In this document: positions 1-64,000 of the stretch, piece by piece
How positions within the stretch are numbered: the stretch's first letter is position 1
Layout of the letters: every line of letters begins with the position of its first letter
NCBI GenBank assembly: GCA_963792965.1
Contig: CAWBYW010000018.1
Coordinates: 91,262-155,261 of the forward strand
Direction: 5' to 3'
Length of the DNA: 64,000 nt
Source: an uncultured delta proteobacterium
Lineage (GTDB): Bacteria; Desulfobacterota; Zymogenia; Zymogenales; Zymogenaceae
Notes under the pieces: generated by a model
What the model saw: the letters and a program-made list of their open reading frames with translations, nothing else
What the model was told of the DNA's origin: nothing
Databases searched by the model: none
Position numbers and translations under genes: made by a program

Positions 1-345
1 GAAAAGGCAGCGCTTGAAAGGCTCGCCCGATATTTTCAAGATAAGAAGATCCTCGTCACCACCACCGCACGGCTCCTCTCCTATCACCTCGTCCGGCGGG
101 GCCTCTCCTTTTCGGTGAGGACCCACGATAATCAGCGGACGATAGTGCTTACCGGCATCCGGGACGAGGTCAACGGCGACAGGATCGCCGAACCGGGCCA
201 TCTGGCGGGGATTACCTTTTTTACCCCGCACGCGTCCCGCACCGTCATCAAAACGGAAGAAACGCACGTCGTGCATACCGTCTTTGAGAAAGACAAAAGG
301 GACGCGGGATTTATAGGCGTGCCCTGGGAGGGCATTGATGAGTGA
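1..345 (+). CDS. Partial CDS (5' end outside window), hypothetical protein of the polysaccharide locus
   Basis: Frame 1 is open from base 1 (EKAALERLARYFQDKKILVTTTARLL...) to TGA at 345 and overlaps the next gene start. Confidence 0.6.
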   Translation, partial: EKAALERLARYFQDKKILVTTTARLLSYHLVRRGLSFSVRTHDNQRTIVLTGIRDEVNGDRIAEPGHLAGITFFTPHASRTVIKTEETHVVHTVFEKDKRDAGFIGVPWEGIDE

Positions 346-1135
346 GAAGAGAAAGGCGGCCGACGGCCCGCACGGTATCGTCAAAGACTACTGGCAGAAG
401 CGATACGAGCGGAAATTTTCCATCGGGTCCAGCGGCCACATCTCCTTTAACGAGAAATATAATTCCTACGTCTACCGGGCCTACGAGCGGGCGCTCCGCA
501 CAGCCCTTACCCGATACGGCGGCGCCCGGCCCGGGCGCGTCTTCGACGTCGGCTCCGGAACCGGCTACTGGGTGGCGTTCTACGAAAAACTGGGGGCGTC
601 CGAAATCTTCGGGGTCGACCTTACCGAAATCAGCGTCGAGCGCCTCAGGAAGCTCTATCCGCGTCACACCTTCGCGCTTGCCGACATCGGCTCGGCGGGC
701 TTCGTCCCGGACGACCGCTACGACATCGTCAATTGTTTTGACGTCCTCTACTATATCATCGACGAAAGCGCCTTCAGGACGGCCCTTTCAAACCTGTCAC
801 GGGCGCTGACGGAAGACGGTATCATGTTCATTACCGACAAATTCGTGGACGAAAAGCCGACGCGCCCCCCGTTCTACTTTCTCTTTCGGGATACGACACG
901 ATATCAGGAGGCGTTGCGTGATGCGGGCCTCGTCTGCGTCGACATCATACCCGTGAACTATCTCCTTAAAAAACCGATACCGTTTCCGGCCGCCTACTCC
1001 TTCGTGAAATGGCAGCTCTCTAAGCTCCATGTAGACCTCGAGGGGCTCATAGGGGCGCTCCTCTATCGTATCGATCCGCTCTTTATGGACCCTCATACGT
1101 CGGAGATCAAGTTGATGGTGGTGCGCCACCGGTGA
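335..1135 (+). CDS. Class I SAM-dependent methyltransferase
   Basis: Motif I VFDVGSGTG, GVDL motif II, YDIVNCFDVLYYI. Confidence 0.85.
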   Translation: MMSEKRKAADGPHGIVKDYWQKRYERKFSIGSSGHISFNEKYNSYVYRAYERALRTALTRYGGARPGRVFDVGSGTGYWVAFYEKLGASEIFGVDLTEISVERLRKLYPRHTFALADIGSAGFVPDDRYDIVNCFDVLYYIIDESAFRTALSNLSRALTEDGIMFITDKFVDEKPTRPPFYFLFRDTTRYQEALRDAGLVCVDIIPVNYLLKKPIPFPAAYSFVKWQLSKLHVDLEGLIGALLYRIDPLFMDPHTSEIKLMVVRHR

Positions 1136-1202
1136 CCGGGACCGCGGACACCGGACCGGCCCATCTCTTTCGGGATGAGTGCCCAAACGGGGTTATGAGC
1201 AG

Positions 1203-2726
1203 ATGACCGAACGACACGTCCCCATGGACCGTGAGCTTTCAGGAAAGATGGCCCATTCCCTGTTCTGGGTGGGGATCAGCTCCCTCTTTTCGCGGTCGTT
1301 CACGATGCTGACCACGCTGGTCCTGGCGGGGATCCTCTCCCCGGACGCCTTTGGGGTCATCTCCTTGGCAAACCTCATCACGGCGGCGCTCGGGCTCTTC
1401 CGCGACTTCGGGTTGAGCCAGGCCATCATCTATCAGAAAAAGAAGGTCGGCCAGGCGGCCGACACCGCCATGCTCCTCTCGGTGTCGGTGAGCGTAGTCT
1501 TGTTCCTGATCGGGTTTCTGATCGCGAAACCCGCGGCCGATTTCTTTCGCAACCCGGCGGTCGAAGACGTGGTGCGGGTGCTCCCCTTTTCGCTGGTCAT
1601 CACCGCTTTTTCGACGATCCCCGCGTCCTTGCTCGAAAAGGAGATGGTTTTCAAGAGACGGGCGCTGCCGGAGATCCTCTCGTTTGCCACCTACTTTGTC
1701 GTCTCCGTGACCCTGGCCCGGCTCGGATTCTCATACTGGAGCATCATCTTCGGATATATGGCCCTCTGTATTGTCGGCCTCGTGGCCACGTTCGCCGTTT
1801 CCCCGTGGCACCCCTCGCTCAGATTTCACCTCTCCGTCCTGCGGGAGATGGTCGGGTTCGGCTCATATGCCATGTTCAGCACGATCACGGTCTTCATCAT
1901 CCGCAATGTCGACAGCTTCAGCGTCGGGCGTATCCTCGGCACGACACCGCTCGGGTTCTATGACCTTGCCTACCGCATCGGCAATGTCACGACTACGCAG
2001 ATCACCCACGTGGTCGGCAAGGTGGCCTTCCCCGCGTATGTGAAGATGGGCCGGGATATCGAGATTGTTCGTGGCGCCTACCTCAAGGCCTACCGGTGGC
2101 TCTCGCTTGTGACGATTCCGGTCACGTGCGGGATCATCACCTTTGTCCCCTCTTTTCTCCACGTCTTTTACGGCAACAAATGGGACGAGGCGATCGTTGC
2201 CGCGCAGGTTATCGCGCTCTACGGCCTCACCCGGGGGCTCTTCTCCCACGCGGGCGGGGTCTTCATGTCGTTCGGCAGGGTCAACGAGCTCTTCCTGATC
2301 ACCCTCGGGCAGCTTGTCGTCCTGGCTGTCGCCATCTATCCCGTCGTCGCTCATTTTCAGCTCGTCGGGCTTGCCGCGCTGCTGGCTGTCCTCAATTTCT
2401 TCACGGTTATCGTTGCCGCCGTGCGAATCAATATCTTCCTCCCGCGGACCATCGGTCGGTATCTCACAATTTCATTCCCCCACCTTGTCGTGGCTCTGGT
2501 GACAATTCCCCTTCCGGCCCTGCTCTGGTCCCGGTTTGTGGGCGATATCGGTCTCCTTTCGCTCATTGGGCTGATTGTCTGTTGTAGTGTTCTCTACGCG
2601 GCCGTGACGATCAACAGGGAACGGGGAATAATCGGAGAAATAAAGGGGTGGCTCTCGGCGCTGAGAAGCTCCGGCGGCGGACCGGCAATGCCCGGAGGGG
2701 ACGGCGACTATCTGCGCGACCGATGA
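1203..2726 (+). CDS. Wzx-type polysaccharide flippase (WzxC/PST family)
   Basis: Many TM helices; LAGILSPDAFG, DFGLSQAIIY and LGFYDLAYRI are typical of MOP flippases; start codon uncertain (1179-1227). Confidence 0.85.
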   Translation: MTERHVPMDRELSGKMAHSLFWVGISSLFSRSFTMLTTLVLAGILSPDAFGVISLANLITAALGLFRDFGLSQAIIYQKKKVGQAADTAMLLSVSVSVVLFLIGFLIAKPAADFFRNPAVEDVVRVLPFSLVITAFSTIPASLLEKEMVFKRRALPEILSFATYFVVSVTLARLGFSYWSIIFGYMALCIVGLVATFAVSPWHPSLRFHLSVLREMVGFGSYAMFSTITVFIIRNVDSFSVGRILGTTPLGFYDLAYRIGNVTTTQITHVVGKVAFPAYVKMGRDIEIVRGAYLKAYRWLSLVTIPVTCGIITFVPSFLHVFYGNKWDEAIVAAQVIALYGLTRGLFSHAGGVFMSFGRVNELFLITLGQLVVLAVAIYPVVAHFQLVGLAALLAVLNFFTVIVAAVRINIFLPRTIGRYLTISFPHLVVALVTIPLPALLWSRFVGDIGLLSLIGLIVCCSVLYAAVTINRERGIIGEIKGWLSALRSSGGGPAMPGGDGDYLRDR

Positions 2727-2837
2727 CTCGGACGCCATGGAATCCCGGCCTCAGGTCCCGCCGGCTTATTGACCTTTCATCGTTTTTCGTATAGAATCGC
2801 GGACGTAGGCTCTCAGAGCCGACCCGAGGAATCGACC

Positions 2838-5019
2838 ATGACCAGTCCAACGAGGGTGTTGCTGATAGAGGACAACCGCTTGGACCAGCGTCTCATTGGG
2901 GATATGCTCTCCGAGGCACAGGCGCATGCGTTTGAGATAACCTTTGCCGGAACCCTTACCGAGGGCCTGGAAAAGCTCGACGACGGCAGTATTGATATCA
3001 TTCTGTTGGACCTGAACCTGCCGGACAGCGAGGGGCTCACGACCCTCCACACCGTCGTCTCTCGTCATCCTTTTGCCCCCATCGTGATCTGCTCGGCGAC
3101 CACCGATGAAGAGACCGCGGCCCTAGCCGTCGAGGAAGGGGCCCAGGACTACCTGATCAAAGGGAGAATCGATCCGGATCGGCTCGTCCGCGCGATTCGA
3201 TACGCCGCGCTGCGAAAAAGAGGCCGAGGACTCCCTGAGAGCGGCCCACGACGAGCTGGAAAAACGGGTCCTTGAGCGGACGGCCGATCTGGCCGAGATA
3301 AACGAGCGGCTGAGAAAGGAGATCGAGGAGCGAACGAGGGCCGAAATCGCCCTCAGGGAATCGGAAAAGAAATGGAGAAACCTCTTCGAAACTTCGGCCG
3401 ACGCTATCCTCATCACCGACGTCGACGGAATCGCCGTAGAGGTAAATCACGCCGCACTCGAGCTGCTGGGCCTCATATCGGGACAAGTCAAGGGCCTCGG
3501 GATGGAAGATATTATCGCGAGTCCGGAGGATAGCATGTCACTGTTGAGCAAGGTCCGACGCAGCGGGTTCGTCAAGGACCGCGAGATCACGCTCGTGCGC
3601 CCCGACGGCTCGAAGGTCGACTGTCTTATCTCGGCAAACCTCATCAAGGACGCCAAAGGTGCCACGGTCGGCTACGAGGCGATCATCAAAGACATAACCG
3701 AGAGGAAAAGGTTCGTCGATAAGACCCTGGACAGTGTCACCGACGGGGTCTTCATCATCGATGCGAAGCACCGCATCACCTACTTCAACGCGGCCGCCCA
3801 GAAGATCCTCGATATCCCCCGGAAGAGCGCCCTCAGGAAACATGCATGGGAAGTCGTCTACGGGGGCCAAAGGAAGGAATCTCTGCTCTTGCGGGCGTGC
3901 GAGGATAGTCTCGATATCATTGACCGGGAGGAAGAGTTCGTCACTCCCAAAGGAATGCGCGTGCCCGTCTCGTTGTCTATCGCCTCCCTTTCGGATAAGA
4001 CGGGAAAACACCTCGGCTGCGTGGTGACCTTTCGCGACCGGTCGACTATCGTCGAACTCCAGAAAGAGATTGACCAGAAATATACCTACCAGGACATCGT
4101 GAGCAAGAATAGAAGGATACGGGAGATCTTCGACATCCTCCCCTCGATAGCGGAGAGCGACAGCACCGTCCTCATCGAAGGGAGGAGCGGAACCGGCAAG
4201 GAGCTTTTCGCCCGCGCCATCCATGATCTCTCTCCGCGCGCGAGCGGCCCGTTCGTCGCCGTCAATTGCGCCGCCCTGCCGGATACGCTCCTTGAGTCAG
4301 AGCTCTTCGGCTACGTAAAGGGAGCCTTTACCAACGCCGTCAAGGATAAGCCCGGCCGTTTCGCGCTGGCCGAGGCGGGAACGATCCTGCTGGATGAGAT
4401 CGGCGACCTCGACAAAGCCCTGCAGGTCAAGCTCCTGCGCGTCCTGGAGCAGCGGGAGTATGAGCCCCTCGGATCGATTGTTCCGGTCAAATCGAATGTT
4501 CGAGTGATCGCCTCCACCAATCGGGATCTGACGATGGAGGTGGAGCTGAGCAACTTCCGCGAAGATCTCTTTTACCGCATCAACGTGGTCAGGATTACCC
4601 TTCCCGAGCTCCGGGAGCGGCGCGAAGACATCCCGTTGCTCGTGAGGCATTTCGTCAAGAAGCTGTCGCTCAAAATGGGAAAGGCGGTCCCCACCGTCTC
4701 GGACGAGGTGCTGGATGTGCTGATGGGACACGACTATCCCGGCAATGTCCGGGAGCTTGAGAATATATTAGAGCGGATGCTGGTTATCTCCTCCGGAGGG
4801 GTTATCGATCGAAGGCACCTTCCTCCCGAGCTGGCGGTGGCCAAGACCGAGGGCGATGAATATGTATCCTTCAAGGACGAGATGATGGGGTCCGAGAAGA
4901 AGATGATCGAGGAGGTGCTGACGCGATATCAGGGTAACCGGGCTCTGGCCGCACGGGCACTCAACATCAACCGAACGACCCTCTGGCGGAAGATGCAGAA
5001 GTATAATCTCCTGAAATAG
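2838..5019 (+). CDS. REC-PAS-PAS sigma54-dependent transcriptional activator (Fis HTH), with a +1 frameshift at about 3215
   Basis: REC (LLIEDN, LLDLNLPD) in one frame; removing one A from cgaaaaagag joins it to coiled coil, PAS, AAA+ (GRSGTGKE, ESELFGYVKGAFTNA, LLDEIGD, YPGNVRELEN) and HTH (NRTTLWRKM). Confidence 0.85.
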
Positions 5020-5192
5020 GAAACGAAGGGGAAGAGCGACAGCGCCGTGCCGGAAACACTATTCGGCATGGGGCGGTCGGGTGTTGCGCGCCGCGGCCGT
5101 GAGCCGTGATACAAACGTTTCACTATTGAACATTTCGTCTCTCCAGCCCGCCCCACCCAACCATCAAGAAGTAAAAGATTAAACTGTAGTTA

Positions 5193-5205
5193 TATCAATA
5201 AGTTA
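5193..5205 (+). promoter_or_regulatory. Putative IHF site
   Basis: TATCAATAAGTTA matches WATCAANNNNTTR; a second near-match lies on the minus strand at 5337-5349. Confidence 0.45.
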
Positions 5206-5377
5206 CATATCATCGCTTCTTTACGTCCTTTTCACGCCCCCCGAAGGGCAAAAATTCTCTCCATATTTCCTTACTTATGTTGCAAAAAGGATACTTATCC
5301 ATCGTATCTCCCCGCCCTGAGTTTGGCTGGTATTCATAACTAACTGATATTACTTAGTAATTTGGGAACATGCCTTA

Positions 5378-5395
5378 TTGGCCTGATACTTGCTT
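5378..5395 (+). promoter_or_regulatory. Putative sigma54 (-24/-12) promoter of the EPS/RiPP operon
   Basis: TTGGCCTGATACTTGCTT has exact GG-N10-GC spacing, in an AT-rich intergenic region just after a sigma54 activator gene. Confidence 0.65.
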
Positions 5396-5621
5396 ATTGT
5401 ATTGATAGGTGGACGGGACGCAATAGAGACAGGCACGCATCGGCTCGGCCACGGTATTAAGAGGAATCGACGCTGAGAAGATGGAGATAAGTTAGCTAAA
5501 AAAGATTGTAAATATACATAAAATGGTATAGATTTATACGCCATTAGTGGAGCAATTGCAACGCCCCACACCTGGTGTATGATGAATATGTTTAAGACAC
5601 TATTCGTTGAAAGGTACACCG

Positions 5622-6449
5622 ATGTATGAGAAATATTGGGGATTGGTCGAACCCCCCTTCGAAAATGTCCCCGATCCGTCATTCCTGTATGAGTCTCCTC
5701 AGCATAAAGAGGCGCTGTCCCGGATGCTCTACGGCATATCCCGCAGAAAGGGGTGCATCATGCTCTCCGGAGAGGTCGGCAGCGGCAAAACAACGCTTGC
5801 CCGCACCCTGATCCAGAGCCTTCCGAAGGACAAGTACGAGGTGGCCATTATCGAGAATCCACGGCTCACCTCTTCCCTCTTCATCCATGAGATCATCTAC
5901 CAATTCGTCGGTCAGTCGGAGAGCAAGAACAAGGTCGATCTCCTCCACTCGCTCAACCGGGCCCTCTTCAAGAACCTCGCCGAGGAAAAAGACTCGATCA
6001 TCATAATCGACGAGGCCCAGCTTATCCAGGATAAATCGACATTCGAGGAATTGAGGCTCCTCCTCAACTTCCAGTTGAACAACCGCTTCCTCCTCACGCT
6101 GATCCTCATGGGGCAGCCGGAGCTGAGAGACGTCGTCAACTCGACGCCTCAGTTCGAGCAGCGGGTCGCTATCAGATACCATCTGACGCACCTCACGTTT
6201 GAGGAAACCGTCAAATATATCGGTTTTCGACTGAAGCGGGCGGGTCTGTCAAAGAACGTCTTCACTACCGAGGCCATGGAGAAGATCTACGCCTATTCCG
6301 GGGGGATTCCCCGAAAGATCAATAATATATGCGACATGAGCCTTCTGATCGGGTGGAGCCAAAAAGCCACGTACGTTGACTCGAAGATCATCACCAACCT
6401 CATAGACGAGAGCAAAAATGGTAAGGATATCAGACATTATCAAGGATGA
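5622..6449 (+). CDS. ExeA/GspA-family AAA ATPase (EPS-locus associated)
   Basis: YEKYWGLVEPPFENVPDP N-terminus, Walker A GEVGSGKT, Walker B IIIDEAQ, LMGQPEL, SGGIPRKIN. Confidence 0.88.
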   Translation: MYEKYWGLVEPPFENVPDPSFLYESPQHKEALSRMLYGISRRKGCIMLSGEVGSGKTTLARTLIQSLPKDKYEVAIIENPRLTSSLFIHEIIYQFVGQSESKNKVDLLHSLNRALFKNLAEEKDSIIIIDEAQLIQDKSTFEELRLLLNFQLNNRFLLTLILMGQPELRDVVNSTPQFEQRVAIRYHLTHLTFEETVKYIGFRLKRAGLSKNVFTTEAMEKIYAYSGGIPRKINNICDMSLLIGWSQKATYVDSKIITNLIDESKNGKDIRHYQG

Positions 6450-7479
6450 GGACCTGTTCGGGAAGTCGGACGTAAAGAATAAGAAGAGCGACAAGATCAT
6501 CATCAGTGAAACCCTGACCGCCGACGATATCATCGGAGGTCGAATATCCGACGGACTGAGGTCCCCCACCACGATGGAGGAGGAAGAGGCGAAAATATTC
6601 CTGGGGAAGATCTACGCCGCCCTCGAGAAGGCGTATGCCGTCGTGAAAGAGGGGAAAATCTTCGGGGTCCAGCCATTTGAGACGCTCGCGGAAAAATTCG
6701 TCGATTCCATCGGAAAATACGACAATATCTTCATGTTGGCGGCTTATAAAGACTACGAAGAGACCGATCACGTCAACAACTGCCTCTGGACGGCTCTCAT
6801 CGCAGTCAAGATAGGGAGACGCCTCGGGCTCGGGAAAAAGGAGCTCATCGAGCTTGCCCTCTGCGGCTTTTTCCACGATATCGGCCAGGAGCGCCTCAAC
6901 AACGGTGTTCTCGTCAAGCATGGGGAGCTGACCGGCCCAGAGCGCGAGGAGGTTCGGAGGCATCCCGAATACGGCAGGGATATCCTGTTTTCCCTCGGGG
7001 AACCGCACCGCTATATCTCGGATACGGCTCTTCAGGAACACGAGCGGCTGGACGGATCCGGATATCCGTCGGGGCTGACCGGCGGGGAGATTTCTCTCTA
7101 CGCCAAGATCATCGGTCTTGCCGACACCTACGAGGCGATGACCCACTCGCGGCCTTACCATACGCGCAAGCTCCCGCTCTTCGTCATCAAGGAGATCGTC
7201 GAGAAGATGAGGGAGCAGTTCGATACGAAAGTGATCAAGGCCTTCCTCGAGGAGATCACGATGTTTCCGGTCGGGAGTTTCGTCCGGCTCAACAACCGGG
7301 AGGTGGGGAGGGTCATCGCCGCCATGAAGGGGGCGCACTTCCGCCACGTGGTGCAGATCCTCTTCGGGCCGGACGGTGAGCGGCTCATTAAACCCAAGGC
7401 GATTAACCTCATGGAGGCCCATCTCCTCTACATTACGGAGCCCGTTGACGAACGAAATCTAAGAAGAGACACGATATGA
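6418..7479 (+). CDS. HD-GYP domain protein (c-di-GMP phosphodiesterase-like)
   Basis: FHDIG, HERLDGSGYPSGL, ADTYEAMTHSRPY. Confidence 0.85.
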   Translation: MVRISDIIKDEDLFGKSDVKNKKSDKIIISETLTADDIIGGRISDGLRSPTTMEEEEAKIFLGKIYAALEKAYAVVKEGKIFGVQPFETLAEKFVDSIGKYDNIFMLAAYKDYEETDHVNNCLWTALIAVKIGRRLGLGKKELIELALCGFFHDIGQERLNNGVLVKHGELTGPEREEVRRHPEYGRDILFSLGEPHRYISDTALQEHERLDGSGYPSGLTGGEISLYAKIIGLADTYEAMTHSRPYHTRKLPLFVIKEIVEKMREQFDTKVIKAFLEEITMFPVGSFVRLNNREVGRVIAAMKGAHFRHVVQILFGPDGERLIKPKAINLMEAHLLYITEPVDERNLRRDTI

Positions 7480-8157
7480 AGACACGACATCTCATCATCT
7501 TATGCCCTTACGGCGCTCATGGCGGCGTCATGCGCCGGGACCGGCGGCATCCACGCCAATACGGTTCCGTCCAAGCCCGAGGACGCCGTCCGTTACCAGC
7601 ACCGGATCATACCCGGTGACAGCATCCACATTACCCTGTGGGAGGTGGATCAGCCCAAGGAGATCAACGCCCAGGTCAAGAACGACGGCACGATCGATAT
7701 CATGTTCATAAAGGGTCTCAAGGTCATGGGGCTCACCGAAGAGGAGCTCAATACGTTCCTGACCAAGGAGCTCTCTTTCTACTACGTGAACCCACAGTTC
7801 ACGGCGTCGCTCAATGCGTACGTTTATCTGCTGGGAGAAGTCAAAACCCCGGGCGCCTACACCTTTGAAAAGGGCCAGAGCCTTGTGGCGGTCCTGGCCG
7901 TCGCCGGCGGACCGACCAAAGACGCGAAGCTCAGAAACACCCTCATCATCCGGGGTGACTATCACAACAATCCGACGGTCATCGTCGCCGACACGTCACG
8001 GCTGCTAAAGTCGGGGGACCTCTCCGAAAATGTCATCCTCCAGGCGGGCGACATAATCTATGTGCCGTCCAAGGTAATAGCGGACGTAAACTACTACATC
8101 ACGCAGATCACCCCCCTCCTGGATTTATTCCTGCTGGGCGCGGTGTTCGGTATGTGA
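7476..8157 (+). CDS. Polysaccharide export lipoprotein (Wza/Poly_export + SLBB), +1 frameshift near 7505
   Basis: IIPGDSIHITLW, VYLLGEVKTPG, LQAGDIIYVP; ATG 7476 overlaps the previous stop and gives signal peptide MKTRHLIILCLTALMAAS-C if one C is removed. Confidence 0.85.
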
Positions 8158-8268
8158 ATGAGGAGTGTTCTCGCGTATCGGCTGTCTCGAACTCGGAAAG
8201 TAGTGCCTATCGGGCTCGAGAGCGGTATAGAGGCGAAAGATTTATTCACTTAAAACGGTAACTCACCC

Positions 8269-10539
8269 ATGCCCCAATATGAGATTCAGCTGAAAGACCT
8301 CATCCGGATCCTCAAGAAACGGAGAAAGATCGTCCTTTTCTCGATGGTCACCCTCGCGGTCCTGAGCGTCATCTTTGCCAAGATCCAGTCCCCCACACAG
8401 TTGTACCAGTCCATTTCAAAGGTACGGTACGACCAGACGCGGTCCCTGGCGGGGATAACCACGCCGATCTACTACTTCTCTCCCTACGACAACATCAATT
8501 CTCAGACGAAGATCATCACAAGCTACCCTGTCCTGGAGATGACCGCCAAGAAGCTCGGCTATTTGAACAAGAATCTGAGATCTCAGGATATCCTCAGTTC
8601 CAAGGAGCATATGTCCGTCGTCTCGGGCCTTGAAGGCCAGATCGGCACGGAGATCGAGGAAAACACGAATATCATCGACATCAAGGTCACCTCGGTCGAT
8701 CCCAAGATGGCCGCCGATATCGCCAACGCGGTGGCCGAAAGCTACCGTGACTACAACCGCGACCAGATTAACAAGCGGACGATAGATACGAAGGACTTCA
8801 TCGAAAAGCAGTTGAGCCTCGTCAGCCAGCGGCTTAAGGAAGCCGAGGAGAATCTGAAGAATTTCCAGCAGAATCGAAATATCGTGGTGCTCGACACCCA
8901 GACCAATAACGACCTTCAGTCGCTGGCGCTCCTCCAGACCGACTACGATAAGCTGGACCGGGAAAACAGCAACCTGCTGGCATTCAAGAACAAGGTTACG
9001 TCAAAGAATGTGAGCGGCAAGGAGCTCTTCCCCATCCTTGAGATGGACGTCAACAGCAACCTCTACACCCTGAATGCCGAGCTGCAAAAGCTCCTCTTGG
9101 AGCGCGACGAGCTCATGACGGTATACACCATCAATCACCCCAAGGTCGCCGACCTGAATGATAAGATCAACAATATCCTCGCCCTGATCGGCTCGGATAT
9201 CAACACGCGGGTCTCTTCCAACAGGGTACGCATGGGGACTCTCAACCACGATATCGACAAGTATAAGGGACGGGCCGCCGAATATCCCGATGATAACCTT
9301 ACGCTGGCCAAATATCAACGGGAGGTGAAGCTACAGAGTGACCTCTACGCCGAGCTTGCCTCGAAGTACCAGGAGATCCTCATCCAGGAGTCCGGAATGG
9401 TTGAGGAGGTGGGTATCGTGGCGCCCGCTCTCGTTTCTGAATTGCCCATCAATCCGCCGAAGATATTCTCCTCGTTCCTCATCGGCCTTCTCCTGGGCCT
9501 CTTCCTCGGCGTCTTCTTTGCAATCATTATGGAGAACCTCGACACCTCCATCGGCGCCATCGAAGACGTGGAGAGCTACCTCGGCATCCCCGTCCTCGGG
9601 GTGATCCCCTACATCGAGCCATACGTTGAGGAACAAAAGGGCGAAGAAAGGATCGAAAGGCCGACCGGAGATAAGCGCAAGGAGTCTCTCCTCGTCATCT
9701 CGATGAGCCCCACGTCGCTCGCGACGGAGGCCTACCGCTCTCTCAGGACGAATATTATCTTCCTGAACCAGGAAAAAGGGATCAAGACCTTCATGATCAC
9801 CAGCTCCTCGCTCCAGGAGGGGAAGACCATCACGTGCATTAACACCGCCATCACGCTGGCCCTCGGCGGATACAGGACCCTTCTGGTGGAAGCGGACCTG
9901 CGCCGTGCCACAATTGCAAAGACCCTCGGAATCGAGCGTTCGCCCGGCCTCTCGGAGGTGATCCTCGGGATTGACTCGGCAAAAGAGGTGACACGGGATA
10001 TTAACGACATCATCCTCGGCGGGCTCGAAATGGACACCCTTATGAAGTCGCCCGAGCTTGCCAACCTCTTCGTCATCACCTCCGGCGCCTTCCCGACAAA
10101 CCCCGCAGAGCTGCTGAGCTCAAAGCAGATGATGAAGTTCATCGAGGAGGCCAAGGCCGAGTACGACTTCATCATCTTTGATAGCACACCGGTGTTGCCT
10201 GTTACGGACGCCGTGTTACTGTCTCAGAAAGTCGATGGCGTGATTATCCTCTACGAGGTGGGGAAGATCGCCCGCGGGGTGCTCAAGAGGACCAAGTCCC
10301 ACCTCGACAACGTGAAGGCCAACGTGCTGGGGGTCATACTCAACAACGTAAGGCCGGAGTATGGGCCCGACTATTACAGCTACCATTACCAGTATTATTA
10401 CGAGGAGGGCAAGCATCCCCGGAAGCTCGGCGAATGGGAAAAGATCAAGGAATATTTCTCGAAGGATAGCCTGAGGCGGTTTGCCTCAGACACCCGAGAG
10501 AAACTCTCGAAGACTTTTCAAAAAAAGGAAATGCGGTAG
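8269..10539 (+). CDS. Wzc/GumC-type polysaccharide co-polymerase with BY-kinase domain
   Basis: Two TMs around a coiled-coil domain, EAYRSLRTNI, Walker A SSLQEGKT, DSTP Walker B, Tyr cluster YGPDYYSYHYQYYY. Confidence 0.9.
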   Translation: MPQYEIQLKDLIRILKKRRKIVLFSMVTLAVLSVIFAKIQSPTQLYQSISKVRYDQTRSLAGITTPIYYFSPYDNINSQTKIITSYPVLEMTAKKLGYLNKNLRSQDILSSKEHMSVVSGLEGQIGTEIEENTNIIDIKVTSVDPKMAADIANAVAESYRDYNRDQINKRTIDTKDFIEKQLSLVSQRLKEAEENLKNFQQNRNIVVLDTQTNNDLQSLALLQTDYDKLDRENSNLLAFKNKVTSKNVSGKELFPILEMDVNSNLYTLNAELQKLLLERDELMTVYTINHPKVADLNDKINNILALIGSDINTRVSSNRVRMGTLNHDIDKYKGRAAEYPDDNLTLAKYQREVKLQSDLYAELASKYQEILIQESGMVEEVGIVAPALVSELPINPPKIFSSFLIGLLLGLFLGVFFAIIMENLDTSIGAIEDVESYLGIPVLGVIPYIEPYVEEQKGEERIERPTGDKRKESLLVISMSPTSLATEAYRSLRTNIIFLNQEKGIKTFMITSSSLQEGKTITCINTAITLALGGYRTLLVEADLRRATIAKTLGIERSPGLSEVILGIDSAKEVTRDINDIILGGLEMDTLMKSPELANLFVITSGAFPTNPAELLSSKQMMKFIEEAKAEYDFIIFDSTPVLPVTDAVLLSQKVDGVIILYEVGKIARGVLKRTKSHLDNVKANVLGVILNNVRPEYGPDYYSYHYQYYYEEGKHPRKLGEWEKIKEYFSKDSLRRFASDTREKLSKTFQKKEMR

Positions 10540-10559
10540 CCCGCAGGAAGGCCGTCATC

Positions 10560-11963
10560 GTGGGAACAGCTCGACATACATCGGAAGGGAATCTGACCAA
10601 TTTCTCCACCTCCATCGCCCTCGGCATCATGGTCATCATGATCTCCGTCCTGGCCTTCTTGATTTCCGGCGGGATGCAGCTCAAGATGGTGGTCATGGTG
10701 GTCGGCATCATCGCCACCGCCATCTGTTTTTTCAACACCGAGATGGCCCTCTACCTCATCCTCTTTGCCATGCTCTTTTCGCCGGAGTTTTCCTTTGGCG
10801 GAGAACTGGCGGAGGGTAGGAAGCTCGTCCTTAGGGTCGAGGATATTATCATCGTCGTCACCTTCTTTTCGTGGGTGGTCAAGACCGTCCTCTACGAAGG
10901 TGTGGGTCTGATCGTCAAGACCCCCCTGAACCGGCCCATTAAGCTCTACGTCTTCGTCTCCTTTCTCTCCACCTTCCTGGGGGCGCTTATCGGCAAGGTG
11001 AACCTCTCCTCCGGGCTCCTCTACGTCTTTAAGTATATGGAGTTTTTCCTGGTCTACTTTATGTTCGCCAACAACATTACGGACCGGGACCAGGTCAAGC
11101 GGTTTATCATTGCGGCCTTTATCGTGGCGATCTTCACGGCGCTCTACGCCGTCGCCCAGATCCCCTTCGGGGGCAGGGTCACCGCTCCCTTTGAGGGCGA
11201 AAGCGGCGAGCCCAACACGCTCGGAGGGTATCTCATCCTGATTATCTCGATAGCCGCCGGACTCTGGTTTGTCATGCGGGATCAGCGGCTGAAAATTGCG
11301 CTGGCCTCGCTCGTGGTCCTTATGACTGTTCCGTTCCTCTTTACCCTCTCGCGTAGCTCGTACGTCGCCGCCATCCCGATGTTTGCGGCCTTTTTCATCT
11401 TCACCAACAAGAAACTGCTGCTCTCCTTTGTCCTGCTCGCCTTTGTGCTGGCGGCGCCCATCCTTCTTCCCGAAAAGATCAAGGAGCGGGTCTCGGAAAC
11501 CTTCGTGCCCGACCCCGGTTTTGCCCAGACCCAGACCATCGGAAACGTCGGGTTTGACACCTCCACGTCGGAACGGATCTCATCGTTTAAGTATTCCATT
11601 GAGAAGTGGCAAAAGCGGCCCATCTTCGGATGGGGCGTTACCGGCGTCGGCATCATCGACAGTACCTATTTCCGCCTCCTGGCCGAGGTAGGCCTCGTGG
11701 GACTGGCCGCCTTTCTATATCTGATCTCCGTCATCGGCCTGCACCTCTACCATATCTTCAAGAAGTCGCAGGATCCGCTCTTGAAAGGGCTTGCCCTCGG
11801 GATGCTCGCCGGGACCGCGGCGCTCCTCGGGCATAGCGTGGGCGCGGCATCCTTCATCATCGTCAGAATCATGGAGCCCTATTGGTTCTTCATGGCCTGT
11901 ATCGTTGCCCTCTACCAGATCGAACAGAGTTATCCGCCCGCTCCACAAAAGGAACTCGCGTGA
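10560..11963 (+). CDS. O-antigen ligase/Wzy-like polymerase
   Basis: Polytopic membrane protein; EPNTLGGYL, FTLSRSS, PIFGWG, AEVGLVG. Confidence 0.8.
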   Translation: MGTARHTSEGNLTNFSTSIALGIMVIMISVLAFLISGGMQLKMVVMVVGIIATAICFFNTEMALYLILFAMLFSPEFSFGGELAEGRKLVLRVEDIIIVVTFFSWVVKTVLYEGVGLIVKTPLNRPIKLYVFVSFLSTFLGALIGKVNLSSGLLYVFKYMEFFLVYFMFANNITDRDQVKRFIIAAFIVAIFTALYAVAQIPFGGRVTAPFEGESGEPNTLGGYLILIISIAAGLWFVMRDQRLKIALASLVVLMTVPFLFTLSRSSYVAAIPMFAAFFIFTNKKLLLSFVLLAFVLAAPILLPEKIKERVSETFVPDPGFAQTQTIGNVGFDTSTSERISSFKYSIEKWQKRPIFGWGVTGVGIIDSTYFRLLAEVGLVGLAAFLYLISVIGLHLYHIFKKSQDPLLKGLALGMLAGTAALLGHSVGAASFIIVRIMEPYWFFMACIVALYQIEQSYPPAPQKELA

Positions 11964-13138
11964 GATTTGGCTATTTTCTCAAGATGCTCCCCTCCCGTAT
12001 GTCGACTTTCATTCACCGGGAGATCGCCTGGCTCCGGTCGCAGGGGCACGAGGTATACCTCTTCCCCGTCTGGGACATCGACCCAAACGACCTCCCCGAG
12101 ACTATAACGGGGTCCCCCGACTATATCATCGCTCGTACTTCGCTCGTATCGTTGGGCTGGGTGCCTGCCCTCGCTCGCTTCTCCCTTACCTCTCCGCTCA
12201 GGGTCGCGCGGATAGTCGCCGGCTACCGCCGTCTCTACGGGATCGCGTTTGTCCTCAAATCGATCGAGGCCGCCCGACTGATTCAAAGAAAGAGGATCGA
12301 GCGTATCTGCGCCCACACCCTTTCACTGGCCGCTTCGCGGGCACGCATCTGTTGGCTCCTGACGGAGATTCCCTACAGCATTACCGTCCACGGCTCGGAT
12401 CTCCTCCTCTTCCCCCCCCGGGACGGCCCGGAATTAATCCGGGATGCACACGTCGTCATCACCCCCACGGAATTTAACAAGAAGCGGCTTCAGGAGATAG
12501 CCGGCCCGTCCGCGAAAGAAAATATCAGGGTAATCCCCTACCCGGTGGATACCGACTTCTTCCGGCCCGAAACAACGAAGCTCGCGCGTATGGGAGAGAT
12601 GCGACTGATCACGGTGGGGAGGCTCCATCCGGTGAAGGGACACCGGTATATCCTCCGGGCCGTCGATACGTTGCGGCGGGAGGGAGTCGCCCTTTCCCTG
12701 AAAATCGTGGGCGAGGGGGAGGAAAGGACCGGGCTCGAGGCCGAAGTGAAAAAGCTGGGCCTCGAGAGCTACGTAGTATTCACCGGCGCCCTCTTCGGCG
12801 CCGAGCTGCGGGACCAGTTGGCCGCGTCGGACATCTTTGTCCTGGCCAGTCACTCCGAGGGCCTCCCGGTATCGATGCTGGAGGCAATGGCGACGGGCCT
12901 CTGCGTAGTGGTTCCCGCCGTGACCGGGATCCCGGAAATGGTGCGCGACGGACAAAACGGCCTCCTCTTTACCCCCCAGGACCCCGTCGATCTGGCCGAG
13001 AAGCTGCGCCATGCCGCTGGCGACGCGGGCCTCAGGCGTCGGCTCGGGAAAGAGGCGCGCACCTCCGTCGTCTCGCGGTGCAGCGGCGATGCGGTCTACC
13101 GAGAGATCCTGCGTGCCGTCGGGGGGGTCAAGGAATGA
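11960..13138 (+). CDS. Glycosyltransferase family 4
   Basis: TVHGSD, VGRLHPVKG, SHSEGLPVSMLEAMA; GTG start overlaps previous TGA. Confidence 0.9.
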   Translation: MRFGYFLKMLPSRMSTFIHREIAWLRSQGHEVYLFPVWDIDPNDLPETITGSPDYIIARTSLVSLGWVPALARFSLTSPLRVARIVAGYRRLYGIAFVLKSIEAARLIQRKRIERICAHTLSLAASRARICWLLTEIPYSITVHGSDLLLFPPRDGPELIRDAHVVITPTEFNKKRLQEIAGPSAKENIRVIPYPVDTDFFRPETTKLARMGEMRLITVGRLHPVKGHRYILRAVDTLRREGVALSLKIVGEGEERTGLEAEVKKLGLESYVVFTGALFGAELRDQLAASDIFVLASHSEGLPVSMLEAMATGLCVVVPAVTGIPEMVRDGQNGLLFTPQDPVDLAEKLRHAAGDAGLRRRLGKEARTSVVSRCSGDAVYREILRAVGGVKE

Positions 13139-14289
13139 CGGTCGCGGATCTCACATTCGCCTCTAACGCGCGCACGATCACGAGCCATGCCGTTCGGGAC
13201 ACGTGGGCCTCGATGATGGGCCAGCCCCCCCACCCGCTCGATATTCCGAGCGGTCCGCTCCCCGCCGACCTTATCCCCTTTTCGGCGGCAAAGGGCTCCC
13301 TCGGGCCCGTGATGCAGGCACTTTCCCGCTGGGGGCTCGCGGGGCGCTTGGAAGAAAGGGAGCGAACGAGGGCCGAGGTCGCGCTCGTCCGCGCGGGGAT
13401 GTCGGTGGCCGCGATGCGGTCGGAGCTCGCCCGGATACTCGGGGCGTGCGCCGCGGAGCAGGTCGATGTGGTTATCCTGAAGGGCCACGATCTCCTCGTC
13501 AGGTACTACGAGAGCGATACCATCCGCCCCGTCACCGACGCCGACCTCCTCATCAGGCGACGTGACTACCCGAAGCTCGGTAGGATACTCACCGACGCCG
13601 GCTATCGCACCCCGGGGGGAGAGAGGACGAGCGTCTGGTCGCGGGGTGGTTTCATCATCGATGTTCATTTCGCCTTCGTCAACGACGTGAGGAACCCGAT
13701 GAGCGCATTCCTGCCGCAGATCCCGGCCGGGGAGATCTTCGCTCGCGCCGAGAAAAGGGAGATCGAAGGCGCCGCATACCTCTCACCCGACCCCGGCCAC
13801 AGCCTCATCATCACCGCGCTCCATGCGATGACCCACTCCTACCTGAAGGACTACTGGTTCTTGGACGCCGGGACGCTCCTGATCAGGAACGCCGAGCCGT
13901 CGTTTGTGGATCGGTGTCGGGCACTCGCGGAAGAACATCGGCTGACCGGTGTGCTGGGCCCCATGCTCTGGGCCCTCCGGGAGCACTTCGCCTTCAGGCC
14001 GGACTCGGGCAGGGGCAAGGAATATCGCGTCTCGCTCCCCGTCCGGCGTCTCATCGGTGCGGCGATGCGAAGCACCGACTACCTCTTCTTCGGCGATCTC
14101 CTGCTCGGATTGTCTGTTGACAGCTACAAAAAAAAGTTCTATTATTTTAAGGAGATGGCCTTCCCCCACCGGGACGTCGTCGCGCGGGAGAGGGGTGTCG
14201 GCATCACAGGGGCGGCCCCCTTATTTCTTTCCCGATCCCTGCACCTGGTGAGGTCAGGATTTCACATCCTCATCAAAGGACGGCGATAA
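13135..14289 (+). CDS. Nucleotidyltransferase family protein (NTP_transf_5-like)
   Basis: VILKGxxL, RPVTDADLLI (DxD), IDVH; ATGA overlap with GT4. Confidence 0.75.
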   Translation: MTVADLTFASNARTITSHAVRDTWASMMGQPPHPLDIPSGPLPADLIPFSAAKGSLGPVMQALSRWGLAGRLEERERTRAEVALVRAGMSVAAMRSELARILGACAAEQVDVVILKGHDLLVRYYESDTIRPVTDADLLIRRRDYPKLGRILTDAGYRTPGGERTSVWSRGGFIIDVHFAFVNDVRNPMSAFLPQIPAGEIFARAEKREIEGAAYLSPDPGHSLIITALHAMTHSYLKDYWFLDAGTLLIRNAEPSFVDRCRALAEEHRLTGVLGPMLWALREHFAFRPDSGRGKEYRVSLPVRRLIGAAMRSTDYLFFGDLLLGLSVDSYKKKFYYFKEMAFPHRDVVARERGVGITGAAPLFLSRSLHLVRSGFHILIKGRR

Positions 14290-14906
14290 TGGCCGTATTC
14301 CTTCGCGCGGCGTCCCGATTTCACACGATCATACGGAATTTCGTAAGGCTCTACCTCCTCTTTAACGAGAAAGAAGTGTGTTCCGTCCGGGATTCGATTG
14401 TCCGCTGCGAATGTGAAGGTGACGAGATGGTACTGTTTGGCCTCGATGACCGTAGGGCGCATCTCCTCAACCATACCGCCGCCCGAGTTCTCGGGCTTAC
14501 CGACGGGAGGAGGTCCGTCGGAGATATCGCCGCGCGTATCGCCTCCGATTTCGGGGAGAAAAAGGGGGTCGTCGGGCGCGACGTGAAAAGGATCTGTCGG
14601 GACCTTTATCTCAAAGGGGTGATCACTATGGCGCACGAACGTTCGTATGTACCGAAGATAAAAAAAGAGACCGTCGTCCGCGAAGAGGACGACGGAGCAT
14701 GTATCTTTGACCCGCTGACCGATGAGCTTTCGGCGATCAACGAGACAGGTAGAATCGTCCTGAAACAGATGAACGGGAAAAACAGTATCGCACAGATCGC
14801 GAAGAAGGTCAGGGCTGTCTTCCCCGACCAGGAAGAGGAGAAGATATACCGGGACGTTGAGGCGTTCATAGATGAGCTGAAGAATCGGGGCTTTCTTACC
14901 GTATGA
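14289..14906 (+). CDS. Tandem PqqD/RRE-domain protein (ScmD-like)
   Basis: Two PqqD-like units: LLNHTAARVLGLTDGRRSVGDIA...DVKRICRDLYLKGVI and REEDDGACIFDP...INETGRIVLKQMNGKNSIAQIA...DVEAFIDELKNRGFL. Confidence 0.82.
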   Translation: MAVFLRAASRFHTIIRNFVRLYLLFNEKEVCSVRDSIVRCECEGDEMVLFGLDDRRAHLLNHTAARVLGLTDGRRSVGDIAARIASDFGEKKGVVGRDVKRICRDLYLKGVITMAHERSYVPKIKKETVVREEDDGACIFDPLTDELSAINETGRIVLKQMNGKNSIAQIAKKVRAVFPDQEEEKIYRDVEAFIDELKNRGFLTV

Positions 14907-14971
14907 TCCGCCTGTCGAGGCCCCAGATAATCAGCTTCTCTTCAAGACGTACGATATAAGGGGAACTCATC

Positions 14972-16267
14972 GTGGTAAACAGATCAGTCCTAAAGAAAGA
15001 AAAGGGAAACACTCCCATCCCCACAAGCATGCTGCGCGCACCGCTGTCCCTCTTTATCTCGATCACCTCGCGCTGCAACCTCTCGTGCCGCCATTGCGCC
15101 GTCTATTCGGACGACCTTACGTATGACCCGGATCTCACCACCTCACAATGGCTCTCCTTCATCGACCAGATCGTCCGTCTCAGGGTCTTCCGCGTCAAGA
15201 TCAGCGGCGGAGAGCCGTTCGCGCGAAAGGACATCTTCGATATCCTCGATCACCTTTTCACGCAGCCGATCCGTGTCTCGATTAATACCAACGCCATGCT
15301 TATCGATGAGGATGCCGCCCGGCATCTCTCGTCGTACGGGCCAAAGCTCTCCGACCTCATGGTGAGCATTGACGGGGGCTCCCCCGAAACCCACGACGCC
15401 CTTCGGGGGCGAGGGGCATTTCGGGAGATGCTGAAGGGGGCTGGGCATCTGGTCGAACACGTGAGAAAACTCACCGCCTATTGCACGGTGACCCGCCTCA
15501 ATTTCAGGGAGCTCGGGGACGTGGCGCGTCTGGCCTCGGAAATCGGGATAAGTGGTCTAAAATTTAACGACCTTATCCCCCTGGGGCGTGGGCTTAAATA
15601 CCGGGATGATCTTGATCTCACGCGGGAGGAGAAACGAGAAACCACTACACGCCTCAAGGCGCTGCAAAAGACGTATCCCTTCATATCGGGGACCCTCTTT
15701 GAGGTAGACGAGATATTCGAGAAGATCGGGTCGACAGCTCCCGAAAAGCTGGCGGAGTCGTCGGAAATGGAACACTGCCTTTCGGGATGCGGCGCGCTCA
15801 ACAACGAATGCGCCATCAGGCCCGACGGATGGGCGACCCCCTGTGACCGCCTCCCGGAGCTCACGGCGGAGAATATCCTTGAGGTGCCGCTCGACGTGAT
15901 CTGGAGGGAGTCGCAGACGTTTACGGAATTCCGCCGGCGTTTTACCACCCCTATCACAAGCCTCAGCACGTGCTCGGATTGTCAGTTTGCCCCGGTTTGC
16001 ACAGGAGGATGCGCCGCGTCGGCCTTTGCGGCGTACGGCACGACGCTTGCGCGCGACCCCTCGTGCTGTTACAGGCTCTACGAGGAGGAGACGGCTGATG
16101 CGCCGCATAAATCGACGCGAATATCCTCTCCGTCGCGCGTACCTCTATGTTTCCGGCGGGTGCAACCTCCGCTGCGCCCATTGCTGGATATCTCCGGCCT
16201 TCGTGGCCGAGGGCCGTGTACAACGAGATCAGCTGACGGCCGCCGACGTAAAGAAGGTCATCGATGA
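14972..16267 (+). CDS. Radical SAM/SPASM protein, ScmE-like
   Basis: CNLSCRHC (CxxxCxxC), SGGEP, VSIDG; SPASM Cys SGCG..TPCD..CSDCQFAPVCTGGC..CC; true end may be near 16098. Confidence 0.88.
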   Translation: MVNRSVLKKEKGNTPIPTSMLRAPLSLFISITSRCNLSCRHCAVYSDDLTYDPDLTTSQWLSFIDQIVRLRVFRVKISGGEPFARKDIFDILDHLFTQPIRVSINTNAMLIDEDAARHLSSYGPKLSDLMVSIDGGSPETHDALRGRGAFREMLKGAGHLVEHVRKLTAYCTVTRLNFRELGDVARLASEIGISGLKFNDLIPLGRGLKYRDDLDLTREEKRETTTRLKALQKTYPFISGTLFEVDEIFEKIGSTAPEKLAESSEMEHCLSGCGALNNECAIRPDGWATPCDRLPELTAENILEVPLDVIWRESQTFTEFRRRFTTPITSLSTCSDCQFAPVCTGGCAASAFAAYGTTLARDPSCCYRLYEEETADAPHKSTRISSPSRVPLCFRRVQPPLRPLLDISGLRGRGPCTTRSADGRRRKEGHR

Positions 16268-17186
16268 GGGCCGTCCGATAGGCCTTCTCAGCGTCAAGCT
16301 CACCGGGGGGGAACCGTTTATCAATGACGAGATATTCGAGATAATTGAGCTGATCGGCGGCCGGGAGATCTCGATGTTTATCGAAACCAACGGGACCCTG
16401 ATCGACCGGGATACCGCGGCCTTCTTGAAAAGACAGGGGATAAACTCCGTCAGCGTGAGCGTCGACAGCAATCGCTCCTCCTTTCATGATGCCTTCCGCG
16501 GGGTGGCGGGGGCGCTGGACGGTGCCGCCTCGGGCGTAGAGCACCTCGTATCCGAGGGTATATCGGTGCAGGTCATCATGAGCCTGGTCAGGGAAAACTC
16601 CCGTGACATCGAAGGTCTTATTGATTTGGCAAAGCGGCTCGGAGCGCATTCGGTGAAGATCAACCCGGTGACCCCGATCGGAAGGGGCGGAGTCCTGTCC
16701 GACCGAGGCGACACGCTGGGGGTCGAGGAACTCCTCGAACTCTCACCGTGGGTGGAGGGGCAGCTCTCGCGTCAGTACGGGATCGAGACCTTCTTCACCG
16801 TTCCGTCCGTCTTTAAGCCGATCGGCCACCTGTTTGACGAAAGGAACGCCCAGTGCCATATCCTGACGATCATCGGCATCCTTGCAAACGGCGATGTTTC
16901 GATTTGCGGCATTGGGAGGGAAGTGCCCGCCCTCGTGATGGGAAATATCCGTACGGATAACCTGGAACAGATCTGGCGGGAAAGCTCCATCCTCGGTGAT
17001 CTCAGACAGATCGTGCCGAATAACTTGGAGGGAATCTGCGGTCGGTGCATCATGAAGGGGATATGCATGGGGTCGTGCCGGGCGGACGCCTATGTCCTTT
17101 CGGGGAGCCTTGCGGCGCCTCACTGGATCTGCCGGGAGGCGCTCGATAAAGGACTCTTCCCGAAAAATAGACTGTTAAGCCAATGA
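16098..17186 (+). CDS. Radical SAM/SPASM protein, ScmF-like
   Basis: GAGGAGG RBS before ATG 16098; GCNLRCAHCWISP, KLTGGEP, SICGIG, EGICGRCIMKGICMGSC, APHWICREALDKGLFP resemble SynChlorMet ScmF as I recall it. Confidence 0.88.
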   Translation: MRRINRREYPLRRAYLYVSGGCNLRCAHCWISPAFVAEGRVQRDQLTAADVKKVIDEGRPIGLLSVKLTGGEPFINDEIFEIIELIGGREISMFIETNGTLIDRDTAAFLKRQGINSVSVSVDSNRSSFHDAFRGVAGALDGAASGVEHLVSEGISVQVIMSLVRENSRDIEGLIDLAKRLGAHSVKINPVTPIGRGGVLSDRGDTLGVEELLELSPWVEGQLSRQYGIETFFTVPSVFKPIGHLFDERNAQCHILTIIGILANGDVSICGIGREVPALVMGNIRTDNLEQIWRESSILGDLRQIVPNNLEGICGRCIMKGICMGSCRADAYVLSGSLAAPHWICREALDKGLFPKNRLLSQ

Positions 17187-18139
17187 TTGCGAGGATCGGA
17201 GGCATATCGATCAAGCTTTCCGTCCCTGGGGACCGGGCGTCGTCCGAAAGGATTCTGGAAGAGGTCAACGGCAGACTATCCGGCTTCACCGCTAAAAGGG
17301 GACGGCATAACCTCATGCTTACGATCAGGCCGGTGGACGATCTCCCCTGGGAGGAGATACTTTGCAAAGAAGACCTCATACGGGCGCGCCGAATCGTGGA
17401 TGTCCTGAGAAGGAGGTTCCCTCTTACGAGGATACCGTTTGAGAATATGCATACGAGCAATCCATCGCACATAAAGGGAAGAATTTCCTCCGACCTCCTC
17501 TCCCGCTTCTGCAGGGGAGGTGTTTCGGTCATCCCGCAGGGCGGTTTCCTCCTGGCCGTTGACCACCGAAGCGGATACGGAGAGGTCTTCGTTAAGCGGC
17601 GCGAAGAGGGAGGCCTCGTCCCCTCGTTCATGAGCGCCCTGCAGGGCGCCCTCGGTCTGTGCGCCTCGTACCATGACGCCCTCATGCTCCACGCGAGCTC
17701 CCTTGCGATTGACGGGAGGGGATTTGTCTTTATCGGCGCATCGGGGGCCGGCAAAACTACAATAGCCTCGTCGGTCGCCCCGGAGGCGGTGCTCTCAGAC
17801 GATGGGTCCTGGTGTTCGCGGATGGGCGGTAGATTTTACCTGTATCGAACGCCCTTTTCCCAGATAGACACTGGGCCCCCTCTCGCAGACCGGACTCCTC
17901 TTGACCGGCTCCTCTTTCTCGGGAAGAGCGAGCACAACTATATCGCCGGCCTCTCGCCGGGCCGGGCCATGACAATGCTGCTTCTCAATCACATCCACTT
18001 CTTCCGATATATGGACCGGGAGGGAGCATTTAAGGCCTTCGGCCTTGTGGAGGAGCTATGCCGGAAGAACCGGGCCTTCACCCTCTTTTTTAATCGGAGT
18101 TTTAATCCGATGTCATTTTTCAGGGGAATAATCGAATGA
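17183..18139 (+). CDS. HPr-kinase-like P-loop protein (ScmC-like)
   Basis: LHAS...GASGAGKTT...LSDD signature of HprK-related proteins; TPF downstream. Confidence 0.72.
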   Translation: MIARIGGISIKLSVPGDRASSERILEEVNGRLSGFTAKRGRHNLMLTIRPVDDLPWEEILCKEDLIRARRIVDVLRRRFPLTRIPFENMHTSNPSHIKGRISSDLLSRFCRGGVSVIPQGGFLLAVDHRSGYGEVFVKRREEGGLVPSFMSALQGALGLCASYHDALMLHASSLAIDGRGFVFIGASGAGKTTIASSVAPEAVLSDDGSWCSRMGGRFYLYRTPFSQIDTGPPLADRTPLDRLLFLGKSEHNYIAGLSPGRAMTMLLLNHIHFFRYMDREGAFKAFGLVEELCRKNRAFTLFFNRSFNPMSFFRGIIE

Positions 18140-18357
18140 AAGAAAAAAAGACGTATGAGCCGCCGATGGTCATAGATCTTCAGGTCGACTATACCCAGGC
18201 GGTGGGACAGTCACGCTGCAACGCCGGGCCCACAGCCACCGGGCAGTGCACCACCGGGCCGCAGGCGAACCGCACATGTGGCACGGGCACCCAATTTACG
18301 CCGTTCTGCGGAAACGGCCAAACCGCCAACGGCTGCAACACCGGTAAGACTCCGTAG
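18136..18357 (+). CDS. Candidate RiPP precursor peptide with five CxxG repeats
   Basis: ATGA overlap with upstream gene; leader KKTYEPPMVIDL (YxxP); Cys at residues 28, 38, 48, 58, 67, each as CxxG. Confidence 0.82.
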   Translation: MKEKKTYEPPMVIDLQVDYTQAVGQSRCNAGPTATGQCTTGPQANRTCGTGTQFTPFCGNGQTANGCNTGKTP

Positions 18358-18395
18358 CGGCAGCTGTTCCGACCGACTTCAAAGGAGCAGGAGCG

Positions 18396-18839
18396 GTGAG
18401 GCAGTTTAGACGAATCCGATTCCGTGGATACAGCATGTACCCGGCGCTGCGCCCGGGCGACACGCTGATCCTTCGCCCAGTGTTGAGCGGCGAGTGTGCC
18501 AGGGGTGATATCGTCTGCGTCCCCGGCGAACGCAATTTCACCACCCACCGCGTCGTCGAGATCAATCGGAGCTCGGCCGGTCCCATGCTCATCACCAAGG
18601 GAGACAACCTCCCCTACTTCGATTCGCCCATCGTCCTCCCCTCGGAAGGGATTCATCGGGTCGCCATGATCTGCCGCCCGGGACGGGGACCCACCAGACC
18701 CCGTTTCGGGAGGACACGTGCCCTCCTCTCCCGAAATAACCTGACGGTAGGTATCATACAGGGGAGGATCGGGCGCCTCATAAGGGGCACGTATGGACGT
18801 GTTCGGAATTTACTTAATAGGAAACCCAACCGCACATGA
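18396..18839 (+). CDS. S24/S26-family signal-peptidase-like protein
   Basis: GYSMYPALRPGD (catalytic Ser), THRVV (His), ITKGDN; no N-terminal TM. Confidence 0.8.
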   Translation: MRQFRRIRFRGYSMYPALRPGDTLILRPVLSGECARGDIVCVPGERNFTTHRVVEINRSSAGPMLITKGDNLPYFDSPIVLPSEGIHRVAMICRPGRGPTRPRFGRTRALLSRNNLTVGIIQGRIGRLIRGTYGRVRNLLNRKPNRT

Positions 18840-20419
18840 ACCGGATCGATAAATCCCTCTTCCGCGTCTGCCAGGTGACCCTGGCAAACCTCCTGAAAAC
18901 TACGGCCGCAAGGTTCAGGGATCGGGAGGCGATCTCTTGTTCTGTAACGGGCCGACGCTTCTCGTTTCGAGAGGTAAACGAGCGGATGAATCGGCTCGCC
19001 AATGCCCTCCTCTCGTTGGGGGTCAAGAAAGGAGATCATTGCGCGTTTCTCTGCCGCAACCGGGCCGAGACGGGAGAGATCTACGGCGCCCTCATCAAAA
19101 TCGGGGCGATCGCCGTACCGCTGCACTGGAGCCTTGAGATTGAAGAGATCATCGACTACCTCACGTTTACCCAGGCCCGGCATTTCCTGTTTGAGGATTT
19201 CTATACCGAGGCCGCTATCGTGATCAAAAAGCGCCTCAGGCGCATCAAGACGTTCGTCTGCATCGGGAAACAGGAGACCGACTTTGCCCTCCCCTACGAG
19301 GAGCTGATCAGCGGATCGTCCCCCGTTCTTCCCTTCATCGACGTGAATGCCGACGACGTCCAGGGCATCGATACAACCTCCCGGACGACCGGTGTCCATA
19401 AGGTCTATCCCCTCACCCACGCAAACGGCCTGAGCGCCGTCATGTTCTTCACGTCGATCCACGAGTTGACGAAAGATGACGTCATCCTGACCCTCTTCCC
19501 CCTCTACGGGCGCGTGGGCCTTGCCTGGTATGGTGCGGGATTTTTGACCGGGGCCCGCAACGTCCTGTTTCAACCGGACATGACCGATCCATCCGGCATT
19601 TTGCGGATCATACAGGACGAGCGCATCACCATAACCAACTGGACCCCGATTGTCGCGTCTATCCTCCTCACGCTCCCGGATCTGGATCGATACGACCTCT
19701 CGTCCCTCAGAGCGATCTCTTTTTCGGCAAGCCGCTTTCCCGTCGACCTGCAAAAGGAGGTGAGGGATCGCATCTGCCCCGACATCTACGAATATTACGC
19801 CATGCAGGAGGCCGGCATCATTGCCCACATGGGGCCCGAGGACAAGCGGAAAAATCCCGCCTCCGTGGGAACCCTCTGCTTCGGGACCGACGTGCGCATC
19901 GTGGACGAGGCCGGGAAAGATGTGGCCACCGGCGAAATCGGCCAAATCATCTGCAGGGCCCTCTCCGCCGCACCAGGGTATTTCAGGAATGACGCGCAGA
20001 CGCGATCGGCTTTCAGGGACGGCTGGTTTTACACCGACGACTGGGGGCGGTTTGATGAAGACCAGTTCTTCTATTTCTTAGGCAGGAGGGAGGACATGAT
20101 CGTGACGGGGGATACGACGGTCTTCGCGGCGGGTATCGAAGAGGTCCTTACCGCCCACGAGGGGGTCCTGGACGCCGCGGTCATCGGGCTGCCGGATGAT
20201 ACGCTCGGTGAGGCCGTGACGGCGGTGATAGTGAGAAACCCGAAGGGAGACGTGACGAGAGAGGCGCTGACCGTCTGGTGTCGGGAGAGGCTTACCCCGC
20301 ACCAGGTGCCCCGGCGGATCATCTTTTCCGCGATGCTCCCCCGCAACGCCGTCGGCAAGGTAACCAAGTATGTGCTGGTCGAGAGGTTCTCCCGTGAGGG
20401 CGCTCACACCGACGGATAG
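18836..20419 (+). CDS. ANL-superfamily AMP-binding (acyl-CoA synthetase-like) protein with degenerate motifs
   Basis: Overall fold signature and C-terminal LPRNAVGK; P-loop reads TTSRTTGVHK, plus YAMQE and YTDDWG. Confidence 0.8.
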   Translation: MNRIDKSLFRVCQVTLANLLKTTAARFRDREAISCSVTGRRFSFREVNERMNRLANALLSLGVKKGDHCAFLCRNRAETGEIYGALIKIGAIAVPLHWSLEIEEIIDYLTFTQARHFLFEDFYTEAAIVIKKRLRRIKTFVCIGKQETDFALPYEELISGSSPVLPFIDVNADDVQGIDTTSRTTGVHKVYPLTHANGLSAVMFFTSIHELTKDDVILTLFPLYGRVGLAWYGAGFLTGARNVLFQPDMTDPSGILRIIQDERITITNWTPIVASILLTLPDLDRYDLSSLRAISFSASRFPVDLQKEVRDRICPDIYEYYAMQEAGIIAHMGPEDKRKNPASVGTLCFGTDVRIVDEAGKDVATGEIGQIICRALSAAPGYFRNDAQTRSAFRDGWFYTDDWGRFDEDQFFYFLGRREDMIVTGDTTVFAAGIEEVLTAHEGVLDAAVIGLPDDTLGEAVTAVIVRNPKGDVTREALTVWCRERLTPHQVPRRIIFSAMLPRNAVGKVTKYVLVERFSREGAHTDG

Positions 20420-20469
20420 GCTGCCTTGCCGCGCACATGACCGTCGAGATGCCACGATAAGGCGCGTTA

Positions 20470-21228
20470 TCACGCGCCGATCGGGATCACCATCAGGTCC
20501 CGGGCGACGGTGACCCTCCCCGAAAAGCGCTTCCCCACCACCCCGGCGACGTCCACCCCTTCCATCGGGGGATAGAGGTGGGTCAAAACGAGGTGCCCCA
20601 CGTGTGCCCGGGCCGCGATCTCGGCGGCCTCCGACGGCGTCAGGTGCCCCGGCACCTTCATCTCGTCAGGGAATGAGCACTCGATCAGCAGCAGATCGGC
20701 CCCTTCCGCAAGGCCGATCAACTCCTCCGACCAGTCCGTGTCGCCCGAATAGACGAGCGCCGCGTTGTCCCCCTCGAACCGGAAGGCGATGCTCTCCGGA
20801 TTGTGGTTAACGGGGGCCGTCGAGACGGAAAAGGACCCGCCGTCAAGCGTGTCCCGCCGCATCTCCTTTATGTCGATCCGGTAGTCGCCGGGCACGATCC
20901 ACGCCCCGAAGACCTCGATCAGGCCGCTGTAAAGCTCGCCGAATCCCTCCGGCGCAAGGATCATCAGGTCGTCCGTCCGGTGGCTCCCGACGGCGTACTT
21001 GGAGGCGAAGACGAGCGGGACGAAGTCGGCAACGTGGTCGGGATGAAAGTGGGAAAGGCAGACGAGGTCGATGTCGCCGATCTCTACACCGACCTCCACG
21101 GTCCTGCGCAGCGCCCCCGGCCCGAGGTCAATCAAGACCGTTTTTCCACCCAGCCTCAACAGATGCGCCGGGGACCAGCGCGCCGTGGATGGGACGATCG
21201 TCCCTGAGCCGAGTATAGTCAGTTCCAT
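20470..21228 (-). CDS. MBL-fold metallo-hydrolase (RNase Z/BN-like)
   Basis: LTILGSG, SHFHPDH, YSGDT, GHLTP, LTHLYP. Confidence 0.85.
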   Translation of the reverse strand: MELTILGSGTIVPSTARWSPAHLLRLGGKTVLIDLGPGALRRTVEVGVEIGDIDLVCLSHFHPDHVADFVPLVFASKYAVGSHRTDDLMILAPEGFGELYSGLIEVFGAWIVPGDYRIDIKEMRRDTLDGGSFSVSTAPVNHNPESIAFRFEGDNAALVYSGDTDWSEELIGLAEGADLLLIECSFPDEMKVPGHLTPSEAAEIAARAHVGHLVLTHLYPPMEGVDVAGVVGKRFSGRVTVARDLMVIPIGA

Positions 21229-21234
21229 ATCCTT

Positions 21235-21262
21235 ATTGTATGATTACTGAGTGACAAGTCAA
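21235..21262 (-). promoter_or_regulatory. Sigma70-type promoter of the MBL hydrolase gene (probably leaderless)
   Basis: TTGACT-N16-TACAAT ending 6 nt before the ATG. Confidence 0.5.
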
Positions 21263-21343
21263 CAAAAAAGGTGAAAAGCGCCGGCGCGGCCGATGATCAC
21301 ACGTCCCTTTTCGTGCCCAACTGTACAATCGGAAGAAATTTCG

Positions 21344-21370
21344 TTGACATATCTCAACCCTTGATATAAT
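21344..21370 (+). promoter_or_regulatory. Sigma70-type promoter of the ROK operon
   Basis: TTGACA-N15-TATAAT with extended -10 TGaTATAAT. Confidence 0.55.
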
Positions 21371-21463
21371 GTTATCTCAGACGATGAGGTAATATCGTCG
21401 CGATATGAGCGGTTTCAGCCGCCAGAGGCCGAACCGCGGCAAAGAGTCTGCAACACTCGGGGG

Positions 21464-22720
21464 TTGCCCGTGATACCGGTAAATGATCAGAAAGCCGTGA
21501 GGACCAACAATCAGCTGTCCATCCTCAACGCGTTGAAGGGTGCCGGCCCCATGTCGCGCAGGCGTCTCCAGGGCGCGACGGGCCTCAGTTGGGGGACGAT
21601 AACCTATCTGGTGAACGAGCTGATCGATCTTCAGATCGTCCGGGAAGTTGGAATGCTTGCCACGGGCGTCGGCAGGCCGCCGGTCGATCTGGATCTGAAC
21701 ACGGAGGCCAACTTCGTCATCGGAATCTGGATGGGAGACCGGCACGTGGATGCGTTGATGCTCGACATAAAGGGCCGCGCGGTGCGCGAGCTCTCTCTCC
21801 CCCTGGATCCATCGGCCCATTCAGAAGCCATCGTCCGGCGTCTCTTTGGAGTGGTCGATACCCTGATCGAGCAGGGCTCTGTTGGGTGCTCGTCGATCGC
21901 CGGGATCGGGTGCGCCGTGCCGGGCTCATATAACCCGGCGACGGGCGTCTGTGCGTATGCACCTAACCACCCGCACTGGCGCGATGTACCGCTCTTGAGC
22001 CTCTTCACGGAGCGATATCACAGGCCCGTCTTCATTGACCACGACATGAATTGCTGCGTGCTGGGCGAGCATTTCTTCGGCGACACCGGGCGCTTTTCCA
22101 ACTTCGTCTGTGTGAATATCGAGGGGGGCATTGGGGCGGGCATCATGATAAACGGCGAGGTCTACCGGGGCGCTGACAACTCCGCCGGCGAATTGGGTCA
22201 CATCCTTGTGGCAGACAACGGCCCGCGCTGCAGTTGCGGGAGATACGGGTGCCTGGAGTCCGTCGCATCTGACCGGGCACTTCTGGCGGGGGCCCGCCTG
22301 ACGGCGGCCGGCCGCAAGCGGGACGCTTTCTCCGCAAACCATGCCGGCGACCGCGACATGGGCCTCGAAACAGTCATCGAGGCGGCTCGGCTCGGTGATA
22401 AGGAAGTCCTTTCCCTGTTTGAGGAGATGGGGCACTACCTCGGTATCGGTATCGGTATCCTGATAACGCTCTTTAACCCCGAAAAGGTTATCCTGAGCGG
22501 CGGTATCTTCAGGGCACGGGATTTTCTGCAGACATCAATGAACGCGTCGCTGGGTAAGACGGCGTGGCCCTATGCCCGCGCGGATGTGGGCTTCACCGTT
22601 CTTAAGAACGGCATCGTGCTGGGCGCCGCGGGAATGGTGCTGCAGGAGATTTTCAAGAACGCCCTCCTCCTGCCAGGACAGGCCGTCCGGGGCATCGCCG
22701 CCCGTGGAGACGAGAGGTGA
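21464..22720 (+). CDS. ROK-family transcriptional repressor
   Basis: N-terminal wHTH, GVGRPP, GIGAGI, AGELGH, CSCGRYGCLE. Confidence 0.9.
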   Translation: MPVIPVNDQKAVRTNNQLSILNALKGAGPMSRRRLQGATGLSWGTITYLVNELIDLQIVREVGMLATGVGRPPVDLDLNTEANFVIGIWMGDRHVDALMLDIKGRAVRELSLPLDPSAHSEAIVRRLFGVVDTLIEQGSVGCSSIAGIGCAVPGSYNPATGVCAYAPNHPHWRDVPLLSLFTERYHRPVFIDHDMNCCVLGEHFFGDTGRFSNFVCVNIEGGIGAGIMINGEVYRGADNSAGELGHILVADNGPRCSCGRYGCLESVASDRALLAGARLTAAGRKRDAFSANHAGDRDMGLETVIEAARLGDKEVLSLFEEMGHYLGIGIGILITLFNPEKVILSGGIFRARDFLQTSMNASLGKTAWPYARADVGFTVLKNGIVLGAAGMVLQEIFKNALLLPGQAVRGIAARGDER

Positions 22721-23829
22721 AACACAGGTCCACGCATGTCGCGGCGACCGATATACGCACGCGGACGATACGACACCTGCGGGACGATCAGAAGAGGTAT
22801 CATCTTCTCTTGGGCTTTGACGGGTTCGTCGACGATGTCTGCCACGTGATGGAGGCCCGTGACGACCAAAACGTACTCAGGAGAATTACCACCATCACCG
22901 AACTGGGCCGGAAAGTCGCCGGCGCCGCGGGCCTGAGCTGCGCGCTGGAACTCGTGTCCCGGGGAATCCGCCCGGGGGGCAACGCCGTGAACATGGGAAA
23001 GGCAACGGTCGAGTTCGGAAACGACCTGTCGCTGATCGCGACCCTCGGGCAAGATGCAATTCATCCGGTCTTTCGTGAGCTCACCGACGCCTGCAGAAAC
23101 GTTATCTCGCTGGGGGAGCCGGGATATACCGAGGCCCTCGAATTTCTCGACGGTAAGGTCATGCTCAACAGGATGGGAGGACTTCAGGCGCTCACCTGGG
23201 ACGTCGTCTCCGCACATATTCACCCCCAGGAGCTGCAGCGTCTCGTCTCAACGGCATCGCTTGTCGGGCTCCTGGATTGGTCGATCTTCCCTGCCATGGA
23301 TGAGATCGTAGGTCGATTCCTCGGTATGATCCGTGAGATGAAAGAGAGACCCGTTCTTTTTTTCGACCTCTCCGATCTGAGGCGCAGAGCGACGCAAGAC
23401 ATCGTCGGCATCATGGATATCGTCGGTGAGTGTGGCAGGTCCGCCCCCGCCATTCTGAGCCTCAACGAGTCCGAATCGATGATCGCGGCCGACGCGCTTT
23501 CGATAGGCGCGCGCGACGACACCCGGCGCGCCGGGGCGCTGCGCGACCGTCTCGGGATAGACGCCGTAGTCGTTCATCCCCGGCAAGGCGCCGCCGTGGC
23601 AACAAAAGAGGGCCTCGTCTGGATAGACGGCCCCTACAGCGCGCACCCGGCGGTCTCGACGGGAGGCGGCGATAACTTCAACGCGGGGTTCTGCAACGGC
23701 TGGCTGTTGGAGATGGGGCCCGAGGAGTGCGCCGCACTGGGCGCCTTCACCTCGGGGTACTACGTCAGGCACGGGAAGGCCCCCGGCAAAAAGGAATTAA
23801 TCGAATTTATGGAAACATACGATAATTAG
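22717..23829 (+). CDS. PfkB-family carbohydrate kinase
   Basis: PGGN, SLNESE, STGGGDNFNAGF. Confidence 0.82.
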   Translation: MKHRSTHVAATDIRTRTIRHLRDDQKRYHLLLGFDGFVDDVCHVMEARDDQNVLRRITTITELGRKVAGAAGLSCALELVSRGIRPGGNAVNMGKATVEFGNDLSLIATLGQDAIHPVFRELTDACRNVISLGEPGYTEALEFLDGKVMLNRMGGLQALTWDVVSAHIHPQELQRLVSTASLVGLLDWSIFPAMDEIVGRFLGMIREMKERPVLFFDLSDLRRRATQDIVGIMDIVGECGRSAPAILSLNESESMIAADALSIGARDDTRRAGALRDRLGIDAVVVHPRQGAAVATKEGLVWIDGPYSAHPAVSTGGGDNFNAGFCNGWLLEMGPEECAALGAFTSGYYVRHGKAPGKKELIEFMETYDN

Positions 23830-23869
23830 ACAGTCACACCCCGTCCGGGAGAAGAATCGGAGGAACGCT

Positions 23870-24727
23870 ATGCTCACGCTCTCTCATGTGCTCCACAAGA
23901 TCAACGAACAGCCGGCGACGGCGCTGCCCGCCTTCACGGTCACCGACCTGACGGACATGCACGCCGTGCTTGCCGCCTCTCAGAATAAAAACACGCCGCT
24001 CCTCATGTTGACCGGCGACTACGAGATCAATAACTTCGGCATGGACTTCCTTCGCAAGATGACGGCGGCCGCTCGTATCAGCTATTCCATCCCGGTTTTT
24101 CTCGCGCTTGACCACGGCCTGGACTTTGACATTGCCGTGCGCTGTGTCGCCGCAGGCTATTCCCTCGTCATGTTCGACGGTTCAAGGCTCCCCCTTGCGG
24201 AGAACGTCAGGCAGACCAGGGAAATCGTCCGTGTCGCCCATGCCGCGGGCGTTCTCGTGGAGGGGGAGATCGGCCGCATCCTGGGGCAGGAAGGAAGCAC
24301 CGTCTCGGCCCGCCGGCAGCAATACGCCGACCCTGAAGAGGCCGACTTTTTCTACCGGGAGACGGGGGTCGATCTGTTGGCGGTTTCGTTCGGCACGGCC
24401 CACGGGCTGGGGGGCGGCGAAATCAGGCTGGATTACGATATCGTCCGAGAGGTCCGCACAAGGACCGGGGCGCCCGTCGTCATGCACGGGGGAAGCGGCG
24501 TGCCCGCCGATCAGGTAAGAGAAGCGGTACGCTCCGGCATCAAGAAGGTCAATTTCAGCAGCGATCTTCGGGCCGCCTATACCGCCACAGTGCGCGAATA
24601 TTGCGTGAAAAACCCATCGGAAATAGACCATATGAAGATATTCGTGGACGCGCGGAGGTCGGTTCAAAGGGTGGCGGAAGAAAAGATTTCGCTGGTCAAC
24701 GCGCCGACTCTGGACACGCTCATATAG
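23870..24727 (+). CDS. Class II ketose-bisphosphate aldolase
   Basis: LDHG, VMFDGS, VEGEIG, FGTAHG, VMHGGSG, KVN. Confidence 0.88.
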   Translation: MLTLSHVLHKINEQPATALPAFTVTDLTDMHAVLAASQNKNTPLLMLTGDYEINNFGMDFLRKMTAAARISYSIPVFLALDHGLDFDIAVRCVAAGYSLVMFDGSRLPLAENVRQTREIVRVAHAAGVLVEGEIGRILGQEGSTVSARRQQYADPEEADFFYRETGVDLLAVSFGTAHGLGGGEIRLDYDIVREVRTRTGAPVVMHGGSGVPADQVREAVRSGIKKVNFSSDLRAAYTATVREYCVKNPSEIDHMKIFVDARRSVQRVAEEKISLVNAPTLDTLI

Positions 24728-24823
24728 GAGCGACGCCGCCACGCTTTGCGCGCAACGATCGGTGATGGTGCCTCGTGTGCATGAGGGCCGTCGTTCATTA
24801 ACAATCTCTTTGGGACAACGCTC

Positions 24824-26302
24824 ATGGAAAACTATCCACAGGTAAAGCTCGGTCTGGTGGCGGTGAGCCGTGACTGCTTTCCCCTCGAGCTCTCGCGGGG
24901 CAGGCGGGATGCCATCGCCCGACACTGCACCGACAAACAGCTGCCGATTACCGTTGTCGACACCGTCATCGAGAAAGAAGATGACATAGCTCCGGCGCTG
25001 GACGAGATACGGAATGCGGGAGTGAACGCGCTGTGCGTCTATCTCGGTAATTTCGGCCCCGAGGGCCCCGAAACGCTGCTGGCGGCCAAATTCGACGGCC
25101 CGGTCATGTTTGCCGGCGCCGCGGAAGAGTCGGCCGCCGGCCTCACGGCGAATCGGGGCGACGCCTACTGCGGCATGCTCAACGCCTCCTACAACCTCGG
25201 CCTGAGGAACCTGAGCGTCCACATACCCGAGCGGCCCGTCGGCACACCGCAGGAGATCAGCGTGTTACTTGACGAATTCACCGCGGTGGCCCGCATCATC
25301 CTCGGCATGAAGCGTCTCAAGATCTTCTCCTTCGGGCCGCGCCCGCAGGATTTCTTGGCCTGTAACGCCCCCATAAAGCCGCTCTATGACCTCGGCGTCG
25401 AGATAATGGAAAACAGCGAGCTTGATCTCTACGAGATCTTCCTTGCGGCCAAGGACGATCCGATGGTCAAGGATATCACTCGCGCGATGTCATCGGAGGC
25501 CGGGGTGAAGCATAACTTCCCCGACGTCCTGCCCGCGATGGCCCAGTATGAGGTGGCGCTCGTTCGTTTCTTCGAGAATAATCTCGGCGCAAGCAAGTTT
25601 GCCGTCTTTGCCAACAAATGCTGGCCCGCCTTCGAGCGTTTCTTTGGGTTTGCCCCCTGTTACGTGAACTCGCGGCTGGCCATGCGGGGCATTCCCGTCA
25701 GCTGCGAGGTCGATATATACGGGGCGCTCAGCGAGTATATCGCACTGTGCGCCACCGGGCTCCCCGCGACCCTGTTGGACATCAACAATACCGTCCCCGA
25801 GGATATGTACCGGGAGGCCGGCGGCGCGGTCGGAGACTACCGGCCCTCCGACCTCTTTATGGGTTTTCACTGCGGCAACACGCCGTCCTGTCTCCTGGCC
25901 GGTCCCCAGCTCACCTATCACCGCATTATGAACCGGCTCATGGAGGAAGGAAAGGAGCCCCAGATCACGCGCGGGACGATGGAGGGCACGATAAAAAGCG
26001 GGCCGGTCACCTTGCTTCGCCTGCACGCGAGCGCGGATGCCCGGTTACTCGCGTACGTCGCCGAGGGAGAGGTAATCGACCTGGACCCGAGATCGTTCGG
26101 CAGCATCGGCGTCATCGGGGTAAGAGAGATGGCGCGCTTCTACCGGCACGTCCTCATCGAAAAACGATTCCCTCACCATACCGCCGTCGCGTTCGCGCAC
26201 GCGGGACGCCGCCTCTTTTACGCCTTGCGGATGCTCGGCATCACCGACCTCTTCCACAACCGGCCCGATGGAGACCGGTATCCCACCGAAAACCCGTTTT
26301 AA
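24824..26302 (+). CDS. L-fucose/L-arabinose isomerase family protein
   Basis: VSRDCFP, GNFGPE, RGDAYCG, CEVDIYG, FHCGN, FPHH. Confidence 0.82.
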   Translation: MENYPQVKLGLVAVSRDCFPLELSRGRRDAIARHCTDKQLPITVVDTVIEKEDDIAPALDEIRNAGVNALCVYLGNFGPEGPETLLAAKFDGPVMFAGAAEESAAGLTANRGDAYCGMLNASYNLGLRNLSVHIPERPVGTPQEISVLLDEFTAVARIILGMKRLKIFSFGPRPQDFLACNAPIKPLYDLGVEIMENSELDLYEIFLAAKDDPMVKDITRAMSSEAGVKHNFPDVLPAMAQYEVALVRFFENNLGASKFAVFANKCWPAFERFFGFAPCYVNSRLAMRGIPVSCEVDIYGALSEYIALCATGLPATLLDINNTVPEDMYREAGGAVGDYRPSDLFMGFHCGNTPSCLLAGPQLTYHRIMNRLMEEGKEPQITRGTMEGTIKSGPVTLLRLHASADARLLAYVAEGEVIDLDPRSFGSIGVIGVREMARFYRHVLIEKRFPHHTAVAFAHAGRRLFYALRMLGITDLFHNRPDGDRYPTENPF

Positions 26303-26329
26303 CAGGGACTATCATTAACGGAGGGCACA

Positions 26330-28204
26330 ATGAAGATCGACGGAGAATGGTTCAAGGACGAACAGGGGCGCACGCTCCAGCTGAGAGGCGTCAACCTCGG
26401 GGGGAGCAGCAAGGTTCCCTACCGACCGGACGGCGCGACCTGGAGAAGCGAGGGGTTCTACGACTATCGAAACGTGAGCTTCATCGGCCGCCCCTTCCCG
26501 CTCAATGATGCCGACGAGCATTTTCGGCGTCTGAAGGAGTGGGGGCTCACCTTCGAGCGCTTCTTGGTGACCTGGGAGGCCATCGAGCATGAGGGGCCCG
26601 GTTTATATGATGAGGCGTACCTCGACTACGTGCGCGCGGTGCTCGAAAAGGCCGCCCGGTGGGGGATATCGGTCTTCGTCGATCCCCACCAGGACGTCTG
26701 GTCCCGGTGGACCGGCGGAGACGGCGCCCCGGCGTGGACCATGGAGGCCGTCGGGATGGATATCACCAAGATGGACGAGGTGGGAGCGGCCATCATCCAT
26801 AACGTCCACGGACAGCCCTACCCTCACATGATCTGGGACACCAATAACTATAAGCTCGGCACCTGCACCATGTTCACGCTCTTCTTCGGCGGTAAGGATT
26901 TCGCGCCCCGGTGTATCATCGAGGGGCAGAACGTACAGGAATATCTGCAGCGCCGCTACATCGACGCCATAAAGAAGCTGGCCGCACGGCTGAAAGGGCT
27001 CCCCAACGTGGTGGGATACGGGAGTCTCAACGAGCCGCAGTGCGGCTATATCGAGTTTCGCGATATCGTGACCGCCGGCGAGTTCAGGTTCGTCGGGGAG
27101 GCGGCGCCGGGCCCGCTCGATTCCATGGCTGCGGCCGCAGGCTACCCCCGGACCGTGGACCGCTTCAAGATGAAGATAACCGGATCCAGAAAAATCGGCC
27201 GCATCACCATCAACCCGCACGGCGTGCGCCTCTGGAAGCCCGGCCGCGAGTGCGTCTGGAAGGAGCACGGCGTGTGGGACGACAAGGACGGAACTCCCCG
27301 GATCCTCAAGGAGGACTATTTCTCGCACGTACGCGGCAGGCAGGTCAGTTTTGTCAACGACTACCTGAAGCCTTTCGTCAACCTATTTGCCCGCGAAGTC
27401 CGGACGATACATCGTGGCGCCTTTGTATTCATCGAGGCCATCCCGGGCAAGGAATTCCCGAATTTCAGCCCCCGTGAGTCAAAGAACCTCGTCAACGCCA
27501 GCCACTGGTACGACGTTCTCATGGTATACCGGAACAAGTTCAGCCCCTGGTTTTCCGCCGATATCTTCAAGGAGAAGCTGGTTATCGGGAAAAAGCGGGT
27601 TTTGAGGTCGTTTGCCAACCAGATAGGCCACATCAAGAACTATAGCCGCGACCGGATGGGCGGCGGCCCCACCCTCATCGGAGAGTTCGGCCTCATGTAT
27701 AAGCTCTATAACGGCAGGGCCTATCGGACGGGTGACTACACCAAGCACGTACAGGCGCTCGACTCATACTATCAGGCGCTGGACGCCAACCTCGTGGGCG
27801 GCACCATATGGAACTACAGCGCCGATAACACCAACCGCTACGGCGACAACTGGAACGAGGAGGACAATTCGATCTTCTCCCGCGACCAACAGACCGATCC
27901 GTCCGATATCAGCTCGGGCGGGCGCGCCGTCGAAGGCTTCTGCAGGCCCTACGCCGTCAGGACCGCGGGGGTTCCGCTTTCCATGTCGTTCGATCTGAAA
28001 AGGAGAATTTTCACCTATTCGTTCAGGCCCGATCCCGCACTGTCGGCACCGACTGAGCTGTATATTCCGCGCTGCCACTACCCCGAGGGATACCGGGTCC
28101 AGCTCACGGACGGGAGCTACGAAAAGAAAGAGGATGATCAGATGCTCCTGATAACGTCCTCAAGAGGGCCTGAGACAAAGGTGGTCGTCTTCCCTGAAAA
28201 ATGA
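26330..28204 (+). CDS. GH5 glycoside hydrolase (endoglycoceramidase/steryl-glucosidase-like) with C-terminal GH5_C domain
   Basis: LRGVNLGG, TWEAIEH, DPHQDVWSR, NEP, IGEFG, WNY, WNEED. Confidence 0.85.
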   Translation: MKIDGEWFKDEQGRTLQLRGVNLGGSSKVPYRPDGATWRSEGFYDYRNVSFIGRPFPLNDADEHFRRLKEWGLTFERFLVTWEAIEHEGPGLYDEAYLDYVRAVLEKAARWGISVFVDPHQDVWSRWTGGDGAPAWTMEAVGMDITKMDEVGAAIIHNVHGQPYPHMIWDTNNYKLGTCTMFTLFFGGKDFAPRCIIEGQNVQEYLQRRYIDAIKKLAARLKGLPNVVGYGSLNEPQCGYIEFRDIVTAGEFRFVGEAAPGPLDSMAAAAGYPRTVDRFKMKITGSRKIGRITINPHGVRLWKPGRECVWKEHGVWDDKDGTPRILKEDYFSHVRGRQVSFVNDYLKPFVNLFAREVRTIHRGAFVFIEAIPGKEFPNFSPRESKNLVNASHWYDVLMVYRNKFSPWFSADIFKEKLVIGKKRVLRSFANQIGHIKNYSRDRMGGGPTLIGEFGLMYKLYNGRAYRTGDYTKHVQALDSYYQALDANLVGGTIWNYSADNTNRYGDNWNEEDNSIFSRDQQTDPSDISSGGRAVEGFCRPYAVRTAGVPLSMSFDLKRRIFTYSFRPDPALSAPTELYIPRCHYPEGYRVQLTDGSYEKKEDDQMLLITSSRGPETKVVVFPEK

Positions 28205-28563
28205 CGGCAGGCCCTCCGGTCCGAAACTACGGCAACGATACGCTTCGGGCAACGTGGGTATTATAGCGCCTCCGCCGCTTTATGACTCGTCCGGTCCCTC
28301 CACCTTATGACGAGGAGATGATCCTCCGCCTTACGAGTATGCAAGGCACATATGGGGCCACACAAAGCCGGAGGCCGCGATATTTACGACACGCGAGAGC
28401 CCGCCCCGTCTCGTCGTCTTGGATACCCTTCGGTCTCCCGACATGTGCTTTTTATCTGCCGGCCCTTGTTTGCAAGCCTCACATAAAACTCGCACGCCCC
28501 TTGAATTCGGATTTGAAAGGAGATATAATCTTTCTGTTTTTTTCCAAGACGGAGGTACGCCAT

Positions 28564-28911
28564 ATGGGATGTCTCTTCTGCAAGTTGGTCAGCAAAGAAC
28601 GTCAGTCGACCGTCGTCTATGAGGATGATAAGGTCTTCTGTTTCGAGGATATCAATCCCCTGGCGCCGATCCACGTGGTGGTGGTCCCCAAGGAGCACGT
28701 CGGCGATCTCGGTGAACTGTTCCGGACCGGGAAGATGTCGGTCATGGCCGATCTGTACCGCGGGGCATTTGAGGTGGCTCGGAAAAAGGGAATCGACGAG
28801 AAAGGCTTCCGCACGGTGATCAACAACGGCCCCGAGGGCGGGCAGATCATCTGGCACCTGCACCTGCACGTCCTGGGCGGCAGGAGGCTCGGCGATGGGC
28901 TTGCCGGTTAG
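28564..28911 (+). CDS. HIT-family nucleotide-binding protein
   Basis: GGAGG RBS; CLFCK, DINPLAP, HLHLHVLGG. Confidence 0.9.
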   Translation: MGCLFCKLVSKERQSTVVYEDDKVFCFEDINPLAPIHVVVVPKEHVGDLGELFRTGKMSVMADLYRGAFEVARKKGIDEKGFRTVINNGPEGGQIIWHLHLHVLGGRRLGDGLAG

Positions 28912-28935
28912 CGACGGGGGGCAATTCAGGATACG

Positions 28936-30183
28936 ATGAACAGCTCGCGCTCACTTCCTATCGTCGTACACAAATACGGCGGCTCATCCGTGGCCGACCC
29001 CGAAAAGCTCAAGCGCGTGGCGGGGCGCATCATCGCCGAAAAGGAGCGAGGCAGACGCGTCGTGGTTGTGGTGAGCGCCATGGGCGATACGACAGATCGG
29101 CTCTTGTCCCTGGCCAGGGAGGTGGTGACGACACCCACCGCACGCGAGCTCGACATGCTGCTGTCAGTGGGAGAGCGCATCTCCATGACGCTCTTGTCGA
29201 TGGCGCTCAACGAGATGGGCCACCCCGCAAAATCGTTCACCGGCTCCCAGAGCGGCATCATCACCGACACGAGGCACTCAAACGCCCGGATCGTCGAGGT
29301 GAGGCCGAAAAGGATCATCGAGGCGCTGGATGCCGGCCTCATTGCGATCGTGGCGGGCTATCAGGGAATCAGCGTGGAAAATGAGGTGACGACGCTGGGC
29401 CGCGGCGGGTCGGACACGACGGCCGTCGCCCTTGCCGCGGCCCTCGGGGCCGATTATCTCGAGATCTGCTCGGATGTGGACGGTGTCCTGACCACCGACC
29501 CCCGGGTGGTGACCGACGCACAAAAGATCGAGGCGCTTTCCTTCGATGAGATGCAGGAGATGGCAGAGGCGGGGGCCAAGGTCCTCAATAGTGCGGCAGT
29601 CGAGTACGCCAAGCGCGCCGGGATCACCATCCGCTCCGTTTCCACCTTCGGCCCGGGGACCGGGACAATGGTGGGAGATTTCTATGAGGAGGCGCGGACG
29701 GGGTTTGTGCGCGCCGTAGTCTTTGAGCGGGACGTGGTCTATGTCGTCTCCGACGATCTCTTTTCGCTTGCCGAGGTGGATGAGATCCTCCTCTTCCTCG
29801 ACGGCCAGGCCGCCGACTATAAGCAGTTTGATCTCAAGACCTACGGCGGCGTGGGCTTCTCATTCACGTTCATCCTGTCGCTTGAAAACGTCCACGCCTA
29901 CCAGGATATGAAGCGGCGGCTTGTTGAGCGTTTCTCCGGGAGGATCCTTTTCATGGAGGAGTGGGCGGCGCTCTCTCTTGTCGGCGAGGGGATAAACAAC
30001 ACGGGAGAGAACGTCAAAAAGGCCCTCTCGATCCTGAAGGCCCGGGGGATTGTGGTGCACGATATTCACACCTCGCGCTTCCGCATCAGCGCCCTTGTCG
30101 CGCGCGACAAAATCGATGAAGCGGTGCGCGTCTGTCATGATACCTTCATTACGAAAAACGGGCGAGTAAATCGAGGTGGGTAA
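28936..30183 (+). CDS. lysC: Aspartate kinase
   Basis: [37 protein letters not shown]-terminal ACT domains. Confidence 0.92.
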
Positions 30184-30211
30184 GCTATTGATATGATACG
30201 TCCGCGGCGCT

Positions 30212-30240
30212 AAAAAAGGCGGCCACCGGGCCGCCTTTTT
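30212..30240. terminator. Bidirectional intrinsic terminator
   Basis: AAAAAAGGCGGCC-ACCG-GGCCGCCTTTTT between convergent genes. Confidence 0.85.
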
Positions 30241-30294
30241 GTTTCTGTGCGTGGAAGGAACGACCGGCACCGAGAAAGCCGTCCGCCGTGCTCT

Positions 30295-30573
30295 CTACGG
30301 ATTGGCTCCCTGTCCCTGGTTTCCCTGCGGGGGTCCCGCGGGGGGCGTCTGGGCAGGGGGCTGGTTTGTCATATAAAAATATATGAACCCTGCCACCGCT
30401 CCAACCAGCAAAATGAAGATAAGGCATGTCCGGCAGCTCGTGCCCGTCGGCTCAATCTTAGACATGTCGATCCCGGAACGGGGAGACTGCCCGGCGGGCA
30501 TGCCGCCGACGGCGGGCAAACGATCCTCTCGCTCTTCATCGTCACCCGGTCCAAACCTATTAGGGTTCTCCAT
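30295..30573 (-). CDS. Small hypothetical single-TM protein
   Basis: GGAGG RBS before ATG 30573; one hydrophobic helix and a Pro/Gln-rich tail. Confidence 0.55.
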   Translation of the reverse strand: MENPNRFGPGDDEEREDRLPAVGGMPAGQSPRSGIDMSKIEPTGTSCRTCLIFILLVGAVAGFIYFYMTNQPPAQTPPAGPPQGNQGQGANP

Positions 30574-30593
30574 TCTTCCTCCCGCAGATCTCG

Positions 30594-30791
30594 CTAAAAC
30601 GTCCCGAATACGCCAATAAAACAGAGGAGACCCGCAATCATTGTCGCCAGGGCCATAACCCACACGATCGCGGTGACGAAGGGGGGATTGCTTTCTCCTT
30701 TTGCCCGAGCGAGGATTCGGGGCAGCACCACCATATCAAACGTCCCGGTGATGATGAGGATGATGCCCAAAAGCTTATGCGTCTCAAGCAC
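30594..30791 (-). CDS. Small hypothetical 2-TM membrane protein
   Basis: GAGGGAG RBS; two hydrophobic helices. Confidence 0.55.
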   Translation of the reverse strand: MLETHKLLGIILIITGTFDMVVLPRILARAKGESNPPFVTAIVWVMALATMIAGLLCFIGVFGTF

Positions 30792-30804
30792 GAACGTCTC
30801 CCTC

Positions 30805-31095
30805 CTATAAGTCCACGACTATCCTGATGGAGTCTTCGCTCGAAAGCCCCTTGAGGTGTTTGAGGGTAGCATGGATCGTATCGGAGACGATCTGCGCCGC
30901 AAAGCCGTCAAGCTCTATCGGCACGCCGTCGGCCTTGATGGCGACACTCCCTTTTTGGACGGAGAACTCGAGCCGTCGCGGGATCTTGACCCCTCTGAGG
31001 GAATTGGCAACCCCGGAAAATACGTTTGCGACGTACATCTCCACAAACGCGTTAAGGTCGATTTCCTTATCGCCGACGAATGCCTGTGCCTTCAT
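30805..31095 (-). CDS. Hypothetical protein with an internally duplicated ~48-aa domain
   Basis: VGDKEIDLNAFV...SLRG and ADGVPIELDGFA...HLKG align to each other. Confidence 0.6.
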   Translation of the reverse strand: MKAQAFVGDKEIDLNAFVEMYVANVFSGVANSLRGVKIPRRLEFSVQKGSVAIKADGVPIELDGFAAQIVSDTIHATLKHLKGLSSEDSIRIVVDL

Positions 31096-31123
31096 ACGTG
31101 CCCCGATATGAATCGGATATAAG

Positions 31124-31198
31124 TGGTGCGCCCGGCAGGACTCGAACCTGCGCACCAGCGTCCGGAGCGCTGTGCTCTATCCCCTGAGCTACGGGCGC
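31124..31198 (-). tRNA. tRNA-Arg(CCG)
   Basis: GCGCCCGTAGCTCAGGGGATAGAGCACAGCGCTCCGGACGCTGGTGCGCAGGTTCGAGTCCTGCCGGGCGCACCA folds as a cloverleaf, anticodon CCG, encoded CCA. Confidence 0.96.
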
Positions 31199-31229
31199 AT
31201 AACGAGTGTGCGTTCTCTTGCTGGAGGAT

Positions 31230-31258
31230 AAGTTACCATAGCGCCGAAAGGAAGTCAA
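31230..31258 (-). promoter_or_regulatory. tRNA promoter
   Basis: TTGACT-N17-TAACTT with TG extension. Confidence 0.55.
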
Positions 31259-31438
31259 ATACTCTTCTCAGATGAATGGTGGAAAAATAGGGGGACTCTA
31301 TACTCCTCAGGAAAGCTCGAAGCGAGAATGGGTCTTTCTTCTATTTAAACTCCGGAAAAGGATATCGAACCGATCCCCAAGGAGTATTGTTACTGATATG
31401 ATACTACCATCGTTGTCCGGAGTTCAAATAGGGGAATA

Positions 31439-32040
31439 GGTCATGTCAATTAAATAGTCGAAATTGGTTTCAGGGTGTTTCCTCTCCAGTTCTGGTTTAA
31501 CATATCTGTCACGCCGTACATGATGCGATCGGCGCTCGCCTCGTTGGTGAAGAAGTTGTTCATGGGGCGGGTCCTCCGGCGCACCCCGAAAGGCTCGCTC
31601 CAGAATGTTGGTCGTCCGAACCGATCTCTGCAGCGTCCGGTCGGCGTTGTGGTAGTGTAGGTTGCTGAGAAAGTCCTCCCTCATGCACCGCGCTGCCCGC
31701 TCTTCCTCGACCACCCATTTCTTTTCCCATGCCGTGAATCGCTTGATCGCCTCTTTCTTGTTATACGCCCCAAAGATCAGCTTCGCCTTACCAAGGCAGT
31801 GAGTGTGATTGACCTTTCTGATCTTCACGGCCACGTTACGCATCCGGTGAACGATGCATGTCTACGAAGGGATAGATGCTCCTGAGGCCTTCAAGAGGCC
31901 GGGGTTCCTGTCCAAGATGAGCAGTTTGAGATGCTTCCCCAACAGACCTCTCCCCCTGAGGTCGGAAAGAAAAATCCCTCCAGGACGCCTCGTCCTCCAC
32001 ATCCGCCAGCCTAAACAAAAGATTCCCAAGGTGTAAATTG
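31439..32040 (-). pseudogene. IS256-family transposase remnant with IS end
   Basis: VRTTNILERAFR and GKHLKLLILD...GLLKA fragments in shifted frames; end sequence GGTCATGTCAATTAAAT. Confidence 0.7.
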
Positions 32041-32293
32041 ATACTGATCAATCTTTAATGACAGGGCAAAAAGGTGCATGCCATTTTGTTTTTGACAAAA
32101 CCAGCCTGCCTCTATCAGACAAACACCGATGACAAAGCCGCCTTTTGTCTGAAGTCAATTCCATCCTTTTTCCCATGAAAAAATCAGACCCGGCCTGATT
32201 GCCGGGAAAAGCGTCAGAGCGTAGAGTGTCACTAAGAAGAATAGGGAATGGAGAGAGATCGCCTCATCTACCGACCAAGCAAGGAGTAGTGCT

Positions 32294-33265
32294 ATGGAAA
32301 AGAAATGTACCGCCTGTGGAAAAAAACAGGCAAGAACGGAATGTGACAACTGCGGAACGGCAATATGCGGCGATTGCTGCAAGCTGGAGATATGGGGCAC
32401 CGGTGCTGAAGATTTGAGCGCCCGCTATTTTTGCCCGACCTGTAAAGATGATCCGGATGTCAACCCATGGGGGGCTTACAGCAACGTGGACGGCAAGGAA
32501 ACGGGCGGGGATGCCCGAGCGGCTGTCTCAAACAGCCGGTTAGGCGTTGAGACGGAAAGGGCGCGAAGCAACGGGAAAAAATTATACGCAACGTGCAAAG
32601 AGGCGCTGGCCGGGATATGTGACGGCGCAACCATCATGGTCGGAGGGTTCACAGGAAGGGGGACACCGTCAAATCTTCTCCTTGCCCTGCGCGATCTGGG
32701 GCCGAGGGATCTTACCGTCATCCGAAACGACGCAAGCGGAGGATGGAAAAACCCCATAGACGTGGATATTCTCATTGAGGCAGGGATGGTCAAAAAGGTT
32801 ATCACCTGCTTCGCCGTGTTCGGGTCACCTAAGAAAGTGAGTGTGCTTGAGCGTGCGGCGATGGAAGGCCAAGTCGTTGTCGATCTCGTGCCCCAGGGGA
32901 CCCTCGCGGAACGAATCCGGGCAGGCGGTGCCGGCATCGGCGCGTTTTATACTCCTACGGGAGTCGGCACGGAAGCTTCTGCAGAAAGGGAAACACGCGT
33001 CATTGACGGCCGTGAAATGCTGCTCGAATATTCGCTCAAGGCGGATTTTGCGCTGATCAAGGCCTATAGTTCCGATACACTGGGAAACCTCGTATACAGG
33101 AAATCAGCACGCAATTTCAATCCGATAATGGCCATGGCGGCAACGACTACCGTAGTGGAAACTGAGAACCTTATCGAACCGGACGCCCTCAACCCGGATC
33201 AGGTTATAACTCCATGTGTGTTTGTAGACCGTATTGTTCACGTTCGAAATGGGAGGTGCAACTAA
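32294..33265 (+). CDS. 3-oxoacid CoA-transferase subunit A with N-terminal Cys-rich (4x CxxC) domain
   Basis: IMVGGF, PQGTLAERIRAGGAGI, TGVGT, ARNFNP; N-terminal CTAC, CDNC, CGDC, CPTC. Confidence 0.88.
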   Translation: MEKKCTACGKKQARTECDNCGTAICGDCCKLEIWGTGAEDLSARYFCPTCKDDPDVNPWGAYSNVDGKETGGDARAAVSNSRLGVETERARSNGKKLYATCKEALAGICDGATIMVGGFTGRGTPSNLLLALRDLGPRDLTVIRNDASGGWKNPIDVDILIEAGMVKKVITCFAVFGSPKKVSVLERAAMEGQVVVDLVPQGTLAERIRAGGAGIGAFYTPTGVGTEASAERETRVIDGREMLLEYSLKADFALIKAYSSDTLGNLVYRKSARNFNPIMAMAATTTVVETENLIEPDALNPDQVITPCVFVDRIVHVRNGRCN

Positions 33266-33269
33266 AACC

Positions 33270-33929
33270 ATGAAGGAAAGAATGTCAGAAGAACAGATGG
33301 CCAGGCGCGTGGCAGGGGAACTCAAAGATGGGTTTTGTGTTAATCTCGGCATCGGAATGCCCATGATGGTTGCATCGTATATCCCTTCCGGCGTACACAT
33401 ACTTGTCCATTCCGAAAACGGGGTACTGGGGGTCGGCCACCATGCTCCTATGGGAATGGAAGATAAGGACCTCGGCAATGCAGGGGACGAAAACGTTACG
33501 GTGGTTCCAGGCGCATCATTTTTCGACAGCGCGGAAGCATTCGCCATGGTTCGGGGAGGACATCTTGACGTTACAGTTCTCGGCGGGTTCCAGGTCTCTG
33601 AGAAAGGAGATCTATCAAACTGGAAGCTCCCCGGCAGGACGGTTGGAAGTTATGGTGGGGCGATAGATCTCGCCTCCGGCGCCAAAAAAGTCATTGTTAT
33701 GATGAAACATACGACCCCGCTGGGAGAAACGAAGATCGTGACCGACTGTACATACCCGATCACCGCCCGGCGATGCGTATCGATGATTGTGACCGATGTG
33801 GCGGTTATTGAAATTACGAAAAAAGGATTGTGCCTTCGGGAAACAGCCCCGGGTTGGACAACAAAGGAGGTTCAGGATATTACCGGCCCGCGTCTCAATG
33901 CAGATGCGGCTGTTGAATGGGTTGAATAA
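33270..33929 (+). CDS. 3-oxoacid CoA-transferase subunit B
   Basis: VNLGIGMP, SENG (catalytic Glu), RGGHLD, GGAIDL. Confidence 0.9.
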   Translation: MKERMSEEQMARRVAGELKDGFCVNLGIGMPMMVASYIPSGVHILVHSENGVLGVGHHAPMGMEDKDLGNAGDENVTVVPGASFFDSAEAFAMVRGGHLDVTVLGGFQVSEKGDLSNWKLPGRTVGSYGGAIDLASGAKKVIVMMKHTTPLGETKIVTDCTYPITARRCVSMIVTDVAVIEITKKGLCLRETAPGWTTKEVQDITGPRLNADAAVEWVE

Positions 33930-34011
33930 AGGATGCAACTGCTGTAAATTCTTTTTCCGAATAGAGAAAGCCCTGTGTTATTCCCGATGTTGATGAAGAG
34001 ACACACGATGA

Positions 34012-34656
34012 TTACCCTATAAGTTTGTTCTGTACTGCGTACAGGATAATTTCGGCATTGCTTTTCATCTTCATCTTTTCCAGGATGTGGGAGCGGTGGG
34101 TGCTGATGGTTTTGACGCTCAGATGCAGAATCTCGGCGATTTCCGAAACGGTCTTTCCGGATGCTATAAGCTGCATGACGTGATGTTCGCGATCGGACAG
34201 GGTTTCGTGGGGCAATTTCGTCATGTCGGTGTCCAGATAGTTGGCCAGCTTTTCGCCTAGGGACGCGCTGATGTAGCGTGCGCCTGCGGAAATCTTCCGA
34301 ATAGCCGAAATCAATTCATGGGGTGCGCTTGCCTTTGTCAGATAGCCGGCTGCTCCCGCCCGCAATGCCCGGATGGCGTATTGCTCTTCGGGGTAAATGC
34401 TGAGAATAAGAACGGGGAGTTTTGGACAGTCGGCTTTCAACTCCCGCAGGATTTCCAGGCCGTTCTTCCCGGGCATTGAAATATCCAGCAGTACAACATC
34501 GTATTGCTTCTTTTTGATATATGCGAGGACTTCCTGTCCGTTTCCCGCTTCATCCTCAACAACTAGATCAGGCGTTTCTGAAAGAACCTGCTTGAAACCT
34601 GCGCGAACAATGGGGTGATCGTCGGCAATAAGGATTCTGATCTTTTTCCCTGTCAT
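34012..34656 (-). CDS. NarL/UvrY-type response regulator (REC + LuxR HTH)
   Basis: IADDH, LLDISMPG, LSDRE, LSVKTISTHR. Confidence 0.92.
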   Translation of the reverse strand: MTGKKIRILIADDHPIVRAGFKQVLSETPDLVVEDEAGNGQEVLAYIKKKQYDVVLLDISMPGKNGLEILRELKADCPKLPVLILSIYPEEQYAIRALRAGAAGYLTKASAPHELISAIRKISAGARYISASLGEKLANYLDTDMTKLPHETLSDREHHVMQLIASGKTVSEIAEILHLSVKTISTHRSHILEKMKMKSNAEIILYAVQNKLIG

Positions 34657-35744
34657 GATGTTTTTCCTGTCTTTGGCAAGGGGATACTAATCGTTATGGT
34701 GGTGCCCCGTCCGCCTTTCCCGACGATGGACTCCTTTCCTCCCCAGTGATAGACCCGTTCTTTGATTCCCAGCAAACCGAATGAATCGGGCTTTTCCATC
34801 TGACGATGCGTGATGCCCTTGCCGTTATCCTTGACAACAAACTCGAGACGGTCGTTGGTTGCCTTCAGGCGGACAGTTACTCTCGTGGCCTCGGCGTGAC
34901 GCTGCACGTTCGTCAAGGTTTCTTGAAAAATGCGAAATACAGTCGTCGCCAAATCCGGATCGATAACCATATCTTCCGGACTGAAGGATACTTTGCAGGC
35001 GATGCCGGTGCGTCTGGAAAATTCCTCGGCCTGCCAGGCGATGGCCGCTGTCAGGCCGAGATGATCGAGCATGCCCGGACGCAACCCCATGTAAATCTGT
35101 TTGACGGTCTTCATCGTCAGATCAACGAGGGAGGAGAGGCTATGAACTCTGTCCGACAGCACCGTCTGTCCAGCCGGGATCTTGTTTTTCAGCAGGATGA
35201 TGTCCGTATTCATTGCCGTTAGAAGCTGCCCTAACTCATCGTGCAACTCACGTGCGATGCGGGTTCTTTCCTTTTCCCGTATTGATTGAAGGTGCGCCGA
35301 TAATTTGCGCAACTGCTGCCTTGACAGTTCAAGTTCTTGTACTGCCCGTTTCCGGTCCGTAATATCCTCATATGTAATAACCACTCGTTTTTCTTTTAAT
35401 TTTTTGCCGATTCGCGCAGCGTTGATCATGCATTCTATTTCCGTGCCGTCTTTCCGTACACAGGGGAACTCCATGCTGGCAATGGGTTGCTTTTCCAGAA
35501 CGGAATAGAGTTTGCCGGCGATCCTTTCATAGTCCTTTTCTGTCCGGTACAAAAGACGGGTATACCTGCCGATCAGTTCATCGGATGTCCAGCCGAATAC
35601 AGCCGTGACCCCCCGATTGATAAAAATAATCCTTCTGTCCTGCAACCCGATGACGGCGTGAGGTATCGCTTTCAGGATGGACGCCTCTAAGGCCTCCATC
35701 TCGGCGATTTCATCGCGCGCCTTGATTAATTCTTCGATGTACAT
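34653..35744 (-). CDS. PAS sensor histidine kinase (HisKA_3), probably 5'-truncated
   Basis: PAS domain, ERTRIARELHDELGQ, QETLTNVQRHA, DNGKG, GLLG. Confidence 0.88.
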   Translation of the reverse strand: MYIEELIKARDEIAEMEALEASILKAIPHAVIGLQDRRIIFINRGVTAVFGWTSDELIGRYTRLLYRTEKDYERIAGKLYSVLEKQPIASMEFPCVRKDGTEIECMINAARIGKKLKEKRVVITYEDITDRKRAVQELELSRQQLRKLSAHLQSIREKERTRIARELHDELGQLLTAMNTDIILLKNKIPAGQTVLSDRVHSLSSLVDLTMKTVKQIYMGLRPGMLDHLGLTAAIAWQAEEFSRRTGIACKVSFSPEDMVIDPDLATTVFRIFQETLTNVQRHAEATRVTVRLKATNDRLEFVVKDNGKGITHRQMEKPDSFGLLGIKERVYHWGGKESIVGKGGRGTTITISIPLPKTGKTS

Positions 35745-35811
35745 GGATTTTATTGTTTTGTCGATAAGCGATTGATATTGATGAGAACTTCCTTCTTTTG
35801 GAGTGAAGTAT

Positions 35812-35936
35812 GGTCATGTCAATTAAATTGTGGAAATTGGCTTCAGGGTGTTGCCTCTCCAGTTCTTACTTAGCATATCCGTCACTCCGTACATGATCCG
35901 GTCGGCGCTCGCCTCATTCGTAAAGAAGTTGTTCAT
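35812..35936 (-). mobile_element. Second IS256-type end fragment
   Basis: 125-bp diverged copy of 31439-31563 starting with the same GGTCATGTCAATTAAAT. Confidence 0.7.
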
Positions 35937-36221
35937 CGGTCCGGACGATACGGTTCCGGATAGAAAGGACGCGATCGTTGTCAGGGCACCCGAAGATCAA
36001 GGGATCGTCCTCTTTCGGATGTTCATCAACGATCGGAACGAAATTGCCAAGCTTCAGGAGTATCAGAGGGGTATTACCTGTACGCTGCTCAAATAGCGGC
36101 GGAAAGCATGTGAACGTCTGAGAAGAGCGTGTCCCCACTACCAACGACCCTGATGGAAACAGGCAGTTATGACTTTTGCAGCTGCCTGTTTTTCTATTTT
36201 CCCGCCCTATTAAGTAATCAG

Positions 36222-36389
36222 AAAACCACCTAAATCTGTTAATTATCGTTACCCACTTTTCGCTCCCTCTTCCTCTGATCTTGCCGAAAATTTGTGCCAA
36301 AAATAGATCGAAATTGGGGCGCATAACGAGTGTGCGTTCTCTTGCTGGAGGATAACTTACCATAGCGGCGAAAGGAAGTCAAATACTCT
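36222..36389. repeat. Decayed attachment junction (arm sequence plus copy of tRNA promoter/leader)
   Basis: 36222-36315 resembles 46103-46205; 36317-36389 matches 31193-31265 with 2 mismatches in 73 bp. Confidence 0.75.
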
Positions 36390-36559
36390 CCGGCCGACCG
36401 GGGAAAAAACTTGGCTCCGTTTCAAAGGCTTAATCGCCGTTCATCGGATCAAGATTATCGTTTAGCATAATCTCAATTGCGGTAGTCACGAGCTCTGTTA
36501 ACAGTCCGCCTCCTGTTGATAGATTTATCATGCTACGCAACGTTTTGCTCTGGCGATTC

Positions 36560-36730
36560 TTCATGGACGCGTCGTTGACAGAGCTCCAATCCGTCAAGAA
36601 AGGTCTTAAGGGGCGTTTCTCCCCCTGATTGATACGCTTTCCGTTGCAGCATCTCACGAACTCACCGAGACTTGTCTGGATCTCATCGAGGGAATAATAG
36701 AGTTCCTTCCTGGAAGACAATGATACCATC
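36560..36730 (-). pseudogene. Possible IS481-like transposase C-terminal remnant
   Basis: RKELYYSLDEIQTSLGEFVRCCNGKRINQG resembles the rve C-terminal segment of IS481-type transposases. Confidence 0.4.
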
Positions 36731-36890
36731 ACCCGTGCTAAGTCCGTCTTTTTCCTTGACACTTCTTTCGTCCTCCACTAAAATCTCAGACGGATATTGG
36801 TCGTATGTACAATTTTATGTACGAACATACAATAAGTATAATTCCCGCGGGGTCGACAGGTCAGCCGGTCAATTCCGAAAGTAATAGGTA

Positions 36891-37475
36891 ATGGAAAGAA
36901 TCGCCGACATACGGAGACGCGAAATCCTGGAAAGCTACTACCAAGTGGTGTCGAAGGAAGGCATTGAGGGATCGTCGATCGCCAAGATCGCGAAGCTCAT
37001 GGGGGTTCAGCCCGGCCTGATTACATACTACTTCAAGTCAAAAGACGAAATGACCAATGAGTTGGTCGATTTCGTCCTGTCGAAGTATGAAGAACCGTAC
37101 TTTTACGGGATCGACGAGACGACCGACTACAAGAAAGGTCTCGACACGCTCCTCGACCGGATCTTCGGTCCCAACAAGGTGCGATTCGTTGATGACGGCG
37201 TGTTCTATTCCTGTTATTCCCTCACGTTCAGAAATCCGAGAATCAAGGGACAATTCGATCAAATGTACGGTCGATTTCGAGCCCTGCTGACCAAGGAGCT
37301 CACACTCTGGGGACAAGCAGGCGTCATCCGAAACGTTGACGTCCACAACACGGCAAACGTCATCATAGGCCTCATGGAAGGACTGGGATATTTTAAACAG
37401 ACCCTGGATAGCCGGCAGTTCACCGATTTGCGTAAGAGTATGAAAGAAATGGTGTTGCGCCTCCTGGTCGGATAG
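36891..37475 (+). CDS. TetR-family transcriptional regulator
   Basis: N-terminal HTH SIAKIAKLMGVQPGLITYYFKSK. Confidence 0.88.
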   Translation: MERIADIRRREILESYYQVVSKEGIEGSSIAKIAKLMGVQPGLITYYFKSKDEMTNELVDFVLSKYEEPYFYGIDETTDYKKGLDTLLDRIFGPNKVRFVDDGVFYSCYSLTFRNPRIKGQFDQMYGRFRALLTKELTLWGQAGVIRNVDVHNTANVIIGLMEGLGYFKQTLDSRQFTDLRKSMKEMVLRLLVG

Positions 37476-37649
37476 CCTCTTCGCTGTCAGATCAAAGGGG
37501 CCAGCGCTGACTGCGGCGATTGAACTGATCCCGCTTCTTGCCATCCCTCTCCTCGTGCATCCTGCAATAGGTCCACACCTCGGGACACTCGTCCGGGTTT
37601 TCGCCCCGAAGACATCCATTCCTCCGGGCCCGCGCAGGCCGGAAAAGGG

Positions 37650-38276
37650 CTATTTCTTCGGCCGGTACGTGATAAAGCGGCACATCGGGTCCCCCCTGGC
37701 GATGCAGTGGGTCTCCTCGACCCTGGCGTCCGGCCCGAGTATCCAGCGGGCGACGCCTAGCTCGAAACCCACCTCGGCGTAGCATATCGCCGACCCGGTT
37801 TTGAGGCCCAGGCACCAGTAGCAGGGCGAAAGCTCGAGGCACCACCCCTCGTCGGTCGTGTAGTCCGTATGGAGGCTATCTCCGAAGATCGCCCTGCCGG
37901 CCTGAACCATGATGGTTTCGATCCGGACGTATTCGTCGAACAGCTTGTCGGCCGGGCCTTGCGCGACCCGGACCCCCTCAAGGGCGAAGAGTCCCGGCAT
38001 ATCGCAGAGCATGTTCTTAAAACCCTTGAGGCCGGATTGCAGCATGATAGAGCGGGCGCCCTTCTCCCCGAGGACCTCGACCATGCCGGAAACAAGGCGC
38101 GTGAAATCGGAGAAGGGATGCTGTTGCTCGAGCGTGTTCGGAGGATAGTTATCGATGTAGTGCAGGAGTTTGGTGTAATTAAGGATCGAATTCAGCCCAT
38201 TCTTTCCGAGTATCTCTTGTACGGTGATAAACGTCAAGAACAAGAGCTGATTTGGGGCTTTCTCTTTAAGCGGCAT
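37650..38276 (-). CDS. V4R-domain protein
   Basis: GKNGLNSILNY..L..YIDNYPP, CYWC, VEETHCIARGDPMCRF. Confidence 0.8.
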   Translation of the reverse strand: MPLKEKAPNQLLFLTFITVQEILGKNGLNSILNYTKLLHYIDNYPPNTLEQQHPFSDFTRLVSGMVEVLGEKGARSIMLQSGLKGFKNMLCDMPGLFALEGVRVAQGPADKLFDEYVRIETIMVQAGRAIFGDSLHTDYTTDEGWCLELSPCYWCLGLKTGSAICYAEVGFELGVARWILGPDARVEETHCIARGDPMCRFITYRPKK

Positions 38277-38532
38277 CGTAATCCCCCTTTGCCGTAGCGT
38301 GCCCTGAACTATAGCATAGTATTATTATGGCGTCATCAGTTAAGTATGGCGGATAAAAGAATCACTATCTCTCTTTTATGTGCGCTCTTTTTGTGGCGTC
38401 TGATTGGAATAATATAAGGGGGGCGGTTGCCCCCCATTAATGAGTAAAAAACAGTCCCTGTAAGCACGATCCTTGACGCGACCGGGCATAGATTTGAGAG
38501 TCGAGCCCGGGGAAATCCGACCCGGGCTATCC

Positions 38533-39300
38533 TTAGGCTGGGAACGCCCAGTCGCCGCTCGTCAGTTGGCCGCCGTCTACGGCGATAATTGCGCCGGTTA
38601 CGTACGATGCCTTCTCAGAGCTCAGAAAGAGGATGACGTTGGCAATATCCTCCGGCACCGCTATGCGGCCGACCGGGATCGTCTTGAGCGCATTTTGAAA
38701 TACCTCCTCAAGCATCTTCCTCGGCACCCCGGCACGCTCGTAAATCGGGGTATCGACCCAGCCGGGCATGATGGCATTTGCGCGTATGCCGCGCAGATCC
38801 CGTGCCAGGTGTTTCGTGTACTTGAGAACAGCGGCCTTCGTCGTCGAATAGAGGAAGTGATGGTTACCAAGCTCGACGACGGCCGCGGTCGATGAGATAT
38901 TGACGATCGAAGCGTGAGACGACTTCCTCAACAAGGGCAGGCAATTCGTGACCATCAGCATCGGCCCCTTGACGTTGATTTCGTAATGGTAGTGAAAGTC
39001 TTCTTCCTTCATGTATTCAATCCCGGTAAGCCTGCCGACGCCGGCGTTGTTCACCAGCACGTCGAGCCTCCCGAACGTGTCGCTGACGTACTTGCTCACG
39101 GCGGCCACCTGGTCCGCCTTAGATATGTCGCACAGCTGGGCGTGATAGCTCTTTCCGAGCTTTGCCGCCGCGGCTTTGAGTGCCTTTTCATCAAAGTCGA
39201 CGGCGACGACGTCGGCGTGATTTTCAATAAACTGCGTTGCCGCGCCGAGCCCGATTCCCGAGGCGGCGCCGGTCACCAACACAACATAGTCCTTAAACAT
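38533..39300 (-). CDS. SDR-family oxidoreductase
   Basis: TGAASGIG, NNAG, YSTTK, VDGG. Confidence 0.92.
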   Translation of the reverse strand: MFKDYVVLVTGAASGIGLGAATQFIENHADVVAVDFDEKALKAAAAKLGKSYHAQLCDISKADQVAAVSKYVSDTFGRLDVLVNNAGVGRLTGIEYMKEEDFHYHYEINVKGPMLMVTNCLPLLRKSSHASIVNISSTAAVVELGNHHFLYSTTKAAVLKYTKHLARDLRGIRANAIMPGWVDTPIYERAGVPRKMLEEVFQNALKTIPVGRIAVPEDIANVILFLSSEKASYVTGAIIAVDGGQLTSGDWAFPA

Positions 39301-39371
39301 CGAACCCCCCTGTGAAAAGAATGATCGATTTACGATCTATCGACAGCACGCACAACGATGGGCGGCCGCTT

Positions 39372-40565
39372 CTACCCGACAACCGCCGACATGACCACGT
39401 CCGAAAGCCGCTGGAGCCTCAAAAAGCTCCTTCCTTCTTCCATCAGGCCCGCCGAGAGGAAAATGAAGCTGAGGTCCCTTTCGGGGTCGATCCAGAACAT
39501 GGTGGAGCCTGCCCCCAGCCCGCCGTACGTCCCGGGTGAGGTGCCCAGGCCGAAGGGATGCGGAAAGTAGGAGCCCTCTCCCCTCAGAAAGAAGCTCAGC
39601 CCGAGGTATGCCGGGTACTGGGGCCATCCGTACATCTCGCGCATGTAGTCGAGCAGATGGTTGACCATCGTCCCGGTCTGGTTTGTCGTGGCAAGCTTTA
39701 TCGTCTCCGGGCTCAAGATCCGCGCGCCGTTCAGCTCTCCGCCGCGCCGTAGCATTTCGGCAAAAAGATAGATGCCGTGCGCCGTCGAGACGCCTCCACC
39801 GGCCGGTAGCTCCATCTCCTCGTTGGACAAAAAATTCATGGCCTCGATCAGCGAGGGATCGAAAATACCGGGGGTCTTGTCCCTCATGACGACGGGCACG
39901 ATCCTTTCCTTGAAGCGATCCAGCAGCGTGAAGGACGTGTCTTTCATGCCGAGCGGCAGGAACACGTCTTCCATCAATATCTGGCGAAACGGGCGCTTCT
40001 TCTCATCGAGCCGCTGCACCATGGCCGCGACGATCGCGTGCGCCGTCGTTGCGTTATAAGTCATCAGGGTTCCGGGAAGATAGAGCACGCGCTCGTTTGA
40101 AAGCGTGGCAACAACCTGCTCTATGACGCCGAGCTTATCCAGTGGAAGGGTAAAGGGGATCTCCGTGTTCAACCCGCTGGTATGAGTAAGAATGTTCCAT
40201 ACGGTGATGTTCTGTTTTCCCTTGATGCCGAATTCCGGGATAACGTCCCTAATCGGGGTGGTCAGATCGAATTTCCCCCGCTCGATGTCCATCAGCACCC
40301 TCACCACGGTCATCTGCTTGGTGAGCGACATGATAAAGAAATAGTCGTCGATTTTTGCGGGGCGCTTTTTTGCGAGGTCGGTGCTTCCCACCGCCTCGTA
40401 CGCCACAATCGTTCCGTGCCGCGCCACAATGTACACGGCTCCGTCGTACAGGCCCGCGGACGTGTCCTGTTCGATGACATTCTTCAAGCGCTCGAGGCGC
40501 TCGGGGTCAAGGCCGAGCTTTCGAATTTCCGCGGCGTCAGGCTTTACCTGTTTTGTCTGTGACAT
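39372..40565 (-). CDS. Serine hydrolase, beta-lactamase class C-like fold (family VIII esterase-like)
   Basis: SLTK (SxxK), LTHTSG, YN, PLGMKDT, WIDPERD. Confidence 0.85.
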   Translation of the reverse strand: MSQTKQVKPDAAEIRKLGLDPERLERLKNVIEQDTSAGLYDGAVYIVARHGTIVAYEAVGSTDLAKKRPAKIDDYFFIMSLTKQMTVVRVLMDIERGKFDLTTPIRDVIPEFGIKGKQNITVWNILTHTSGLNTEIPFTLPLDKLGVIEQVVATLSNERVLYLPGTLMTYNATTAHAIVAAMVQRLDEKKRPFRQILMEDVFLPLGMKDTSFTLLDRFKERIVPVVMRDKTPGIFDPSLIEAMNFLSNEEMELPAGGGVSTAHGIYLFAEMLRRGGELNGARILSPETIKLATTNQTGTMVNHLLDYMREMYGWPQYPAYLGLSFFLRGEGSYFPHPFGLGTSPGTYGGLGAGSTMFWIDPERDLSFIFLSAGLMEEGRSFLRLQRLSDVVMSAVVG

Positions 40566-40628
40566 AAGAAAACCTCCCTGTTATAGATAGTCGGACGGAA
40601 TAGATAAAATATGTTTGTAATGCCGCTA

Positions 40629-41552
40629 TTACTTGGTTTTTTTCTTTGGAGACTTGGCGGCATCCTTTTCCATGATCCACCGGTCAGGCGTGACCACCTT
40701 TTCAAAGCCCGTGCGTTTTGATTTTTCCTTTGCCAGACTTTTCATGCCCGACGCCGCCATGGATGAATAGAGCTTTCCGCTCAGCTTCGGGAAATTGCCT
40801 CCGAATCTGGATAGCCATCCCCTGTACGCCGGTATCGCGACTTCCAGTGGTTTTTTATTCAACACGTTATTCACTATGACCTTTTCTATGTCTTGGACCG
40901 TGAGGATCCGGGGCGCCGAAAAACCGACGGCCGCCGCTTTGTCCCCATAGATAAGCTGCGTCTGGAGCTTCGCGGTATTGACGAGATCGGGCTCGACGAG
41001 CGTTACGTAGATGCCGTGCGGCTTGAGCTCGTAATATGCCGCCAGCGAAAAGCCTCGTAGCGCGAATTTTGAGGCACTGTAAAGGCTGATACCGGGAACG
41101 GGGGCCAGGCCCGCCAGCGAGCACATATTGACGATGTGTCCGTACCCCTGCTTCAGCATCTGCTGGGCCGCGAACTTCGTTCCCAGTATCGCGCCTTTGG
41201 TGTTGATGTCGATATGGAGGTCGATATGCTCAAGGGGAAATTCTGTCAGAAAGCCCTGAACCGCAAACCCCGCGATGTTCATGCATACGTCAAGCTTGCC
41301 CCACTTCTTGATAATCAGGGACATCGCCGCCTGCCACTCGCCGGCCTTCCTGACATCCAGCTTTTTCAAGATCACGTGCTGCCGATCCCACTTTGATTCG
41401 TCCGCGCTTTTTTCCAGCGCGTCCGTGTTTACGTCCGTCGCCAGGATGTTGTAGCCTCGCCCGGCCAGCACCGTGGTCAGGTGCCGCGCGATTCCGCTTG
41501 CGCATCCGGTGATGAGCATAACCTGGTTAGCGTTTTCTTTCGTTTCTTTCAC
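40629..41552 (-). CDS. SDR-family oxidoreductase
   Basis: ITGCASGIA, NIAG, YSASK; GGAGG RBS. Confidence 0.88.
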   Translation of the reverse strand: MKETKENANQVMLITGCASGIARHLTTVLAGRGYNILATDVNTDALEKSADESKWDRQHVILKKLDVRKAGEWQAAMSLIIKKWGKLDVCMNIAGFAVQGFLTEFPLEHIDLHIDINTKGAILGTKFAAQQMLKQGYGHIVNMCSLAGLAPVPGISLYSASKFALRGFSLAAYYELKPHGIYVTLVEPDLVNTAKLQTQLIYGDKAAAVGFSAPRILTVQDIEKVIVNNVLNKKPLEVAIPAYRGWLSRFGGNFPKLSGKLYSSMAASGMKSLAKEKSKRTGFEKVVTPDRWIMEKDAAKSPKKKTK

Positions 41553-41859
41553 TTTCAGCCTCCGAATGATTAATAATAGGAAGAAATCTATCAGCCGTTC
41601 TCAATCACCGAGGGTTTGCAACACCGCATACGGCCGATTACCCGGCCGCTTCATGGCATCCAAATACGTATGAAGTGCGTCCGTCGTGGCGGACCGCCTG
41701 AGCCCGATTCGATCGGGCGCCGCAGCTCCTGTGTATGCTCCTGACTTGTTTTCAACGTGTCTGATATATATTCGTGCGCCGCGATGTACGACAATCTCGC
41801 GTCGCTGCAACCTCGGAAGGCCCTTAGATCGGTTGGAGAATACCCATAGAGCGCATTGT

Positions 41860-41888
41860 ATTATAGTTTTTCAGTTTAATGGTGTCAA
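41860..41888 (-). promoter_or_regulatory. Consensus sigma70 promoter of the SDR/esterase operon
   Basis: TTGACA-N17-TATAAT, perfect match. Confidence 0.7.
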
Positions 41889-42363
41889 GAAAAACTTGGT
41901 CATATCGAAAATAGATTGGTTATATAAATATCTTATTGGTTATACGACCAATATTTTACATATCAATCCCATCCCGGCATTCATGAGCGCCTTCCTAATA
42001 GTCGAAAGCCTCCGATTCCGATGAATTATCGCACGGCCCGCGTCGCCTCGGGAAGGCCGCGGCGCTGATTCTTCCCGATGGATCTGCCACACCGATCAGA
42101 CTAGGTATTCTGAGCTGAACGGGTTTGCCATGCAGTTAAAAAATACGAGTGGGATTGAAAATATACTGATGTCATTACATTATCTTCAGGCGTGACCCGC
42201 TTAGGATCCGTGAGTCACTAACTTGGTTATGTGTATGAACGCACCAGTTAACACACCCTATCATTCCGTCAATTCCTACACACGAAACTAGCGTAAGTCC
42301 GTTAAATCAGTTAAGTATTGTTACACGAATTTCAGCACCTTCCTTTCCGATCGACTTAGAGAT

Positions 42364-42540
42364 CTGTGCCATATTTGTGCCAAAAATAGGTCGAAATAGG
42401 CACAAATAGACCGAAACAGATCGAAACAAAAAATCCCGAAAATCGAATGATATCAAATAAATATCAATGATTTCGGGAATTTGGAAAATTGACTTTTTCG
42501 CGTCCGGAGCGCTGTGCTCTATCCCCTGAGCTACGGGCGC
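42364..42540. repeat. Attachment site: arm region plus 41-bp tRNA-Arg 5' half
   Basis: TGTGCCA-TATT-TGTGCCA, 10-bp AAAYAG repeats, then 42500-42540 identical to 31158-31198. Confidence 0.85.
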
Positions 42541-42898
42541 GATGAAACAAGATCTTGAGAGAAAGGTTATCATACGCTTTCCTGTTAGTCAAACGTTCTT
42601 TGTCGTTTTTTATTGTTCCCGTTAAATAGTGGATCGCATCGACTGAAACCCACCCTAAACTTCCGGCACCCCCCGCATCCACTCACGCTCACGAGCGGTA
42701 AAAGTAGGCGTGGGTCGCTCGCGGCGGATATCCCCACAAACGCATACGGACGCCTCGGCGCGGCAGGGGCCCGATATACAGGCCGGTACCGGAAACACTA
42801 TCGGTTATTGGTGTCTTTTGCCGTTCGATCTATGTTATCTTGTTTTAAGCCTATGCTCGGAATAGTGAAGAATCTAAAACAATCCACAAAACGGGCAT

Positions 42899-42932
42899 AA
42901 AAAACCTCCCCCGCTTTTAAAAACGAGGGAGG
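42899..42932 (-). terminator. Putative terminator downstream of katG
   Basis: CCTCCCTCGTTTT/AAAAGCGGGGGAGG hairpin followed by a T-tract on the minus strand. Confidence 0.55.
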
Positions 42933-43032
42933 AGCATATCAATTGGCTTAATAAGAGATAAGTATTGTGTTTCTCCAGATCTCGACCCGCTCTCGATTTG
43001 GGCGCAACGCGGAAGAGCCGTCTCTGTTGCGA

Positions 43033-45719
<2,687 letters not shown>

Positions 45720-46171
45720 ATCCTAAATTGGAATGTTATCCTAAATAAGAATAATATAATAAAATAGAACCAATATCAACTCTAAATTGAAATTATGCGG
45801 CAACACCGAAGCCCAGGAAGGGGCCGACTGGATCATCAACCGGCTGGTATAGAACGGGATCAAGTCCCATATAGAAGGCTTGAGAGGCGATCTTGGATAA
45901 GTCTCTGCACCAAAGGCGATACGGATGGGCACGCGCGTAGGAGACAACGATCGATCCCGGATAACGACTAAGCTGCGAGATATCGCAGCTCTTTTTATTT
46001 TGATGTGCAACCGGAAGTCTTTCGAAAACCGGAGAATTATGACGCATTCTGGGGCATTTTAGGGCATCATAGGGAATTGAAAGTACGCTGATGGGCCTGA
46101 AAAAACCACCTAAATCCGTTAATTATTGTTATTCAGTTTTTGGCCCCTTCCCTTCTGATCTTCCCGAGAAT

Positions 46172-46348
46172 TTGTGCCATATTTGTGCCAAAAATAGATC
46201 GAAATAGGCACAAATAGACCGAAACAGATCGAAATAAGAAATCCCGAAAATCAAATGATATCAAATAAATATCAATGATCTCGGGAGTTTAGAAAATCGC
46301 TTGTATCGCGTCCGGAGCGCTGTGCTCTATCCCCTGAGCTACGGGCGC
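46172..46348. repeat. Attachment site: arm region plus 41-bp tRNA-Arg 5' half
   Basis: Close copy of 42364-42540; 46308-46348 identical to 31158-31198. Confidence 0.85.
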
Positions 46349-46721
46349 AAGACATCGGTTTTCGAGTGGTAGATACGATAACATAAAGAGGTACAATAGT
46401 CAAATACTCTGTAGCAAAGAAGGGAAACAAGTGAGCTTATTCCTGAATCATCGATGCATTTATAGAGAACTACCTATTCTCCGGTCAGAGTTCGATGAGC
46501 ACGGTCATAAGACGACCGCTTTGGGTATCGCTAAAACATATATCTGTGTGATATACGAATCTTTGGTAGAACGCGTAGATACCATGTCGTTGGGACGACC
46601 CTGAAAAGCAAATAGACGAGTCACAGATTTTAGCGTGGCGTCACTCTCCGTCCTATTGCCCGAATGTCGGAAGACGTAGATGAAGCAAGCGGGGACTATT
46701 CATATTGGCAGGTCCGTCGTG

Positions 46722-47738
46722 TCACGTCGACTGGCGAATAATGAACTCGTTGTCCAGCACGATGTCCTGGGTAGCGGCTTCGTGGTCTCCCTCAATACGG
46801 TCCAGCAACAGCTTGACGGCGATCGTGCCCATCTCTTTGGTGTTCTCGGATATCACGGTAAGGGGAGGCGAAAAGAGAGAAGACCACGGCGTGTCATCAA
46901 AACAGATGACCGATACGTCCCGGGGAATTTGTATGCCGCGCTCCCTGAGGATAGTAAGCCCAACCTCCGTCTTGCCCTGAGTCGAGCAGATAAGTCCGTC
47001 CATCGGCCCTCCCCTATCGAGAAATTCTCGAAACGCCCGCCCGATATTTTCCCGGTCGTGGTCTCTCACCGGGATGACGTGGGCTGATGTACCCGAATGA
47101 TCGGATACCGCCGCTTCAAATCCCGCCTTCTTCTGGTCACCGGAAAAGGTATGCTCGTCGTACCCCAAGAAAACGAGACGCGTCCGCCCCCTTACGATGA
47201 GGTGCTCGGCGGCCGTATAGGCCGCCCGGAAGTTGTCGGACCTTACCGCATCCGCGTCAAGCCCTTCGATCTTTCGGTTTATCTGGACAATGGTCGTCCC
47301 ATTTTTCTTGATAGAAGATAACTGGTCCCGGTTTGCCGGAGAGCACGGAACGAGCAGAATCCCGCTGATCCGCTTGGAAAGAAAGACGTCCAGCACCTCT
47401 TGCTCTCGTTTCGGATCTTCCTCGCTGGAGCACAACAGCAGCCCGTAGCGGTTCTCATGGGCGATCTCGTTGACCGCGTTGATGACCGGGGCAAAGAACC
47501 TGCTCATGACGGGAATGATAAGGCCGATCGTCTTTGCGTCCTTCATCTTGAGGGCCCGGGCCAGGGGATCCGGAACATAGCTGAGCTTCTTGATCGCCCG
47601 TTCTATCTTCTCGGAAAGCTCAGGAGACACATATCGGGTGCCGTTAATATAGGCCGAGACCGTTGCCCGCGAGACCCCCGCCAGGTCTGCCACATCAACG
47701 CTGGAGGGACGCTTCGATCTCTTTGCATGCTTATCCAT
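46722..47738 (-). CDS. LacI-family regulator
   Basis: DVADLAGVSRATVS, ARAL, IPRDVSVICFDD, PPLT. Confidence 0.92.
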   Translation of the reverse strand: MDKHAKRSKRPSSVDVADLAGVSRATVSAYINGTRYVSPELSEKIERAIKKLSYVPDPLARALKMKDAKTIGLIIPVMSRFFAPVINAVNEIAHENRYGLLLCSSEEDPKREQEVLDVFLSKRISGILLVPCSPANRDQLSSIKKNGTTIVQINRKIEGLDADAVRSDNFRAAYTAAEHLIVRGRTRLVFLGYDEHTFSGDQKKAGFEAAVSDHSGTSAHVIPVRDHDRENIGRAFREFLDRGGPMDGLICSTQGKTEVGLTILRERGIQIPRDVSVICFDDTPWSSLFSPPLTVISENTKEMGTIAVKLLLDRIEGDHEAATQDIVLDNEFIIRQST

Positions 47739-47798
47739 TAAGGCGATAACCTCTCAAGCTCGAAAGCTAATGCCGCGCGGGATTCCCCTCTCTTTCTA

Positions 47799-48815
47799 TC
47801 ACAGATCGACAAGTACTTTCAACACATTCGCGGTATCATCCATGAGGAGCCTGTATCCGTCGGCCCATTCCGAGAATGGCACGTGATGGGTCTGCAGGAT
47901 CTTCAGATCAACCCTTTGCCTCTCGACGAAGGCGACGGCGTCGTGGTAGTCGTCCCAGGTATACATGAGAGAGCCCTTCATGGTGATCTCCTTATCCTGG
48001 ACGAGGATCATCTTCACCTTCGGGGGCGATCCGTAGACCCCCACGATCACGACGTGTCCGCCGCGCCTCACGGTGGTAATGGCAAGGTCGGTGGCGGCCT
48101 CGCTCCCCGCGCATTCGAAGACGATATCGGGGCCGTGCCCGCCGAAGGACTCACGTAAGGCCGCCGCGTCCTCTTCGGAGGACCCGCCCCGGGCGTCAAA
48201 CCCGAGCTTTCGTAGCACCTCTCTCCTGAATGCGTTTCTTTCCAGCACGACTACCTTGCCCGGCCGATAAAGGCGTGCGACCTGGGCCGTGAGGTTACCG
48301 ATAGGCCCCCCGCCGATCACCAATACAGTCCTCTTCTCGATCGGAAGGGCCTTTTTAACGGCGTGAACGGCGACGGACAGGGGCTCGACCATAGCCGCGT
48401 CTTCGGGAGAGACTCCCTTACCCATCTTTACCGCATATCGGGAATCTATGAGAAAATACTCGCTGCCGCCTCCCTCAAGCGACCCCCCGATGAACCGCAG
48501 ATCATCGCACTGGGCAAACAGTCCCTCCTCACACCGGGGACACACCCCGCACCCAAGGGCGGGCTGCACCGTCACGAGGTCCCCCACCGAAAGACCCGAG
48601 ACGTCGGCCCCGACGTCATCGACAAAACCGGCAAACTCGTGTCCCTGGACAACGGGAAAGCTCACCAGCGGGTGTTTTCCCAGAAATACGTGAATGTCCG
48701 AGCCGCAGATTCCGATGCGGGCGACTCGTATCACGACCGAGCCCGGACCTGCCTTCGGTTTTTCCACATCCCGATAGAGGATTTCTTTCGGCCGGGGCAT
48801 ATAGGCCTGTCTCAT
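47799..48815 (-). CDS. Zn-dependent (MDR) sugar/polyol dehydrogenase
   Basis: GICGSD, GHE, CGVCPRC..C, GGGPIG. Confidence 0.9.
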   Translation of the reverse strand: MRQAYMPRPKEILYRDVEKPKAGPGSVVIRVARIGICGSDIHVFLGKHPLVSFPVVQGHEFAGFVDDVGADVSGLSVGDLVTVQPALGCGVCPRCEEGLFAQCDDLRFIGGSLEGGGSEYFLIDSRYAVKMGKGVSPEDAAMVEPLSVAVHAVKKALPIEKRTVLVIGGGPIGNLTAQVARLYRPGKVVVLERNAFRREVLRKLGFDARGGSSEEDAAALRESFGGHGPDIVFECAGSEAATDLAITTVRRGGHVVIVGVYGSPPKVKMILVQDKEITMKGSLMYTWDDYHDAVAFVERQRVDLKILQTHHVPFSEWADGYRLLMDDTANVLKVLVDL

Positions 48816-48840
48816 TGTTCACCCTCTCACGCGTGATTGT

Positions 48841-49971
48841 TTACTCTGCCATCGCATTCCGGAAAAGCTCGGCGATGTCAAGCAGGTCAATGGCGATGTT
48901 AAATCTTTCGGCCGCCCTTCTAAAAATTGTGAGGCAGTTCGGACAGGCGGTAACGAGCGTTTGTACTCCCTCCTCTCGTGCACCAGAGAGCCGCCGCCCG
49001 GCTATCTCCAGGGAGATATCGGGATCGGAAAGGAACATGACGCTCCCCGCCCCACAGCATTCGGCAAGCCTCCCGCTGTGAAAGAGCTCGACGGGGTCCT
49101 TTCCGGTCAGCGCCTTGATGACGAAGCGCGGCTCCTCCAAAATCCCCCCATGTCTTCCCAGGTGGCACGGGTCATGATATCCCACCGGGCCCTCCACGAC
49201 GCCGCTCGTCACCTTGACAGCTCCCCGGTCGATGATCCGGGCGAGGAATTCGGTGGTATGCAGGACTTCTATATCCCCACCGAGAGCGACGCCCATCTCC
49301 TTCCACTGATCCTTGAAGGCCCGATAGCTGTGGGCGCACCCGGTGACGATCTGACGCGGCTTCATTTCCGCGATGCTATCCCGGAGCAGCGTCGCCTGTG
49401 CGTGGGCCTCCTCAGTGAATCCCAGCTCGAAGAGCGATATGCCCGTGTCTATCTCGTTTTCTATCATCGTCCAGTCGGCCCCGAGCTTCGCAAGCAGGCT
49501 AGCTACCGATGCTGCGACGGCCGGCTGGTAAGCCCTGGTGGACCAGCCGCGATAGTAGAGGATCGCGGGGTTCGGTTTTCCGTAGATTCCTCCATCAATC
49601 TGTCTCGGCGTGCCGCCGTTTTCGGGATAACCCCGCTCTATAAAACCCCGGGCGATCGTGCGGACGCGTTCGGGAACCGCACCGATTTTGACGATGTCCT
49701 CCCGTGCGTTGCGCACCAGCTCGTCTTCAGGCCAGTGGTATGCACAGTCCTCGCGGCAGAGCCCGCACCGGGTGCACTGGTAGAATCGGTCGACGACGGC
49801 CTCGGACCAGCCGATCTTGCCCGCCTCGATCTCGGCCAGGAGGAGTGCGTATCCCCGGGGGGTATGGGAATCGAGCTTCGTCGCCAGAAAGGTCGGGCAG
49901 GCGTGGCGGCACATGAAGCAGTGTTTACAGCTCTTGATAGTCTCCCGTATGTCGGCAAGTCCCATATTCAC
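48841..49971 (-). CDS. GlpC/GlcF-like Fe-S protein with CCG domain
   Basis: CKHCFMCRHAC, CTRCGLCREDC, YHDPCHL, CCG, TACPNC. Confidence 0.85.
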   Translation of the reverse strand: MNMGLADIRETIKSCKHCFMCRHACPTFLATKLDSHTPRGYALLLAEIEAGKIGWSEAVVDRFYQCTRCGLCREDCAYHWPEDELVRNAREDIVKIGAVPERVRTIARGFIERGYPENGGTPRQIDGGIYGKPNPAILYYRGWSTRAYQPAVAASVASLLAKLGADWTMIENEIDTGISLFELGFTEEAHAQATLLRDSIAEMKPRQIVTGCAHSYRAFKDQWKEMGVALGGDIEVLHTTEFLARIIDRGAVKVTSGVVEGPVGYHDPCHLGRHGGILEEPRFVIKALTGKDPVELFHSGRLAECCGAGSVMFLSDPDISLEIAGRRLSGAREEGVQTLVTACPNCLTIFRRAAERFNIAIDLLDIAELFRNAMAE

Positions 49972-51410
49972 TCTCCCAACCCGAGTTTACCGGGGTTCAT
50001 GATGTTGTTCTTGTCAAGCGCCCTTTTAATGTTCAGCGCCAGTTCGTAATTTTCCCCGTAGATTCTCCTCATCATGCGGCCGCACTTGAGCCCGATGCCG
50101 TGGTGCTCGTTGACGACTCCTCCGTTCTGGACGGATGCCACGACGGCGGCGTCGAGAATCTTGTTATAGAGGGCAAGGGCCTCGCGCTCGTCTTCGGGAA
50201 AGCGTTTGAGAAGAAATGTTGGATAAAAGCATGTTCCCCAGTCGTACCAATGGGAGAAATGGGCGTGGAACTCCGCGTCCCATTCGGCAAATCCTTCCTC
50301 GACGGCCCTTTTCATCTCCCGGTAGATCAGCTCGATATCCTCGTAGGGTGCGACGGTATCGGTGACGGCCGTCATCCAGGGGTACGCGATGTAGTCGTTG
50401 GGGGGGTAGTAGGATTTATAGCGCCCCTCCCACCACTTTGTGCCCGGTCCCTCTCCGAGGTCCTTGGCACCCGCCCTCCGGAGGATCTCATCGGCCGCTC
50501 CTTTTTGAGCGTCCACCACTTCTCCTATTCCGTCAAAACCGATGAGCATAACGCAGCCTTCTTCCTCGACGCCGAACTGCTGTTTCATGATGTGCCGCGT
50601 ATCCTTTTCGTCGTAGAGCCGCATAAGGCACGGCAAGAGGCCGTTTACCATGATCCTTCTTCCCGCCTCGATGCCCTCCTTCAGGTTGGGAAGCAGAAAA
50701 CCCCAGAATATCCGCTTTTCCGGCAGTGGGTGGATCTTGCAGAGCGCCTCCGTGACGATGCCGAGCGTTCCTTCGGCGCCGAAGAAGAGACGCGAATAGT
50801 CGGGACCCGTGGAATGGAGCCGTACCGGAAGGCTCTTGAAAACCGTGCCGTCCGGTAGAACCACCTCCAGCTGGTGGACCATATCGATCATCTTCCCGTA
50901 TTTTGACGAGAGCACCCCGGTGCCGTTTGTGGAGATGAACCCCCCCAGGGTAGAGGTGGTAAAGGATGCCGGGAAATGATTCATCGTATATCCTCTGCGA
51001 TTCAAACGCTCCTCAAGGTGTTTCTGGATAATGCCGGTCTGAACCCTGGCGGTCAACGAGCGCTCGTTTATCTCAACGATCCGGTCCATCCTTTTCAGGT
51101 CGACGACGATACCCCCCGTGACCGGGGACGTGCCGCCGGCGTCTCCGGCCCCGCCCCCCCGGGGAATAACCGGCACCTTGTGCTCATTGCAGAATTTCAC
51201 GATTTCACACACCTCCCCGGTGTTCTCCGGGAAGATGATGGCCCAGGGCTTCGGGAAGTCGAAATTGGTAAACTTCCAGAACCGTGTCACCCACCACACG
51301 TCCAGCGACTGGGCCTCGATTTCCGCGATGTCCGTAACGATGCGGTCAGGCCCGACGATTCGTCCCAGCTCGTAGCGGAGCATCTCCTGATAGAAGCTTG
51401 TCTTTTCCAT
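49968..51410 (-). CDS. FAD-binding oxidoreductase (GlcD/alkyl-DHAP-synthase-like, VAO/PCMH family)
   Basis: PRGGG, STLGG, GAEGTLGIVT, HFSHWY, EHHGIG, MNPGK. Confidence 0.87.
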   Translation of the reverse strand: MEKTSFYQEMLRYELGRIVGPDRIVTDIAEIEAQSLDVWWVTRFWKFTNFDFPKPWAIIFPENTGEVCEIVKFCNEHKVPVIPRGGGAGDAGGTSPVTGGIVVDLKRMDRIVEINERSLTARVQTGIIQKHLEERLNRRGYTMNHFPASFTTSTLGGFISTNGTGVLSSKYGKMIDMVHQLEVVLPDGTVFKSLPVRLHSTGPDYSRLFFGAEGTLGIVTEALCKIHPLPEKRIFWGFLLPNLKEGIEAGRRIMVNGLLPCLMRLYDEKDTRHIMKQQFGVEEEGCVMLIGFDGIGEVVDAQKGAADEILRRAGAKDLGEGPGTKWWEGRYKSYYPPNDYIAYPWMTAVTDTVAPYEDIELIYREMKRAVEEGFAEWDAEFHAHFSHWYDWGTCFYPTFLLKRFPEDEREALALYNKILDAAVVASVQNGGVVNEHHGIGLKCGRMMRRIYGENYELALNIKRALDKNNIMNPGKLGLGE

Positions 51411-51437
51411 CTAAAATCCCTTTTGTCCTCGCGATAA

Positions 51438-52446
51438 TTACAGGGCGCTGGAAACAGGCGCCCACGTGATGGGTATATCGGCCTTTGCCGCTATCTCGGC
51501 AAGCCACGCCATGGTCTTTGCCTCGTCCTTGATGGAGGGAATCGGCTCCTTTCCCAGTCTCACGCAGTCGATGAAGTGCCTCAGCTCGCCGACGTATCCG
51601 TTGAAGACGTGGCTCTGGTTATTGCTGATCGGGTTCCAGTCTGAGGTCCAGGTCCGCCCGATTTCCTCGGTATAGGAGGTCACCTCCCGGGCGTTCGTGA
51701 TGATCACCCCCTTCCCCTTGTCGCTCACGATCTCGATGCGCTCGGCAAACTGTCCCGGTCCCCCGTATGTCCCCCATCCGAGGGTCCCGACCGCGCCACT
51801 CTTGAACCTGATCATCGCCACGAGCGCGCCGGTGCTTTTGCCCGTCTTGTGGGACATCGCCTCCACTGCCTTGATCTCTCCGCCGAATGAGATGACGGAG
51901 TCGAGGTTGTGGCACTGCCATTCCAGCATACAGGTATAGAACGTGGGAAAAACGGTGAACCCATGCATCTTGCTCTCGATCTGAATAATGTTTCCGAACT
52001 CTTTCTTGTCCGAGATGATTTCTCGGGCGTGTCTATACGCCAGGCCGTGGCGTTTCTGGTGGCCTACCTGGACTATCTTGCCGCTCTTCTTTGAGGCCGC
52101 AAGGATCTTCTCGGTGCCAGCCATGTCTATTGAGGAGGGTTTTTCGAGAAATACCGGAAGGCCCATCTCCAACACCTGGGGGACGACCTCGGGGTGCCCC
52201 TTCGCCCCGAGGCATACGATGACGCCGTCGAGGTCCTCATCGCGTACCATCTGCCGGTAATCGGTGTACGTCTTTTCCCACCCGTATTTACCTGCCAGCC
52301 TCTCGGCCCGATCGGGACGCAGGTCGCAGACCGAAACACGCGCCACGTCGTCAAAAAAGTGAAGGGACAGGCTCGGAAACAGATTCGCTTCCGCAAAGGT
52401 CCCGGCCCCGATGATCCCGAGTCGAAACGTCTTTCTTCTTTACCAC
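51438..52446 (-). CDS. Gfo/Idh/MocA oxidoreductase (extra A near the 5' end)
   Basis: AAGGAGG RBS and GTG at 52446 give MVKKKTFRLGIIGAG after removing one A; EKP motif, VGHQKR. Confidence 0.82.
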
Positions 52447-52483
52447 TTTTTCCTCCTTAAGCTCGGCCCGTCAGGAAAGGGAA

Positions 52484-53981
52484 TTACCCGATCTTGTAGA
52501 TCGGGTCAAATATTTCTTTCATCCTTTTATATTTCTCAAAAAGCTGCGCATACCGGTCATGGTTCTCGGGTGAATGTAATATGACGACGTCGCGTCTCCG
52601 GCACTTCTCAATCGCTTCCGGGAAATCCCGGAATGCGCCGATCCCGACGCCCGCCAGCATCGCCGCCCCAAGGGCGGCACCCGCACGATCGGGGACCTTT
52701 CCATCGACCCCCAGGACATCCAGCACGATCTTCGTCCAGAGCCGGTTCTTGACCCCGCCACCTACCAGGACGAACTCCGAAAAGCCGGCGCCCACATCAC
52801 CGAGGGATGCCAGCGCATCATTGAGGGCGAAGGCGGTCCCCTCGTAGACGGACCTGATGAAATGGCCCCGCCTGTGAAACGCGCCGATGCCCCAGAAACT
52901 CCCCCGCAGGCGTGCGTCCCAGTAGGGCGCGTCCTCGCCCATCAGGTAGGGGTGAAAGACGAGGCCATCGCGATCCGAGGGGAATATCCCGGGCCTCGGC
53001 CTCCATCTCGCCGTAGGCTGCCTCCCCTCTTCCGGGGTCGGCATATAGAAGGTCCCTCAGCCAGGCCGTGGCCTGGGCGCATGACCGGGTGTTTATGTCC
53101 AGCATCCAGCGATGCGGCTGGACATAAGACCAGAGATAGCGACCGATCGCTCCGGCCCTGTCGATATCATCGACGACCGTCGAGAGGGCGCCGGAGGTCC
53201 CGAGCCTGATCTTGCACTGTTGAGACGAGACGATCCCCGCGGCCAGGAGCTCCGTCACGGCGTCGCTTCCCCCGGCAACCACGGGGGTGCCCTCGCGGAT
53301 GCCGCTCGCCGCCGACGCATCTTTCGTCACGCTTCCGACGACGGCATCCGACCCAACGATCGGGGGAAGCTTTCCGGCGTCTATCGAAAAGGCCTCGAGG
53401 ATTTCCGGGGACCACGCGCGCTCATCCAGGTCGTAGAACGAGCTCCCGGATGCGTCGCTATGGTCGGTCTGGAGGCTGCCCGAGAGACGGAAGGCGATAT
53501 AGTCCTTGGGAAAGATGATCCGTGATGTCTTTGCCCACACGTCGGGCTCTTCTCTCATGGTCCAGAGCACCTTCGGGAGGGTGCACATCGTGTTGAGGGG
53601 ATTTCTGGTGACGGAGGCCAGCAGCTCGGGTATCTTTCCCTTGATCTCCTCGACCTCTCTCGTACACCTGAGGTCGTTCCAGAGGATCGAGTCCCGGACG
53701 GTCTCGCCCGAGCTTCCGATGAAGGTGAGCCCGCGCATCTGCCCGGTGACGCCCACCGCGGCGATCTTATCAAGGATATTCTTCTTCTTGCCCGAGAGCG
53801 ACGCGAGCATCGTGAGGACCGAGTTGTACCAGACGTCGGGGTCCTGCTCGGAATATCCCACGGCTTTTGTCGAAGGGAGGTATTGGGCGGATGCCTCGTC
53901 GATGAACATTCCGCCCGTATCGATGACGGCGCACTTTGCGCCGCTCGTCCCGATATCTATTCCCAGGAGATATTCACTCAT
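52484..53981 (-). CDS. FGGY (xylulokinase-like) carbohydrate kinase, frameshift near 52972
   Basis: LGIDIGTSGAK, TGQM, ILWND, GGSD in one frame; FHPYLMGE, EG, GGG, ALGAA in the next. Confidence 0.87.
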
Positions 53982-54065
53982 TGCCCAGCAAGACCACGTG
54001 AGGTTGAAAGAAGGGCGTACGAGACATGACGTGCGCGTCTGGCGGCACCGTCACCCTCGTACTCT

Positions 54066-55604
54066 CTATAAGGATTCTTTTCCCACCATCCTAACAGTGT
54101 TTCGTGATGAAATCAATTGCGTCCAGACACCCGGCCCGCCCTCGCTCTGGCTCCCGATAAACCAGAGCCCCCGGAACGGCGTCCGGTGGGGGGCGCCGCT
54201 TTTCCCCTGAATCGGGCAATATCCCCCGAAGGAGTGGTGATCGGTCTGGTGGACCAGCCTGCCGAAATCCGACGGGCTGATGCTCGAGATGATCTCGGCG
54301 TCTTTTCTCAGTCCCGGCATGATCCTCTCCGCCTCTGTGAGGAGTTTTTCGGTCATCTCCTTTTTCCTGCTCCGCCACCCGCCCTGAATATGGCTCGGGG
54401 CGATCGTGTAGACCGTCAGGGCATGCTTTCCCGGTGGGGCCATCTCGGGCGAGTGGAGCGACGGGATGTAGATGAGAAACCCGTCCTTCCCCTCGTGGAA
54501 TAGACCGTTTCGGGTACGCCGTACCCCCGACTCGATGTCGTAGGTACCGTAATAGTAGTTGAGGGGGACGTCCTGATAGCGTGTCGGGTCCGTCGCCGTG
54601 CCGACGTGGACCATATAGATCGATTCCATGAGGGGGATATCGTCGATCTTTGCGCTGAACTCGGGGGGAAGCTCTTGGCGGCCGATCATCCTGAAGAAGC
54701 ATTCCCGGGCCCCGCCGCTTACCATCACAATATCAGCGTCCTTTCTCTCCCCATGAGCGAGCTCGAGGCCGACCGCCCTCTCTTTTTCGATCAGGATCTT
54801 GCTGACGCCCTGATTCGTGTGGATCTTCCCGCCCCGCTCGGTTATGGTCCGGCAGAGGGCACCCACGAGGTTCCCGCACCCCCCCTTGATAAACCGGTAC
54901 GTGATGTTCCTGGGGCCGATGAAAAGCGCGCGCCGCTGGGGAATCCTCCGGTCATAGGCGTTTTCCTGGTTCGAGAAGGGGATGCCCAGCGCCGGGTATT
55001 CGGTCGGAAGGATGACCATATCGGCCAGGATCGCCATGAAGACGAATTTCAATTTCGGGTCGGTAAAATAGCTGTCTATGAGCTGGCCCGCGTTGAGTCG
55101 CTCGTACTTCTTTATCGAATGCCAGAGAAGCGCCATGCCCAGCCCGAGCGGTATTTTACTCACGGGCCCGGAAACCTGAAACCGCCGCTCCAGCGTGATG
55201 AGATCGATCGTCTTTTCAAGGAACGCGTAAAACCGATCCAGCGCCTTGGACTGGCTCGGGAAGAGCTTTTTCAGCGCCTCCTTTCTCCAGTGCTCTCCCC
55301 CGTACTCTTTCGGCCGCGAGAGGGAAAAGTCGGGAAAGAAGAGCCCGCGGTCTCCCCTGATGGTCTCAAAGTCGCGGTTGCAGCCCAGCTCACAGAGTAT
55401 CCTGTCGGCGGGTTCTCCCGGCCCGAAGCCCTCCAACGCCATCGGGCCCAGGTCCCACGAGAAGCCGTTTTTCCTGACGGTGGCGGTCACGCCACCGACA
55501 TGATCGGCCTGCTCATAGACCTCCACCGAGCAACCCGCCCGGGCGAGATACGCGCCGGCGCACAGTCCCGCCATCCCCGATCCGACGATCACGGCCCGCG
55601 TCAT
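54066..55604 (-). CDS. Phytoene-desaturase-family FAD oxidoreductase
   Basis: IVGSGMAGL, E..VGG, WDLGP, SLHSPEMAPPGKH, GLWFIG. Confidence 0.85.
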   Translation of the reverse strand: MTRAVIVGSGMAGLCAGAYLARAGCSVEVYEQADHVGGVTATVRKNGFSWDLGPMALEGFGPGEPADRILCELGCNRDFETIRGDRGLFFPDFSLSRPKEYGGEHWRKEALKKLFPSQSKALDRFYAFLEKTIDLITLERRFQVSGPVSKIPLGLGMALLWHSIKKYERLNAGQLIDSYFTDPKLKFVFMAILADMVILPTEYPALGIPFSNQENAYDRRIPQRRALFIGPRNITYRFIKGGCGNLVGALCRTITERGGKIHTNQGVSKILIEKERAVGLELAHGERKDADIVMVSGGARECFFRMIGRQELPPEFSAKIDDIPLMESIYMVHVGTATDPTRYQDVPLNYYYGTYDIESGVRRTRNGLFHEGKDGFLIYIPSLHSPEMAPPGKHALTVYTIAPSHIQGGWRSRKKEMTEKLLTEAERIMPGLRKDAEIISSISPSDFGRLVHQTDHHSFGGYCPIQGKSGAPHRTPFRGLWFIGSQSEGGPGVWTQLISSRNTVRMVGKESL

Positions 55605-55816
55605 CCCTCACCTCTCACGTTGGAGTTGTTGGAGTGAACAAATACCCGCGGCGTGCCGGCCGCAGCCCGCCGATTCCTGATGGGAAAGGAGATAAAACGC
55701 ACAGTACAGATCATCTGAGGGCTCTGTTTCCGGCGGGCGCTCGATACAAAATAATATTATTGAGCGCATCTTTTTTCTTGCAATTCATCTCGGAACCGGC
55801 TATCTTTGCTATCGTC

Positions 55817-55844
55817 ATTATACACGTGTAGCTACACGTGTCAA
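55817..55844 (-). promoter_or_regulatory. Consensus sigma70 promoter overlapped by a perfect 20-bp palindromic operator
   Basis: TTGACA-N16-TATAAT; ACACGTGTAGCTACACGTGT at 55822-55841. Confidence 0.72.
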
Positions 55845-56091
55845 CTCTTTTCAGACTGCAATCTCGCTTTTTTCCGTCCTCTTTGGAGGCAGAAATGGTC
55901 GAGGCGCGTCCCTGTTATCACAATATTTCACCAAACAAGCTTTGCGTGGTGCGACGCGGCGCGTCCCGCCCCGACGCCGCTGCCCGCAACCTCACTGTCG
56001 CAGATAGTCCGCCGAGGTACAAAACTGACGACATTCGCTTCTCTTTTCAGGACCACCTCAATCAGCAGAAGAAGGAGGGGAAGTCATACGT

Positions 56092-56700
56092 ATGGATAGT
56101 GGCACACAACTCCCGAACAACATGATGCATTTTATCCTTATGCAATTTGACAACACCATGGGGCCAAACGGAACCAGAGCGGTGCTCAATTATTCCGGGC
56201 TCAGCCGGTTGATAGACAACTACCCGCCCAGAGACTTCAACCCCGGCGAGCCGCTCAAGACCTTTTTTGCGCTGATCGCATCGGTCCTGGAGCTGTACGG
56301 CGAGAATGGGTATCGAGCGCTTATTCGCGACGTGGGCAAGAAGACGTTCTACGAAATGATGACGGCCTTCCCGTGGCTTTTCGAAGTGGAAGATACGTTG
56401 CTTGCCGGTCTGTCTCCGGCCCAGAAGTTCGGAGTAACTTATAAGTCGTACGTCGATAAGGCGTCGAAAATCTTTGACGCAAAGACATCCATCCAGCTTT
56501 CTCACAATAAGATAATCGATACGGCCTTCGAGTGCGTATGGTGTATGGGGCTTAAGTCGAACGGCCCGATCTGCATCTTCACTGAAGATTTCTACGCGGC
56601 CATGGCCGAGTGGGTGGGCCTCTCGACGATAAAGGTTGTCGAAACCCACTGCAGGGCCGCGGGGGATGAGGCGTGCGTATTTGTCAGTACGTTTGCATGA
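56092..56700 (+). CDS. V4R-domain protein
   Basis: GPNGTRAVLNYSGL..IDNYPP, CVWC, VVETHCRAAGDEACVF. Confidence 0.8.
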   Translation: MDSGTQLPNNMMHFILMQFDNTMGPNGTRAVLNYSGLSRLIDNYPPRDFNPGEPLKTFFALIASVLELYGENGYRALIRDVGKKTFYEMMTAFPWLFEVEDTLLAGLSPAQKFGVTYKSYVDKASKIFDAKTSIQLSHNKIIDTAFECVWCMGLKSNGPICIFTEDFYAAMAEWVGLSTIKVVETHCRAAGDEACVFVSTFA

Positions 56701-56812
56701 TCTCTATAACGGGTGGCGAATGAAGGATTCACGTAAGACCATGTAACATGGCCGTACTAAAACGCGCGGCGCCTGCCGGCGCGATCGGTCTCTTATCCAA
56801 TAGGGGGAAACC

Positions 56813-58321
56813 ATGAAGGCGGCAATCATCGGCTCCGGTGTTTCGGGACTGGCGGCCGCGGCCCTGCTGGCCAAAGAGGGCCACGCCGTAACGGTCTTCG
56901 AGCAGTATCCAACGATCGGCGGCGTCACCGCCACGATCAGCCAGGACGGTTACCGCTGGGACCTCGGGCCCATGTTGCTGCCCGACCTCGGCCCCGGGGA
57001 GCCCGGGAGGGTGATACTCGAAAAGCTCGGGGTGTCGGACAAAGTGCCGGTCATCAAATCCTACCGGGAAAACTACTTCCCCGATTTCCGCATCAAACGT
57101 CCGAAGGAGTGCGCCGGCCCGCACGGCAGGAAGGCGTTTTTCAAAGAGACCTTCCCCCAGGACGCCGCCGGCGTAGAGCGCTACTTCGAGTTCTACGACC
57201 GCATCCACGACATGGCCGCGCTCTACGCCAAGGGTGACCTCCTCTCGAAGGTCAGGCTCTTTGCCAAGCTCTTGCCGGTCATGAGGATGAAAAACTGGAG
57301 CGCGGAAAGAGTCATGGACCATTTCTTTACGGACGACCGGCTCAAGACCGTCTTCACCGCAATACTTGCGGATTACGTCATGCCCCCCGCCCGCTTTCCG
57401 GGGATGATCCTTCCCCTCATCAACGCCGAGCAGCAGTACGACGAACGCACGCCCCTGGACTACGGGGGGCACGAGCACCGCTCGTCCTGGTCGTTTATCG
57501 AAAACGGGTGCCAGAGCCTCGTCGACGCGCTCGCCTCCTCGATCCGGTCGCACGGCGGCAAGATACTCACGAAGACGCCGGTAAAAAAGATCACGATCAA
57601 GGGCCGTAAGGTCACGGGCGTTGTCTACGGCGACGGGCGCCAGGCACCCTTCGACTGCGTCGTGGCAAGCGGCGGCGCAAGGGAGCTCTTCTTCGGCCTC
57701 GTGGGGCGCGAGCACCTCCCCGAGCGGTTCGTCACAAAATACCTCGACCCGATCGCGCTCACCGAGTCGGTCTTCATGGTCCACCTCGGCGTCGACTTTG
57801 ACCCCACGAAGTTCCAGAACGGGGCCCCCGTCTGCTATTACTATATGAGCTATGACATCGACCACGACATCAGGAAATGCATAGACGGCGTCTATCACGA
57901 GGGAAAAGACGGCTTCCTCCTCTATAACCTCTCCACCCACTCGCCCACGATGGCGCCGCCGGGCCACCACGCGCTGTCGGTCATCACCATCGCGCCCAAT
58001 GACCCGGTCAACGGGAGCTGGAAAGAGAAGAAGGAGGCCTGGGCCGACCAGCTCGTCGGGTATGCCGAGGAGTTCATCCCGGATCTCTCAAAGCACATAA
58101 AGACGCGCGTCGTGCTGACCCCGGAAGATTTCAAAAAACGCACCGCGCTTGCCCACCACGCCTTCGGGGGCTGCACCCCGGCGCTGGACTCCTCCCCCCC
58201 GAAGCGCGAGACCCCCATCGAGGGCCTCTGGTTTGTCGGCGCCCAGAGCGAGACCTACGGCGGCGTCACCAACGCCATGGTCGGGGCAGGCGGCGCGGTC
58301 GACAGGATCTTGAAGAAGTAG
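56813..58321 (+). CDS. Phytoene-desaturase-family FAD oxidoreductase (paralogue of 54066-55604)
   Basis: IIGSGVSGL, WDLGP, YHEGKDGFL, MAPPGHH, GLWFVGAQSE. Confidence 0.85.
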   Translation: MKAAIIGSGVSGLAAAALLAKEGHAVTVFEQYPTIGGVTATISQDGYRWDLGPMLLPDLGPGEPGRVILEKLGVSDKVPVIKSYRENYFPDFRIKRPKECAGPHGRKAFFKETFPQDAAGVERYFEFYDRIHDMAALYAKGDLLSKVRLFAKLLPVMRMKNWSAERVMDHFFTDDRLKTVFTAILADYVMPPARFPGMILPLINAEQQYDERTPLDYGGHEHRSSWSFIENGCQSLVDALASSIRSHGGKILTKTPVKKITIKGRKVTGVVYGDGRQAPFDCVVASGGARELFFGLVGREHLPERFVTKYLDPIALTESVFMVHLGVDFDPTKFQNGAPVCYYYMSYDIDHDIRKCIDGVYHEGKDGFLLYNLSTHSPTMAPPGHHALSVITIAPNDPVNGSWKEKKEAWADQLVGYAEEFIPDLSKHIKTRVVLTPEDFKKRTALAHHAFGGCTPALDSSPPKRETPIEGLWFVGAQSETYGGVTNAMVGAGGAVDRILKK

Positions 58322-58369
58322 GCGCGCGCAAGCGATCGATATCGTCCACCCACGCGAAGAGGCATAAGC

Positions 58370-59803
58370 ATGAAGAAGCAAAAGGATTCGGAAACGACGA
58401 AAACGGAGATCTCCCCGGAGGACCGCGTGCCCACGGGCATGAAGATCGGTTACGGGATCGGGGATTTCGGGGCGAATTTAGTATTCCTGGCGACGCTCTT
58501 TTACGTCCTCTACTACTTCACCGACGTGCTGGGCATCCCCCCCGCGACGGCCGGGATCATCGTGCTTGCCTCCAAGATCTGGGACGCCTCCATCGACCCG
58601 GTCATGGGCAACGTCTCGGACCGAACCCGGAGCCGCTGGGGCAGGAAGCGGCCGTATCTGCTGTTCGGGGCCGTCCCCGTGGGGATCGCCGTCTTCCTCC
58701 TTTTCTACACGCCCGATTTTTCGAAGCTTGCGCCAAGCGTCGTTGACTACCGGATCGTCTGGGCGCTGATCACCTATATCCTCTTTTGCACGGCGATTGC
58801 CATCGTCAACGTGCCCTACGCCGCGCTGACCGCGGCCATGACGCGGGATTCCCACGAGCGCGCGGTGATCACCGGCTACCGCATGACCTTCGGCATCATC
58901 GGGACGCTGGTGGCCGCCGGCGCGACCCTGCCCCTGGTGGGGGTGTTCGGCCACGGGGACCCCGTAATCGGCTTTCGCGCGGTCGGCCTGATCTACGGCG
59001 CGCTCATCGCGCTGGCCACGCTCGTCGCGTTTCTCGCCACGAAGGAGCGCGTCGGCACGCTGGAGGAAGAGAGCCACAAGACCCCGACGAAAGAGACGAT
59101 ACACGCCGTGCTCAATAACCGGCCCTTTCTGCTGCTGCTCTTTGCCACCCTCATGTTCATGATCGGCATGAACACGGTGGCCGCGGTGGTGACCTACTAC
59201 TTCAAGTATAACCTCCACGCCGAAAAGCTCGTGGCGGTGGCAAACCTCTGCATCTTCATCCCGGCGCTGCTCTCCTTGCCGCTCTTCGTATTCATCGGCA
59301 AGAAGCTGAGCAAGAAGTTCGCCTACAACCTCGGGATGGGGATCGTGGCGGCGATGCTGCTGTTGATCTTCTTCTTCGGCGAGAGGAGCCTCGCCCTCAC
59401 GTTCGCGTTTCCTCGTGGTGGCGGGGATCGGGCTCTGCACCAACTGGCTCTCTCCCTGGGCCATCATACCGGATACGGTGGAGTATTCCGAGTGGAAGCT
59501 CGGGATTCGCCAGGAGGGGATCCTCTACGGGATATTCTTTTTCGTGTTCAAGTTCGGGGCGGCGGTGGCGGGATTCCTGGTGGGAAAGGTGCTGGAGCTG
59601 ACGGGATACGTCGCCAACCAGGCGCAGACGGGGCGGCGCTGATGGGGATCAGGTCGCTCTTGACGATATTCCCGCTCGTCTTCATGGTCGCGGGGATCGT
59701 GATCCTGTCGTTTTTCCCGATCGACGCCGCCATGCACCGGCACATGATAGAGGAGATAAAGGCAAAGAAGGGAGTAGCGAGGACGGAGTCGGCAGACTTA
59801 TAG
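58370..59803 (+). CDS. GPH/MelB-family MFS sugar-cation symporter with two compensating indels
   Basis: GYGIGDFG, DPVMG..SDRTRSRWGRKRP, VPYAAL; WAIIPDTVEYSEWKLG..EG lies in a shifted frame at about 59410-59635. Confidence 0.88.
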   Translation: MKKQKDSETTKTEISPEDRVPTGMKIGYGIGDFGANLVFLATLFYVLYYFTDVLGIPPATAGIIVLASKIWDASIDPVMGNVSDRTRSRWGRKRPYLLFGAVPVGIAVFLLFYTPDFSKLAPSVVDYRIVWALITYILFCTAIAIVNVPYAALTAAMTRDSHERAVITGYRMTFGIIGTLVAAGATLPLVGVFGHGDPVIGFRAVGLIYGALIALATLVAFLATKERVGTLEEESHKTPTKETIHAVLNNRPFLLLLFATLMFMIGMNTVAAVVTYYFKYNLHAEKLVAVANLCIFIPALLSLPLFVFIGKKLSKKFAYNLGMGIVAAMLLLIFFFGERSLALTFAFPRGGGDRALHQLALSLGHHTGYGGVFRVEARDSPGGDPLRDILFRVQVRGGGGGIPGGKGAGADGIRRQPGADGAALMGIRSLLTIFPLVFMVAGIVILSFFPIDAAMHRHMIEEIKAKKGVARTESADL

Positions 59804-59923
59804 TACGATACATGCGACGCCGTAACCCCGGAAGGCCGGGGCGTGAAGGGACTCGTCGAGGATTATGTACGGGAGAAGAACGAGGAGTGAGGGGAGGGCG
59901 AGGATGGATGCGAGATCATCTCA

Positions 59924-60160
59924 CTACTTCTTGCATTCCGAGAGCAGTTGAAAATATCTCTCTCTGCTCATATTGGCCGTTCTCATATTGCTTTGGATAA
60001 TCTCCACGCCGACTTCACTGTATTTCGGTATGATGATCGGCCTGGCGCAGCCCGGCTTATTGTACGCCCGGTGAGAACCCTCTTCCCGCTCAAAAACGAA
60101 ACCATCTTTTTCAAACACACACGCAAGGATCTTCCAGTGCTGGGGGGTGAGGCGCGGCAC
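59924..60160 (-). CDS. HicA-family toxin
   Basis: FEKDGFVFEREEGSH, IIIP; start probably the GTG at 60160 (ORF track starts at 60172). Confidence 0.78.
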   Translation of the reverse strand: MPRLTPQHWKILACVFEKDGFVFEREEGSHRAYNKPGCARPIIIPKYSEVGVEIIQSNMRTANMSRERYFQLLSECKK

Positions 60161-60468
60161 TATGAGGCGCACCGGCCGTGGGCACGCAGGTCAAATGGGA
60201 CGGTTATAAATGAGGAGGTATCTTTTTTAGATGACTTGCCTGGTTTTTTCGCCAGCGAAAAACCGCATTCTTTTAAGGCATCTTCCAGCGTGTTGCGCTC
60301 ATAACAGGAAAGCAGGAAAAGCCGCAGCGCCTCCTCAAGGTTCTTTCTCGCCTCTTCTTCGGTCGATCCCTGGGAGAATACGTCCAGCACCGGGCACGAC
60401 GATACCCAATAGGAGGCCTTCTTTTTTACTCTCGCCGGTACCTTAATCTCGAACACGACCCTGTTCAT
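60160..60468 (-). CDS. HicB-family antitoxin
   Basis: WVSSCPVLDVFSQGSTEEEARKNLEEALRL; GGAGG RBS. Confidence 0.82.
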   Translation of the reverse strand: MNRVVFEIKVPARVKKKASYWVSSCPVLDVFSQGSTEEEARKNLEEALRLFLLSCYERNTLEDALKECGFSLAKKPGKSSKKDTSSFITVPFDLRAHGRCAS

Positions 60469-60589
60469 CTTACATTCCCTCCGTGAGCTTCATTGTCCGA
60501 CGCGCGCCTGACGGTGTAAAGACAAAGGAATTTACTAATAGAGATTCTCATCGATTTTCTTACGGAACCACGTTGGATCAACCTCAAAA

Positions 60590-60649
60590 TCACCCTATGC
60601 CGGCACCTATCGCGTCGAGGATGTCGGATAGTCGCTCCCGGTCGTACCT
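60590..60649 (-). pseudogene. HEPN/DUF86 toxin remnant
   Basis: RYDRERLSDILDAI directly after the MNT stop resembles the DUF86 N-terminus; no start codon, early stop. Confidence 0.5.
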
Positions 60650-60946
60650 CTAGAGCGGCACGGCCTCATCCAGAACCCGCCGGCGAATCCTCGGCCTCAG
60701 ACCCCGCTCGCTCACGACATCCACCGGGCGGCCGACGAGCCCTTCGAGCTCGCGAGTGAGCGCCGCCTGTTTGAGCAGGGTAAATCCCGGCCCGGGCAGG
60801 ACGAGGAGGTCCAGGTCGCTCTTGTCGTCGATCTCTCCCCGCACGGCCGAGCCGAAGACGCGGACGTTCGTTAGGCCGTACCGACGGGTAATATCGAGTA
60901 TCTTTGTCCGGGTTTTGGGAGATACTATTTGTGAAATCGCGTTCAT
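60650..60946 (-). CDS. Minimal nucleotidyltransferase (MNT antitoxin)
   Basis: VRVFGSAVRGE...SDLDLLV, GRPVDVVSE. Confidence 0.87.
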   Translation of the reverse strand: MNAISQIVSPKTRTKILDITRRYGLTNVRVFGSAVRGEIDDKSDLDLLVLPGPGFTLLKQAALTRELEGLVGRPVDVVSERGLRPRIRRRVLDEAVPL

Positions 60947-61019
60947 GATGAATTACTATATCATATAATTTTGGTGCTTTTCTATAAAAATGTTCCAGGT
61001 GCCACCACCGGATCGAGGT

Positions 61020-61160
61020 GTCATCGGGATTTCCACGAAGCCCATCCGCGAGGGGTTGATCTACCATACGATGACCGATACGGTCGATCGGCTGGACCTC
61101 GAGGCGGTGAAGATGAGTATGGGACTCGCGGTGGAGTATATCAGGGAGATGGATACGTAA
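61020..61160 (+). pseudogene. C-terminal fragment resembling an M28 peptidase
   Basis: GLIYHTMTDTVDRLDLEAV...YIREMDT* with no intact N-terminus. Confidence 0.45.
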
Positions 61161-61203
61161 GGACGGCGGAATTGTCGATGCCAAAAAACAATTGTGATTG
61201 TCC

Positions 61204-61233
61204 AAGGGGGCCGGAGTAATCCGGCCCCCTTTT
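61204..61233. terminator. Intrinsic terminator, possibly bidirectional
   Basis: AAGGGGGCCGGA-GTAA-TCCGGCCCCCTTTT. Confidence 0.8.
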
Positions 61234-61286
61234 GTTTATGTCTCACGGTCGCCGCAGGTGACCTGGCCCTCGCTTTCTCGCGTGGG

Positions 61287-61559
61287 TTAGCGACCGTGGC
61301 CGTGGTCATGGCCGCGGTCGAAGTCGTGGTCGTAGTCTTGGTAGTGGTGGTAGCCCTGGTGGAAATCGCGGTCGTAGCCGAAGTTGAGGATGAGCCCCCC
61401 GGGCCCGTAGTTGTCATCATAATAGTTGTCGCCGTAATAGCCGTACGGGCTGCCGTAGCCATAGTAGGGGCCGACATAGGGAACGCAGCCCGCGCCAAAC
61501 AAGAGCAGGGCCGCGCCGAGAGCGGCGGCCGCCGCGACGCCGAGTAATGATCTTTTCAT
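61287..61559 (-). CDS. Small Tyr/Gly/His-rich lipoprotein
   Basis: AGGAGG RBS; signal peptide ending LFGAG-C; YYG repeats; DH/HG-rich tail. Confidence 0.65.
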   Translation of the reverse strand: MKRSLLGVAAAAALGAALLLFGAGCVPYVGPYYGYGSPYGYYGDNYYDDNYGPGGLILNFGYDRDFHQGYHHYQDYDHDFDRGHDHGHGR

Positions 61560-61696
61560 GGTTTGACCCTCCTTTCCCGCGCCGTTTTCCCGGCTTTTAG
61601 CTTTTATATATATAAACAGTTTATTGCGTCATACCCTTCGGTGAGAGCCGCAGCGGGCGGGGCGCCGGCGCGATGGGGAAGCGGGGGTGAAGGGAC

Positions 61697-61897
61697 GGGC
61701 GGCGGTGGCGGGATTTTTGGTGGGGAAGGTGTTGACCTGACGGGCTACGCCGCCAGCCAGGCAGAGACGGACGCGGCGCTCTTTGGCTCAGGCCGCTCTT
61801 GACGATATTCCCGCTCGTCTTCATCTCGCGGGCTCGTGAGCTGTCGTTTTTCCCGATCGACGCGCCCATGCACCGGCACATAATAGAGGAGATAAAG
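61697..61897 (+). repeat. Degenerate duplicate of the GPH transporter 3' end (59557-59761)
   Basis: Shared blocks GGGCGGCGGTGGCGGGATT, CGCTCTTGACGATATTCCCGCTCGTCTTCAT, CTGTCGTTTTTCCCGATCGACGC, ATAGAGGAGATAAAG. Confidence 0.85.
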
Positions 61898-62230
61898 AAG
61901 AAGGGATAGCTCGCCGCGCTTTAACGATGACTGCCGATATCATGCCGCCGGGGTCCACCGGCGGCAGACCTCGCTCTTCCCAGAGCAAGCCTACGATAAG
62001 TTCATCTGTGGTTTTCCTTGCGTCGTGATACTTCATGACTTCCTTCCTTCCCGGCCGCCACCACTAAGAAACGCATGACTGTTTCCGGAGGGGCAAATGT
62101 CGGAACTAAAAAAACAAGTTTTCTGTAGATTTAGTGAGAACTATTTGATATAAAGTTGCTAATATCGCTTTGGTTAGTTTTCATTGAGAGTAATTAAAAT
62201 AGTCCCCCATTATCTTGGACTGGTAGTTTT

Positions 62231-64000
62231 ATGCAAAGTCTCTTGGAAATATTTTCTCTATTTTGCACAGATGTCAGCAAGAAGTCATCGGCTTCGGTAC
62301 GGGGAACCAGAGGATTAATTACGTGCTCCGTTTGAACATTTAATGGAGGGATTTGGGGAAACCCTTAAGCGCCAAGTAAGCTGTACAGGGGAGTCAAGAA
62401 AAAACGAAATAGGCAAACCCGACTACGCGATCCTTGTCAATAATCTTGCCCGGCTATGTGGAGCTAAAAGAACCCGGAAAAGGTGCAAATCCAAAATCCT
62501 TTAAGGGACATGATAAAAGATCAGTGGGAACGTTTTAAAGGTCTTACCTAATCTGTTATACACCGATGGCAACGAATGGGCGCTGTATCGTAATGGAGAG
62601 ATCGAAGGTAAACTGGCTGGCCTTAGCGGAGATATAGTTAAGGATGGGAAGAAGGCTGTAGAATCAGAAGACATCGCCGAAATTCAGTTTATCTTGGAAA
62701 ACTTTCTGCAGTGGGAACCTTAACCCGTTAAGAATACAAAAGAGCTTGCCAGGATAATTGCTTCGCTTTGCCGTATGTTACGTGACGAGGTGGCCGACGC
62801 AGTTCAAAACAAACAATCAGGGCTTAATGATCTTGCTCGCGATTGGCGTGAGCTGCTTTTTCCGACAGCAGATGACGCCCAGTTTGCCGATGCCTATGCG
62901 CAGACCGTAACGTTTGCCTTACTGCTGGCGCGTGCCGAAGGAGCAGATGCGCTGGATATCCATAACTCCGGTGAGGGTCCTTAAGGAGCACCATACCCTT
63001 CTCTCCCGTGCGCTGACGGTCTTGACGGATGATTCAGTACAACAAGAGATTTCATCGGGATTACGTCTTCTTCAGCGGATCATCAATTCCATAACACCAA
63101 AGGCTTTTACAGAAAAAAAGGGAGAACCCTGGCTATACTTCTACGAAGACTTCTCTGGCACAATACGACCCAAAACTGCGCAAGGACGCCGGGGCCTACT
63201 ACACTCCCGTTGAGGTTGTTCATTGTCAGGTCCGTTTGATCGACCATTTATTGCGTAATCGCCTCAACAAATCACAAGGTTTCTGTGACGAGAGTGTTAT
63301 CGTCCTCGACCCTCGTCGCTGGGACAGGGACTTATTTGCTTGGCGTGATAGAGCATGCACTGAAAAGGACCGAAAAGCATAGGGAAGGCGAGGTGCGGTA
63401 GCTGGAAAGGCAAATATACTCGCTAAGAATCTCCACGGCTTTGAATTTATGGTTGGTCCTTACAGCGTTTCTCAACTGCGACTTAGCCAGGCCCTCATGG
63501 CTAAAGGCGCAAAATTGAGCAATGACGGTGTGAATATTTACCTTCATAATACATTAGAGTCACCTCACGAGACACCGCCCCAATCCAGATGGTTTTTTGA
63601 GCCAATTGCTAAAAAGAGCACAAGAGGAGCGATTGAGGTAAAGAATACAATCCCCAATCTTAGTCTGCCTGGGGAACCCGCCCTACGACAGGCATAAAGC
63701 AGGCGATAAGGCAATAACGGATGCTCCAAATAAAGAGCTGCGGCGCTGTAACCGGAGGCTGGGTGCGCTATGGGGAGAAAAAGTGAAGCAACGTCACCCA
63801 TATTTGAGCCTTTACCAAACCGGGTAAGAGACGCTGGCTTTGGTGGCGATCTAAAGAACATCTATAACCTATATATCTATTTTTGGCGATGGGCTCTCTG
63901 GAAGGTATTTGAGCACGAAACATCAACCGGCCCCGGAATAGTGTCCTTTATCACCGCATCGTCTTATCTTGACGGCAACGCCTTTATTGGCATGCGCGAG
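62231..64000 (+). pseudogene. Type ISP/IIG-like restriction-modification enzyme (N6-adenine MTase), many frameshifts, runs off the window
   Basis: Across frames: LRAPFE, KPDY, YVELK, LYTDGNEW, YAQTVTFALL, WLYFYEDF, GAYYTPVEVV, VLDP..GTGTYL, CLGNPPY, YNLYIYFWRW, VSFITASSYL; lower GC. Confidence 0.8.

Follow-up and report, generated by a model that had tools for sequence, protein, structure and literature searches.

Organisation of the cassette and its precursor peptide

The analysed stretch of Zymogenaceae DNA (64,000 nucleotides, hereafter "the window") carries on its forward (+) strand an exopolysaccharide (EPS) operon and, behind it and translationally coupled to it, a cassette of eight genes. 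By Pfam and NCBIfam matches, the EPS operon (5607..13138) encodes a PEP-CTERM-type ATPase-like protein, an HD-domain protein, Wza (Poly_export), Wzc (GNVR/AAA_31), a Wzy_C protein and a GT4 glycosyltransferase. The cassette begins with a protein of the nucleotidyltransferase fold (NTP_transf_5, PF14907; 13135..14289) and a fused double PqqD/RRE protein with two PF05402 domains (14289..14906). These are followed by two radical SAM enzymes, each with Radical_SAM and SPASM domains (enzyme 1, ScmE-like, 14972..16267; enzyme 2, ScmF-like, 16098..17186), and by a ScmC-like P-loop protein with a predicted HprK/PEPCK fold, a putative peptide kinase (17183..18139). The remaining genes encode a 73-aa precursor peptide with a YEPP leader and five Cys repeats, recognised by alignment (18136..18357), an anchorless S26-type (Ser/His) peptidase, the putative leader peptidase (18396..18839; TIGR02228, below the cut-off), and an AMP-forming (ANL) ligase (18836..20419; PF00501 and PF13193).

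The eight genes and six stop/start overlaps listed in the first-pass annotation were all confirmed at their positions. Five overlaps are 4 nt long (GTGA at 11960; ATGA at 13135, 17183, 18136 and 18836) and the one at 14289 is 1 nt long (TAATG); an unlisted mutual overlap of 170 nt joins the two radical SAM genes, the ATG of enzyme 2 (16098) being preceded by GGAGGAG. All eight products appear soluble from their hydropathy, and none of the eight matches ABC-transporter families of NCBIfam or Pfam, in agreement with the earlier claim that the cassette lacks an ABC exporter. In the annotated loci of the family, no exporter, immunity or regulator gene was found in or beside the cassette. Pfam returned no family match for the HprK-like protein, the peptide or the S26-like protein. 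Since the same gene order recurs in 8 other Zymogenaceae loci, the cassette is more than a chance assembly; it was found in all 9 family genomes searched using the HprK-like protein.

The precursor is encoded by a single copy in the genome and contains 5 Cys spaced by 10, 10, 10 and 9 residues. Its conserved leader (K-x-YEPP-x-x-IDL...Y-x-QA-x-G-x-[S/T]) precedes a core of five C-x-x-G-x-x-[A/P]-x3 units, and Y7, P10, G31, C38 and G41 are invariant when it is aligned to 18 peptides encoded at related loci and at true Scm loci. Gly occupies position +3 of 105 of the 106 Cys across the precursor family. The number of Cys units varies from 2 to 8 per peptide, some loci encode two precursors, and the peptides mostly end in Pro, a conserved terminal Ser being absent from the alignment.

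This leader/core layout is kept in 19 peptides from 13 loci, which bears on a reading where no peptide is made at all: the radical SAM enzymes would serve the EPS operon by modifying a sugar or cofactor, and the small ORF would be spurious. The location of the cassette behind glycosyltransferase genes fits such a pathway, as does the presence of heme and heme d1 radical SAM families among the lower NCBIfam matches. However, the small ORF is not only conserved but translationally coupled, two PqqD peptide-binding domains are encoded next to it, the top matches of the enzymes are peptide-maturase families, and in three genomes the cassette stands without EPS genes. We consider this reading close to refuted.

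Relation to the SynChlorMet system

The SynChlorMet (Scm) cassette is a database-named system, defined in silico and represented by the NCBIfam/TIGRFAM models TIGR04248 (ScmD), TIGR04249 (ScmC), TIGR04250 (ScmE), TIGR04251 (ScmF) and TIGR04252 (ScmA). The last of these is a precursor model, so that the first-pass view of Scm as a system without an identified precursor is outdated. The first-pass description of the pathway as uncharacterised holds, since our literature search found no paper describing an Scm product or the Zymogenaceae cassette family.

The best NCBIfam match is ScmE for enzyme 1 (214.7 bits, cut-off 400) and ScmF for enzyme 2 (358.8 bits, cut-off 400), rather than the cofactor- or sugar-modifying families that had been named as the alternative for these enzymes, and the C-terminal half of the PqqD protein matches ScmD at 48.7 bits (cut-off 100). 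The window cassette misses the cut-offs of all five Scm models, and the ScmC model gives no match to it even at E 10. Across 401 genomes of the phylum, ScmF-model scores are bimodal, with 14 genomes at 447–605 bits and a second group, which contains the window, at 290–374 bits. In the tree, the true ScmF clade (14 rows, support 100/100) and the family-f1 clade (9 rows, 98/99) lie inside one ScmF-like group, split from the ScmE-type rows at 100/99. The window’s ScmF-like gene falls within the family-f1 clade and outside true ScmF; enzyme 1, with its long branch (1.87), is placed outside true ScmE. With no equivalog cut-off reached and the ScmF-like gene standing apart from the true clade, we assign the cassette to a sister branch of Scm. 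The first-pass label of a SynChlorMet-like RiPP cassette stands as to RiPP type and Scm as the nearest named relative, but not as to membership; the pathway does look complete, as had been proposed. JGI already annotates proteins of 66–72% identity as "ScmF".

Three of the products (nucleotidyltransferase, HprK-like protein and S26-like peptidase) had been regarded as extras to the Scm set. The comparison does not support this view: of the 7 true Scm loci examined, 6 have ScmC together with S26-like and NTP_transf_5-like genes, and the ScmC protein is HprK-like in its own right. Elsewhere, S26 is fused to ScmC (locus L068) or to NTP_transf_5 (L073). The HprK-like protein matches the HprK-related kinase A model of NCBIfam weakly (E 8.2e-5), its family aligns with five true ScmC proteins in hhalign (97.8%, E 1.1e-12, 189 columns), and 47 of its 60 relatives match the ScmC model; by these profile comparisons it is a remote ScmC homologue. 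The YEPP leader and C-x-x-G repeats are likewise common to the peptides of true Scm loci L066, L070 and L071. We suggest that the region 13135–20419 is likely to be a self-contained RiPP biosynthetic operon, a sister branch of the Scm cassette, with the maturation steps proposed below.

Proposed maturation of the peptide

Judging from family resemblance, the cassette very probably converts a small Cys-repeat peptide to a cross-linked and decorated product. Each half of the PqqD protein passes the PF05402 cut-off (23.4 bits) alone, with 35.6 and 49.6 bits, and the halves are separate genes in sister genera and in loci L073 and L074. We suppose that each PqqD domain would present the leader to one of the two enzymes; in locus L076, a separate PqqD gene precedes each radical SAM gene. 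Enzyme 1 shows CxxxCxxC and a Cys-rich C-terminus in translation. Together, the enzymes would cross-link each Cys unit once, most likely as a thioether; the acceptor or turn may be provided by the Gly invariant at +3 or by the Ala/Pro at +6. AlbA, StsB, PapB and their relatives are SPASM radical SAM enzymes making Cys thioethers, and these sactipeptide/ranthipeptide maturases share with our cassette the combination of RRE, SPASM enzyme and Cys-rich core. Their models are matched at 63–104 bits, far under the cut-offs, and the cassette differs from them in having two enzymes per peptide and a strict ten-residue C-x-x-G-x-x-[A/P] repeat.

The decoration is the more conjectural part. The HprK-like protein (AF2 model pLDDT 94) has H170, G185, G190, K191 and D206 invariant in its family of 60 sequences. 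The nucleotidyltransferase matches PF14907 at 100.8 bits (cut-off 31.2), and K116, G117, D135, D137, H178, H230 and D244, including a D-x-D motif, are invariant in 14 homologues; the best PDB neighbours of its model (pLDDT 87.5) are MenT1 (Z 13.6, 170 aa), then ANT(2'') 4xje (Z 12.4, 158 aa). We propose that the HprK-like protein would phosphorylate the peptide and the PF14907 protein would add a sugar or nucleotide onto the phosphate, by analogy with the same pair of enzymes on lasso peptides. The lasso enzyme to be compared with the latter is PsmN, which we take to be a PF14907 member. In PMC8498205 and PMC6993621, an HPr-kinase homologue and an NTP transferase act on the lasso peptides paeninodin and pseudomycoidin. 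PMC6993621 states, for pseudomycoidin, that hexose on the phosphate requires PsmN, an "uncharacterised NTP transferase", that its D134 and D136 are essential, and that 4xje is its structural neighbour; the counterparts here are the invariant D135-x-D137 and 4xje as the second-ranked neighbour. In the lasso systems, both kinase and nucleotidyltransferase types stand beside a PqqD-type RRE, as here. The differences are that our cassette has no lasso cyclase and no B2 protease, and its core enzymes are radical SAM/SPASM proteins. Moreover, lasso kinases phosphorylate the C-terminal Ser of the precursor according to PMC8498205, whereas the peptides described here lack a conserved Ser at this place, which counts against the kinase analogy. 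Since PEPCK is the best fold neighbour over the whole HprK-like model (Z 13.4), while HprK/P (Z 9.2–9.5) covers residues 164–318 only, the model makes a phosphotransfer other than peptide phosphorylation possible.

The S26-like peptidase has TIGR02228 as its best match (46.0 bits, cut-off 51.85), and G11, S13, M14, P16, H51, R52, G69 and D70, with the Ser/His pair among them, are invariant in all nine sequences. Its top 19-residue hydropathy is 1.08, so it should have no membrane anchor, and the leader would be cleaved in the cytoplasm, after G-x-[S/T] and directly ahead of the first Cys. It resembles the NiSOD maturation protease (TIGR02754; weak match, E 0.0052, 17.2 bits, cut-off 63.25) in being a small soluble S26 domain beginning at the catalytic Ser box, and differs in its archaeal/SipW-type Ser/His pair and its substrate. 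The ligase (PF00501, 207.3 bits; PF13193, 61.7 bits) is best matched in NCBIfam by a long-chain-fatty-acid--CoA ligase (331.9 bits, cut-off 476) and would acylate or activate the product. Of the 8 other family loci, 5 have its gene behind that for the S26 protein, against none of 13 loci outside the family; by this distribution, it is an addition specific to Zymogenaceae.

The exopolysaccharide junction and the fate of the product

Five genomes (the window, G002, G005, G007 and G009) have the cassette downstream of the EPS operon and in the same orientation. In the window's genus and among its nearest relatives, the cassette appears to have been attached at the 3' end of the sole Wza–Wzc EPS operon, and the two are probably co-transcribed there. 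In G001 the cassette is divergent from the operon across a 520-bp spacer, so their adjacency survived a rearrangement. In G003, G004 and G006 the cassette, including the ligase, lies among housekeeping genes with the same EPS operon on another contig, and loci L080 and L081 have the operon without the cassette. In the 28 genomes outside the family, no Wza gene was found within 60 kb on the contig of the ScmF-like gene, many of these contigs being short and two genomes having no Wza match at all; the nearest Wza is at 66 kb (G122). Among 13 loci outside the family, tblastn placed a match to the window’s GT4 next to one; by a rough estimate, this is about the chance expectation with 7–41 GT1 genes per genome. 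The first-pass description of a cassette built into an EPS operon is therefore valid for the genus of the window and its closest relatives and not for three genomes of the family, and the EPS linkage did not extend to the other 28 genomes with ScmF-like genes. Judged by these neighbourhoods, the junction is a lineage-specific arrangement and no property of the system.

In G085 (locus L076), from another family, genes for an HD protein, a low-molecular-weight phosphotyrosine phosphatase and a PEP-CTERM-type ATPase-like protein (57% identical) lie inside or beside the cassette. The true Scm locus L070 has genes for GT4, WecG and a family-4 glycosyltransferase that lead directly into NTP_transf_5. 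The tight GT4 coupling, the divergent adjacency in G001 and the ATPase/HD genes of G085 argue for more than an accidental neighbourhood.

One may ask whether the EPS fusion reflects function, the modified peptide being glycosylated and built on, capping or priming the polymer, or leaving via Wza/Wzc. The 4-nt overlaps connecting wzy, GT4 and NTP_transf_5, the five co-directional genomes with an adjacency that outlived rearrangement in G001, the neighbours in G085 and L070, the hexose added in the lasso system by a partner presumably of PF14907 type, and the lack of an exporter of its own in the Zymogenaceae cassette are all consistent with such a tie. Nevertheless, the eight products look soluble, and the GT4 neighbourhood outside the family is near chance; given the three EPS-free cassettes of the family and the 0 of 28 result for Wza (on often short contigs), we regard the tie as a minority possibility and rather unlikely.

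It is somewhat more plausible, although still doubtful, that the product is an ordinary secreted antimicrobial or signalling peptide of the sactipeptide/ranthipeptide kind, with an accidental EPS neighbourhood and a transporter encoded elsewhere. The Cys-repeat core, RRE and SPASM enzymes are hallmarks of this kind, and of the 13 related loci from outside Zymogenaceae, 6 (L067, L068, L070, L073, L075 and L078) have an ABC exporter adjoining the cassette. On the other hand, the annotated family cassettes show no exporter, immunity or regulator gene, and the anchorless peptidase points to leader cleavage in the cytoplasm.

The same absence of an exporter, the solubility of all products and the presence of the cassette in 9 of 9 family genomes, which fits housekeeping better than a strain-variable antibiotic, would agree with an intracellular peptide-derived cofactor or metal-/redox-binding molecule, on which the ligase and the kinase/nucleotidyltransferase pair build a handle. 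Mycofactocin and PQQ would be the models for this, mycofactocin being an intracellular product made by MftA–F (precursor, RRE, SPASM radical SAM enzyme, peptidase and glycosyltransferase). The cassette shares with it RRE, SPASM enzyme, soluble peptidase and a sugar decoration, conjectural here, and the maturase MftC is the second-best NCBIfam match of enzyme 1, below the cut-off (153.7 against 265 bits). Homologues of MftD, MftE or MftF were not seen in the Zymogenaceae cassette, its core is repeated and of variable length, and 2 to 8 Cys units with sometimes two precursors are unusual for a cofactor precursor; besides, related cassettes often have exporters, and no partner oxidoreductase is linked. 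A cofactor thus seems improbable.

The reading that we favour, a self-contained RiPP operon, finds its closest counterpart in Scm itself. Both systems combine PqqD with a pair of paralogous radical SAM/SPASM enzymes and an HprK-like protein of ScmC type, and in both the small Cys-repeat precursor carries a leader of YEPP type. By gene content, what is new in Zymogenaceae is the duplicated and fused PqqD, the added AMP-forming ligase and the absence of the ABC exporter, together with the joining of the cassette to an EPS operon in a part of this family.

Gene content and layout of the cassette

The MAG that contains the window (G000:C18:91262-155261) is 3.36 Mb in size and comprises 42 contigs, with 88.85% completeness and 3.98% contamination. 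The ORF and translation check demonstrated that every gene named in the first-pass annotation is present on the + strand, and that the six stop/start overlaps claimed there are exact in the sequence. The cassette begins with the gene for an NTP_transf_5 nucleotidyltransferase (13135-14289; PF14907, 100.8 bits at a Pfam gathering score of 31.2), followed by the genes for a protein with two PqqD domains (14289-14906; 35.6 and 49.6 bits, either domain alone passing Pfam) and for two Radical_SAM plus SPASM proteins, the ScmE-like enzyme 1 (14972-16267) and the ScmF-like enzyme 2 (16098-17186). These are followed by the genes for an HprK-like P-loop protein with a weak match to HprK-related kinase A (17183-18139), a 73-aa peptide with five Cys spaced by 10, 10, 10 and 9 residues (18136-18357), an S26-like peptidase (18396-18839; TIGR02228, 46.0 bits at a cut-off of 51.85) and an AMP-forming ligase with AMP-binding and AMP-binding_C domains (18836-20419). 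The exopolysaccharide (EPS) genes located upstream encode a PEP-CTERM-type ATPase-like protein (5607-6449), an HD-domain protein, Wza, Wzc, a Wzy_C protein and GT4.

The PqqD/RRE (PF05402), radical SAM (PF04055) and SPASM (PF13186) matches in the cassette all exceed their cut-offs, and the full set of features of an RRE-dependent radical SAM RiPP pathway is present: PqqD/RRE, the CxxxCxxC core, SPASM and an adjacent precursor with a leader and a core. In the eight cassette products the hydropathy scan revealed no segment as hydrophobic as a membrane anchor typically is.

The genes of enzymes 1 and 2 overlap by 170 nt (16098-16267); loci of the nearest genus (L019, L020, L024) share this overlap, and another locus of the family, L021, lacks it. 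Enzyme 1 has an Arg/Pro-rich tail of about 57 residues beyond the ScmE model end. The public gene call of enzyme 2 in the window's genome starts too late, since it comprises 270 aa (75% of the query). In the ligase, which belongs to the ANL group, the phosphate-binding loop (residues 185-193, window 19388-19414) reads T-S-R-T-T-G-V-H-K; in these enzymes the third residue of the loop is usually Gly and the eighth Pro. Directly 3' of the cassette, a sugar-use cluster (21464-28204) includes genes for a ROK regulator/kinase, a prokaryotic ketohexokinase, a class II aldolase, a fucose-isomerase-like protein and a GH5 glycosidase.

The SynChlorMet-type gene set and its precursor peptide

A PqqD protein, two PqqE-like radical SAM/SPASM genes and a ScmC-type protein are combined here in one cassette, and it is in this architecture that the proposed likeness to SynChlorMet (Scm) is retained; membership in Scm as defined by NCBIfam is not, because the ScmC-F cut-offs are missed and enzyme 2 falls outside the true ScmF clade ("true" meaning above the NCBIfam cut-off). 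The best NCBIfam match of enzyme 2 is ScmF (TIGR04251) at 358.8 bits, below the cut-off of 400, and that of enzyme 1 is ScmE (TIGR04250) at 214.7 bits versus a cut-off of 400, with true ScmE proteins scoring 553-604. The C-terminal PqqD domain gives 48.7 bits with ScmD (TIGR04248), for which the cut-off is 100 and true ScmD reaches 134.2, and the ScmC model (TIGR04249, cut-off 125 bits) found nothing at E ≤ 10 across the window's whole genome. With the ScmA model (TIGR04252, cut-off 35) the 73-aa peptide scores 16.5 bits; since this match is at noise level (E 0.029, with a better match elsewhere in the genome) and the model finds nothing in five genomes having true ScmC-F, ScmA was considered too narrow and dropped as a test.

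The ScmF model scores from 401 genomes of the phylum form two groups, the upper one comprising 14 genomes (447-605 bits) and the lower one (290-374 bits) including the window and 8 of the 9 genomes of its family. The ScmF-like tree was built from 30 ScmF-like HSPs and three ScmE-type rows, HSPs shorter than 300 aa being left out; the row of locus L064 represents its ScmE-type neighbour and grouped with the outgroup. In this tree true ScmF forms a clade with 100/100 support and the window's family a separate one (98/99), and their sister position is weakly supported (83/64). The enzyme 2 relatives with 66-72% identity are labelled "ScmF" by JGI and "radical SAM protein" by NCBI.

The nucleotidyltransferase, HprK-like and S26-like genes were initially regarded as additions to Scm, and here the first-pass annotation has to be corrected. 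For comparison, 13 loci from outside the family were fetched, seven of them true Scm and six from the sister group. The true Scm loci contain ScmD, ScmE, ScmF and ScmC, and both the S26-like peptidase and the NTP_transf_5-like gene occur in six of the seven. The ScmC of locus L067 gives a match to an HprK-related model, the HprK-like alignment (the window and five relatives) is matched to five true ScmC proteins by hhalign at 97.8% (E 1.1e-12, 189 columns), and the ScmC model is matched, below its cut-off, by 47 of 60 close HprK-like relatives from a search of 1.84 billion proteins. In addition, two gene fusions were revealed outside the family: S26-like with ScmC in one 528-aa ORF (L068:8337-9923), and S26-like with NTP_transf_5 (PF14907, 155.8 bits) in one 515-aa ORF (L073:8196-9743). 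Therefore, these "extra" genes belong to the wider Scm set, the core of which, on this evidence, includes the nucleotidyltransferase and the anchorless S26 peptidase besides the kinase-like protein.

The small ORFs adjoining the HprK-like or ScmC gene share one layout in 13 loci, including the true Scm loci L066, L070 and L071. An alignment of 19 such peptides shows that Y7 and P10 are invariant in the leader motif YEPP, 105 of the 106 Cys have Gly at +3, position +6 is occupied by Ala (57 cases) or Pro (27), the Cys-to-Cys spacing is mostly 10-11 residues, and in 16 of the 19 the chain ends 6-7 residues past the last Cys. The resulting rule (YEPP leader, then C-x-x-G-x-x-[A/P] each 10-11 residues) also holds for true Scm loci that escape the curated ScmA model, which misses these peptides in the five genomes with true ScmC-F as well. 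The leader ends with A-[VLM]-G-x-[ST], immediately N-terminal of the first Cys, and the small residues at -3 and -1 would fit cleavage by an S26-type enzyme, judging by the sequence. A pattern-based locus search (HprK-like alignment and a single peptide pattern) returned four loci, all within the set from the genome search.

The window's genome has one precursor copy, and some relatives have two. In G002, a genome of the same family, the precursor (L019:11257-11460) keeps the leader and has a core without Cys repeats, as would result from a frameshift or from decay. A further genome of this family, G007 (L025), yielded no precursor, and its wza, wzc, HD and HprK-like genes are each broken into pieces; indel errors of the assembly seem to be the cause. 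The contig of L073 carries two Scm-like cassettes with three or four candidate precursors; located between the cassettes are an ABC exporter and a gene resembling peptide prenyltransferases of the LynF/TruF/PatF type (11486-12355; 80.7 bits at a cut-off of 140).

The cassette is a variant of a catalogued (NCBIfam) but uncharacterised Scm-type kind. At E ≤ 1e-40 the ScmF-like enzyme has 795 proteins, and at E ≤ 1e-10 the HprK-like protein has 2,421 representatives; the Scm superfamily is large and occurs chiefly in uncultured anaerobes. The literature search found no report on the SynChlorMet family or its product, although the family may be named in supplementary tables. Of the sequence words, 5-8% were contained in three DNA runs of one study, with no RNA run among the matches listed.

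Linkage to the exopolysaccharide operon

Three arrangements of the cassette and the EPS operon exist within the family. In the window, G002, G005, G007 and G009, the cassette is co-directional behind AAA22-HD-wza-wzc-wzy(-GT4). In G001, the EPS operon runs on the other strand, its first gene being about 520 bp from the cassette start. In G003, G004 and G006, the cassette with its ligase is located among genes for, e.g., an ADP-forming CoA ligase-type protein, trigger factor and citrate synthase, and the EPS operon, with its gene order unchanged, is on a separate contig. Poly_export is matched once per family genome. The three arrangements offer a natural comparison inside one family, as the cassette stands apart from the EPS operon, diverges from it or is fused to it. 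Since the four EPS proteins of G001 are closer to those of the window than are the proteins of G003, G004 and G006, a single junction and a later inversion would be enough. The ScmF-like tree, by contrast, groups G001 with G004 and G006 (96/93).

In the promoter/terminator scan, which gives consensus matches only, the interval from GT4 to the cassette had no terminator-like site. The strict sigma-54 pattern gave nothing upstream of the EPS operon; a looser scan found TGGCCT-N5-TTGCT (5379-5394), which closely follows the gene for a PAS/sigma-54 activator (3502-5019) and precedes the ATPase-like gene by 228 nt, with 8/10 matches to the -24/-12 consensus. Among the related loci carrying the EPS operon, a similar site is located in L081, 198 nt before the ATPase-like gene, and none in L079 or L080. 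A sigma-70-like site (14117-14145; 11/12 of the consensus) falls within the 3' end of the nucleotidyltransferase gene, ahead of the PqqD gene, and may serve as an internal promoter as far as the consensus match goes. Two identical TGGCACAAATATGGC elements on the - strand (42368-42382 and 46176-46190, about 3.8 kb apart) each differ from the sigma-54 pattern by one mismatch.

The upstream operon falls short of the XrtA/PEP-CTERM type of locus on two counts: the models for the ATPase, export, kinase and ligase proteins of that type are best matches here but all score below cut-off, and exosortase (PF09721) has no match in the window's 88.85%-complete genome.

Outside the family, no Wza gene was detected within 60 kb on the ScmF-like contig in any of 28 genomes, many of these contigs being short and two of the genomes having no Wza match at all. 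Among the 13 fetched loci, tblastn with the window wza, wzc and wzy gave nothing, and GT4 gave one locus (L070); the GT4 search was used instead of a GT1 (PF00534) census around ScmF-like genes, in which 150 of 656 matches were listed. Thus, the claim that the cassette is built into an EPS operon stands for the window and its four co-directional relatives, applies to G001 in a divergent form, and does not extend to G003, G004 and G006 or to the genomes outside the family. We read the EPS fusion as a lineage-specific co-transcription.

Three loci speak for a functional tie between the peptide product and EPS. In the true Scm locus L070 (G216:C28, 2664-7416), genes for GT4, a WecG/TagA-type protein and a family-4 glycosyltransferase (polyprenyl-phosphate sugar-phosphate transferase type) run co-directionally into NTP_transf_5, which they join by a 4-nt overlap of ORF coordinates. 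In L076 (G085:C66, 3261-8436), a sister-group locus from another family, an HD-domain gene is inserted between the ScmF-like and HprK-like genes, and in or beside the cassette there are also genes for a PEP-CTERM-type ATPase-like protein (57% identity to window 5607-6449) and a low-molecular-weight phosphotyrosine phosphatase. In the true Scm locus L066, a PEP-CTERM sorting-domain protein (7239-7997; 24.2 bits at a cut-off of 16) is encoded directly upstream of ScmD. However, such a tie is unlikely, given that no Wza gene was detected within 60 kb of the ScmF-like genes in the 28 genomes outside the family, and given the three family genomes in which the ligase-bearing cassette lies apart from the EPS operon.

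In its lineage-specific form, to which we assign a low probability, the cross-linked, radical-SAM-modified Cys-repeat peptide would be a cell-envelope building block rather than a free natural product, with EPS made on it or capped by it and leaving the cell via Wza/Wzc. The ScmC-like protein would phosphorylate the peptide, the PF14907 protein would add the first sugar, and GT4 with the Wzy_C-family protein of the adjoining operon would extend or ligate the product. Both the lack of an exporter and the presence of EPS-type ATPase and HD genes within the cassette of a genome that is not closely related would be accounted for in this way. The lineage-specific co-transcription remains our preferred reading. 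ABC exporters adjoin 6 of the 13 loci outside the family and were found beside none of the annotated family loci.

Accessory enzymes and comparison with lasso peptide clusters

The window and five of the eight other family loci (L020-L024, and not L019, L025 or L026) have the ANL ligase gene behind the S26 gene; the ligase gene occurs in none of the 13 loci outside the family. The S26-like protein has no Pfam match; its Ser box (S-M-x-P, Ser13) and H-R box (His51) are kept in 9/9 sequences, and since the chain starts at the Ser box and both boxes are kept, a soluble Ser/His peptidase is predicted. The two PqqD domains would serve one radical SAM enzyme each. In L076, two PqqD genes are present, one ahead of either radical SAM gene; the PqqD protein encoded before the ScmE-like enzyme matches the N-terminal half of the window fusion, and that encoded before the ScmF-like enzyme matches the C-terminal half. 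The PqqD genes are separate also in L073, L074 and the sister genera, and one ScmD is seen in the true Scm loci. The complex prediction for the double PqqD protein with the precursor gave a best score of 0.22 versus a mark of 0.32, which weighs neither for nor against such a complex.

The HprK-like protein has the HprK/PEPCK-type P-loop fold. Its AF2 model (pLDDT 94) is superimposed on ATP-dependent PEPCK over the whole length (Z 13.4, rmsd 4.3, 239 aa) and on four HprK/P structures over residues 164-318 only (Z 9.2-9.5, 117-123 aa), in agreement with Foldseek (E 9.2e-8 and 7.6e-5). In the Walker A motif G-x-S-G-x-G-K-[ST]-T and the D-D motif, G185, G190, K191 and D206 are invariant in 60 sequences; with the HprK-related kinase models (TIGR04352, TIGR04355, HPr(Ser) kinase) the protein gives 21.8 and 15.4 bits, below the cut-off of 200. 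The product of 13135-14289 has the nucleotidyltransferase fold of PF14907, with the metal-binding D135-x-D137 invariant in 14 homologues; its AF2 model (pLDDT 87.5) is close to MenT1 (Z 13.6) and to the aminoglycoside nucleotidyltransferase 4xje (Z 12.4), and its sequence gave nothing under E 0.34 against solved structures.

The precursor rule, the evidence for the core set and the comparison within one family make the Scm superfamily testable. A precedent for the kinase-like and nucleotidyltransferase pair comes from lasso peptide clusters. According to PMC8498205, an HPr-kinase homologue of these clusters phosphorylates the C-terminal Ser of the precursor. PMC6993621 describes PsmN, an "uncharacterised NTP transferase", as needed for adding one or two hexoses to the lasso phosphate; the D134A/D136A mutant of PsmN is inactive, and modelling gave 4xje as the neighbour of PsmN, too. 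Because of this precedent, we suppose that the HprK-like protein may phosphorylate the precursor, to which the PF14907 protein would then add a sugar or a nucleotide. The lasso substrates are phosphorylated at the C-terminal Ser, whereas the window-type peptides have no conserved terminal Ser. If the Scm peptide proves to be phospho-glycosylated, the HprK and PF14907 pair would represent a general peptide-decoration module extending beyond the lasso peptides.

Follow-up and report, generated by a model that had tools for sequence, protein, structure and literature searches.

Among described RiPP systems, the precursors PqqA and MftA yield small molecules, and each of the six C-x3-D motifs of the freyrasin precursor PapA is cyclised to a small thioether ring by the SPASM radical SAM (rSAM) enzyme PapB. 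TvgB converts Val to cyclopropylglycine. In lasso peptides, YxxPxL is the leader motif that goes with a PqqD-like B1 RRE, and HprK-like kinases and NTP_transf_5 enzymes accompany some of the clusters. The SynChlorMet cassette is database-defined and comes without a described product; TIGRFAM systems of the Scm kind reportedly go back to Haft and Basu in 2011. In silico definitions thus exist both for the cassette and for its precursor family. A search of the full-text literature returned no paper on SynChlorMet by name, by gene names or by the models TIGR04248-04252. The same full-text search returned no paper on a CxxG precursor peptide with a radical SAM enzyme, none linking Syntrophobacter fumaroxidans to SPASM RiPPs and none joining HPr kinase, radical SAM and nucleotidyltransferase in a RiPP setting.

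Here we describe a 73-residue peptide encoded in a 64,000-nucleotide stretch of DNA from an uncultured delta proteobacterium (the window), next to genes for two rSAM/SPASM enzymes. CrpC of Methanococcus voltae installs ranthionine links in the repeat protein CrpA, within its motifs CAGM, CAVD, CAGD and CPLV (PMC13692751). As presented there, the system resembles the window locus in its leader-like N-terminus followed by a repeated Cys motif and in its RRE-bearing SPASM rSAM, which closes one small thioether ring per motif, from Cys to a residue about three positions on (PMC13692751). It is a precedent for a SPASM rSAM that makes a small ring at every copy of a repeated Cys motif, the likeness being one of design and not of compared sequences. 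The two systems also differ, since CrpA is large, repeats every 17 residues and uses C-x-x-Q/D motifs, and CrpC is a single rSAM of another family (TIGR04463), with no ScmC-like or second rSAM gene (PMC13692751). PapB is named in PMC12373016. PapA corresponds to the "string of small rings" idea of the initial annotation; however, PapA has a conserved Asp acceptor, whereas none is conserved in the window family, and on the NCBIfam PapB model the two window rSAMs reach 68.8 and 62.5 bits, well short of the cut-off (340). In TvgA/TvgB, a radical SAM enzyme produces a poly-cyclopropylglycine peptide by iterating on a short motif that recurs many times along a single precursor (PMC9062424). The motif and chemistry are different there, and no Cys is involved.

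The window leader shares a Y-x-x-P-x-(I/L/V) motif with lasso leaders, and a C-terminal PqqD domain encoded nearby reaches 54.1 bits with NF033530, the model for lasso PqqD proteins (cut-off, 70). However, the core is a Cys repeat, and neither an asparagine-synthetase-like lasso cyclase nor a transglutaminase-like B2 protease was found with Pfam or NCBIfam among the ORFs from 10560 to 22720; on this count the locus does not qualify as a lasso cluster. Nor does it qualify by the curated cut-offs for the HPr-rel-A system (TIGR04352/TIGR04353), which it resembles in its NTP_transf_5 gene: the P-loop protein encoded upstream of the peptide scores 21.8 bits on HprK_rel_A against a cut-off of 200, and PqqD_rel_X gives 17.1 against 35. 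We read the ORF, with a probability of about 0.8, as the ribosomal precursor of a radical-SAM-modified RiPP in a divergent Scm-type cassette, modified along the course proposed below.

A short gene with a conserved leader and a CxxG-repeat core

The precursor ORF opens with the ATG at 18136 and closes with a TAG ending at 18357 on the + strand (73 aa plus stop); its assignment as a divergent ScmA-type precursor gene draws on the sequence, the homologues, the family size and an NCBIfam scan. Re-reading 18136..18357 reproduced exactly the translation of the initial annotation, with Cys at residues 28, 38, 48, 58 and 67, every one of which opens one of five CxxG motifs. The leader probably comprises residues 1-24 (MKEKKTYEPPMVIDLQVDYTQAVG; 18136..18207, + strand) and holds the Y7-E-P-P10 motif (18154-18165, + strand). 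The core (residues 25-73; 18208..18354, + strand), recognized from the sequence and from family repeat statistics, carries the five C-x-x-G units, with Cys codons at 18217, 18247, 18277, 18307 and 18334 and unit spacings of 10, 10, 10 and 9. It had been called rich in Thr and Gly and devoid of acidic residues, which agrees with our count of 11 Thr and 9 Gly among its 49 residues and with the absence of Asp and Glu beyond residue 18 of the peptide. The coupling to the upstream gene that had been proposed is visible in the ATGA at 18136-18139, where the peptide ATG overlaps the TGA stop of a 318-aa gene, and an SD-like AGGGGA lies 7-9 nt 5' of the ATG.

When all 45,735 ORFs of the 3.36-Mb genome were scanned (six frames, stop-to-stop, at least 40 aa), five CxxG motifs within 50 residues were found in one only, the precursor itself; four within 50 residues occurred in 1 ORF and three in 22. 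Tandem Repeats Finder detected no DNA repeat between 18000 and 18500, so the period of the peptide is maintained at the protein level and does not stem from a recent DNA duplication. The peptide has no Pfam match. An overlapping antisense ORF (18189..18656, 155 aa) found no support as a gene, whereas many genomes preserve the + frame, their indels comprising entire repeat units. ORF 18136..18357 is thus a real gene with leader/core conservation.

A large peptide family sharing one repeat grammar

Four database homologues of the peptide share 54-62% identity with it, with a nearly invariant leader and indels that correspond to whole repeats. Across the five closest homologues, 22 of the 24 leader positions do not vary at all, and comparison with four relatives found synonymous-only change in 6-10 of 27 leader codons. 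The leader shared by the relatives follows the consensus K-x-Y-E-P-P-x-I-x-D-L. Over 135 family sequences, P10 is invariant and Y7 is conserved in at least 90%; the YxxP motif singled out in the initial annotation proved to be the most conserved leader element, as [YF]xxP is present in 132 of the 135. The distance from this Tyr to the first Cys is most commonly 21 residues, as in the window peptide. Past the leader, relatives carry 4 to 12 CxxG units of the form C-x-x-G-x-x-A/P-x3-4. In 22 family peptides, 128 of 130 Cys open a CxxG and the Cys-Cys spacing is 10 in 64 and 11 in 31 of 108 cases (10 or 11 in 95); position +6 is Ala in 66 and Pro in 35 of 130 units (either one in 101), and positions +7 to +9 are the most variable.

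Of the 401 genomes sampled from the phylum, 34 match the family profile, among them all 9 that come from the same taxonomic family. In a representatives library of 1.84 billion proteins, it gave 1,146 matches at E<=1e-3, of which 65 were at E<=1e-10; among the best 150 of these 1,146, 134 are no longer than 170 aa, and 120 of those 134 have Y..P..h.h in their first 60 residues. Long proteins among the top matches, such as P0007 (816 aa, with CPDGSSDVKD repeats), were set aside as unrelated 10-residue tandem repeats that lack the leader, and such proteins were excluded from the family alignment built from this search. A protein atlas and a cluster look-up returned only "hypothetical protein" clusters for the family. 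The peptide is thus one of a large family, related to ScmA, that has neither a name nor a characterised chemistry.

Genes of the cassette

All cassette genes lie on the + strand. The first one in this lineage (13078..14289) encodes a 403-aa NTP_transf_5 nucleotidyltransferase (PF14907, 1.4e-28), whose position is kept in the related loci L040, L041, L045, L046 and L047. It is followed by a 205-aa protein (14289..14906) made of two fused PqqD/RRE-like domains (PqqD, 5.1e-23 over two matched stretches; ScmD model TIGR04248, 48.7 bits against 100). The two domains are separate genes in many relatives, and the halves of the window protein align to two adjacent PqqD ORFs in L045, L046, L047, L049, L053 and L058. 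Complex prediction for this protein with the peptide, using two alignments, reached a score of 0.26 against a mark of 0.32 and counts neither for nor against their binding.

Two rSAM/SPASM enzymes come next, both with intact Cys motifs, namely CxxxCxxC and the SPASM motif CxxCx5Cx3C with flanking Cys. The ScmE-like enzyme (14972..16267, 431 aa) scores 214.7 bits on TIGR04250 against a cut-off of 400 and contains CNLSCRHC and CSDCQFAPVCTGGC; in a PDB sequence search, its nearest solved relatives were SkfB and PqqE, distant only. The ScmF-like enzyme has Radical_SAM and SPASM domains, scores 358.3 bits on TIGR04251 against a cut-off of 400 and contains CNLRCAHC and CGRCIMKGICMGSC with flanking Cys; a PDB sequence search returned nothing at 1e-10, and for neither enzyme does this search inform on the chemistry. 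The ScmF-like ORF is drawn from the first start codon (15987..17186); as the match to the family model sets in only at ORF residue 46, translation probably starts close to 16120.

The gene translationally coupled to the peptide gene (17183..18139) encodes a 318-aa ScmC-like P-loop protein with the Walker A sequence GASGAGKTT. Against NCBIfam, it has no ScmC match at E<=0.01, and its homologue in L058 reaches 37.4 bits on ScmC TIGR04249 (cut-off, 125). Its precomputed Pfam family is PF27840, and with its AF2 model (pLDDT 88.6) Foldseek retrieved PEP carboxykinases and HPr kinase as the best PDB matches (E from 1e-6, TM 0.34-0.45). A homologue adjoins the peptide in 12 of 20 fetched peptide loci.

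Downstream of the peptide, a 147-aa soluble protease resembling signal peptidase I (S26/S24; 18396..18839) scores 46 bits on TIGR02228 against a cut-off of 51.85. It carries GYSMYPALRPGD and TKGDN, which we take to be the Ser and Lys boxes of type I signal peptidases, and its gene lies 3' of the peptide in L040, L041, L044-L047 and L053 as well; it is a candidate leader peptidase. The next gene (18836..20419), overlapping the stop of the protease gene, encodes a 527-aa AMP-forming acyl-CoA ligase-like enzyme by Pfam and NCBIfam matches. This tentative cassette member is conserved downstream in L040, L041, L045, L046 and L047 only. Within this lineage, the cassette sits at the end of an exopolysaccharide locus.

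Relation to ScmA and linkage to the radical SAM enzymes

TIGR04252 (SynChlorMet ScmA) is the only curated model that touches the peptide, with 16.5 bits (E 0.0074) against a cut-off of 35, and by score the peptide is not a member. Unrelated frames of the same genome score equally on this model (17.8 and 16.5 bits); the match is thus at the noise level of the genome, and the tie to ScmA rests on context and architecture. The other open-frame ScmA match in the genome, L003, was rejected as an off-frame of a 2-oxoacid:ferredoxin oxidoreductase-like gene. The model is narrow: it recovers 42 of the 135 family members at E<=0.01 (best E 4e-10), and among the 401 genomes of the phylum not one (0 of 401) gave a match above its cut-off. 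To the question of whether an existing family model covers the peptide, the answer is divided, as TIGR04252 covers the putative precursor of the cassette type, yet this peptide lies well under its cut-off.

By the curated cut-offs for ScmC, ScmD, ScmE and ScmF, the locus does not qualify as a whole SynChlorMet cassette. Nonetheless, Scm models are the best or only NCBIfam cassette-family matches of the window peptide, the PqqD protein and both rSAMs, and relatives of the peptide align to the ScmA model from YEPP through the first repeats (residues 7-54 of L019 correspond to model positions 1-47). The window peptide also has the architecture, a YxxP leader and then CxxG repeats, of the short ORFs that lie beside ScmF genes of at least 400 bits in L060, L061, L063-L065 and L068-L072. 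A wider profile detected same-design peptides in 11 of the 16 regions fetched around other ScmF genes; 13 of these regions surround ScmF genes above the 400-bit cut-off. Taken together, the sub-cut-off Scm best matches and the same-design peptides beside bona fide ScmF genes indicate that the peptide is a divergent ScmA-type precursor. It differs from the 49-position ScmA model, which spans a leader and about two and a half repeats, in having five repeats, and its cassette differs from SynChlorMet in the fusion of the PqqD domains and in the NTP_transf_5, S26-like protease and acyl-CoA ligase genes added in this lineage.

ScmE- and/or ScmF-like genes were found in 14 of the 20 fetched peptide loci, mostly adjacent to the peptide, and two rSAMs are kept in most cassettes. 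Among the 401 genomes, which include kin and are therefore not independent counts, 27 had both peptide and ScmF, 7 the peptide only, 10 ScmF only and 357 neither, so that enzyme homologues are present in 27 of 34 peptide-bearing genomes. Five of the 20 loci had no rSAM within the fetched region, and in three of them (L042, L043 and L055) the peptide is an orphan copy far from contig ends. In the two closest cassettes of the genome-contig scan, L006 and L007 (with ScmF identities of 65% and 64%), the leader is retained in the syntenic ORF, which has no CxxG core past the first Cys; L007 also has an in-frame stop in the leader and a split ScmC-like gene. These departures could be assembly error or decay. 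The proposal of the initial annotation that the peptide is the substrate of the cassette thus holds as far as a real, conserved leader/core gene and its genomic tie to PqqD, ScmE and ScmF are concerned; leader binding by the RRE, thioether rings and separate chemistries of the two rSAMs are inferred only.

Proposed modification and alternative readings

The locus combines what is expected of an rSAM/SPASM RiPP precursor: adjacent rSAMs with CxxxCxxC and the full SPASM Cys motif in both enzymes, an RRE/PqqD domain, and a conserved leader with a variable core. In the course that we propose, one PqqD/RRE domain of the 205-aa protein, or both, would hold the leader around Y-E-P-P-x-(I/V)-x-D-L, and the RRE-bound leader would offer the core to the ScmE-like and ScmF-like SPASM enzymes. 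These would act once per 10-residue unit (C-x-x-G-x-x-A/P-x3), most likely joining each Cys sulfur to a nearby carbon inside its own unit to give five small thioether rings, with the second rSAM perhaps making another kind of modification or serving a subset of units. The P-loop protein of HprK/PEPCK fold may use ATP in an accessory step, and the signal-peptidase-like protease might cut off the leader behind its small residues A22-V23-G24.

Our best guess for the product is a single small thioether ring in each repeat. The only conserved positions in the repeat besides Cys are Gly at +3 and Ala/Pro at +6, with no Asp, Glu, Asn or Thr acceptor as in known ranthipeptides, so a thioether would need an unusual acceptor.

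The lack of a conserved classical side-chain acceptor also suits a somewhat unlikely but possible variant, in which the same precursor and cassette are at work and the Cys are not thioether donors. The enzymes could then oxidize Cys (to a formylglycine-type product, as anaerobic sulfatase maturases do), link other parts of the unit through C-C or C-O bonds or act as epimerases, and the Cys could have another function, such as binding metals in the mature product. The best non-Scm matches of ScmE and ScmF point the same way, since they are the mycofactocin maturase, the heme b synthase AhbD, NirJ and PqqE, none a thioether synthase, and the retention of two rSAMs in most cassettes suggests more than one reaction. 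Yet Cys is the sole invariant reactive residue of the repeat, and to our knowledge the chemistry in characterised SPASM-rSAM RiPP systems with an invariant repeated Cys is always thioether formation.

It is improbable that the peptide is a multi-core precursor, each 10-residue unit of which is modified and cut out to give copies of one small cofactor-like or signalling molecule. Such a scheme would fit the strict periodicity of the unit, the free variation in unit number among relatives, as in multi-core precursors, and the resemblance of the rSAMs to MftC and PqqE. It is hard to reconcile with units of unlike sequence within one peptide and with the missing protease site between them, where +7 to +9 vary most; the sole protease of the cassette is, moreover, signal-peptidase-like. 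Regularly spaced Cys beside Gly could also bind metals, but we consider it very improbable that the product is not a RiPP and is instead a small cytoplasmic Cys-rich metal-binding or Fe-S-donor peptide, a bystander in the operon: metal binding would make the strongly conserved, Cys-free N-terminal leader superfluous, and the tight and wide linkage to PqqD/RRE and rSAM/SPASM genes across distant genomes and the dedicated downstream peptidase gene speak against it. A chance ORF in G+C-rich DNA, which the short length, the missing Pfam match and the antisense ORF might suggest, is refuted by in-frame conservation with repeat-unit indels over many genomes and has practically no likelihood given a frame unique among 45,735, an SD-like site and ATGA coupling.

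The precursor reading could be extended, speculatively and in a form that we think unlikely to hold as a whole. The peptide would then be the founding member of a large RiPP class that as yet has no name (more than 1,000 clusters, mainly in Thermodesulfobacteriota), in which two SPASM rSAMs iterate on a C-x-x-G-x-x-A/P decapeptide and close S-to-C-alpha rings of a new type onto Gly(+3), the sole invariant partner, or onto the +6 Ala/Pro. In this lineage, the ATP-using P-loop enzyme, the nucleotidyltransferase and the cytoplasmic, signal-peptidase-like leader protease would process the product, which may also be N-acylated, into a decorated "string of rings" linked to the exopolysaccharide locus.

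Implications for the ScmA-type family

These results place a putative ScmA-type precursor family, far larger and more regular than its curated model captures, beside a cassette hitherto defined in databases. The family follows a grammar of a fixed leader and a variable number of C-x-x-G-x-x-A/P units, and its genomic companions are a pair of rSAM/SPASM enzymes, a PEPCK/HprK-fold protein and one or two RRE domains. For annotators, this provides grounds for a broader family model than TIGR04252. For natural-product chemists, the window offers a small, defined substrate of 73 aa, together with its enzymes, with which the action of two SPASM enzymes on a Cys-Gly repeat may be probed.

The peptide gene and its family

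As the initial annotation had described it from the sequence, the precursor peptide ORF lies at 18136-18357 on the plus strand (ATG at 18136, TAG ending at 18357) and encodes 73 residues, with five CxxG motifs beginning at cysteines 28, 38, 48, 58, and 67 and a core devoid of acidic residues. The gene is coupled to the upstream P-loop gene, sharing ATGA between its start and the preceding stop codon, and an AGGGGA sequence is located 7 to 9 nt upstream of the start. Among the 45,735 ORFs of at least 40 residues found in six frames of the 3.36-Mb genome, no other has five CxxG motifs within 50 residues (four occur in one ORF and three in 22), which excludes chance as the source of the pattern. 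No DNA-level tandem repeat was detected at the gene. A 155-residue antisense ORF (18189-18656, minus strand) overlaps both the peptide gene and the following peptidase gene and probably arises incidentally from coding DNA of high G+C content. A search for sequencing runs covering this DNA listed no RNA run.

A word-indexed protein search returned four homologues (54 to 62% identity), among which the first 24 residues, the leader, are invariant at all but two positions while whole repeat units, one or two in number, are gained or lost in frame. The profile built from these five sequences had matches in 34 of the 401 genomes sampled from the phylum, including all nine of the taxonomic family (9/9), and two or three copies per genome are common. 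All 22 peptides cut from matched loci have a K-rich N terminus and a Y-E-P-P-x-(I/L/V)-x-D-L leader, followed by 4 to 10 cysteines and likewise 4 to 10 CxxG motifs. Glycine occupies position +3 of 128 of the 130 cysteines, position +6 is Ala in 66 cases and Pro in 35, and the spacing between cysteines is 10 in 64 and 11 in 31 of 108 intervals. When 1.84 billion representative proteins were searched exhaustively with HMMER, 1,146 matched at E ≤ 1e-3, and 65 of these reached E ≤ 1e-10; among the top 150, 134 have no more than 170 residues. The long matches that we inspected were discarded as unrelated decapeptide repeats lacking the leader. Aligning 135 members shows P10 and C48 to be invariant and Y7 and the remaining Cys and Gly to reach at least 90% conservation; in 132 of them, [YF]xxP stands ahead of the first Cys, at a modal distance of 21 residues that the window peptide shares. 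The peptide is thus a real gene and a member of a large family, whose proteins are named in databases only as "hypothetical protein."

A divergent ScmA relative in a SynChlorMet-type cassette

The cassette opens with an NTP_transf_5 nucleotidyltransferase gene (13078-14289), followed by genes for a 205-residue protein with two PqqD/RRE-like domains (14289-14906), ScmE-like (14972-16267) and ScmF-like (15987-17186) radical SAM/SPASM enzymes, and, directly before the peptide, a 318-residue ScmC-like P-loop protein (17183-18139). After the peptide come genes for a 147-residue protein that resembles signal peptidase I but has no N-terminal anchor (18396-18839) and an acyl-CoA ligase (18836-20419). 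Both radical SAM enzymes keep CxxxCxxC and the SPASM CxxCx5Cx3C with flanking Cys. Their ORFs as listed overlap by about 280 nt; since the ScmF family model first aligns at residue 46, translation of ScmF probably begins further downstream, which would shorten the overlap. The two RRE-like domains, equal in number to the radical SAM enzymes, are fused in the window and encoded by two adjacent genes in six other loci (L045-L047, L049, L053, and L058). The P-loop protein carries GASGAGKTT, and the closest structural matches to its AF2 model (pLDDT 88.6) are PEP carboxykinases and HPr kinase (E from 1e-6, TM 0.34 to 0.45); scores on the HPr-rel-A models stay below their cut-offs. Precomputed database annotation places Pfam PF27840 on this protein and all 19 homologues, and a recent family may therefore already cover it. 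The peptidase-like protein carries GYSMYPALRPGD and TKGDN, taken here as the Ser-box and Lys-box motifs that characterize type I signal peptidases. An exopolysaccharide locus (335-13138) lies immediately upstream, encoding a methyltransferase, a Wzx-like flippase, a response regulator, a sigma-54 activator, Poly_export/SLBB, a GNVR chain-length/tyrosine-kinase protein, Wzy_C, and GT4; Wzy and GT4 genes also adjoin the cassette in L040 and L041, and not in distant relatives.

Whether a family model covers the peptide had been left as a question. Only one curated family touches it, NCBIfam TIGR04252 (SynChlorMet cassette protein ScmA), with a score of 16.5 bits where the cut-off is 35. By itself this score is noise, because unrelated frames of the same genome score equally high. 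The ScmA link is instead supported by cassette context. The cassette-specific best matches, all below cut-off, are ScmD for the PqqD protein, ScmE and ScmF for the radical SAM enzymes, and, via a homologue, ScmC for the P-loop protein. Closer relatives of the peptide align with the ScmA model over a stretch that begins with YEPP and takes in the first repeats (28 bits), 42 of the 135 members match it at E ≤ 0.01 and none matches any other peptide family, and peptides of the same design flank ScmF genes above cut-off. We therefore class the peptide among the divergent relatives of ScmA, within an Scm-type cassette, and do not call it an ScmA equivalog. The ScmA model has very narrow coverage: its cut-off is passed in 0 of the 401 genomes, that of ScmF in 14. 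A lasso system was rejected, as neither a cyclase nor a B2 protease is encoded among the ORFs scanned from 10560 to 22720.

Linkage of peptide and enzyme genes across genomes

From 19 other genomes we retrieved regions of up to 20 kb surrounding 20 peptide matches and compared the window proteins with each. ScmE- and/or ScmF-like genes were found in 14 loci, mostly adjoining the peptide, and ScmC-like and PqqD genes in 12 each; in one further locus (L044), the contig ends just past the P-loop gene. The full eight-gene order recurs in five loci of the same taxonomic family (L040, L041, and L045-L047). No radical SAM gene was present in the fetched region of five loci (L042, L043, L052, L055, and L056). 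Three of these are orphan copies from one genus (L042:9805-10047, L043:9953-10183, and L055:9911-10117) with Trp-containing units such as CWNG...GWQC and no Scm-type genes in the roughly 10 kb to each side; their genomes carry the full cassette elsewhere.

ScmF-type genes (E ≤ 1e-60) occur in 37 of the 401 genomes, of which 27 also have the peptide and 10 do not; 7 have only the peptide and 357 neither, counts that include related, nonindependent genomes and are given without a P value. In six of the seven peptide-only genomes the matches are weak (E > 1e-3), and the seventh genome is fragmented and 88% complete. The short YxxP/CxxG ORFs that the initial annotation suggested looking for near ScmE/ScmF homologues were found with a wider profile in 11 of 16 further ScmF regions; 13 of the 16 had been fetched around genes above the curated 400-bit cut-off. 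The same profile detected none in L062, L067, L073, L074, and L075; contig ends cut all of these except L073, and the genomes of L073 and L074 (G345 and G368) have a matching peptide on another contig. Two ORFs flanking a bona fide Scm cassette (L072:57-684 and 8705-9193) have a Cys-repeat C terminus (..CSAGSDVTRDCVAGPTASRDC..), with long low-complexity stretches, GT-repeat-encoded or DRDW-like, replacing the usual leader.

Two loci count against a substrate role. In the closest cassettes retrieved from species-representative genomes, L006 and L007 (ScmF identity 65% and 64%; one Zymogenaceae MAG and one "delta proteobacterium" MAG), syntenic short ORFs (L006:8153-8356 and L007:8130-8345) keep the leader, which reads MKGNRPFEPRAIIDLQVDHTRAVGASRC... 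in L006, but lack further CxxG units. A run of eight G directly follows the first CxxG in L006; in L007 a TAA codon interrupts the leader and the P-loop gene is split. The missing core may reflect assembly error or decay.

Proposed processing and chemistry

The proposal that the peptide is the substrate of the two-radical-SAM cassette is well supported by comparative genomics, which shows a leader/core architecture, the repeat grammar, linkage to RRE domains and two SPASM enzymes with intact motifs, and a coupled P-loop gene. The YEPPxIxDL segment would bind the RRE domains, the enzymes would modify each decapeptide unit once, at or beside the invariant Cys, and the soluble signal-peptidase-like enzyme would then remove the leader after the small residues A-V-G preceding the core.

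Within this RiPP reading, one small thioether ring per unit is our tentative choice, at slightly below even odds (about 0.45), because Cys is the only invariant reactive residue of the repeat and because CrpC offers a precedent. Freyrasin, a ranthipeptide of PapA/PapB, is reportedly a second precedent for such rings. CrpC of Methanococcus voltae installs ranthionine links inside four-residue motifs of CrpA, a Cys-repeat substrate, and is a direct thioether precedent (PMC13692751). Against a thioether, the usual side-chain acceptors are not conserved; with only Gly at +3 and Ala/Pro at +6 retained, either the ring would need an atypical acceptor or another chemistry would apply.

Searches of the main text of openly accessible articles returned no paper on the system, which may nevertheless have been characterized before. 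Since Scm cassettes with a putative precursor are a kind already defined in silico, the window cassette is a new variant within that kind. What is added is a precursor family that is large, regular, and essentially unannotated.
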